In this document: piece by piece, positions 1 through 36,206 of the stretch | Numbering within the stretch: the stretch's first letter is position 1 | How the letters are laid out: the number at the start of each line of letters is the position of its first letter | Virus record (IMG/VR): IMGVR_UViG_3300020043_002528 | Coordinates: 1-36,206 of that record | DNA length: 36,206 bases | Reading direction: 5' to 3' (one strand) | Source: a virus | Taxonomy: Duplodnaviria > Caudoviricetes | Program-made: the position numbers and the translations under genes | The notes under the pieces: generated by a model | The model's input: only the letters and a program-made list of their open reading frames with translations | What the model was told of the DNA's origin: nothing | Database searches by the model: none

Positions 1-121
1 GATACTCCACCACCACCTAAATCACCTAGTCCTATGCAACAACGTATAGAGCCTATGATTTCTAGCTCACCAGTAAGTTATAACGGCAAAGCTGCTCCTG
101 AACAACCACCACACCCGGAGA
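1..121. repeat. Terminal direct repeat, left copy (identical to 36086-36206); circularisation overlap
   Basis: GATACTCCACC...ACACCCGGAGA occurs identically at both ends of the window. Confidence 0.97.
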
Positions 122-125
122 TAAC

Positions 126-314
126 ATGATCCTACTATACTTACGCATGGCACTTACTGTTTTGCTAAGTGCTTTCCTAGTGTTTCAGATTCATGCAGCA
201 GAGACTAAGAAAGTCTGTCACATGGAGAAAGACCGTAAGGGCAAAGAGAATCAGGTTTGCCGAGAGGTCAAAGTCCATAAGAAACTGGATGCGACTAAAG
301 TGCCTCCTAAATGA
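126..314 (+). CDS. Small secreted/periplasmic protein in the lysis cassette
   Basis: Hydrophobic N-terminus ending IHA (signal-peptide-like), basic mature part with 2 Cys; ATGA overlaps with both neighbours. Confidence 0.75.
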   Translation: MILLYLRMALTVLLSAFLVFQIHAAETKKVCHMEKDRKGKENQVCREVKVHKKLDATKVPPK

Positions 315-772
315 ATCCTTACTTTCTACTCGGTTCCTTGGTTGCCGTTATCGTCGCGGCAGGTGCTGGATATTTTCAGGGGTCAGAGCATGGTAAGGCA
401 GAGGTGCAACAAGCATGGGATAAGGAAAAAGCAGCTCAATATGCGGAGTACGCTAAGGGTCAAGAAGCGGCTAGGCAGAAGGAACAGGAGTTACAGGCAA
501 ACGCAGACAGACTGAGACAGGAAAAAGACCGTGAAATCAAGAATCTTAACGCTAGGGCTACTGCTCTCACTAACAGCTTGCAGCAGCGTCCGTCCATCTC
601 CACCCAAGCAAGTGCCGTGTCCGGTTCCACCAGTTCTGGACAAAGTGGATGTACCCCAAGACAGCTTTATCGAGAAAGTGCAGAAGATTTTGTCAAAGTA
701 GCAATAGAGGCTGATACTCTAAGACTAGCGTTAAGCCAATGCTATGCTCAATATGAGTCACTCAGAAAGTGA
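311..772 (+). CDS. Rz-like inner-membrane spanin
   Basis: N-terminal TM helix, long Ala/Gln/Glu coiled coil, C-terminal Cys pair; last gene of the lysis cassette. Confidence 0.7.
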   Translation: MNPYFLLGSLVAVIVAAGAGYFQGSEHGKAEVQQAWDKEKAAQYAEYAKGQEAARQKEQELQANADRLRQEKDREIKNLNARATALTNSLQQRPSISTQASAVSGSTSSGQSGCTPRQLYRESAEDFVKVAIEADTLRLALSQCYAQYESLRK

Positions 773-949
773 GTCCTGAGCCTCTGTAGCGATCTGTGAG
801 GCTGTTTTTATCAACTGGTCATAGGAAAGACCACCCTTAGCAATTAAGCCTCCTAGAGCCGCTGCAAAGAACAGGTTCCAGTCATAGTCTTTAGCTGGCT
901 TAGGTTCCTGCCACTTAGGATCATCCGGGTTTTTACGTGGTCTGCCCAT
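758..949 (-). CDS. Small protein with N-terminal AT-hook-like GRPRK motif
   Basis: MGRPRKNP...; the ATG at 949 overlaps the TAA of the upstream gene, favouring it over the 967 start. Confidence 0.65.
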   Translation of the reverse strand: MGRPRKNPDDPKWQEPKPAKDYDWNLFFAAALGGLIAKGGLSYDQLIKTASQIATEAQDSLSE

Positions 950-1143
950 TACAGTTTCCTCTGACAAGTAAATGCCTGAATATCAACTCTAAATGAGTTA
1001 GCAAATTTACAATCTGACGCTATCCTGCTCTCAGTCTGGATAGAACCTGCTTGGTAACCAATAACGGCAAGAACGATAGCCACCATCGATCTAGCCCACC
1101 AGTTATTGACCATCTCTAAGACCTTCTTGAGTTCTTCAAGCAT
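949..1143 (-). CDS. Small single-TM membrane protein
   Basis: WWARSMVAIVLAVIGY hydrophobic stretch; coupled within the leftward operon. Confidence 0.65.
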   Translation of the reverse strand: MLEELKKVLEMVNNWWARSMVAIVLAVIGYQAGSIQTESRIASDCKFANSFRVDIQAFTCQRKL

Positions 1144-1441
1144 CTTTAACGAATACTCCTTCTTTATTCAGGTAGCCAGTCCTATCCTTGATCTGGTCGT
1201 AAGCCAATGCAAAACAGGATTTCAAATCCACATCCTCAATAGCTGCAACCATAGTAAGACACACAAGAACGTCACCAAGTCCATCGATAATTGCGTCAGT
1301 GTCTCGCTTGGTAATTGCATCTGCTAGTTCCCCCATTTCGCTAAAAGCCTTGAGTAACTGCGTCTTGCTGTCCGAGTTCTGGATAATGCCTCTGGCTTCA
1401 CCCCACCTAACGACTAATAACTCAGTCTGTTCATAGCTCAT
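1136..1441 (-). CDS. MazG-like nucleotide pyrophosphohydrolase
   Basis: QLLKAFSEMGELADA...DGLGDVLV pattern of all-alpha NTP-PPases. Confidence 0.85.
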   Translation of the reverse strand: MSYEQTELLVVRWGEARGIIQNSDSKTQLLKAFSEMGELADAITKRDTDAIIDGLGDVLVCLTMVAAIEDVDLKSCFALAYDQIKDRTGYLNKEGVFVKDA

Positions 1442-1629
1442 AGCATAGCCTTAATCTCTTTGACCGGAATATCAAAAGTCTCATGTACTTTCAGGATAAA
1501 GTCAGGCGTAACAGATGAATGACCATTGCGAATCTTGCTCAGTTTAGGTTGTTGGCAACCTAGCATAATCGCTAGTTGACGGTCATTCTTAATGTGGAAT
1601 TTCTCTTTTAAAAAGTCTAATAGTTTCAT
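1438..1629 (-). CDS. XRE/Cro-like helix-turn-helix protein
   Basis: NDRQLAIMLGCQQPKLSKIRNG HTH; GAGG RBS upstream. Confidence 0.8.
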   Translation of the reverse strand: MKLLDFLKEKFHIKNDRQLAIMLGCQQPKLSKIRNGHSSVTPDFILKVHETFDIPVKEIKAML

Positions 1630-1639
1630 TGGTTCCTCG

Positions 1640-1826
1640 TTATAGGTTATGCCCGTCTTTCCGGGCTGTCCGCATACTCACAAGGCATAGGAGCGTACCT
1701 GAGGAGACTCTTGCGTATGCTGCTGGAGTTACGCGCCACTACCAGCTAGGCGTGGATGGTGGGGGAATAACCACACAGGATTTATCCTTAACAAAATACT
1801 TGTTAAGCAAGTGCAGCTTTCCCCCA
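1640..1826 (-). ncRNA. Candidate structured RNA (four consecutive stem-loops)
   Basis: Minus strand: GGGGGAA...UUCCCCC enclosing CUUAACAA/UUGUUAAG; GCUGG...CCAGC; GCAUAC...GUAUGC; GCCCG-GAAAGA-CGGGC. Confidence 0.5.
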
Positions 1827-1830
1827 TAAC

Positions 1831-1977
1831 CTAGAAACAACTGGTATTACAGTTACCACCATAGCAACAGGTTGTACAAGTTACATACTGACCGTTATAG
1901 TAGTAGCTATGTGTAGTGCAGCTAGCCCATACCATAGGTGCTGTAACGGCAAGCCAGAGTGCGATTAGGTATTTCAT
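1831..1977 (-). CDS. 48-aa secreted cysteine-rich peptide (not in ORF track)
   Basis: MKYLIALWLAVTAPMVWA-SCTTHSYYYNGQYVTCTTCCYGGNCNTSCF; AGGAGG RBS just upstream; 6 Cys in 30-aa mature part. Confidence 0.85.
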   Translation of the reverse strand: MKYLIALWLAVTAPMVWASCTTHSYYYNGQYVTCTTCCYGGNCNTSCF

Positions 1978-1985
1978 AGTTCCTC

Positions 1986-2240
1986 CTAAAATGGCGTATC
2001 ACTCAGATCATCATCAGGGAAATCCTCAACCTTCTTACGGGCTTTAGAGGGCTTAGAATCTTTAGGCTTAACTGCTAGGCTAAAGAACTTGCTACCGTCT
2101 TTCTTGGACTCTTTTAACCATCCTGAAAGCCAGTAATCAACACCATCGACGTTAAGTTGACCTGAGTAGTCAGGATGACTGTCACCCTTCTTGTTATGGT
2201 TCTTACCTAACGTACCGCGATTTGTATTGTCGTATTCCAT
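1986..2240 (-). CDS. Putative single-stranded DNA-binding protein
   Basis: HPDYSGQLNVDG..WLSGW core with acidic SSB-type tail ending DDDLSDTPF; next to the annealase. Confidence 0.65.
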   Translation of the reverse strand: MEYDNTNRGTLGKNHNKKGDSHPDYSGQLNVDGVDYWLSGWLKESKKDGSKFFSLAVKPKDSKPSKARKKVEDFPDDDLSDTPF

Positions 2241-2242
2241 GA

Positions 2243-2866
2243 TTATCCTTGAGCAAATTTCTTAATGGCTGATCGTTGCTTGCTATCTAACTGTGACCAG
2301 AGGGCTGTTTTCCAGTCCGCATCTAGCTCCAGACTATTGATGTACTCGACTGCTTCTCCGACTCTATCCTTATGAATCATCATGATGATGTCGGCTGCAT
2401 AGCTCTTAATCTCATCCTGAGACTGCTGGTCTAGCGTATCAAATACCGACTTAGTAATCGGCTTTGCAGAACGAGGCTCATCAGCACCAGTCGTAGCGTC
2501 TAGGGCATCATGTTCACAGATAGCTAGAGCCATGACCAGCAGATAGCGAGTAATGTACGTTATCGATGCTCCGAGGTTCTGTACTGGATGACAGCCTTTG
2601 AGTTCAGCACTAGCCATAGGGCAAGTGAACTTGGCTATTCCACCTTTCTCGGTGTCGATAACCTGCATCGTAGCTAAAGTATCAGTGAACTCTAGCGTAT
2701 GTGATAAGCCTACTTCAGCAAAGATATTGTTTACAGTAGGCAGGAAGTCAGATAACTCAAAGTATTTATATCCAGCAAATTTATTGTGACCAGATTTCTT
2801 TAGCTCGACGTTTTGCAACTTAACGCGAGCCAACTGTAATTTGGTGTAAACATTTATCGAGGTCAT
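2243..2866 (-). CDS. erf: ERF-family ssDNA annealing protein
   Basis: KKSGHNKFAGYKYFELSD and QNLGASITYITRY...EHDALDA motifs. Confidence 0.85.
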   Translation of the reverse strand: MTSINVYTKLQLARVKLQNVELKKSGHNKFAGYKYFELSDFLPTVNNIFAEVGLSHTLEFTDTLATMQVIDTEKGGIAKFTCPMASAELKGCHPVQNLGASITYITRYLLVMALAICEHDALDATTGADEPRSAKPITKSVFDTLDQQSQDEIKSYAADIIMMIHKDRVGEAVEYINSLELDADWKTALWSQLDSKQRSAIKKFAQG

Positions 2867-2871
2867 ATTAT

Positions 2872-3054
2872 TTATCCTTTAGCGATTTTCCTAGTGATGA
2901 AGATATTGATAGGTTGTGTTTGCGTAGTAGTTTGTATTGTTGCAGCCTCCTTTTGCTCTTTCTTAATACGGTCGAAAGTCTTGCGAATGTTCGTCTTGCC
3001 ACTTGGAACATACTTAAAGTCTTTATCTAGGATTGATGGGAAAGTTTTTTTCAT
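2872..3054 (-). CDS. Hypothetical protein
   Basis: 60-aa ORF (FKYVPSGKTNIRKTF) in a coupled operon. Confidence 0.65.
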   Translation of the reverse strand: MKKTFPSILDKDFKYVPSGKTNIRKTFDRIKKEQKEAATIQTTTQTQPINIFITRKIAKG

Positions 3055-3164
3055 AGAAAGCTGTCCATTAATAACGCTACGAGTAATAGTGCAGCGATCA
3101 CTATACCAGCATGACGGTCTATGAAGTCTGCTAACTTATCGTCAGGATTAAAGAGTTTTCTCAT
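3051..3164 (-). CDS. 37-aa membrane microprotein (not in ORF track)
   Basis: MRKLFNPDDKLADFIDRHAGIVIAALLLVALLMDSFL; fills the gap with ATGA overlaps on both sides. Confidence 0.7.
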   Translation of the reverse strand: MRKLFNPDDKLADFIDRHAGIVIAALLLVALLMDSFL

Positions 3165-3361
3165 AAGTTTCCCCTTTCGAGTTCGTCCACAATCTGCTGT
3201 ACAGCGTGAGGTGTATTCTCTAACGCACGATAAGCCATGTAAACGATTTGTTTTTCGTAGTCCGATGCTGCTCTACGTTCCATACGGTCAATGAGTAAAC
3301 GTAGTGCATAGACTATTTCGGCTAATTGCCAGTTATCAATCTCTGTGCGTGATGGATTCAT
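3161..3361 (-). CDS. Hypothetical protein
   Basis: 66-aa ORF with ATGA coupling. Confidence 0.65.
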   Translation of the reverse strand: MNPSRTEIDNWQLAEIVYALRLLIDRMERRAASDYEKQIVYMAYRALENTPHAVQQIVDELERGNL

Positions 3362-3696
3362 CTTCTCTCCGCTTCACGATCTTTCATTTCTTGGTACAGC
3401 CAGTCACCTCGATCACGTTCTAAATCTTCTTTGGTTTCAACGTAATCTGGCAAGTTAGATTCTTTGACCAGTCGATTAACGATGCCTACCATGTTGCGAC
3501 GAATAGCTGACTGCAACTTTGCAGGATCGGACTGGAACACAGCACAAGTCTCAAGAAGGATACAAAGTTCCTCCTCTAACCGTTCCTCGCGTGATTGATT
3601 TTGTGTATCCTTGTACATCGCAGTTAGCTTATCTGGAAAGCCATCTTGTAGCGTACCGATGAGGAACTGCTCTAGCTCTTGTTTATCGTCAAACAT
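3358..3696 (-). CDS. Hypothetical protein, first gene of the leftward early operon
   Basis: AACTAGGAG RBS upstream; 112 aa. Confidence 0.75.
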   Translation of the reverse strand: MFDDKQELEQFLIGTLQDGFPDKLTAMYKDTQNQSREERLEEELCILLETCAVFQSDPAKLQSAIRRNMVGIVNRLVKESNLPDYVETKEDLERDRGDWLYQEMKDREAERR

Positions 3697-3727
3697 ATCT
3701 AATCTCCTAGTTAGTTACCGCACAAGA

Positions 3728-3771
3728 ATAGTAAAGGAATATAACGTATTTCTAAACAAAAACATTTCTAT
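3728..3771 (-). promoter_or_regulatory. Leftward sigma70-like promoter with upstream 15-bp box
   Basis: Minus strand: ATAGAAATGTTTTTG-TTTAGA-17 bp-TACTAT. Confidence 0.55.
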
Positions 3772-3787
3772 AGAGAACTGTATCTCA

Positions 3788-3830
3788 ATAGAAACATTCT
3801 ATAACGAAACCTTAGCACTTCTGGCACAAT
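3788..3830 (+). promoter_or_regulatory. Palindromic box ATAGAA-N3-TTCTAT plus extended -10 (TGG-CACAAT); putative rightward promoter
   Basis: Inverted repeat at 3788-3802; TGnCACAAT at 3822-3830. Confidence 0.45.
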
Positions 3831-3919
3831 CATGGTTAAGAAAAAGACGTTACCAAAACAGCAACCTAAGCAAGAAACACCACGATTTTTACCTGCAGTC
3901 TCACCGCGAGGGCAACCTA

Positions 3920-4093
3920 TTGGAAACCGAACATTTAAAACCCTTACGTCGAAAGTCCGGCACACTTGGAACGGGAACGATCTATAACTTTAGTACCCGT
4001 CTATGCCCTGTTTGCAAAAAGACAAGATCAATAGCGCAATTCAAGGATAGCGAGGTCTGTAGGACTTGCAACATTAGAAACGTAAAGGTATAG
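3920..4093 (+). CDS. Small zinc-finger protein
   Basis: TTG start after GAGGG; CPVC...CRTC; C-terminal part of track ORF 3611-4093. Confidence 0.55.
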   Translation: METEHLKPLRRKSGTLGTGTIYNFSTRLCPVCKKTRSIAQFKDSEVCRTCNIRNVKV

Positions 4094-4094
4094 T
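4066..4094 (+). promoter_or_regulatory. Sigma70-like promoter for the replication operon leader
   Basis: TTGCAA-17 bp-TATAGT. Confidence 0.65.
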
Positions 4095-4097
4095 CTA

Positions 4098-4186
4098 TGG
4101 GAATGGCTAGAGTAGCTCTCGAAAAGACGATTCATCACCGTCCTGCCAAATCCCACCCAATTCGTGATGAGCCTTCTGATGAGAGG
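4098..4186 (+). ncRNA. Structured leader RNA (three-way junction with loop complementary to downstream repeats)
   Basis: UGGGA/UCCCA and UGGC/GCCA closing stems, AGAG/CUCU and GACG/CGUC arms; loop UCAUCAC complementary to GUGAUGA (4164-4170) and UGAUGA (4177-4182). Confidence 0.6.
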
Positions 4187-4191
4187 TCAAT

Positions 4192-4854
4192 ATGCATTAC
4201 TACAAGCACCATATAGGTGACTTTCGGCGGGATACCGCTTCCTTATCCGATACCGACGCAATGGCTTATTTAAAGCTGCTGTGGATATATTACGACACAG
4301 AATTGCCGCTACCAGCAGACGCTAAGTTACTGGCTTTTAAGATCGGCTCAAACGTCGATACAGTTCAATTATTGCTCGATGCTTTCTTTACGTTAGACGG
4401 AAATGTTTACCGTCAGAAACGCTGTGATACTGAATTATTGGAATACAAAAACAAAGGTCAAAAGGCTAGAGAATCTGCGAACGCACGATGGAATAATGCG
4501 AACGCAATGCGAACGCATAGCGATAGCAATGCGAAAGCAACGAAAATCGATGCTAACCATAAACCAATAACCAATAACCAATTTAATAAAGAATATATTG
4601 ATCGATTTGATACTTTCTGGAAACACTATCCTCGTAAGGTAGCAAAGCCTAATGCACTCAAGGCGTGGCTAAAACTGAAGCCTGATGATGACCTAACGAA
4701 AAAAATAATCTCAGCAATTTCTAACCAGAATCTTGCGTCTAGGGAACAGCAATTTATTCCGCATCCAGCGTCATGGCTCAATGCTCAACGTTGGGAGGAT
4801 GAAATCAAGGTTGCCAGTACGACAGCCTTTCCTTTTGGAAGGAAAATTTTATGA
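4192..4854 (+). CDS. Replication initiator (DUF1376/YdaU-like N-terminus, lambda O-like architecture)
   Basis: MHYYKHHIGDFRRDT N-terminus; FDTFWKHYPRKVAK...PHPASWLNAQRWED C-terminal domain. Confidence 0.8.
   Translation: MHYYKHHIGDFRRDTASLSDTDAMAYLKLLWIYYDTELPLPADAKLLAFKIGSNVDTVQLLLDAFFTLDGNVYRQKRCDTELLEYKNKGQKARESANARWNNANAMRTHSDSNAKATKIDANHKPITNNQFNKEYIDRFDTFWKHYPRKVAKPNALKAWLKLKPDDDLTKKIISAISNQNLASREQQFIPHPASWLNAQRWEDEIKVASTTAFPFGRKIL
4476..4600. repeat. Iteron-like repeats plus AT-rich tract; probable replication origin
   Basis: TGCGAACGCA x3 plus TGCGAAAGCA, then AACCAAT repeats and an AT-rich run inside the initiator gene. Confidence 0.6.
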
Positions 4855-5267
4855 TCGGCAATTTTCTAAACAAGCTCGACAAGGTTCAAGGTAAGCGCGG
4901 TCATTGGATAGCCTGTTGTCCAGCACATGAGGATAAGCGTCCATCCTTAGCGATTACCGAGACTGATGACGGACGCATTTTGCTGAAGTGCTTTGCTGGT
5001 TGTTCGGCTTACGAAGTGGTTTCAGCCGTAGGAATGGACTTGACTGATCTGTTTCCTAAAGATCAATCTTTGACACCCTATAACGGTAACAAACCAGTCA
5101 AGCGACCTTTCTATGCAACAGACCTAATGAAAATAATCCAATTTGAGGCACTTATTACGTCCATAGTGGCGTTTGATTTGTCCGAAGGTAGGCAAGTATC
5201 AGACACCGATAAAAAACGGCTTAAAACGGCTTTTATACGAATTAACGAAGCGATAAGTTATTTATGA
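4851..5267 (+). CDS. Primase-type zinc-finger protein (no TOPRIM domain)
   Basis: CCPAHEDKRPSL...LLKCFAGC. Confidence 0.8.
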   Translation: MIGNFLNKLDKVQGKRGHWIACCPAHEDKRPSLAITETDDGRILLKCFAGCSAYEVVSAVGMDLTDLFPKDQSLTPYNGNKPVKRPFYATDLMKIIQFEALITSIVAFDLSEGRQVSDTDKKRLKTAFIRINEAISYL

Positions 5268-5704
5268 ACTTTCGAGCAGACCTAGACCGAGGTATCGCAG
5301 TCGAGCAAAAGGTTTTATCGATTATCAGGAAGAAGCATCCATGCGCTACGTTAGTTGAAGGGTTCAAGGGTTATGACATTTGGATACCTGAGACTAGGCA
5401 AGGAATCGAAGTTAAGTACGATCCGATGTCTAACGAGACAGGGAATGTTGTTGTAGAGATAGAAATGTCAGGAGTTCCATCAGCGTTATTTACGACTCAA
5501 GCGGAATGGTGGGTGTTTTACGATGGAAATGTATTTGCTTGGATGAAGCCAAGAAACATTTTTGCTTGCATCATCCTGAATAAGCTGCAATATGTTGAGT
5601 TCGTCGGTGTTGGCGATAGGAATAAAAAGAAAGCGTTTTTGATACCGAAAGAGTTACTTTTCAAATATGCGAAGGTTGTAAAGGAAAACTATGAAAGAAA
5701 GTAA
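5264..5704 (+). CDS. PD-(D/E)XK-like nuclease-fold protein
   Basis: YDIWIPETRQGIEVKYD motif. Confidence 0.55.
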   Translation: MNFRADLDRGIAVEQKVLSIIRKKHPCATLVEGFKGYDIWIPETRQGIEVKYDPMSNETGNVVVEIEMSGVPSALFTTQAEWWVFYDGNVFAWMKPRNIFACIILNKLQYVEFVGVGDRNKKKAFLIPKELLFKYAKVVKENYERK

Positions 5705-5864
5705 GCTGGTGGAATTAGGCTTTAGCGAAGTAGTACCAGGGTTTTGGGTAGGTAGCGTATTTGCCTTAAATAAACTTTATCAACAAGGGAGACAGGATGA
5801 GTCTGGAGCAACGAGCAGAGCAGCTAGACGAGGCGAGGAGACTGAGGATTATCAAGTCGGATAG
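5691..5864 (+). CDS. 57-aa hypothetical protein (not in ORF track)
   Basis: AAGGA RBS; MKESKLVELGFSEVVPGFWVG...; fills the gap before the helicase and overlaps its start. Confidence 0.45.
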   Translation: MKESKLVELGFSEVVPGFWVGSVFALNKLYQQGRQDESGATSRAARRGEETEDYQVG

Positions 5865-6798
5865 CATTGACGTAGAGAAATATCTTCATGCCAACGATGT
5901 AACGCTAAAGGTAAAACAGGCTAGGGATTTCTTAGATGCAATAAAGGAAAGCTATCTCAGCACTACGAGAGATGCAAAAATACTATTGCCTTGGACTAAG
6001 ACGCACGATTCTTTTGCGTTTAGACCCGGAGAAGTAACGGTTTATGCGGGTTCTAACGGCGGTGGCAAGTCGTTATTGACTGGACAGATAGCTTTGCACC
6101 TAGTGAAGCAGAAACAATGCGTTTGCATTGCGTCGTTCGAGATGAAGCCACAAAAGACGTTAGAAAGGATGCTGCGACAGTTTGCAGGTGAGTATGTAGA
6201 TGATCCGCTAACGTCAGATCGTGAGGGTTACATCACAAAACTTCTAGCAAGATTAGAGAAATATACCGCTGACTCGTTATATTTATACGACCAGCAGGGA
6301 ACAACTAGCCCTGACAAAGTGATAGCAATGTCGAGATATTGCGCTATGGAACTAGGTGTCCAGCATATCTTTATCGATTCGCTAATGAAAACAGTAAAGA
6401 ACGAGGATGACTTTAACGGTCAGAAGAACTTTATCGATGAGCTAACGGCATTGGCTCGTGACCATAACGTACACATTCACCTAGTCCACCATATCCGCAA
6501 ACAGCAGTCAGACGAGGTTACGCCGAATAAGAATGACTTGAAAGGGAGTGGTTCCATTAGCGATCAGGTGGATAACGTCTTTCTGGTGTGGCGCAACAAA
6601 AAGAAAGAAAACCAGAGAAATCGTGGTGAGCAGATCGACGAATCTCAGGGAGATTGTTACCTAATGTGCGAGAAACAACGTAATGGTGAATCTCAGGACT
6701 GGTATCAACTCTGGTATCACTCGGCAAGTCAGCAGTTTGTGGAGAGTGCAACATCAAGACCTATGGACTTTGACAACAATGGACGTTTTAGAGACTGA
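5797..6798 (+). CDS. DnaB/T7 gp4-like replicative helicase
   Basis: Walker A AGSNGGGKS, ASFEM, IFIDSL, HLVHHIRK, DLKGSGSISDQVDN. Confidence 0.9.
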   Translation: MSLEQRAEQLDEARRLRIIKSDSIDVEKYLHANDVTLKVKQARDFLDAIKESYLSTTRDAKILLPWTKTHDSFAFRPGEVTVYAGSNGGGKSLLTGQIALHLVKQKQCVCIASFEMKPQKTLERMLRQFAGEYVDDPLTSDREGYITKLLARLEKYTADSLYLYDQQGTTSPDKVIAMSRYCAMELGVQHIFIDSLMKTVKNEDDFNGQKNFIDELTALARDHNVHIHLVHHIRKQQSDEVTPNKNDLKGSGSISDQVDNVFLVWRNKKKENQRNRGEQIDESQGDCYLMCEKQRNGESQDWYQLWYHSASQQFVESATSRPMDFDNNGRFRD

Positions 6799-6982
6799 AA
6801 GACATCGATGCGAGGTTAGGCAGGTACTAGCGTGGAGAGCAGCAGACAGAGATTCAGCGTTACGTTATCTGAGCGTTGTGAGACAGAAACGTGGGCATAA
6901 AGCGGCTGACCAACTAGAGGCTGACTGTAAACAGCAATGGGGTTTAGGAAACCGAGGCAAGAAAGGGGATTGGCGTGGATAA
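6779..6982 (+). CDS. Hypothetical protein
   Basis: ERHRCEVRQVL...QWGLGNRGKKGDW; internal ATG chosen to reduce overlap with the helicase. Confidence 0.65.
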   Translation: MDVLETERHRCEVRQVLAWRAADRDSALRYLSVVRQKRGHKAADQLEADCKQQWGLGNRGKKGDWRG

Positions 6983-7172
6983 CTATGAATTACACATGAA
7001 AACACATACCTGCCATGCTGACTGTCAGAATCCAATCTGTGTAGCGGTAAGGAAGGCTTTAGCGGAAGAACGAGAGGAGTGTGCAAGGCATTTTGATGAG
7101 GACGCTAACAGATCACATTACGGATACCACATTTCATCCTATATCCGTTCAAGGGGTCAGAATGGTCTTTAA
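6975..7172 (+). CDS. Hypothetical Cys/His-rich protein
   Basis: HTCHADCQNPIC...AEEREECA; GGGG RBS. Confidence 0.6.
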   Translation: MDNYELHMKTHTCHADCQNPICVAVRKALAEEREECARHFDEDANRSHYGYHISSYIRSRGQNGL

Positions 7173-7452
7173 GCGCGTGGATACAAACCAGACGCAGATA
7201 GTCCGAGAACTTCGTAGGTTAGGTATGGAGGTACTACACCTGCACTCGGTTCATCATGGGTGTCCGGACATTCTAGTTGGTTACAAAGGTAGAAACATTT
7301 TGTTAGAAATAAAGAAAGACGAGAAAGCCAAGCTAACACCAGATCAGGAGGTATGGCACAAGATGTGGCGAGGTCAGGTAGCGGTAGTGTCTAACCCACA
7401 GGCTGCGATTAAGGCTGTAAGACTTGCTTGTAATGAAACTATTGAGGAATGA
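7162..7452 (+). CDS. VRR-NUC/Holliday-junction-resolvase-like nuclease
   Basis: KRVDTNQ...GCPDILVG...LLEIK...KLTPDQ. Confidence 0.85.
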   Translation: MVFKRVDTNQTQIVRELRRLGMEVLHLHSVHHGCPDILVGYKGRNILLEIKKDEKAKLTPDQEVWHKMWRGQVAVVSNPQAAIKAVRLACNETIEE

Positions 7453-7458
7453 TTCTTA

Positions 7459-7502
7459 ATAGAAATATTTATGTTGCGATCTGGAATTACTTTAGCTATA
7501 GT
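7459..7502 (+). promoter_or_regulatory. Sigma70-like promoter with upstream 15-bp box
   Basis: ATAGAAATATTTATG-TTGCGA-17 bp-TATAGT. Confidence 0.65.
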
Positions 7503-7542
7503 TACTTCACAGCAGCACAATATTCATTAACTAGGAGCTGAG

Positions 7543-7716
7543 ATGGAAAAGTTACTTAAAACTCTGGAAAAAAAGTTAAAAACCCTTGAGTCAAGAATTG
7601 CTACATTAGAAGCAAAAGCAAAGTCTGGAACTGATTTTGGTGCTATCGGTCAAATGAATTTTCTAGCAAGGGAATATCGTCGCAATATTCAATCAATAAA
7701 GCAGCGAATCGTATAA
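7543..7716 (+). CDS. 57-aa coiled-coil protein in a moron-like unit (not in ORF track)
   Basis: AACTAGGAG RBS; MEKLLKTLEKKLKTLESRIATLEAKAKSG...; own promoter and downstream hairpin. Confidence 0.75.
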   Translation: MEKLLKTLEKKLKTLESRIATLEAKAKSGTDFGAIGQMNFLAREYRRNIQSIKQRIV

Positions 7717-7722
7717 ATAAAT

Positions 7723-7740
7723 ACCGGGGGAAACCCCGGT
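7723..7740. terminator. GC-rich hairpin, possible terminator
   Basis: ACCGGGG-GAAA-CCCCGGT; U-tract poor on plus strand, A-rich upstream. Confidence 0.5.
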
Positions 7741-7747
7741 TCCTACT

Positions 7748-8077
7748 ATGAACTCAATCGATCCTCACGAAGCAATTAACTACATGATTAAGAACGCTAA
7801 AGCCTATGCCCAAGCTAAGGCTGAGGTGACTTACTTAGAGGAGTTTCGTAAAAGCAAGAAAGCTATGTTATTCAGTTCGGCTATCGGGAATACGGTAGCG
7901 GATCGTGAGAATCAGGCTTATAGCCATCCAGATTACTTAGCGGTGCTAGATGGGCTTAAGGCGGCTGTAGAGAAGGCTGAAGGGCTTAGATGGATGCTGG
8001 TAGCAGCACAGGCAAGGATAGATGTCTGGAGGTCGCAGGAGGCTTCTAATCGTGGTTTAGACCGGATTACTCAATAG
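7748..8077 (+). CDS. Hypothetical helical phage protein
   Basis: 109-aa ORF ending RIDVWRSQEASNR... Confidence 0.75.
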   Translation: MNSIDPHEAINYMIKNAKAYAQAKAEVTYLEEFRKSKKAMLFSSAIGNTVADRENQAYSHPDYLAVLDGLKAAVEKAEGLRWMLVAAQARIDVWRSQEASNRGLDRITQ

Positions 8078-8085
8078 GTGATGAT

Positions 8086-8295
8086 ATGAACGAGATAGAT
8101 GATTCCAACTTAGCACAATGCTGTTCCTGTGGGTTTGTAGACTATTGGGATGAGATTCCAAAGGGCAGATGTGTATTCTCAGAGGACTATTTGACAGAAT
8201 GTCCTGAATGTGGGGATGTAGACGGATTTGCCGATTACGATCCAGAAAGAGCCAAGCGAATAAATGAAAAAAAGCGAAGCCAAATACCTAGCTAA
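8086..8295 (+). CDS. Small zinc-ribbon protein
   Basis: CCSC...CPECG. Confidence 0.65.
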   Translation: MNEIDDSNLAQCCSCGFVDYWDEIPKGRCVFSEDYLTECPECGDVDGFADYDPERAKRINEKKRSQIPS

Positions 8296-8557
8296 AGTGG
8301 CTGACATAGGCTGCATTATCTGTTATAAAAATGGTTATCCCGGCACTCCGGCAGAAATTCATCATACTCGAGGATTAGGGCTTGGGATGGGAGTTCGGAA
8401 CTCTCACGACAATGTTTTGCCGTTATGTCCTGAGCATCATAGGGGAAATACTGGCTATCATGGGCTTGGTCGTAAGGCTTTCGAGCGTAAATATGGTGTA
8501 ACTGAGGCAGAACTTCAGGACGAACTAGCGGAGTTGCTAAATGAAAAAGATGACTAA
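8264..8557 (+). CDS. Ref-like HNH nuclease (recombination enhancement family)
   Basis: GCIIC...AEIHH...LPLCPEHHRG..GYHGLGRKAFE. Confidence 0.75.
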   Translation: MKKSEAKYLAKVADIGCIICYKNGYPGTPAEIHHTRGLGLGMGVRNSHDNVLPLCPEHHRGNTGYHGLGRKAFERKYGVTEAELQDELAELLNEKDD

Positions 8558-8705
8558 GATGCAAAAGAAAATTGGTAAAGTCATGGGGGAGTTCAAGGAA
8601 GGAACTTTACATTCTGGCAAGGGTGGTCCAGTAGTTAAAAACCCGAAACAGGCTATTGCCATTGCTTTGAGCGAGGCAAAGATGGCTAAAAAGGGTAAAA
8701 AATGA
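8541..8705 (+). CDS. 54-aa basic protein (DUF6496-like; not in ORF track)
   Basis: KIGKVMGEFKEGTLHSGKGGPVVKNPKQAIAIALSEA. Confidence 0.8.
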   Translation: MKKMTKMQKKIGKVMGEFKEGTLHSGKGGPVVKNPKQAIAIALSEAKMAKKGKK

Positions 8706-8851
8706 AGCCCGGACTCTATGCAAATATCCATGCCAAGCGTAAGCGGATAGAAGCTGGCAGCAAGGAGAAGATGCGTAAGCCGGGATCAAAAGGTGCGCCA
8801 ACGGCTAAAGCCTTCAAACAGGCTGCTAAAACCGCTAAGGTCAAGAAATGA
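8702..8851 (+). CDS. 49-aa highly basic protein (not in ORF track)
   Basis: MKPGLYANIHAKRKRIEAGSKEKMRKPGSKGAPTAKAFKQAAKTAKVKK; ATGA overlaps on both sides. Confidence 0.8.
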   Translation: MKPGLYANIHAKRKRIEAGSKEKMRKPGSKGAPTAKAFKQAAKTAKVKK

Positions 8852-9330
8852 AGAATTGCCCTAAAGCCACCTACGATATTCAATACAATCTGAAAAAACG
8901 CGATTGGGCTTTCAAGAACGTAGGCTATGGTCCTGCGAATCCTGAAGAACCAAAGGATTTTTGGGATAAACGAGCCGAGGAGTGGAATACGACTCCTGAA
9001 AATGCTCAAACGATGCGTTGTGGCAACTGTTCTGCTTTTATCCAGACTCCTGAAATGATGGAGTGCATCATTAAGGGTATTCAGGGTGAGGAATCTGACG
9101 CTGAGACTTACGCTAACGAGGTCGTAGATTCGGCTGATCTGGGTTATTGTGAGCTTTTCGAGTTCAAGTGTGCAGCAGATAGGACTTGTTCGGCTTGGCT
9201 AGTTGGTGGTCCTGTAACGGAAAAGATGTCAAACCGTGAAAAGACCATGCTAAAGATGGCTAAGATGGAAGCTGAGAACGAATACGGAGAAATGGAAGAT
9301 GAAGAAAACTCCGGCATGGACGAGGACTGA
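8848..9330 (+). CDS. Cys-rich protein with HiPIP-like cysteine spacing
   Basis: RCGNCSAF...GYCELFEFKCAADRTCSAW. Confidence 0.6.
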   Translation: MKNCPKATYDIQYNLKKRDWAFKNVGYGPANPEEPKDFWDKRAEEWNTTPENAQTMRCGNCSAFIQTPEMMECIIKGIQGEESDAETYANEVVDSADLGYCELFEFKCAADRTCSAWLVGGPVTEKMSNREKTMLKMAKMEAENEYGEMEDEENSGMDED

Positions 9331-9601
9331 GGGTAAGAATCCTAAAGGCGGCTTAAACGCTAAGGGTAGAGCCTCCTACGAAGCTGCTAACCCCGGTTCT
9401 GACCTAAAGGCTCCTGTAAAGTCAGGAGATAACCCTAGACGCGCTAGTTTCCTAGCCCGTATGGGCAATATGCCGGGAGCAGAGCGCAAACCTAACGGTG
9501 AGCCTACTCGGTTACTCCTAAGCCTAAAGGCATGGGGAGCTAGTTCTAAGGCTGATGCCAGAGCTAAAGCTAAAGCCATTTCCGCACGAAATAAAAAGTG
9601 A
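9299..9601 (+). CDS. Basic protein (DUF6321-like)
   Basis: AWTRTEGKNPKGGLNAKGRAS...RRASFLARMG. Confidence 0.75.
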   Translation: MKKTPAWTRTEGKNPKGGLNAKGRASYEAANPGSDLKAPVKSGDNPRRASFLARMGNMPGAERKPNGEPTRLLLSLKAWGASSKADARAKAKAISARNKK

Positions 9602-10116
9602 GCCATCAGAGCCAGCTAGACTTTGTAGCGATGGTTAAGCGTCGCTTTCCGCAATTCTTTTCCGGCAAGAAAGTCTTAGAGATAGGTAGTCTGGACATTA
9701 ACGGTTCAGTCCGTCAGTTCTTTGAGGATTGTGAGTATCTCGGCGTTGACTTAGGGGAAGGTAAGGGCGTTGATCTGGTTGCTAAGGGAGAGGAACTAGA
9801 CTTCCCTGACAAGAGTTTCAACGTAGCAATATCCTGTGAGTGTTTCGAGCATAATCCTCAATGGGTAAAGACGTTCGAGAACATGGTTCGGATGGCTTCA
9901 GGCATCGTCATCATGACCTGTGCTACGACTGGCAGACATGAGCATGGAACGAGGCGCACAAGTCCAGAGGATGCGCCATTTTGCGGTGATTACTACAGAA
10001 ACCTAACGGAGCAGGATTTCTTGCAAAACTGCGATATGGACAAGTTCCTACATTACGAGTTTAGTAGTAACTCTAGTCCAGCAGACCTTTACTTTTGGGG
10101 CTTATGCAAGCCATAG
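9598..10116 (+). CDS. Class I SAM-dependent methyltransferase (small-molecule/glycan type)
   Basis: VLEIGSLD motif I, GVD, ISCECFEH; no DNA-MTase catalytic motif. Confidence 0.8.
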   Translation: MSHQSQLDFVAMVKRRFPQFFSGKKVLEIGSLDINGSVRQFFEDCEYLGVDLGEGKGVDLVAKGEELDFPDKSFNVAISCECFEHNPQWVKTFENMVRMASGIVIMTCATTGRHEHGTRRTSPEDAPFCGDYYRNLTEQDFLQNCDMDKFLHYEFSSNSSPADLYFWGLCKP

Positions 10117-10805
10117 TTATCTGTACGGTGAGTAATCCCGGCATTAGCGTATTGCTAGAAAGCATCAAGGTATATGCACCATCATTACCCGTTTACATTT
10201 ATAGCGTTGACATTGCCAGAGGAGAGAGATTCCGACGAATCTTGCCCAATGTTATCGTCAGACCCAATACTGGTAGAAATTTTGGAGACTCATATAATGA
10301 AGCCATCAGCGACGTTTTTGGAAGGGTCGCAGTCGATTCATTGATTGTAGCTAACGATGATGTTGTACTTAATCCAAGTACACTAGCACTATTAAGGGAA
10401 GATAAGCAGATTCTTGAGGAAAACGGGCAGAAGATAGGTTTCTTAGGTGCAAGAAGCGACTATGTGTTGCCAGATCAGAATATTAGGTTTGAAGGTGGCG
10501 GTAGAGATGGGGTGAGATGGAGTCATGAGAATTTCATCAAGGAAACTCAGGTGATAGCACCCATATTTGCCACGATAACGAGAGAAGCTTGGGATACGGC
10601 AAAGTTTCCTAGCACTAATTGGTATTCAGATAATATAATTTGCCATGACCTGCAAAAAGCGGGCTATAGGCATTTCGTAAGTAGGGCGTATGTTCATCAC
10701 GCTGGAAGTCAAACAGTAGGGATGGACTACCAGAAATGCCATGAGGAACCTAGGGCGTGGATAAAAGAAAACCGTCCTGATATGTACACAGCCATTTACG
10801 CATGA
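10104..10805 (+). CDS. GT-A (family 2-like) glycosyltransferase
   Basis: NFGDSYN, IVANDDVV, WYSDNIIC, YVHHAGSQT. Confidence 0.75.
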   Translation: MQAIVICTVSNPGISVLLESIKVYAPSLPVYIYSVDIARGERFRRILPNVIVRPNTGRNFGDSYNEAISDVFGRVAVDSLIVANDDVVLNPSTLALLREDKQILEENGQKIGFLGARSDYVLPDQNIRFEGGGRDGVRWSHENFIKETQVIAPIFATITREAWDTAKFPSTNWYSDNIICHDLQKAGYRHFVSRAYVHHAGSQTVGMDYQKCHEEPRAWIKENRPDMYTAIYA

Positions 10806-10821
10806 CACCGAGAGGTAATGC
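10800..10821 (+). promoter_or_regulatory. RBS-sequestering GNRA hairpin, copy 1
   Basis: GCAU-GAC-ACC-GAGA-GGU-A-AUGC directly before the TTG start. Confidence 0.55.
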
Positions 10822-11967
10822 TTGCAGATCAAAAAAGTTGAAGTTGAGAAACTTATTCCTTACGTTCGGAATAGCCGGACACATTCGGATGCTCAGGTAG
10901 CGCAGATAGCAGCCAGCATTAAGGAGTTTGGGTGGACTAACCCGATCCTAGTGGATGGAGAGAACGGGATCATAGCGGGGCATGGAAGGCTATTAGCGGC
11001 TAGGAAACTAGGGGCTAAGGATGTTCCTGTCATTGAGCTATCTCACCTAACGGAAAGCCAGAAAAGGGCTTATGTCATAGCGGATAACCAGTTAGCGATG
11101 AACGCTGGTTGGGATACAGCGATGCTGACGCTAGAGTTAGCAGATTTGAAAGAGTCCGAGTTTGACTTAGACCTGATTGGATTTGACGCAAAAGAGCTAG
11201 AGAAGCTGCTGGAGCCGGAACAGGTGGATGGGCTAACGGACGAGGATGCCGTACCTGATGCGCCAGAGGAGCCTAAGACTAAGCTAGGGGATATATATCA
11301 GTTAGGCAATCACCGGTTGATGTGTGGGGATAGCACTAGCATTGATGCCGTAGAGAAACTAATGGATGGTCAGAAAGCCGATATGGTGTTTACTGATCCT
11401 CCGTACAACGTGGCATTTAATGGACGTAGCGGCAAGCACGACGTAATTAAAAACGACAACTTGCCAGATATAGAATTTAGGAATTTCATTGCGGAAATAT
11501 GTAGCGTAATTAAACTTGTTGACCCAAAGGCGTATTACATTTGGTGCAACTGGAAGTTTTATGGCGTACTACAAGAGTTGCTTGAGTACAAAACCTGTAT
11601 CGTTTGGGCTAAGAATGTTTTTGGTATGGGGCAAGGCTATAGGCATCAACATGAGTTTTGCTTGTTTTACGGCAAAATTGATGAAGTTGTTAAAAATGAA
11701 AGTGATTTGTGGGAAATTAAAAAAGACACAAATTATGTCCACCCAACACAAAAGCCAGTTGCGTTGTCCGTAAGGGCATTTGGCAATCATGTAAAGTTGC
11801 TAAATGTGCTAGATTTGTTTGGTGGTAGTGGCAGCACTTTAATAGGCGCAGAACAAACGGGTCGTAAAGCATTCTTAATGGAACTAGACCCTAAATACTG
11901 TGATGTAATAGTAAAGCGGTGGGAAGATTTCACAGGCAAGAAAGCCGTATTGTTGACAGAAGCGTAA
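10822..11967 (+). CDS. ParB-N domain fused to N6A/N4C DNA methyltransferase
   Basis: IIAGHGRLLAA (ParB); FTDPPY, HPTQKPV, LDLFGGSGST (beta-class motif order). Confidence 0.9.
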   Translation: MQIKKVEVEKLIPYVRNSRTHSDAQVAQIAASIKEFGWTNPILVDGENGIIAGHGRLLAARKLGAKDVPVIELSHLTESQKRAYVIADNQLAMNAGWDTAMLTLELADLKESEFDLDLIGFDAKELEKLLEPEQVDGLTDEDAVPDAPEEPKTKLGDIYQLGNHRLMCGDSTSIDAVEKLMDGQKADMVFTDPPYNVAFNGRSGKHDVIKNDNLPDIEFRNFIAEICSVIKLVDPKAYYIWCNWKFYGVLQELLEYKTCIVWAKNVFGMGQGYRHQHEFCLFYGKIDEVVKNESDLWEIKKDTNYVHPTQKPVALSVRAFGNHVKLLNVLDLFGGSGSTLIGAEQTGRKAFLMELDPKYCDVIVKRWEDFTGKKAVLLTEA

Positions 11968-11991
11968 CAGTTCCCCTTAAGAAAACATTTT

Positions 11992-12342
11992 ATGACTTTG
12001 GAACATAAACCGAGTGATGAACAGAGGAAACTTGTTGAGACATCAGCAGGTCTAGGCTTGCCTCATGAGCAGATAGGTGCGTTAGTAGGGATAGATGACA
12101 AGACCTTACGCAAGCACTATAGGCATGAACTAGACATAGGCAAGGCTAAAGCCAGCGCACAGATAGCCAAGACGCTGTTTACTAAGGCTCAGGGCGGGGA
12201 TACGACTGCGTTGATCTGGTGGACTAAGGCTCAAATGCGTTGGGCTGAAACGCAGAGGCAAGAGGTAACAGGGGCTAACGGTGGCGCACAAGAGATGGTG
12301 GTTAAATGGGGAGGTAGGCATGAAGTACCGAAAGATGACTAA
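11992..12342 (+). CDS. terS: Terminase small subunit (putative)
   Basis: HTH (LPHEQIGALVGIDDKTLRKHY), ALIWWTK, EVTGANGG; immediately upstream of TerL. Confidence 0.75.
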   Translation: MTLEHKPSDEQRKLVETSAGLGLPHEQIGALVGIDDKTLRKHYRHELDIGKAKASAQIAKTLFTKAQGGDTTALIWWTKAQMRWAETQRQEVTGANGGAQEMVVKWGGRHEVPKDD

Positions 12343-12406
12343 TTGTCCGAGTTGCAGCGCATTTCTTGTTAGCGGCAAATGCTTGAATTGTGGGTATCGT
12401 GGCTGA
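12320..12406 (+). CDS. 28-aa zinc-finger microprotein (not in ORF track)
   Basis: GGAGG RBS; MKYRKMTNCPSCSAFLVSGKCLNCGYRG. Confidence 0.55.
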   Translation: MKYRKMTNCPSCSAFLVSGKCLNCGYRG

Positions 12407-13655
12407 AATCGTCATTGACTACGAGCCTAGAGCGCAGCAGCTAGAGATACATGATGCCATTGAGCAGCATCGTTTTACTGTGGTGGTTGCCCATCGTCGT
12501 ATGGGAAAGACTGTTAGCGCAATCAATCATCTTATCAAGTCCGCTATCGAGTGCGACAAGCCAGACCCAAGATTTGCCTACATTGCGCCTACCTACGGGC
12601 AAGCCAAACGAGTAGCGTGGGATTACCTACAGAAGTACACCAGACCACTAGGAGCTACCTACAATGTCTCTGAGTTACGTGCTGATTTTTATGGGCGTAG
12701 GGTTAGTCTATACGGGTCTGATAATCCTGACAGTCTTAGGGGTCAGTATTTTGATGGCGTGGTTATCGACGAAGTTGGCGATCAGAACCCACGTATTTGG
12801 AACGAAATCATCCGACCTGCTCTTGCCGACCGTCGTGGGTGGGCTTGTTTCATTGGCACTCCTAAAGGCAATAACCATTTCGCTGAACTAGCGGATAGAG
12901 CCAAGTCTGAGGAAGGCTGGAAGTTCCTAGAGTTCAAGGCTAGTCAGACAGGCGTTTTGCCTAACGAGGAACTTAAAGCAGCCTATCGAGAGATGGGTGA
13001 GGACAGGTATAACCAAGAGTTCGAGTGTTCCTTTAACGCAGCGGTTGAGGGGTCTTACTATGGCAAAATTATTAACGAGCTTGAAGGGAATAGCCATATT
13101 ACTGATTTTCCTCGTGATGATCTGTGCCGTAGCTTTACTGCATGGGATATTGGAATGGGTGACAGTACAGCTATATGGGTTGCTCAATTGGCTGGAAAAG
13201 AGATTAGATTACTCGATTTCGTCGAAAACCATGGACAGGGATTAGATTGGTACGTCAATTGGCTACGAGAGAACGATTACGAGGGATTCAGCCATATCCT
13301 TCCCCATGACGTACAGGTAAGGGAATTAGGCACAGGAAAGAGCCGTAAGGAAGTCTTAGAGGAAGCAGGGCTATCGATAACGGTTGCGCCTAGACTTAAT
13401 GTAGCTGATGGGATACAGGCTGTCAGGAGATTGCTGCCTCGGTGCTGGTTCCATCCGAGGGTTAAGCAGGGGTTGGATGCGCTGAGGAACTACCGTCGGG
13501 AGCATGACGAGAAGCGGCAGATATTCTATGAAAAGCCGCTACATGACTGGTCTAGCCATGCCGCTGACGCTTTTAGATACCTCGCAATAGGTCTTGACGA
13601 GCGAGATAGTTCATGGCAGACAACGTTGCCAATTTCTACAAAATGGATTGTATAA
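12399..13655 (+). CDS. terL: Terminase large subunit
   Basis: HRRMGKT Walker A, VVIDE Walker B, IGTPKG, AWDIG and SHAADAFRY nuclease motifs; start uncertain (12390 or 12399). Confidence 0.95.
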   Translation: MAEIVIDYEPRAQQLEIHDAIEQHRFTVVVAHRRMGKTVSAINHLIKSAIECDKPDPRFAYIAPTYGQAKRVAWDYLQKYTRPLGATYNVSELRADFYGRRVSLYGSDNPDSLRGQYFDGVVIDEVGDQNPRIWNEIIRPALADRRGWACFIGTPKGNNHFAELADRAKSEEGWKFLEFKASQTGVLPNEELKAAYREMGEDRYNQEFECSFNAAVEGSYYGKIINELEGNSHITDFPRDDLCRSFTAWDIGMGDSTAIWVAQLAGKEIRLLDFVENHGQGLDWYVNWLRENDYEGFSHILPHDVQVRELGTGKSRKEVLEEAGLSITVAPRLNVADGIQAVRRLLPRCWFHPRVKQGLDALRNYRREHDEKRQIFYEKPLHDWSSHAADAFRYLAIGLDERDSSWQTTLPISTKWIV

Positions 13656-13658
13656 TAG

Positions 13659-13680
13659 GCAAAACTCCGTAAGGATGTGC
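13659..13680 (+). promoter_or_regulatory. RBS-sequestering GNRA hairpin, copy 2; TATAAT at 13651-13656 may mark a promoter
   Basis: GCA-AAAC-UCC-GUAA-GGA-UG-UGC before the portal ATG. Confidence 0.5.
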
Positions 13681-13681
13681 T

Positions 13682-15790
13682 ATGAAGATGGATTCCGGTC
13701 AGATCAAAAGTATTATCGAGAATGAAATCGATAATTCCATCGGTTACATTGATACCGAGACTACAGACCAACGGGCTAAGGCTCTAGAGTATTACCTGCG
13801 TTATCCCTATGGTAACGAGATTGAAGGACGCAGCCAGATCGTTACTGGCGAGGTAGCTGAGGCTATCGATGGTGCGTTACCCCAACTTATCCGAGTCTTT
13901 ACGACTACCGAGGATATTGTCTCTTTTGAGCCACAGACTCCAGAAGATGAGCAGTCTGCTAAACAGGCTACAGACTATTGCAACTGGGTGTTCTACCGGG
14001 AAAATGACGGTCTAATCATCCTGCATAACTGGTTCAAAGACGCGCTGATGATGAAGGTCGGCGTAGTCAAGGCGTACTGGGAAGCCAAAGAGGACGTTAA
14101 TAAAGAGTCCTACAAGAACCTGACCGAAGATGAATTAGCCCTGCTACTGTCTGATCCTGCTATCGAGGTGGTCAGCCAGAACGTCGAATTTATCGATGGT
14201 GGCGTTGATCCTATGGGTATGCCGATCCAGATTCCGCTGTACTCGGTCAAGGTCAAGAAGGTCAAGAAATACGGCTGCGTCAAGATTGAGAACGTACCGC
14301 CAGAAGAATTCTTGATTAGCAAATCGGCAAGAACTATTGAGGATAGCCCGTTTGTGGCTCATCGTCGGTTGCTGACTCGCTCAGAGTTGGTAGCGATGGG
14401 GTTCGATAAGGATGTGGTCGAGGGATTGCCTTCTTACGATGATCTCCAGTACACAGTCGAGCGAGTAGCTCGATTCTCTCAGGGTGAGCAGCCGGATGAA
14501 AATATTAGCCTTGACCCTACGATGCAGGTCTGTGAGGTCTATGAGTGCTATATCAAGATTGACGTTAATGGCGACGGTATCGCTGAACTGCGTAAGATCG
14601 TTTATGCAGGTAGCGAAATCCTAGATGACGAGGAATGTGACCTAGTTCCATTCCATAGCCTGTGTCCGATCCCGATCCCGCATAAATTTTTTGGACAGTC
14701 GCTAGCAGACCGGACGATGGACATCCAGCTAATCAAGTCCACTGTAACCCGTCAGATGCTCGACAACCTGTACCTAACGAACAATGCCCGTCTGGGTGTG
14801 GTTGATGGTCAGGTGAACTTAGATGACGCGCTAAACGCTACTCCGGGTGGGATTATCCGCATGAAGTCTCAGGGTGCGATTATGCCTGTCGAGGTTCCTG
14901 CGGTAACGGCTCAGGCTTTCCCGATGCTTGAGTACATGGATGCGGTTCAGGCTAAACGTACAGGCGTTAGCGACCAGCAGCAGGGTCTTGACCCTGACGT
15001 GCTGAATAACGTATCGGCTACGGCTATTGCCGCGATGATGAAGTCGAACTCTGGCAAGCTGGAGTTGATCGCTAGAATCTTTGCTGAGACAGGCGTGAAG
15101 TCGCTGTTTAAGGGCATTTTGCATCTATTGGGCAAGTATCAGGATCAGGCAAAGATTGTCCGTATGCGTGGCAAGTTTGTGGCATTTGATCCTCGTACAT
15201 GGACGAATCAGTACGACGTGGCGATTAACGTTGGCTTGGGTTCAGGTGACCGGGATCAGAAACTAGCCATGCTCCAGATGATTCTAGGCAAGCAGGAACA
15301 AGCCTTGATGCAGTTCGGTGCGTCTAACCCATTGGTGTCGGTGGCTCAGTACCGCGATACCTTGGCTAGACTGATTGAATCGGCTGGCTTTAAGGATGCC
15401 AAGGCATTCATTAACGAGATCAGCCCTGAGCAGAACGCACAACTGTCTCAGCCACAGGAACCGCCACCAGATATGCAAGCAGAGGCTACTCGTCTGTTGG
15501 CTCAAGTAGAGCGTGAGAAGACCGAGGCTAAGGCTCAGATTGAGGCTGCAAAGCTCCAGCTAGAGAAGCAGTCGCTTGAGGCTGAATATACTCGCAAGGG
15601 TATTGAGATTGCTATGAAAGCCGAGCAAAACGCAGCAGATATGCGGATTAAGGAAGCAGAGCTAGCGGTCAAGCAGTTGCAAGCGATTCTAGCGATGGAC
15701 TTGGCTGACGAGGATAGCCGTAACAAACAGGCTGATATTGTCCTGAAAGCGATTAAAGAGCTAGGTAACCTAACGTCAAGGCAGATGTAA
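13682..15790 (+). CDS. Portal protein (podovirus/P22-like with C-terminal helical barrel)
   Basis: 702 aa after TerL; ENVPPEEFLI, PHKFFGQS, DIQLIKST; Q/E/A coiled-coil tail. Confidence 0.9.
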   Translation: MKMDSGQIKSIIENEIDNSIGYIDTETTDQRAKALEYYLRYPYGNEIEGRSQIVTGEVAEAIDGALPQLIRVFTTTEDIVSFEPQTPEDEQSAKQATDYCNWVFYRENDGLIILHNWFKDALMMKVGVVKAYWEAKEDVNKESYKNLTEDELALLLSDPAIEVVSQNVEFIDGGVDPMGMPIQIPLYSVKVKKVKKYGCVKIENVPPEEFLISKSARTIEDSPFVAHRRLLTRSELVAMGFDKDVVEGLPSYDDLQYTVERVARFSQGEQPDENISLDPTMQVCEVYECYIKIDVNGDGIAELRKIVYAGSEILDDEECDLVPFHSLCPIPIPHKFFGQSLADRTMDIQLIKSTVTRQMLDNLYLTNNARLGVVDGQVNLDDALNATPGGIIRMKSQGAIMPVEVPAVTAQAFPMLEYMDAVQAKRTGVSDQQQGLDPDVLNNVSATAIAAMMKSNSGKLELIARIFAETGVKSLFKGILHLLGKYQDQAKIVRMRGKFVAFDPRTWTNQYDVAINVGLGSGDRDQKLAMLQMILGKQEQALMQFGASNPLVSVAQYRDTLARLIESAGFKDAKAFINEISPEQNAQLSQPQEPPPDMQAEATRLLAQVEREKTEAKAQIEAAKLQLEKQSLEAEYTRKGIEIAMKAEQNAADMRIKEAELAVKQLQAILAMDLADEDSRNKQADIVLKAIKELGNLTSRQM

Positions 15791-16144
15791 ATGGGATTGC
15801 TAGACGAAATCATCCAGCAGGGGATTAGGTCTTACGGTGCTAGATTTGCCGAAAAAATGTCTGACCCATTGGAAATGAAGGGTAAGGGATATTTCGGGAA
15901 GTTGCCAACTGGCGACGGATTTGCCACTGAGATTTCAATGACTGATGATAGCGGCAGAAGTTTCCCGGCATTGGTTCCAACCCTTACGCAAGATGAGGTT
16001 AATTCATTGTTAAGAGGGAATGACGTAACTGATGATATGTACCGCAAGGCTGAGTCATTTGCTAACTATCGTCAGTCTCAGGGGATGTCTCCATTTGCGT
16101 CACCAAATGAATTGCGTGTTCCTGTAGGATTATTGGGGTACTAA
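15791..16144 (+). CDS. Hypothetical protein with GLL motifs at both termini
   Basis: MGLLD...VGLLGY; core KGKGYFG...PALVPTL. Confidence 0.75.
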   Translation: MGLLDEIIQQGIRSYGARFAEKMSDPLEMKGKGYFGKLPTGDGFATEISMTDDSGRSFPALVPTLTQDEVNSLLRGNDVTDDMYRKAESFANYRQSQGMSPFASPNELRVPVGLLGY

Positions 16145-16821
16145 TGGCTGGCTTACTGAGCGATATTCTAGGTCTGATAGACAGGGCTAAACAGTCCACT
16201 AGGGCTAATGTTGGCTTGTTAATGGACAACCCACAAGAGTACGGTCGGCAGATTAACGAGTCGGCTAGAGACATCAACCGACAGGATACGCTAGCGGTTC
16301 AGGGTCAAAATGCCATGCTTTCAGGTATGCAGCCGAGTCCTGAGCAAATGGCTGCGATGGCGGCTATGCGTCAACGTGCTGAAAACTTAGCGATGGGCTT
16401 TGCTGGCTCTACGAAACCGTTGAATAATCCGGCAAACACTTTGGAAAGAATGTCACCGTGGTTCATAAAGTATCCTAAAGCAGATAAGGTAGTTGATGGG
16501 CTTAATGTTGGCAAAGAAGTAAAAAACATGAGTTCAATCCCGGCTTCCTTTGGGAAATATGAGGTTGAAAAAGGTATTAAGTCCGTTCCAATGAGCGAAT
16601 TCCCGGCATCAAATCCTTACCAAATGTTTAGGTCAAGTGATGATATAAAAAGGGTGCAGGAGTTGGCAGATCAAATTAAGGCAAACAAGCGAATTGATCC
16701 TTTGATTGTGGCTGTTGATAAAAAGGGGTCTTATGTCCTAGAGGGTGGGCATCGGCTTGGGGCGTTAAATCTGTTGGGCATTAAAAATTTCCCAGCAGTA
16801 ATAGTTAGGGATTTAGATTAA
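16144..16821 (+). CDS. Two-part protein: Q/M/A-rich N-terminus plus ParB/Srx-like C-terminal domain
   Basis: MAGLLS...; VQELADQIK...IDPLIV...VLEGGHRLGAL. Confidence 0.75.
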   Translation: MAGLLSDILGLIDRAKQSTRANVGLLMDNPQEYGRQINESARDINRQDTLAVQGQNAMLSGMQPSPEQMAAMAAMRQRAENLAMGFAGSTKPLNNPANTLERMSPWFIKYPKADKVVDGLNVGKEVKNMSSIPASFGKYEVEKGIKSVPMSEFPASNPYQMFRSSDDIKRVQELADQIKANKRIDPLIVAVDKKGSYVLEGGHRLGALNLLGIKNFPAVIVRDLD

Positions 16822-16823
16822 AT

Positions 16824-17054
16824 ATGGACAAATCTCTTTGGGCTGAGAATCTGCTGAAAGATGAGTGGTTCCAACAGATGATGTCGGAACTAAAGACAGC
16901 AGAACTTAACAAGTTTGCATTGAGCCAGTATGATGACATCTCGACTAGAGAACAGGCATACATGACGCTTAGGACGCTAGATATTGTCGAAACGTACCTT
17001 GAAGGGCTATCGGCACAGAAGAAGATTGATGCTAAAAAACTAAAGATTTTGTAA
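16824..17054 (+). CDS. Small head-module protein
   Basis: 76 aa (AENLLKDEWF...REQAY) immediately before the scaffold. Confidence 0.75.
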   Translation: MDKSLWAENLLKDEWFQQMMSELKTAELNKFALSQYDDISTREQAYMTLRTLDIVETYLEGLSAQKKIDAKKLKIL

Positions 17055-17094
17055 TCCGAGTCGGGCGGTTCCCGATATAATTTAGGAAATATAT

Positions 17095-18063
17095 ATGAGC
17101 GATACTGGAAGTATGACCCCGGAAGGGAATACTCAGTTAGACGTAGGTGGTGCAGCCGACGCTATCATGGGTCTTATGGGTGGGCAAGAAGGCTCCGAAC
17201 AGGAACAACCGGAAACCCAACTCGAAGCCAATGATAGCGAAGCCGAATCCGAGGAGTCTTATGACGAATCGGAGGTAGAACAAGATGAAGGCGAAGAAGA
17301 AGCCGAGGAGCCTCCTAAATACAGGGTTAAAGCCGCTGGTGAGGAAAAAGAGGTAACCCTTGATGAGCTTATCAAGTCTTATCAACTTGGCACAGACTAT
17401 ACGAAGAAATCGCAAGCCGTAGCTGAAGAACGCAAAGCCGTAGAAGCAGAGAGGCAGCGTATCGAGGAAGCTAGGTATCTGCGTGACCAATACGCAGAAC
17501 GGTTGCAGGTGATTGAGCAGATGCTTAACCAGCAGCCGGAAACTGAGAATCTGGAGTATCTGAAGGAAACCGATCCTATCGGTTACGCAGTTAAGGTTGC
17601 AGAGTTATCACAGCGGGAAAAGCAGTTAGCTCAAGTTCAGGCTGAACGACAGCGAATTGCGATGCAGCAGGATCAGGAACGTCAGGAGCAACTCGGTCAT
17701 GTGATACAGGCTGAAGCTCGTAAGCTGGCAGAGGCAATACCTGAATATGCTGATCCGCAGAAAGGTGAATTAACTCGGCGGGAACTGAGGGAGTTTGGTC
17801 TTAGGTTAGGGTTTTCAGAGCAAGAGTTATCGGGAGTTTATGACTCTCGGCAGGTTCTAACGCTATGGAAGGCGATGCAATACGACAAGTTGCAATCGTC
17901 TAAACCGGGAATAACCAAGCGTGTGAATGAGGCTCCAAAGGTTGTTAAGTCTGGAGTTTCTCAGCCGCGTGAGGGTAGCGATGAACTGAAAAAGTTAAAA
18001 GCGCGAGCAAAGCAGACCGGAAGGGTCGCTGATGCCGCAAAAGCATTTGAACGATTCTTATAG
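17095..18063 (+). CDS. Capsid scaffolding protein
   Basis: Acidic N-terminus, YRVKAAGEEKEVTLDELIKSYQ..DYTKKSQ, coiled coil; precedes the capsid gene. Confidence 0.85.
   Translation: MSDTGSMTPEGNTQLDVGGAADAIMGLMGGQEGSEQEQPETQLEANDSEAESEESYDESEVEQDEGEEEAEEPPKYRVKAAGEEKEVTLDELIKSYQLGTDYTKKSQAVAEERKAVEAERQRIEEARYLRDQYAERLQVIEQMLNQQPETENLEYLKETDPIGYAVKVAELSQREKQLAQVQAERQRIAMQQDQERQEQLGHVIQAEARKLAEAIPEYADPQKGELTRRELREFGLRLGFSEQELSGVYDSRQVLTLWKAMQYDKLQSSKPGITKRVNEAPKVVKSGVSQPREGSDELKKLKARAKQTGRVADAAKAFERFL
17110..17133 (+). promoter_or_regulatory. GNRA hairpin, copy 3, in the first codons of the scaffold gene
   Basis: AGUAU-GAC-CCC-GGAA-GGG-A-AUACU. Confidence 0.55.
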
Positions 18064-18072
18064 GAAATTATC

Positions 18073-19017
18073 ATGCCTACATTTACAGCACATAGCGCGA
18101 TTGGTCAGCGCGAAGATTTGACCGACATCATCTATGACATCTCGCCTACCGAAACTCCTTTCATGAGTTCGATTGGCAAGACTAAAGCTACAGCCGTTTA
18201 TCATGAGTGGCAGACTGATAGCCTAGCTGCTGCTACGACTGCTAACGCTGCTGTTGAAGGTGCAGACGCTACTTCAGCTACTCTGTCTCCTACCGTCCGT
18301 CTTGGTAACTACACTCAGATTATCCAAAAGACCGTTCAGGTTTCGGGTACTCTGGATACCGTCAACAAGGCAGGTCGTAAGTCGGAAAAGGCTTACCAGT
18401 TGGCTAAAGCATCGGCTGAACTGAAGCGTGATCTGGAAACTATCCTGTTGGCTAACCAAGGTCGTTCGGCTGGTACATCGACCGTTGCTCGTAAGCTCGG
18501 TTCGATCCTGTCATGGATCAAGACTAACTCGGACGTAGGTTCGGGCGGTGCTGATCCTGCAACTATCGGTGTTTCGACTCGTACTGACGGTACACAGCGT
18601 ACCTTTACCGAGACTCTGCTGAAATCGGTAGTGTCTGAGGTATTTGTATCGGGTGGTTCGCCTAAGATTCTGATGGTGGGTGCTGCTGGTAAGCAGAAGG
18701 TTAGCTCGTTTGCTGGTATCGCTGCACAGCGTTACATGGCTCCGGGTAACACTCCGACCACCATTATCGGTGCGGCTGACGTTTATATGTCTGACTTTGG
18801 CACGATGTCGGTTGTTCCTAACCGCTTCATGCGTACTCGTGATGCTCTGGTACTCGACCCAGAATACGCAGCACTAGCGTATCTGCGTCCGTTCCAGACT
18901 AACGATCTGGCTAAGACTGGTGACTCTGAGAATACTCAGTTGCTGGCTGAAGTCACTCTGGAAGTTAAGAACGAAGCAGCACATGGCATTATCGCTGACT
19001 TGGATATGTCGCTGTAA
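18073..19017 (+). CDS. Major capsid protein (DUF5309-like)
   Basis: GQREDLTDIIYDISPTETPF, HEWQTDSL, GNYTQI, LAKTGDS. Confidence 0.92.
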   Translation: MPTFTAHSAIGQREDLTDIIYDISPTETPFMSSIGKTKATAVYHEWQTDSLAAATTANAAVEGADATSATLSPTVRLGNYTQIIQKTVQVSGTLDTVNKAGRKSEKAYQLAKASAELKRDLETILLANQGRSAGTSTVARKLGSILSWIKTNSDVGSGGADPATIGVSTRTDGTQRTFTETLLKSVVSEVFVSGGSPKILMVGAAGKQKVSSFAGIAAQRYMAPGNTPTTIIGAADVYMSDFGTMSVVPNRFMRTRDALVLDPEYAALAYLRPFQTNDLAKTGDSENTQLLAEVTLEVKNEAAHGIIADLDMSL

Positions 19018-19028
19018 TTAGTAGCAAA

Positions 19029-19054
19029 TCCTCCTAGCCTTCGGGCTAGGGGGA
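19029..19054 (+). terminator. 11-bp cUUCGg hairpin after the capsid gene (terminator or mRNA stabiliser)
   Basis: TCCTCCTAGCC-TTCG-GGCTAGGGGGA; no U-tract follows. Confidence 0.55.
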
Positions 19055-19069
19055 ACTACGAAAGGATTT

Positions 19070-19372
19070 ATGAGTATTCCGATACGGACTCAAACAGCAT
19101 ATGAGGATGGTGACGGTGGTATCGTCATCGAGACTAAACAGGACGTTACCGAGATCATTGAGGCTAACAAGGCTCAATTAGATTTCGATAAAGAGCGCAA
19201 AGGGCATCTTAACGAACTGCACCATGTAGCCAGAATACCTTTTACGGTGATTGATGTATTGAACCAGAAAGGGATTATGAAAGGCTTTAACGTGGTGGAT
19301 GATGTTGGGTTTGCTAAATGGCTAAACGACCCTGATAATGCTGTTTGGAAAACGTATCGAGGAACTGTATGA
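19070..19372 (+). CDS. Conserved-type head-module protein
   Basis: QDVTEIIEANK...HVARIP...KWLNDPDN. Confidence 0.8.
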   Translation: MSIPIRTQTAYEDGDGGIVIETKQDVTEIIEANKAQLDFDKERKGHLNELHHVARIPFTVIDVLNQKGIMKGFNVVDDVGFAKWLNDPDNAVWKTYRGTV

Positions 19373-20022
19373 GAGTTGGTGTTTGCGTACCATGTAGGGA
19401 TGAGGTTCACACAGGTTTTGCTTTTGATTTTGCTCGAATGGCGGCTCATGATGCGTCAGTCCGTTGTAAAGATGGCAAAGGCGGTTTGAGCTTATACACA
19501 ATGCCGGGAACGCTGATATTTGACCAGCGTGAGAAGTTGGCAGAAGTAGCGTTTAAAGAAGGTTGCGACGCAGTATTGTTCATTGATAGCGATATGCGGT
19601 TCCCTCACGATATTATTAGCATTATGCTAAGTCGTGAAGTGCCGATAGTTGGTGTCAATGCAACGACTAGACGTAAGCCAGTAACACCGACTGCGAAGAT
19701 GTTGCGTAAGTACATGGATGGGGAGACTCTCGTTCATGAATGGTCGAACATTGATTCTCGCGGTAAAGAAGGAATTGAGGCGGTTACAGCGGTAGGGTTT
19801 GGTGCTGTGATGATCCGTCGAGAGGTATTTGAAAAGACTGGCAGACCTTGGTTTGATGCTGGATGGGGTGCTAGTGGTGTCTGTGGTGAGGATGTCTATT
19901 TCTGCGTCAAGGCTGGTTCTGAGGGCTTTCAGACGTATGTAGACCATGAGCTATCAATGCACATCCGACACATAGGAACTTATGAGTACGGATGGAAAGA
20001 CTTTGAGCAGTTAGAGGAATAA
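19369..20022 (+). CDS. GT-A fold glycosyltransferase within the structural module
   Basis: VGVCVP, LFIDSDMRFP (DxD), VGFGAVMI, GEDVYFC, HIG. Confidence 0.8.
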   Translation: MRVGVCVPCRDEVHTGFAFDFARMAAHDASVRCKDGKGGLSLYTMPGTLIFDQREKLAEVAFKEGCDAVLFIDSDMRFPHDIISIMLSREVPIVGVNATTRRKPVTPTAKMLRKYMDGETLVHEWSNIDSRGKEGIEAVTAVGFGAVMIRREVFEKTGRPWFDAGWGASGVCGEDVYFCVKAGSEGFQTYVDHELSMHIRHIGTYEYGWKDFEQLEE

Positions 20023-20023
20023 C

Positions 20024-20644
20024 ATGGCATTTACCAGCTACAGCGACTTAAAGACTACGATAGCGAACTATCTAGCTCGTAGTGACCTGTCATCAGTTAT
20101 TCCAGACTTTATTAGGCTTTCGGAAGAACGACTCCGCAGAGAGTTGAGAATTCGTCAAATGTTAGTTGTTGCAACGACAACTACGACAGGAGGCAACTCT
20201 AAGATCGGGTTGCCTTCTGACTTTTTAGAGATGCGTGACATTCACCTGAATACGAATCCGGTGTTTACGTTGCGTTACAAGGCTCCTAATTCCTTTTACG
20301 AAACTGCTCGCGTTACTGAGTCTGGCAGACCAGTTGATTACACAATCCTTGGTTCAGACATTCAGTTAGCTCCTGTTCCTGATACGGCATACGAGGTTCA
20401 AATGCTGTATTACGCAAAGCCTCCGCTGTTGAGTGACAGCAATGCCAGTAACGTATTCCTAGCGAATTGTCCTGATGCTTTGCTATATGGTGCATTAGCT
20501 GAAGCAGAGCCGTATCTGATGAACGATAACCGTATTCAGGTATGGGCAAGCCTCTATGACCGTTCGGTTAGCGGTATTTCTACGTCTGACCAAGCAGGAG
20601 AGTACAGCGGTCAACCTATGTCAATGTCTTATAACGTGAGGTAA
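20024..20644 (+). CDS. Head-tail adaptor protein
   Basis: YSDLKTTIANYLARSDL...PDALLYGAL; gene position. Confidence 0.75.
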   Translation: MAFTSYSDLKTTIANYLARSDLSSVIPDFIRLSEERLRRELRIRQMLVVATTTTTGGNSKIGLPSDFLEMRDIHLNTNPVFTLRYKAPNSFYETARVTESGRPVDYTILGSDIQLAPVPDTAYEVQMLYYAKPPLLSDSNASNVFLANCPDALLYGALAEAEPYLMNDNRIQVWASLYDRSVSGISTSDQAGEYSGQPMSMSYNVR

Positions 20645-20647
20645 ATC

Positions 20648-21034
20648 ATGGCAGAGATGTCAAACTACCTAGAGAACGCTCTGATTAATGCGACTCTACG
20701 GAATACAACTTATACAAGCCCATCAACAGTTTATGTTGGGTTGTTTACTACCGATCCTACTGACGCTGGTACAGGCACAGAGGTATCTGGTGGATCTTAC
20801 GCGAGAGTTGCTGTGACGTTTGGTGCGCCTAGCAATGGTGTATCAACGAACAGCGCAGCGGTAGAGTTTGCTCAGGCTACGGCTTCATGGGGAACTGTGA
20901 CGCATATTGGTATTCTTGATGCGCTAACGACTGGTAATTTGCTGTATCACACTCCATTAGATGTGAGTAAAGCCATTGATAACGGAGATATATTTAAGAT
21001 TGCTATTGGTTCATTGTCCGTAACATTGGCTTAA
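20648..21034 (+). CDS. Virion structural protein (tail-associated)
   Basis: MSNYLENAL...VYVGLFT.DP...EVSGGSYAR. Confidence 0.7.
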   Translation: MAEMSNYLENALINATLRNTTYTSPSTVYVGLFTTDPTDAGTGTEVSGGSYARVAVTFGAPSNGVSTNSAAVEFAQATASWGTVTHIGILDALTTGNLLYHTPLDVSKAIDNGDIFKIAIGSLSVTLA

Positions 21035-21037
21035 ACC

Positions 21038-21931
21038 ATGCCAGCATCAGTCTGTGGACCTTTTACGCTGGAGCAACTAGACCTATTTAATAAGTCTATA
21101 GATGCTCTAGCGTTTTCTTTGGATAGTACCGTTTGGACTGATCCGAATGTATGCGTTTTATATGGCGATGCTGTTGTAAGTGGGTTAGCGACAGTCGCTT
21201 GTTTTGGGTCAAGGATTAAGCGGTTTTCTGCATCAATCAATGGTACTGCAACGGTTACAGCTTCTGGCTATCGTATCAAATTTGCTGCTGGTGCTGTTTC
21301 CGCTACAGGAACTGTTACCTGTACTCCACAGCGAGTAAGAAGTTTTGCTGCGAGTGTTAATGCTACTGCAACTGTAACCGCGATTGGTGGCAAAGTTGCT
21401 TCTGGTGCAGCATCTATTGTTGGCATTGCTACTGTTTCATGCGCTGCTAGTAAGTTTGTTGGCAGTAGTGCAAGTGTTTTCTGTTCTGCTAATGTTGTTT
21501 GTTCTCCGTCTAGGGTTCTTTCTGGAGGTGGGCAAATTACCGGATCGGCTACGGTTAGTGCTGCGTCGGTAAGAATTCGTCAAAGCGAAGCAAGTATTAA
21601 CGGTATAGCTACGGTTACTGCATTAGGTGGTGTCTCTTATTCTGGTAGTGCCTCTATTATTTGTGATGCAACGGTAACTGCTGCTGGTTCTGCTGTTTAT
21701 AGCCAGATTACGTCTATAACCGCGTTAGCTTCCGTATCTGCCAACGGTGCGATTATTGGGGCTGAATGGACTGATAGTGCTGTTGAGAGCGCAAATTGGC
21801 AAACAGTTAGCGACCAGAGCGATTCTTGGACTAAGGTTACCGAAACTGCACCAGATTGGACAAATCAAAGTGAAATTGTGCCTGTTTGGACTAATCAAAC
21901 AGCAGGATCAGATGGTTGGTTGAGGCAATAA
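21038..21931 (+). CDS. Ala/Ser/Thr-rich repetitive tail/fibre protein
   Basis: ~19-aa repeats (ASINGTATVTA-like); C-terminal W-T/Q repeats. Confidence 0.7.
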   Translation: MPASVCGPFTLEQLDLFNKSIDALAFSLDSTVWTDPNVCVLYGDAVVSGLATVACFGSRIKRFSASINGTATVTASGYRIKFAAGAVSATGTVTCTPQRVRSFAASVNATATVTAIGGKVASGAASIVGIATVSCAASKFVGSSASVFCSANVVCSPSRVLSGGGQITGSATVSAASVRIRQSEASINGIATVTALGGVSYSGSASIICDATVTAAGSAVYSQITSITALASVSANGAIIGAEWTDSAVESANWQTVSDQSDSWTKVTETAPDWTNQSEIVPVWTNQTAGSDGWLRQ

Positions 21932-23353
21932 ATGGAAAAGACAAAGATAACTTTTGGCGAGTGGTTGCCAGATCAGCCGGGAGTTGTAGGCACATTAACC
22001 CAAGCTGAGAACTGTATTCCTGTTGCTAATGGGTATGAGCCTTTACATAATGAGGCTAATCTTAGTTCTGCTGCTGCTGATACTCTTTTAACGACGTTTG
22101 CTGGCAAATTTGCTGGCGTTTCTACGTTATTTGCAGCTAGTTCTCAGAAAATCTATAAGTACAACGGTACTACCATTGCATTAGACCCGATTAACACGAC
22201 TGGTTATACGGCAACTGAATCATGGGATGTCACTCAGTTCGGTTCTAGGGTGATTCTTGCTAATGGTAAGGAAAAACTACAGTCTTTCACGTTAAATATC
22301 AGTACGGCATTTGCTGACTTATCGGCAGACTCTCCTACGGCTAAGTATGTGACGGTTGTCCGAGACTTTATCATTGCTGGTAATGCGGCTAATTACGAGA
22401 ACAAGCTGTATTGGTGCGATCTTAACGACCCGACAGACTGGACTCCAGCAGCGACATCACAGGCTGATACGCAGGTTATCCCTGACGGTGGGGATATTAT
22501 GGGTATTACAGGTGGTGAATTCGGCGTTGTGTTGCTAGAGAGCGCAATTTACCGGATGAGCTACGTTGGGAGTCCGTTATTCTTCCAATTTGACGCTATT
22601 TCACGTTCTCAAGGCTGTTTATCCGCTGGTAGCGTGACGCAGTACAAGAATATGACGTATTTCTTGGCTCAAGATGGGTTTTATGTCTGCGATGGTCAGT
22701 CTGTGCAGTCAATTAGTAGTCAAAAGATTAACAAATGGTTCTTTGATAATGCTGCTGTCAATGATATTGACCAGATGTCATCAACGGTTGATCCGATCCG
22801 CGAGTTAATTATCTGGTGCTTCCCATCACAGGCTGGTGGGAATATGTTGCTGTTTTATAGCGTACCGTTACAGCGTTGGTCTTATGCGTTTACGACTGCA
22901 AAAGCTATTGCTGTGACCATTACACCATCGGTAACCCTAGAATCGTTGGATAACTTCAGTATTTCTATTGATGCTTTGACAATTTCACTTGATGATCGTC
23001 AATGGGCTGGCGGTAACTCGATTTTCTCTGGCGTATCAGGTGGTCGAATTATTACTTTCTCCGGCACAAACAAGACTGCATCGATTATCACAGGTGAAAT
23101 AGACATTGGCAGATCAGTTATTACGTTGGCAAGACCGATAGTTGATATGGGTAGCGGTAGTGTTGCTGTTGCTGCTAGAAATCTATTGTCTGATGCTATT
23201 ACGTTTACTGATCCAATAGCCGCTGATTCTGAGGGTCGTTGTTCTATCCGTCGTGCTGGTAGGTATATCAGGGTTGAGACTATTCCGACTGGTGCTGACT
23301 GGAAAACGGCTGTTGGCGTTGAGGTCGATGTTGTTCGTCAGGGTGCAAGATGA
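21932..23353 (+). CDS. Tail nozzle/tubular protein (podovirus)
   Basis: FGEWLPDQP N-terminus, beta-rich, 473 aa; gene position. Confidence 0.7.
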   Translation: MEKTKITFGEWLPDQPGVVGTLTQAENCIPVANGYEPLHNEANLSSAAADTLLTTFAGKFAGVSTLFAASSQKIYKYNGTTIALDPINTTGYTATESWDVTQFGSRVILANGKEKLQSFTLNISTAFADLSADSPTAKYVTVVRDFIIAGNAANYENKLYWCDLNDPTDWTPAATSQADTQVIPDGGDIMGITGGEFGVVLLESAIYRMSYVGSPLFFQFDAISRSQGCLSAGSVTQYKNMTYFLAQDGFYVCDGQSVQSISSQKINKWFFDNAAVNDIDQMSSTVDPIRELIIWCFPSQAGGNMLLFYSVPLQRWSYAFTTAKAIAVTITPSVTLESLDNFSISIDALTISLDDRQWAGGNSIFSGVSGGRIITFSGTNKTASIITGEIDIGRSVITLARPIVDMGSGSVAVAARNLLSDAITFTDPIAADSEGRCSIRRAGRYIRVETIPTGADWKTAVGVEVDVVRQGAR

Positions 23354-24132
23354 CACAGTTTCGTTCCCTTCCTCCGTTTGGTGGTGACGAACGTGCTGTT
23401 GCCGAGGTTGTACGCGGCATTATGGATGGAAAGACCAATAACACAGGAACGCTTACCTTAGCGACTGGCAATGCCACTACAACAACCCTGTACGACGAGC
23501 GTATAGGCTATGACAGCCTAATTTTCTTTGTTCCGGTATCTGACGCTGCTGAGACTGATTCAGCTCCTTATGGAGCGTTTCAAAGCGTTGTAGATCAAAC
23601 TATTACGGCTAACACAGCCACAGCAATGACACTTGATACAACTGATTATTCTAATGGTGTGTACATTAGCAATAGTTCAAGAATCAATGTGAGGGATTAT
23701 GGTATTTATAATTTGCAATGGTCTGGTCAATTTCAGAATACAGATACTCAATTGCATGATGTTAGCGTTTGGTTAAGAAAGAATGGGTCAGATGTTGGTG
23801 GTTCGACGGGATTTATTTCTGTTCCTAATAGTCATGGCGGTGTTGATGGTCACGCTATTGTCGGTTGGAATTATTTTATTGAGTTACAAAAAAATGATTA
23901 TGTCGAGCTTTACTGGTCAGCAACTAACGCAGCAATTAGTTTACAGTTCTATCCGACACAAACTAGTCCAACCAGACCAAGTACGGCTTCACTTATAGCA
24001 ACAATGAATTATGTTGCTCCTGCTGCAACATCTAATTTATATGTTTCTGATAGGCAACAAGGCTCTGCTACAGTTACACATTGGGCAAATAATACGGCAA
24101 ACAAAACTTACGGATACATCATAGTCGGATGA
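23350..24132 (+). CDS. Tail protein with C1q/TNF-like beta-sandwich
   Basis: YGAF...SRINVRDYGIYNLQWSGQF...WLRKNG...DYVEL. Confidence 0.6.
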   Translation: MTQFRSLPPFGGDERAVAEVVRGIMDGKTNNTGTLTLATGNATTTTLYDERIGYDSLIFFVPVSDAAETDSAPYGAFQSVVDQTITANTATAMTLDTTDYSNGVYISNSSRINVRDYGIYNLQWSGQFQNTDTQLHDVSVWLRKNGSDVGGSTGFISVPNSHGGVDGHAIVGWNYFIELQKNDYVELYWSATNAAISLQFYPTQTSPTRPSTASLIATMNYVAPAATSNLYVSDRQQGSATVTHWANNTANKTYGYIIVG

Positions 24133-24530
24133 CGGAATTTAACTTTATACCGCAACAGGAGCTTAGGAATTGGTGGGCAACGATAAAGCCGGGGTTAGAT
24201 GAGATTAAGCTAAAAAGTCCTGAACCTTGGATAGTTGAGGATGTTTACGTCGATCTGTTTAACCAGAAATCGATGCTGTGGATAGCGTTAGAAAACAAGC
24301 ATTTTGCGGGGTTCTTTGTATTGCAGCCGCTAGGTCATGAATTGCATATTTGGGCTGCTTGGACGCTAGAAAATGATTATCAAGTGGTTGAAAAGGGTTT
24401 ACAATTCATTAAGAATATGGCACAGAATTCTGATGTCAAATACTTAACCTTTTCCAGCCACCGACAGGGTTGGCAACGTAGGGCGAGTCATTACGGATTC
24501 CGTCCTAGAAAATGGATTTGCGAGGTGTGA
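24129..24530 (+). CDS. GNAT-like protein preceding the ejection proteins
   Basis: LWI...GFFVL...LHIWAAW...FSSHRQGW; gene position. Confidence 0.5.
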   Translation: MTEFNFIPQQELRNWWATIKPGLDEIKLKSPEPWIVEDVYVDLFNQKSMLWIALENKHFAGFFVLQPLGHELHIWAAWTLENDYQVVEKGLQFIKNMAQNSDVKYLTFSSHRQGWQRRASHYGFRPRKWICEV

Positions 24531-24531
24531 T

Positions 24532-25626
24532 ATGGGTGGCGGTGGACAGTCAAGCGAAACAAAAATAAGTGAAGAATTTAAGCCTTATATTACTTTTGCG
24601 CTAGACGAGGCAAAAAAGCGGTATATGGCAATGCCGGAAGTTCCTGAGACTCTGGCAGTTGGTCCATCTGCTACTACTCAGCAAGCTATGTCTATGGCTG
24701 AACAGAGGGCTTTAGCTGGTTCTCCGTTGACTCGTCAGGCTCAATCTACCGTCATGAACATGATGGGGAATTACAGTCCTTACGAGGCTGGTTATCAGCA
24801 GATATATGGGCAAAGAAGCCCGTATGAAGCTGGCTATCAACAAATGTTTGGTCAGGCTTATACCGACCCATCTAAGACGTTTTACGAGCAGCTAAGAGCA
24901 GGTGCGATGCAGAATGAAGCACTAGGCGGTATGCGTCAAACTGCTGGAGGTGCTTATCTAGGTGCTAATCCTTATCTTGAGGGTGCATTAGCCCAATCTA
25001 ACCGTTTAACGACAGAGGCTTTACAAGAGGGATTGAGAGGTCTTGAGAGCAGAACTGCACAGGCTGGTCGTTATGGTTCTGCTGCTGAGGCTCAATTAGC
25101 TGGCAAGGCTACTGATGCTGCTGCTAGGGCTATGCAAGAGGCTAATCAGCAAGCCTATCTCCAGAACTACATGGCTGAACGTGGTTTGCAAGAAGCTGCA
25201 CAGGCTCGACTTGGTGGATTCTCTCAGCAAGACATCATGAACCGTATGGCTGGAGCGCAACAATTAACATCTTCAGGGCAGCAGGAATTTGCTAACCGTA
25301 TGGCTGCGTTACAAGGTGGTCAAGGAGTTTATCAGCAGAATATCGCTAATCAAATGGCTGCATTGCAAGGGGCGCAAAATATTTATCAGCAGAATCTAGC
25401 TAATCAATTTGGTGCTGCTCAGTATGCACCTACATTAGCGGAACAAGATTATGCAGATATTCAGAAATTGCTGAAAGTTGGTCAAGGTCGTGAGGCTTAC
25501 GATCTACAAGGAATTCAGGGTCGTTTGGCTGCACAAGAGTTGCCATTACAAAGGTTGCAACAGGCTGCTAATGTCTTTTATGGTGCGCCATTGGAAACGA
25601 CTACGACTTCTGGTGGGGGTAAATAA
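24532..25626 (+). CDS. Putative ejection/DNA-transfer protein
   Basis: MGGGG start, Q/A-rich, NPYL, GRYGS, ends SGGGK. Confidence 0.65.
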   Translation: MGGGGQSSETKISEEFKPYITFALDEAKKRYMAMPEVPETLAVGPSATTQQAMSMAEQRALAGSPLTRQAQSTVMNMMGNYSPYEAGYQQIYGQRSPYEAGYQQMFGQAYTDPSKTFYEQLRAGAMQNEALGGMRQTAGGAYLGANPYLEGALAQSNRLTTEALQEGLRGLESRTAQAGRYGSAAEAQLAGKATDAAARAMQEANQQAYLQNYMAERGLQEAAQARLGGFSQQDIMNRMAGAQQLTSSGQQEFANRMAALQGGQGVYQQNIANQMAALQGAQNIYQQNLANQFGAAQYAPTLAEQDYADIQKLLKVGQGREAYDLQGIQGRLAAQELPLQRLQQAANVFYGAPLETTTTSGGGK

Positions 25627-26153
25627 TGAGTGGCATGGAACCGATGCTCATAGGAGCGATGTTAGGTGGTGGCGTATCTGCTGCTAGAGGCGGTAATCCG
25701 CTTAAAGGTGCGTTGTTGGGTGCTGTAGGTGGTGGCATAGGTGGTGCGGCTTTAGGTGCTGGTAATGCGGCTGCTACTGCTGGTATGACTGGCGCTAGTG
25801 CGGTTCCAGTTGGTGCTAGTAGCCTTACAACATTACCCGCTACAGGTGCTACTGGTGTATTTGCTACGCCTACGATGCCTGTTTTTGCGTCAACAGGTGG
25901 ATCAACAGGGCTTATTCCATCGATAACTGCTGCTCCTACGTTAATGGATAGGCTTAGTGCTGCGACCAAGTTTTCACAAGAAAACCCTTTCCAAATGAAT
26001 CTAGCATCAAACGTGATGCAACAAGATGCTCAACGGGATGCACAGCGATTGGCTGAGATGAGAGCTAGATCAGGTTTAATGACTGGTAAGCAAATACCAA
26101 CCATGCCACAGCAAAGATCGAATTTCGGTGTACCGCAGCTTAGTCTTATTTAG
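25626..26153 (+). CDS. Putative ejection protein (Gly/Ala-rich, membrane-interacting)
   Basis: PMLIGAMLGGG...PLKGALLGAVGGG. Confidence 0.6.
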   Translation: MSGMEPMLIGAMLGGGVSAARGGNPLKGALLGAVGGGIGGAALGAGNAAATAGMTGASAVPVGASSLTTLPATGATGVFATPTMPVFASTGGSTGLIPSITAAPTLMDRLSAATKFSQENPFQMNLASNVMQQDAQRDAQRLAEMRARSGLMTGKQIPTMPQQRSNFGVPQLSLI

Positions 26154-26161
26154 GTGACACT

Positions 26162-27598
26162 ATGGCAATAGAAGATTACATTCCTAACATCTTTGGCGGT
26201 GTTCCAGTAGGTTATGAAGGTTTATTAGGTCCTGAACAATCTGCTGCGCTACAAAAACGAGCTAATTTAGCAGGATTGTTAGGTGGCGTAGCTGCTCTAG
26301 CTCAAGGTATGGGTGCTGGTGGTGCGCCACGTTCTCCTTTCCAGAATATAACTTCTGCACTAGCGGCTGGTTTTGGTGGTGCTGGACAGACGTATCAGCA
26401 AGGAATCCAAAACTTAATACAGCAACAGCAATTTGGGGCGCAGCAGCGTCAAATGGCAGGGATTCAGGCGATGAAGCTGAAATATCCTGATCTGGCTGAT
26501 GAGTTTGATACGAATCCAGTTGGTGCTTTCCGTATCGTTGCTGAACGTGAGGCAGCAGAGAGAAAGCCGATTACGCTTAGTGAAAATCAAACAGTTATAA
26601 CGCCACAAGGCAAGGTTATTTTCGCTGGCACACCAAAAGCAAAGGCTGAAATTATCAATTCAGATGAAGCTATTGCGCTTGGATTGCCAGAGGGAGCCGT
26701 TTATCAGAGAAAGCCTACTGGAGAAATTGAGCTTGTCGCTGGAACAACTCCAAAGACAAAAGCAAAAATACTAACTTCAGATGAGGCAACTCAATTCGGC
26801 TTGCCTACTTCTGGTGGTCAAAAATATCAAGTTGATGCAAATGGGAAAATAGATTTAGTACAAGGCACAGCTATTAACAAACCTGCCACAAGCATTGAGG
26901 AATACCAATTTTATGTTTCTCAAGGTGGGAAAAAGACTTATGAGCAGTTCCTAAAAGAAAAAATCCCTAGTACAAATATCAATGTAATGCCTCCGGGTGC
27001 AGTTCCTTTAGGTAAAGAAGGCGCAAACAAAGTAGATACTCAGTTGCTTGAGTTGGGTCAGAATCGCTTGAATCTACAAAGCATTGCATCAAACTTTAAC
27101 CCTAAATATTTGGAAAAGCCATTCCAATTAAAAATGGAGGCTGTTGCTGGTCTAGAAAGGCTTGGAAAAAAGCCAACACCAGAGCAAGCTATTGAATTAA
27201 GAGATTATGCTGAATTTGCTCAAAACTCTTATAACCAGTTAAATAGTTATATAAATATGATTACTGGTGCTGCTGTAGGTTCTGGCGATGAGGAAGCCCG
27301 TATTAGAAAAGGTGTTCCTGATCCGCAGAAAGATAGTCCGACTCAGTTTTTATCAAAGTTACAAGCAAAGATCAGAGAAGGTCGGCTATATGAGGCAAGA
27401 CTTGGATATATTAAGCAAAACGGTTTGAAATTAACTGATGTTGATGTTAATAAAATACCTACATTGATGCGTCAACGTGAGGCAGCGTTAAAGGGTGACA
27501 ATAAATTGTTTGGTGGTAAAGCCTACAATGACAAAGACGCTAATCACAAGGCAATCGTCAGGGCTATTTTGTCGCGTGAATTTGGCTTAATGGAGTAA
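26162..27598 (+). CDS. Putative ejection protein
   Basis: GLLG motifs, Q-rich segment, internal ~39-aa duplication, EEYQFY. Confidence 0.6.
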   Translation: MAIEDYIPNIFGGVPVGYEGLLGPEQSAALQKRANLAGLLGGVAALAQGMGAGGAPRSPFQNITSALAAGFGGAGQTYQQGIQNLIQQQQFGAQQRQMAGIQAMKLKYPDLADEFDTNPVGAFRIVAEREAAERKPITLSENQTVITPQGKVIFAGTPKAKAEIINSDEAIALGLPEGAVYQRKPTGEIELVAGTTPKTKAKILTSDEATQFGLPTSGGQKYQVDANGKIDLVQGTAINKPATSIEEYQFYVSQGGKKTYEQFLKEKIPSTNINVMPPGAVPLGKEGANKVDTQLLELGQNRLNLQSIASNFNPKYLEKPFQLKMEAVAGLERLGKKPTPEQAIELRDYAEFAQNSYNQLNSYINMITGAAVGSGDEEARIRKGVPDPQKDSPTQFLSKLQAKIREGRLYEARLGYIKQNGLKLTDVDVNKIPTLMRQREAALKGDNKLFGGKAYNDKDANHKAIVRAILSREFGLME

Positions 27599-27600
27599 TC

Positions 27601-29637
27601 ATGGCTATTACTGATGAATTGCTTTACGGTGATAGTACAAGTAAACCTGCTGCATCTAGCAATGTAACGGATGAGTTGCTTTATGGGAATAAGGCAACTT
27701 CAGGTAAGCAAGTTGGTTATGGTCAATTTGCGCCGATAGAGCCTATGCCTAAAGCCATATCAGACCCATCTAAGGGCGCGAGTATGGTTACTGCTTTTAT
27801 GGGTGGCATCCCTACAGACAAGCAAGCGGCTGTTAATTATTTTGCTAAACAGCGTGGCATATCTCCGAATAGATACCGCATTATTGATGGTGACATTGCT
27901 TATCAGGCTGATGATGGCAAGTTCTATAAAGAAGTTTCTGGCTTAGGTGCTACTGCTGCTTACTATGCTCCTGATGTAGCAGAGATGGTTCCTGACGTTA
28001 CTGCTGGTGTCGCTTTGGCTCCGTTAGCGATAACAAGCCCAGTAGGTACGGCTGCGGCTGCTACTGGTGTCGGTACTGTTGCTGCTGGAACAAATTATTT
28101 ACGGCAGAAACTTGCACAAAGCATAGCGGGTCAAGAGGTTGATCCGTTTCAAGTAGGTGTTTCTGGCTTATTGTCGGGTGTTGCTGAATTAGCTCCTGCT
28201 GTTCGCAAGGGTTTCCAAGAACGTAGACTGGCGCGGGATATTGCTCAGGTTGATCCTAAGCTAGTTGCATCACTTAGAGCTAAGTCAGGTCAGTATGGAA
28301 TCCCATTAACCCCGGGGGAGTTGACTAACCTATCGTCTTTGTTAGGTCAGCAGAAGGTTATGGGGAATGTTGCTGAATCATCTAAAGTAATGCAGCAGTT
28401 CTATAAAGAAAGAGAAGCTAAGGTACAGAGTGCAGTGGATGACTATCTGTCAACTATTTCTCAGGTAGAGGATGCTGCTGTTGCTGGTAATCGAGGTGTT
28501 GCTGCATTAGAGAGTCAAAAACAGAAGCTAATCGCTGATAGGGATGCAGCCGTTACCCCTATCTATGAAAAGGCATTTGAATTATCTGTTCCTGTTAATA
28601 CTGCTCCAGTATTGAACCAGATTGACAATATGCTAAAGACGCAGCCTCCTACTGGTCGTGCTGCTGGTTATTTGCGAAAAATAAAAGATTTGCTGCAAAA
28701 GCCAGAAATTGATGCAGAAGGTAATACCTTAAAGACATTTGTTCCAGAAGACCGCCTTCCTAATTTGCAAAACTCAAAGTTCGAGATTGACGCGATGTTC
28801 AAGGAAGATGCGTTTAGTTCTTTAGATAAGACGGTTCAGGCAAAGCTAACAGCAATCAAGAACAACCTGCTAGAACAGATGGGTAAGGAGAACCCTGACT
28901 ACATTGCTGCGAATAGAGCATTTGAGAGACTATCTCAGCCTATTAACGAGTTCAATGAGCGTATTACAGGCGTTTCGTTGATGCAGATGTCTCCTGACAA
29001 TCTGAAGAACTTTGCAAACCGTATATTTGCTAATCCAAGTCCGGGAACGATCCGTTACGCTAAACAGCAGATTGTTGCTGGTGGTGGCGAGGAAGCATGG
29101 AACGCTGTAACTAGGGCTTTCCTAGAGGAGCAATGGACACTAGCTAAGAAGCCAGCAAAGACTCAGCAAGGTCTAAAGTTAGATACTGGTAATACTTGGC
29201 AAAACATTATTATCGGCGATCCTAAGCAGATGAAGGCTATGCAAGCCGCATTGTCGCCAGATCAATTTAAGGCATTGCGTGATTTAGCTGAGGTTTTAGA
29301 GGCTGCTGGAAGGGCTAAGAAACTAGGTTCAGATACGGCATTTAATCAGCTAGTGACTGAGGAAATGTTTAAGAATCCTCCTATTACAAGCATTACAACC
29401 GGTGTTGCTAGAACTGTTGGCGGGATTAAACTAGATCAACCTGCTAAGGTCTTGGCAGATTGGGCTATCCGTAAAGATGCTGCTGTAAATGCTGAACAAA
29501 TTGCTAAAATTATAACAAGTCCAGACGGAATTAACAGACTCAAAGAATTGCGGAAAATGTCTCCTACATCGGCAAAACGTTGGGCTGGCACTGCTCAATT
29601 ATTAACTGATTACGGAATGTTAGAGTCAAGGGAATAA
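27601..29637 (+). CDS. Large putative ejection/DNA-transfer protein
   Basis: 678 aa, helical, hydrophobic Ala/Gly segment, GIPLTPG, GSDTAF. Confidence 0.6.
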   Translation: MAITDELLYGDSTSKPAASSNVTDELLYGNKATSGKQVGYGQFAPIEPMPKAISDPSKGASMVTAFMGGIPTDKQAAVNYFAKQRGISPNRYRIIDGDIAYQADDGKFYKEVSGLGATAAYYAPDVAEMVPDVTAGVALAPLAITSPVGTAAAATGVGTVAAGTNYLRQKLAQSIAGQEVDPFQVGVSGLLSGVAELAPAVRKGFQERRLARDIAQVDPKLVASLRAKSGQYGIPLTPGELTNLSSLLGQQKVMGNVAESSKVMQQFYKEREAKVQSAVDDYLSTISQVEDAAVAGNRGVAALESQKQKLIADRDAAVTPIYEKAFELSVPVNTAPVLNQIDNMLKTQPPTGRAAGYLRKIKDLLQKPEIDAEGNTLKTFVPEDRLPNLQNSKFEIDAMFKEDAFSSLDKTVQAKLTAIKNNLLEQMGKENPDYIAANRAFERLSQPINEFNERITGVSLMQMSPDNLKNFANRIFANPSPGTIRYAKQQIVAGGGEEAWNAVTRAFLEEQWTLAKKPAKTQQGLKLDTGNTWQNIIIGDPKQMKAMQAALSPDQFKALRDLAEVLEAAGRAKKLGSDTAFNQLVTEEMFKNPPITSITTGVARTVGGIKLDQPAKVLADWAIRKDAAVNAEQIAKIITSPDGINRLKELRKMSPTSAKRWAGTAQLLTDYGMLESRE

Positions 29638-29639
29638 TC

Positions 29640-30542
29640 ATGCCAAAGACAAAGATTAGCGAGTACAACTCGAACCAAGCACTAAACACAGACATCAATA
29701 GCATTAACATTGATGAAGGCTGTGCGCCTAGTGGCATTAACGATGCTATCCGTACTTTGATGGCACAGTTAAAGAATTTCCAAGACGGTAGCTCTGGAGA
29801 TAATTTAACTAATACTGGCAACCTGATCCCGACAAAGATTCGTTCAGGTTCATCTACGGATTACACTATTGCTGGTGCTACAACGACTAACCATATTCTT
29901 AACGGTACGAGCGTAGCAGGTAGCTTGACCGAGATTATGTGGGAGGCTAGTGCTAACGGTGCTGATCTCCGTATGCTGAAGTCTCGCGGTGCTTCTATCG
30001 GTACTAATACGATTGTTCAGTCTGGTGATGCTCTAGGTCAGATTCGATTCGCTGGTGCTGACGGTACTGCTTTTGATGAAGCAGCTAAGGTAATGGTTAA
30101 GGTTGATGGGAACCCTAGCACTACCAGTATGCCAGGGCGTATTGAAACTTACACTACAGGGTCGCTATCGACGACTCCTACTCTGCGGACTACGGTTGAC
30201 TCAAAGGGTAACTTAGTCCTGAATAGTGGTGCAATTATCGAGCGTCGAGAGGCTGTATCTGCGTCTGATATTGATTTGTCTAAGGGTAATTACTTTACCA
30301 AGACCATTAGCGGAACCACGACGTTTACTGTATCTAATGTTCCGACTTCAGGAAGTGTGGCTAGTATTATCCTAGACCTAACGAACGGTGGTTCTGCAAC
30401 GATTACATGGTGGTCTGGCACTAAGTGGGTAGGTGGAACTGCTCCTACGCTTACTACTAGCGGTAGAGATGTCTTAGGATTCTTTACTCACGATGGTGGT
30501 ACTACTTGGTCAGGTTTTGTAATCGGCAAGGATGTTAAATAA
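29640..30542 (+). CDS. Tail fibre protein
   Basis: NIDEGCAPSGINDAIR attachment-like N-terminus; C-terminal IDLSKGNYF...APTLT..DVLGF..DGGTTW domain. Confidence 0.75.
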   Translation: MPKTKISEYNSNQALNTDINSINIDEGCAPSGINDAIRTLMAQLKNFQDGSSGDNLTNTGNLIPTKIRSGSSTDYTIAGATTTNHILNGTSVAGSLTEIMWEASANGADLRMLKSRGASIGTNTIVQSGDALGQIRFAGADGTAFDEAAKVMVKVDGNPSTTSMPGRIETYTTGSLSTTPTLRTTVDSKGNLVLNSGAIIERREAVSASDIDLSKGNYFTKTISGTTTFTVSNVPTSGSVASIILDLTNGGSATITWWSGTKWVGGTAPTLTTSGRDVLGFFTHDGGTTWSGFVIGKDVK

Positions 30543-32578
30543 TGGCAGCGCATGATCTGTTAATGGCTGCTGCTGGTGGTAGCAAAGAACCAAAGGTTCT
30601 TGCCTTTGCTCATTCTGGATCACCGGGTGTAACAGCATTTTCGTGGACTAAAACAGGATTTTCTGGAGTTTATTCACAACCAGCAACCATACCTGTTGGG
30701 AATGGAAATGGAATAGCTTTTAGTCCTTCTAGGACAGTCGTAGCTGTTGCTCATTCTGGATCGCCGTATGTAAGTGCCTATCCTTGGACTTCATCAGGTT
30801 TTGGAACTAAATTTAGTAATCCTGTTACAGCGGTAGCAAATAATGGGAACACTGTTTCTTTTAGCCCTGCGGAAGATGCAATAGCAATAGGAAGCAGTAG
30901 CTCTCCATTTATCCAAGTATATCCCTGGTCAAGTTCTGGCTTTGGCACTAAATTTGCCAATCCTGCTACATTGCCACCAAATAATGTTCAAGGAGTTTCA
31001 TTTAATCCTGCGGGAACAGCTATAGCAGTTGCTCATCAGACTACGCCGTTTATTAGTGTTTATCCTTGGTCTAGTAGTGGATTCGGTACTAAATTTTCTA
31101 ATCCAGCAACATTGCCTACTGGTGATGCTACAGGAGTAGCATTTAGTCCGGCTGGAACTGAGATAGCTGTTACCCATTTAACTGCTCCTGCTATAACTGC
31201 ATATCGTTGGAGTGGTTCTGGATTTGGAACTAAGTTTTCTAATCCAGCAACTTTACCTACTGTTAATGGTACAGGGGTAGCATTTAGTCCTTCTGGAACA
31301 GAAATAGCTGTTACCCATAGTGCATCACCTTATGTTACTGCATATCCTTGGTCAAGCTCAGGTTTTGGTACTAAGTTTAGCAATCCATCACCCGGATTAA
31401 CAAATAACGCACTATCTGTAGCTTTTAGTCCTGATGGATTTGCTATTGCAATAGGAACCGCGCTTAATGCTGATGCTTCTTATAATATATATGCTTGGTC
31501 ATCTAGCGGTTTTGGAACAAAATTTAATGATAGTGCGAAATTACCCAATGATACTAATGGTGTCGCATGGGGAACTATAGGAACTCCACAATCGCAAAAT
31601 TATCTTGCATTTGCTGGAGCAACAACTGCGCTAAATTTATATATTTATAAAACTGGTACTGCTGCTACTTTAGAATATGCAGGTGCGTCGAGTGTTCCAT
31701 CTGGACCAAATAGAGTAAGAATCAGCCCTAATAATAATTCTATTGCATTTGTATCTGATAGTACGCAATATGTAACTGCATATCCTTTATCTATTAATGG
31801 ATTTGGAACTAAATATTCTAATCCTGCAACACTTCCAGCTAGTGCTAGTAAAGGAGTTGCTTTTTCTCCATCTAGTGATGCAATAGCTGTAGCTCACGAC
31901 AACACGCCATTCGTTACTGCGTACCCTTGGTCTAGTTCTGGTTTTGGTACTAAATTTAGTAATCCATCAACATTGCCAACTGGTAACGCCAAAGATGTTG
32001 TATTTAATCCTGCGGGAACAGCCATAGCGGTTGCTCATGCTACTACACCATTTATTTCTGTATATGCTTGGTCAAGTAGTGGCTTTGGTAGTAAATTCGC
32101 TAATCCAGCAACTTTACCTACTGGTCAAGGAAATGGGGTCGCATTTAGTCCAGCAGGAACAGAAATTGCTGTAGCTCATACAACTACGCCGTTTGTAAGT
32201 GCATATCCTTGGTCTGGCAGTGGTTTTGGTACTAAGTTTAGTAATCCTGCGACTTTACCGGGTACTACTGGATTATCTTTGGCTTTTAGTCCGGCTGGAA
32301 CAGAAATAGCTATAGGATCAACAGGAACCCCATTTATTCAGTCATATCCTTGGTCTAGTTCTGGTTTTGGAGCAAAATTTAGTAATCCTGCTACATTACC
32401 CGGCGATGCTGTTAATGATGTGGCATTTTCTGCTGATGGTTTAACATTAGGATTAGCTGTAACAGCAACAAGTGGATCAAATAGGTTATATAACTGGTCT
32501 AGTTCTGGATTTGGTTCATTGATACAAAGTCTTACTGGCACTCGTCGTGGTGTTGCTTTTGGTACTTATAACCCTTAA
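30542..32578 (+). CDS. Receptor-binding protein with 14 beta-propeller blades
   Basis: ~45-aa repeat FSPAGTEIAVAH..PF..AYPWSSSGFGTKFSNPATLP x14. Confidence 0.8.
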   Translation: MAAHDLLMAAAGGSKEPKVLAFAHSGSPGVTAFSWTKTGFSGVYSQPATIPVGNGNGIAFSPSRTVVAVAHSGSPYVSAYPWTSSGFGTKFSNPVTAVANNGNTVSFSPAEDAIAIGSSSSPFIQVYPWSSSGFGTKFANPATLPPNNVQGVSFNPAGTAIAVAHQTTPFISVYPWSSSGFGTKFSNPATLPTGDATGVAFSPAGTEIAVTHLTAPAITAYRWSGSGFGTKFSNPATLPTVNGTGVAFSPSGTEIAVTHSASPYVTAYPWSSSGFGTKFSNPSPGLTNNALSVAFSPDGFAIAIGTALNADASYNIYAWSSSGFGTKFNDSAKLPNDTNGVAWGTIGTPQSQNYLAFAGATTALNLYIYKTGTAATLEYAGASSVPSGPNRVRISPNNNSIAFVSDSTQYVTAYPLSINGFGTKYSNPATLPASASKGVAFSPSSDAIAVAHDNTPFVTAYPWSSSGFGTKFSNPSTLPTGNAKDVVFNPAGTAIAVAHATTPFISVYAWSSSGFGSKFANPATLPTGQGNGVAFSPAGTEIAVAHTTTPFVSAYPWSGSGFGTKFSNPATLPGTTGLSLAFSPAGTEIAIGSTGTPFIQSYPWSSSGFGAKFSNPATLPGDAVNDVAFSADGLTLGLAVTATSGSNRLYNWSSSGFGSLIQSLTGTRRGVAFGTYNP

Positions 32579-32589
32579 TTGGAGGATTT

Positions 32590-32841
32590 GTGGAAGAAAA
32601 AATGACTCGGCAAGATATTCTGGTGAAATCGCTTGATGCTCGTGAGCAAGAAGTGATGCACTATCAGATCAACATAGACAATTACACACTAGCCATAGCG
32701 GAAATAGAAAGTATGTCTCCTGATGATCGAGCCGAATTATCCGCATTTTCTGAGCAACTTCGTACTTTATTGGCATCAGAGAAATTAGAGCAAAAGAAAG
32801 CCAAAGTCATGTTGGCTGTTATCAAAAAGCAAATGGAGTAA
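32590..32841 (+). CDS. Small helical protein (possible fibre chaperone)
   Basis: GGAGG RBS, GTG start; YQINIDNY. Confidence 0.7.
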   Translation: MEEKMTRQDILVKSLDAREQEVMHYQINIDNYTLAIAEIESMSPDDRAELSAFSEQLRTLLASEKLEQKKAKVMLAVIKKQME

Positions 32842-32844
32842 GCT

Positions 32845-33282
32845 ATGTTTGCACTTGTACAAGATGGTGCGTTAGTAAGGTATCCATATACTCTTACTGA
32901 CTTACGTTTAGCGAACCAGAATGTTAGCTTTGCGGCTAACGTAGATGATGAGACTTTGGCATCATTTGGGATGGTTCGGGTAATTACTGTGGATCGTCCT
33001 AACGTAACGGATGGTCAGGTTGTAGAAGAAGGTCAGCCAATATTTAGTGATGGTAATTGGGTTCAAACATGGGTAGTTCGTGACCTTAGTGAGCAAGAAG
33101 TCCAGCAGCGTATGGATGCTGTTCGTAACGAGCGTAATTCGTTACTAGCTGCTTCTGACTGGACTCAACTAGCTGATGCTACCGTTGATAAGGCTGCTTG
33201 GGCTGTTTATCGTCAGGCATTGCGGGATATTCCACAACAGGCTGGATTCCCCTACAATGTTACTTACCCTGTAACTCCATAA
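32845..33282 (+). CDS. Tail fibre assembly chaperone
   Basis: VRNERNSLLAASDWTQLAD...WAVYRQALRDIPQQAGFP. Confidence 0.85.
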   Translation: MFALVQDGALVRYPYTLTDLRLANQNVSFAANVDDETLASFGMVRVITVDRPNVTDGQVVEEGQPIFSDGNWVQTWVVRDLSEQEVQQRMDAVRNERNSLLAASDWTQLADATVDKAAWAVYRQALRDIPQQAGFPYNVTYPVTP

Positions 33283-33292
33283 GGGGCTGAAA

Positions 33293-33937
33293 ATGTCTGG
33301 TCAAGGCGCAGCACCAACTAACGCTATGCAAGCGTATCCTCAGCAGGCTAGGTTTGCTCCTAACCCATTTACCCTGAACAAGCCTTCTGGTGGGATGTTC
33401 CAGCAGCCAATGATGCAATTTGGTATGCCTATGGCTATGCTTCAGAGTTATGGTCAGTATGGCGGCTATGTGCCACCTACTCAACCTGCGTTCACTCGTC
33501 CACAAAATGCGACTGTAACGACTACTCAGGCTGAACAGACTCCAGGTTATGTTCCTGCTGCTCCTGTAACTACAGTTACTTATACAGAAGAACCTAATCA
33601 ACCAGTATTTCAAGGTGGATCGGCACAGTTTGCTGGTCCTATCACGTTAAATAAGGCTCAACAGCGTGGTAGAGAGCTAGTTTCTGGTAGTCCATTTCAG
33701 TTTACGGCTCCTACTAATGTCAGTCTGCGTCAAGGCTTAGGTGCTGATCTACAGGCTCTGCAAGGGCAATTTGTGCCTTCCAGCGCAAATTTATACAATA
33801 GACGCGGTAAGTTAATTAGCGGCGCGGCTAGAAATTACAATCAACAAATGGCAGCTCTCTCGACTAATCAAGATTATCAAAAAGCAGTAAGAGACTTGAT
33901 GCAGCGTGAGGGTCTTGGTGGATTATTAGGTGCTTAA
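33293..33937 (+). CDS. Gln/Pro-rich low-complexity protein ending GGLLGA
   Basis: 214-aa ORF with GGGG RBS. Confidence 0.7.
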   Translation: MSGQGAAPTNAMQAYPQQARFAPNPFTLNKPSGGMFQQPMMQFGMPMAMLQSYGQYGGYVPPTQPAFTRPQNATVTTTQAEQTPGYVPAAPVTTVTYTEEPNQPVFQGGSAQFAGPITLNKAQQRGRELVSGSPFQFTAPTNVSLRQGLGADLQALQGQFVPSSANLYNRRGKLISGAARNYNQQMAALSTNQDYQKAVRDLMQREGLGGLLGA

Positions 33938-33938
33938 A

Positions 33939-34145
33939 ATGTCTGATATTGATCCTAAAGAGTTTGGTGCGTTACAGGCTGATGTTCGTACTTTAATCAA
34001 CGAAATCCATATGCTGCGTCAGGAAATGGCACAGGTTAATGCCGTTATCAACAAAAGCAAAGGTGCTATGTATATGCTAATGGCTTCCTCTGGATTGGTG
34101 GGCTCTGCATTTACTATCTTTGTAACGAAAGCATTTGGTCTATAA
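33939..34145 (+). CDS. Coiled-coil plus C-terminal TM protein (holin/antiholin-like)
   Basis: IDPKEFGALQADV...KGAMYMLMASSGLVGSAFTIFV. Confidence 0.65.
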   Translation: MSDIDPKEFGALQADVRTLINEIHMLRQEMAQVNAVINKSKGAMYMLMASSGLVGSAFTIFVTKAFGL

Positions 34146-34148
34146 GAT

Positions 34149-34847
34149 GTGATCGACCCTGTAACAATTGCTGCGGCTTATAAGGCTTGTACTACAGCGA
34201 TTGATCTAGCAAAGAAGGGTGTAGAGCTTTACAAGCAGATTAAAAACACTAGCGGTGACGTTAGTGATGTACTTAAAGACTTAAAAGAGCAGTATCACAA
34301 GATCGTTAATCCTAGTCCTGAGCAGAAGAAGCAATATAACGAAGAAGTTAAAAGAGTTCAGGAAGTAGCTAAGTCAACCCCTGACGATGTACTTAACGAT
34401 ATATGGTCTAACCTTGGCAACTTTATCGATCAGTACGAAGCATTAGCAAAGATATATGTCCAGAGTGAGGCTGAGTCAAAAGAGGTATATCGAGGTGATT
34501 TATCGTTAGGACGTAGAGCATTAGAGCGAATCCGTTTGGAGTCTAAGCTAAACGAGATGCTGGCACAGGTTAGAGAACAGATGGTCTATAACACGCCACC
34601 AGAGCTAGGATCGGTATGGTCTAGGTTTGAAAAGGCTTGGGTAGATATACAGAATGAGCAGGCTGATGCACTAGCAATAGAGACTAGGAAAGTTCAGGCG
34701 GCTAGATGGCAACGAAGAAGGGCGATAAATCGCCTCAAAAGTCGGCTGGTATGGATTGGAGCAGTCGTGTTCGTAATAGTGTGGGCAGTGGGTCTGATGT
34801 GGCTAATAACTCAAAGCGCGATTCAGAAGATGTACCTTGGGCTTTGA
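34149..34847 (+). CDS. Membrane-anchored helical protein
   Basis: MIDPVTI start, coiled coil, C-terminal TM helix. Confidence 0.7.
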   Translation: MIDPVTIAAAYKACTTAIDLAKKGVELYKQIKNTSGDVSDVLKDLKEQYHKIVNPSPEQKKQYNEEVKRVQEVAKSTPDDVLNDIWSNLGNFIDQYEALAKIYVQSEAESKEVYRGDLSLGRRALERIRLESKLNEMLAQVREQMVYNTPPELGSVWSRFEKAWVDIQNEQADALAIETRKVQAARWQRRRAINRLKSRLVWIGAVVFVIVWAVGLMWLITQSAIQKMYLGL

Positions 34848-35011
34848 TTACAGTAGTAATGGCTGTGATCCTGATGTTCTTTATCGTCATGCCTGTATTA
34901 GCGTTCATGTACTATGATATGGTAATGGCAACAAATGCTGCGGTGCATGAAGTTAAAAAGATGCAGCAACTAAGACGAGAAATCCTAGAGGAACGGATGT
35001 ATGGTCGATAG
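34799..35011 (+). CDS. Single-TM membrane protein (start uncertain)
   Basis: WALITVVMAVILMFFIVMPVLAFMYY. Confidence 0.6.
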   Translation: MANNSKRDSEDVPWALITVVMAVILMFFIVMPVLAFMYYDMVMATNAAVHEVKKMQQLRREILEERMYGR

Positions 35012-35639
35012 AAAAGCGTTCAAAGCCTTTATTCCTCATTCTAAGTACGCAGATCATTGGTATGAGGCTCTGTTTGGCTCACAGACAGAGTTAGGTGGTA
35101 AATCACTCCTCGAAGAATACGAGATTACGACTCCACAACGAATAGCTGCTTTCCTAGCCCAATGCCACCATGAGTCAGGTGGATTTGTCTGGCTCACAGA
35201 GAACCTGAACTATAGTGCTTTAGGACTTCTTAAAGTATTCCCTAAATATTTTCAGACAGACTCACAGGCTAAGTCCTACGCTAAACAGCCGGACAAAATA
35301 GCTAATTACGTCTATGCGAACCGTATGGGTAACGGTGATGAAGCCTCTGGAGATGGTGCTAGGTACAAGGGTCGAGGATTGATCCAGCTAACAGGCAAGG
35401 ATAATTACTTCTGGTTTGCTGCTTCCTTAGAGATGACTCCAGAACAAGCCTCAGAATATACACAGACGTTTGAAGGTGCTTCTCAGTCTGCTTGTTGGTT
35501 TTGGGAGACTAATAAGCTCAATCGATTCGCTGATACCGGAGACTTGAGAGGCATGACGAAGGTGATTAACGGTGGTTACAAGGGAATGGAAGATAGAGAG
35601 GCTCAGTATGCGCGTGCTTTACGTTTGCTTGGTGCTTAG
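35001..35639 (+). CDS. Glycoside hydrolase family 19 endolysin
   Basis: AAFLAQCHHESGGF..LTENLNYS, YKGRGLIQLTGKDNY, TKVINGG. Confidence 0.93.
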   Translation: MVDRKAFKAFIPHSKYADHWYEALFGSQTELGGKSLLEEYEITTPQRIAAFLAQCHHESGGFVWLTENLNYSALGLLKVFPKYFQTDSQAKSYAKQPDKIANYVYANRMGNGDEASGDGARYKGRGLIQLTGKDNYFWFAASLEMTPEQASEYTQTFEGASQSACWFWETNKLNRFADTGDLRGMTKVINGGYKGMEDREAQYARALRLLGA

Positions 35640-35841
35640 TCTGTTTGGATGCGATAGGTTTCGTTATCCTTGCCAAGACCCTGATAATTGGGAAACTAAA
35701 CAATGCAAAAGACCATATTGCGCTGTTACCGGAACCTGTCCAGACCAGCTAATGAAGCCAGAGGAAATTAAGGATGAACCCGTTAAAGTTAATCAGCCAG
35801 TTTCTTGCCCTGACGCAGGAACAGCACGATGCGGTAATTAA
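35608..35841 (+). CDS. Cys-rich lipoprotein
   Basis: MRVLYVCLVLSLFG-C lipobox-like; DRFRYPCQDP..W...C...C....CP. Confidence 0.75.
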   Translation: MRVLYVCLVLSLFGCDRFRYPCQDPDNWETKQCKRPYCAVTGTCPDQLMKPEEIKDEPVKVNQPVSCPDAGTARCGN

Positions 35842-36206
35842 GTTTTGTATCGCTGTAACCTTCTGCTGTACGGTCATTATTATGGTCGGAGTGTCACTCT
35901 ATAGTGTTGTATTTGTGACACAGCCTATGAACGGTATGGCTCCTGCTGATAAGCAGTTCTTCCTGATTCTGAGTGATATGTCTAAGTATATCCTCGGATC
36001 GTTAGCGACACTCCTAGCGGTTAAGGGTAAAGATGCTTTGCCTCAGTTTATTCCTCCGAATCTATCGACTGAGAAAGAGCGTTTAGATACTCCACCACCA
36101 CCTAAATCACCTAGTCCTATGCAACAACGTATAGAGCCTATGATTTCTAGCTCACCAGTAAGTTATAACGGCAAAGCTGCTCCTGAACAACCACCACACC
36201 CGGAGA
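35774..36206 (+). CDS. Two-TM holin-like protein; continues across the junction to a stop at 127-129 (146 aa)
   Basis: AAGGA RBS; MNPLKLISQF...two hydrophobic helices, Pro-rich tail ending PPHPEIT; its TGA overlaps the ATG at 126. Confidence 0.7.
   Translation, partial: MNPLKLISQFLALTQEQHDAVIKFCIAVTFCCTVIIMVGVSLYSVVFVTQPMNGMAPADKQFFLILSDMSKYILGSLATLLAVKGKDALPQFIPPNLSTEKERLDTPPPPKSPSPMQQRIEPMISSSPVSYNGKAAPEQPPHPE
36086..36206. repeat. Terminal direct repeat, right copy
   Basis: Identical to 1-121. Confidence 0.97.

Follow-up and report, generated by a model that had tools for sequence, protein, structure and literature searches.

A bulged RNA hairpin shared by the scaffold gene and the terminase cassette of aquatic phages: a candidate translational operator

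The window analysed here is a 36,206-nt stretch of DNA from a virus of the Caudoviricetes (IMG/VR record IMGVR_UViG_3300020043_002528), and it includes a head and packaging module with the following features.

10800..10821, + strand: motif copy A, the packaging-cassette site (28.9 bits; in the covariance model's training set); orthologous copies lie before putative terS, ParB-methylase or terL
10822..11967, + strand: ParB-N plus N6/N4 DNA methyltransferase with a TTG start, opening the packaging cassette (phrog_498; PF01555, PF02195)
11992..12342, + strand: terminase small subunit, with no motif at its own start (phrog_309)
12390..13655, + strand: terminase large subunit (phrog_2)
13658..13681, + strand: portal leader hairpin over an AGGA RBS, a look-alike (9.4 bits, E 2.8)
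13682..15790, + strand: portal protein (phrog_1216)
17060..17076, + strand: a second hairpin just 5' of the scaffold RBS
17095..18063, + strand: head scaffolding protein, the putative binder (phrog_3927; structure model m3b21e199ebb9)
17110..17133, + strand: motif copy B, within scaffold codons 6-13 (29.7 bits; in the same training set)
18073..19017, + strand: major capsid protein (MCP), the first 60 nt of which lack the motif (phrog_1328)

Copies A and B belong to a conserved hairpin of 20-28 nt in which an outer stem leads through a 3-nt bulge into an inner stem and returns past a single A, giving a 3x1 internal loop. Copy A has a GAGA loop on a 3-bp inner stem, set off by the GAC bulge and single A from an outer stem of 4 bp, and it spans the GAGGT Shine-Dalgarno sequence (10812-10816) and adjoins the TTG start; copy B has a 5-bp outer stem and the same GAC bulge, 3-bp inner stem and single A around a GGAA loop. 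A first-pass annotation of this DNA had described a bulged GNRA hairpin at the starts of the methylase, portal and scaffold genes, and all three of its sequences are present where it placed them. A strict pattern, defined post hoc from these sites, matches three times on the plus strand of the window and never on the minus strand, and none of 300 dinucleotide shuffles contains it. The drawn fold is obtained for every one of the three sites, with energies of -5.1, -5.7 and -6.5 kcal/mol (z of -2.7, -1.6 and -1.4). The comparison with Rfam that the annotation had suggested produced no family matching over the sites; it used Rfam 15, GP20-a/b and the ribosomal-protein leaders included, and covered the whole window (E<=5), 81- and 121-nt stretches (E<=10) and four related loci (E<=1).

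The loop of the hairpin is not fixed. It is GNRA in 19 of 63 scaffold copies, in 2 of 24 stem-closed matches of the terS/methylase type and in 62 of 75 terL copies of the Venkman type. Loop sequence and length, and the stem as well, vary freely between copies, while the unpaired GAC/A is constant at unrelated loci; GAC is the commonest bulge, with CAA, TAC and CAC in other clades. The annotated motif is real and conserved at two of its three sites, but the GNRA loop, at such frequencies in the scaffold and terS/methylase copies, does not stand as a conserved or recognition feature.

Selection on RNA structure, which the annotation had proposed from covarying bases, is borne out by the related sequences. 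The first inner pair takes four types among 63 scaffold rows (L258 and L429, with misassigned starts, left out), and 17 changes, all complementary switches of this one pair, are needed on a quick tree of those rows. Three Watson-Crick inner pairs are present in 222 of 228 scaffolds parsed. Six of seven pairs have changed on both sides in alignment A2, which, like the descriptor, was assembled from matching sequences, so that pairing percentages are inflated. Both helices are closed in the alignment by Watson-Crick or G-U pairs, and a G-U-type pair is tolerated at the closing pair in 20 of the 63 scaffold rows. These sequence comparisons support the view that the element is a conserved RNA structure under selection, common to gene starts of the head and packaging module. 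A DNA-level signal, either pac-like or a repressor-binding site, would suit the position of copy A at the leading end of the terminase cassette, the location annotated for the pac sites in P22, yet it is scarcely credible for a motif whose arms covary as the primary sequence changes, whose helices accept G-U-type pairs and whose second copy is inside the scaffold coding sequence and confined to the sense strand.

Two known structural modules were compared with the internal loop. A kink-turn consists of a 3-nt bulge flanked by tandem G-A/A-G pairs, which the Watson-Crick or G-U closure of both helices does not match. In a C-loop the long strand reads C-A-(C/A) and the non-canonical pairs cross; the CAC and CAA variants fit that strand, and the commonest form is GAC.

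Of 60 distinct scaffold N-termini (L258 left out), 54 carry the motif at codons ~4-13, against 3.5 expected from synonymous resampling. A further, more distant clade has it in 18 of 33 rows (1.7 expected), a count in which eight rows using an internal Met are scored as misses, two matches come from the window's own clade and one, in L703, lies at an unusual position. The scaffold copy is the only one found in that distant clade, which makes the scaffold mRNA the sole universal target. The frame is identical throughout the 63 rows, with bulge and single A at first and second codon positions, so amino-acid constraint contributes to this copy; the Venkman scaffold copy keeps the reading frame of the others. 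A look-alike at the scaffold 3' end (18011-18036) was not counted, as it occurs at 32 of 117 distinct ends, has inner G-U pairs and shows no two-sided change.

The site attributed to the methylase belongs to whichever gene opens the terminase cassette, in this genome an inserted ParB-methylase. Searching IMG/VR with the 5' half of the motif plus GGTA gave 120 matches, 24 of which close the outer stem, compared with about one expected from base odds. Within 8 nt, 21 of the 24 begin a putative terS or ParB-methylase; one precedes an endonuclease-like start, one is cut by the contig end and one is unrelated. The motif stands at the first cassette gene in 55 of 65 terS1 contexts (the strict form being absent in the other ten), 15 of 16 with methylase and terS2, 2 of 4 with terS3 and 1 of 2 with terS4, though part of the loci behind these counts was retrieved by the motif pattern itself. 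It lies directly before terL in 14 contexts of the Venkman clade, and 67 of 75 Venkman-type matches precede terL. That the site is kept while the terS family changes, and shifts to terL, argues against terS as the binder. Nor is the methylase supported as the evolutionary target, given that relatives carry the motif before any of three kinds of gene; it would be regulated here only through occupying the first position behind a terminase-cassette operator. Cargo genes such as ParB-methylases could inherit an operator in this way, by inserting behind it.

Across 62 non-redundant loci (874 kb), 70 sense matches lie at scaffold or cassette starts, 20 lie elsewhere, close to the chance level (15.4 in shuffles), and 5 are antisense. 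An equal frequency away from gene starts or in shuffled sequence, which the annotation had named as evidence against its proposal, is therefore not what is found. Among other starts the motif is present at 0 of 109 distinct ones for MCP, 1 of 84 for portal and 1 of 112 for terL. The aquatic phages that carry it form a large family, and it is present in two cultured phages, Methylophilales phage Venkman (scaffold and terL) and Sinorhizobium phage phiM5 (scaffold). A DNA-ejection gene shares the motif in two clades. Searches for protein homologues returned close relatives only, and a search of sequencing runs recovered at most 0.14 of query words, all from contigs.

Conservation at orthologous positions, whose absence the annotation had also named as evidence against its proposal, is found for the scaffold and cassette sites and does not extend to the portal site as the same motif. 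The portal hairpin has a 4x2 loop instead of the conserved 3x1, and its score and E-value are those of background when set against the two training copies. Its GNRA core recurs in only 15 of 124 near-clade portal loci, which are redundant, and more distant portal leaders have no such hairpin by eye. We regard it as a look-alike, and a three-gene GNRA-hairpin regulon with the portal leader as a full operator is very doubtful, the loop being unconserved at the real sites as well. In favour of such a regulon, the portal allele in the window is correctly spaced and folds as drawn, and a clade-restricted outer stem over the portal RBS is kept in 100 of the 124 near loci, so that a weak, degenerate site is conceivable. 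The motif ties scaffold to terminase, not portal. A weaker copy proposed before the 33293 gene (33271-33287) was rejected: it has no outer stem, its fold has a z of 0.08 against shuffles, the model does not find it at E<=10, and the gene behind it has no homologue among the loci examined. A model match at 13720-13737 (13.4 bits) was discarded for its zero-nucleotide loop.

The reading we favour, at close to even odds (about 0.48), is that the element may be a translational operator to which free scaffold binds, repressing synthesis of both scaffold and terminase. The hairpin would act on the mRNA, and the protein would read the bulge instead of the loop. At copy A, the bound protein would stabilise a weak hairpin in which the Shine-Dalgarno sequence is concealed; at copy B the hairpin so stabilised would lie at the ribosome's downstream margin during initiation. 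Free scaffold would in turn signal that coat protein or procapsids are in short supply.

Several phage systems follow a comparable logic. The coat operators of MS2 and PP7 and the gp32 and RegA operators of T4 are small hairpins at a translation start that a phage protein binds and represses, and like the present element they contain an unpaired A. Recognition in MS2 and PP7 depends on the loop, whereas here the loop is free, the 3x1 internal loop is fixed (the single A lying opposite a 3-nt strand), the host of the element is a dsDNA phage and there are several target genes. The P22 scaffolding protein (gp8) is described as regulating its own translation, and the likeness lies in a control element at the scaffold-gene start of a podophage-type head module, through which free scaffold is proposed to limit its own synthesis; such a cis element is present here. 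Bases 1-20000 of P22, however, have no copy at the scaffold, terL, portal or ejection starts by either descriptor or model (the terS start lies outside this range), so P22 is an analogy only, and the present element differs from it as a defined, covarying RNA structure that also stands at the terminase cassette and, for two clades, at a DNA-ejection gene. It supplies a precise candidate target in RNA, backed by covariation, through which head assembly of dsDNA phages would be controlled after transcription. As two cultured phages carry it, mRNA recognition in scaffold autoregulation is now accessible to direct test.

Scaffold remains the most likely binder among the candidates, its own gene being the sole universal target. 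There is a real but minority chance that the same operator is read by another conserved phage protein, such as MCP, portal, the 76-aa protein encoded before scaffold or the 100-aa protein encoded after the capsid gene. The motif data do not identify the binder, and core genes are as widespread as scaffold: portal, MCP, the 20024 gene and the 19070 gene are found in 7 of 7 annotated motif-bearing genomes. Against these candidates, a universal scaffold target suits autoregulation, for which P22 offers a precedent by analogy. The window's small accessory proteins are not required, since the complete, motif-bearing genome L134 lacks homologues of them. The terminase of SPP1 is described as repressing its own synthesis, a similar feedback at the start of a terminase operon; here terminase is an unlikely binder, as the site is kept when one terS family gives way to an unrelated one and is found before terL in other phages. 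The scaffold structure model (pTM 0.43) has a conserved beta-hairpin and helix at residues 75-110, and fold and sequence searches with the scaffold gave generic helical hairpins or nothing significant, a result that does not show an RNA-binding fold to be absent.

Two further readings dispense with a phage-encoded ligand. The reader of the loop might be a conserved host factor that limits translation or cuts late mRNA, whether a ribosomal or other RNA-binding protein or a ribonuclease. Asymmetric internal loops are typical ribosomal-protein sites, and the motif persists among phages whose hosts differ, as Venkman and phiM5 illustrate. This is nevertheless unlikely, as no Rfam leader matches and different phage clades have different bulges (GAC, CAA/TAC, CAC), which a co-evolving phage protein explains more easily. 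Alternatively, the hairpin might have no ligand and by itself adjust the rate of initiation or the stability of the mRNA, setting low terminase and moderate scaffold output. Copy A does hide the Shine-Dalgarno sequence directly and the hairpins fold unaided, but tuning is quite improbable for hairpins as weak as -5 to -6.5 kcal/mol, and it has no need for the same unpaired GAC/A at unrelated loci whose stems and loop lengths differ freely.

No description of the motif was found in the literature searched, and a coding-region structure of ~22 nt can escape RNA catalogues. The nearest published candidates are predicted cis-regulatory RNAs before phage structural, terminase and ParB-methylase genes, namely GP20-a and GP20-b (RF02991, RF03003) and the csRNA candidates of Fremin et al. 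2023 (PMC10690425). The GP20 motifs are 72-107 nt long and have no Rfam match at the present sites. The DNA-virus set of Fremin et al. is intergenic with lengths of 29-151 nt, which probably puts the in-frame scaffold copy outside its reach; copy A could overlap one of its unnamed candidates, such as the freshwater ParB-methylase-linked DNAVirus_329. Weinberg 2017 does not mention terminase, portal or scaffold in its main text.

More tentatively than the operator itself, it is possible that the scaffolds of this widespread aquatic podophage family are sequence-specific RNA-binding regulators, which would read the 3x1 loop on scaffold, terminase and, in some clades, DNA-ejection mRNAs, with bulge and protein co-evolving by clade. 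If so, the assembly state of the procapsid would gate synthesis of the packaging motor. Concordance of the bulge within a genome is mixed. The rare CAA bulge is found at both the scaffold and the second copy in L256 and L446, sister rows that represent one lineage; L415 and L447 have CAA in scaffold and GAC at the cassette, and L429 has CAC.

The window, a whole virus record with direct terminal repeats at the ends of its 36,206 bases, has as its nearest annotated relatives freshwater-spring phages and the Methylophilales phage Venkman (capsid identity 56%). Its head module and the two motif copies discussed here are as follows.

10800..10821, sense strand: terminase-cassette copy
Start 10822: ParB-methylase
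Start 11992: terS, terminase small subunit
Start 12390: terL, terminase large subunit
Start 13682: portal
Start 17095: scaffold
17110..17133, sense strand: scaffold copy
Start 18073: major capsid protein

The three hairpins reported by the first-pass annotation exist in the window as described, and the strict pattern finds three sense-strand matches, none on the other strand and none in 300 shuffles. Since that pattern was drawn from these three sites, only relatives can test it. Judged by the relatives, the motif is a real selected structure (probability about 0.95), located on the sense strand at specific gene starts.

The queries used to retrieve related loci were the scaffold, portal and capsid proteins of the window, together with capsid proteins from three phages further away. 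Scaffold starts conserve one layout: outer stem, 3-nt bulge, inner stem (3-6 pairs), a loop that varies, and a lone A. The corresponding descriptor matched 54 of 60 distinct N-termini (L258, where a wrong start was chosen, omitted), against 3.5 expected under synonymous codon redrawing; of the six misses, one is pelagiphage HTVC106P and the other five are distant, prophage-like loci. At other gene starts the same descriptor matched 0/109 for capsid, 1/84 for portal and 1/112 for terL; its rate in random windows was 303 in 20,000. Applied unchanged to a later-fetched clade, with capsids mostly 47-57% identical to the window's, it matched 18 of 33 N-termini (1.7 expected), most of them with CAC in the bulge; eight of the 33 rows began at an internal start, two of the matches are from the window's own clade, and CAC, sighted earlier in L258 and L429, was part of the descriptor before this clade was fetched. 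The annotated phages with a scaffold copy are Sinorhizobium phage phiM5 and three spring phages; the descriptor does not find it in RHph_N3_2, ppBeUSDA76-2, PaP3 or HTVC106P.

Paired bases covary in the relatives. In 32 aligned copies of 22 nt, selected for matching the motif, six of seven pairs show two-sided change (slid controls, 31-39% paired), and on a 63-row scaffold tree, by a quick method, the first inner pair takes four types and needs 17 changes, falling on third codon positions. A parser requiring complementarity was passed by 222 of 228 scaffolds. Bulge and single A occupy one codon frame in all rows of the 63-row set, so amino-acid constraint contributes to their conservation in the scaffold; the non-coding copies of the terminase cassette are exempt from it. 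The GNRA loop, first taken as the shared feature, is common without being required (19/63 scaffold copies, 2/24 terS-type among the IMG/VR matches listed, 62/75 Venkman-type).

Other structures lie around the two ends of the scaffold gene. A second hairpin lies immediately 5' of its RBS (17060-17076) and is conserved in the near clade; this slot holds different hairpins in other clades, two of them in the Venkman clade. At the gene's 3' end, some 40 nt short of the capsid start, a motif-like fold (18011-18036) occurs in 32 of 117 distinct ends; it shows no two-sided change and is probably a coding by-product.

The hairpin first attributed to the methylase is a genuine motif copy that belongs to the terminase cassette rather than to the methylase. 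A pattern scan of IMG/VR (5' half plus GGTA, 9 of 64 parts covered) gave at least 120 matches. Among those listed, the outer stem closes in 24: 14 at a putative terS, seven at ParB-methylase and one at an endonuclease-like ORF, with the start within 8 nt, plus one cut at a contig end and one unrelated. The putative terS family is "unknown" in PHROGs; its position before terL, a C-terminal tail like that of the window's terS and DUF5681-like features point to this assignment. Across 112 distinct cassette contexts, including some loci fetched by the motif pattern itself, the motif stands at the first gene in 55/65 terS1, 15/16 methylase plus terS2, 2/4 terS3 and 1/2 terS4 cases (distinct putative terS families), and immediately 5' of terL in 14 Venkman-clade cases; it is at terL in 0/10 contexts without a recognised terS. 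A Venkman-type pattern with entirely different stems gave 75 matches, 67 before terL, three before terS3, one before ParB-methylase and four before short ORFs. This persistence at the first cassette gene suggests that the operator stays while the gene behind it changes. No motif was found near terL in 14 loci of the most distant clade, where terS may lie elsewhere.

The packaging cassette is modular (window 10822-12342; related loci L601 and L240), unrelated terS families interchanging behind the same operator; ParB-methylase occurs behind window-type and Venkman-type operators alike, and the endonuclease-like ORF of L240 begins with a terS-like N-terminus. A variant cassette site (L134, about 8270-8295; L382, L384, L387) has a GAG bulge and one extra base on each side; the scaffold copy in these genomes has GAC.

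An additional copy lies 5' of the DNA-ejection gene (phrog_4287) in two clades. The motif is not equally frequent away from gene starts: a strict GAC descriptor, run on 62 non-redundant loci totalling 874 kb, matched the sense strand 70 times at the starts of scaffold, terS, terL, methylase or ejection genes and 20 times elsewhere, against 15.4 in shuffles; five matches were antisense. The ejection-gene copy (L134, about 21050-21090; L381, L383-L387; L256, 10793-10825), with a TATAAT just 5', sits within a mutually exclusive 9-10-bp stem. Both folds appear by eye to covary between L134 and L256, and an RNA switch is possible.

The portal hairpin (13658..13681), originally grouped with the others, falls outside the motif. 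The covariance model gives it 9.4 bits (E 2.8), whereas the cassette and scaffold copies, both training sites, reach 28.9 and 29.7 bits; the GNRA core of the portal hairpin occurs in 15 of 124 near-clade portal loci, and in 100 of them a different outer stem, hardly varying, encloses a variable centre. Distant portal leaders, compared by eye, have no such hairpin. By these comparisons it is a separate leader hairpin, a degenerate motif site at most. The proposed weaker copy at 33271-33287 failed every test. At 13648-13681, a TATAAT over the terL stop codon is followed by the portal leader hairpin over the RBS, an arrangement kept in the near clade that may be an internal promoter giving a structured 5' end.

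Presumably acting on mRNA, the motif is likely to be a protein-bound translational operator. The hairpins are weak by folding energy, and unpaired positions are constant while stems and loop vary, which suggests that a ligand recognises the internal loop. Facing an invariant A, the first bulge base may be G, C or U, a variation that would fit a sheared N-A pair on isosteric grounds. With the Shine-Dalgarno masked by the cassette copy and the scaffold copy beginning 15 nt past the start codon's first base, the simplest effect of binding would be repression of initiation.

TerS is an unlikely ligand, since the site survives terS replacement, and the window's accessory small proteins have no homologue in a complete motif-bearing genome. 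Wyckoff and Casjens reportedly treated P22 scaffold autoregulation in 1985. The scaffold protein is favoured here, tentatively and at little short of even odds: no target other than its own gene is universal, and 10.1101/2022.12.13.520362 implicates the P22 scaffold in translational autoregulation. P22 differs in that the motif was not found in its bases 1-20000. Another core phage protein or a host factor would fit the distribution equally well. Concordance of the bulge within a genome has one supporting lineage (L256, L446) and counter-examples in L415, L447 and L429. In a structure model of the scaffold (pTM 0.43), residues 75-110 form a beta-hairpin plus helix that is conserved.

No Rfam family matches the motif sites, and no description was found in the available portions of the full-text literature, including PMC10690425, PMC5737381, PMC6316719 and PMC9004378; the candidates in the first, which bear on the novelty of the cassette copy, were compared by text and table rows. 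The motif is a real, apparently uncatalogued cis-regulatory RNA that ties scaffold to terminase genes and leaves the portal out; its binder is a candidate only.

Elsewhere in the window, two accessory genes (15791-16821), one with a C-terminal ParB-N domain, lie between the portal and a 76-aa gene, in a slot that differs in length between relatives. A 678-aa tail-region protein (30542-32578) is built from near-identical repeats and looks beta-propeller-like by eye.
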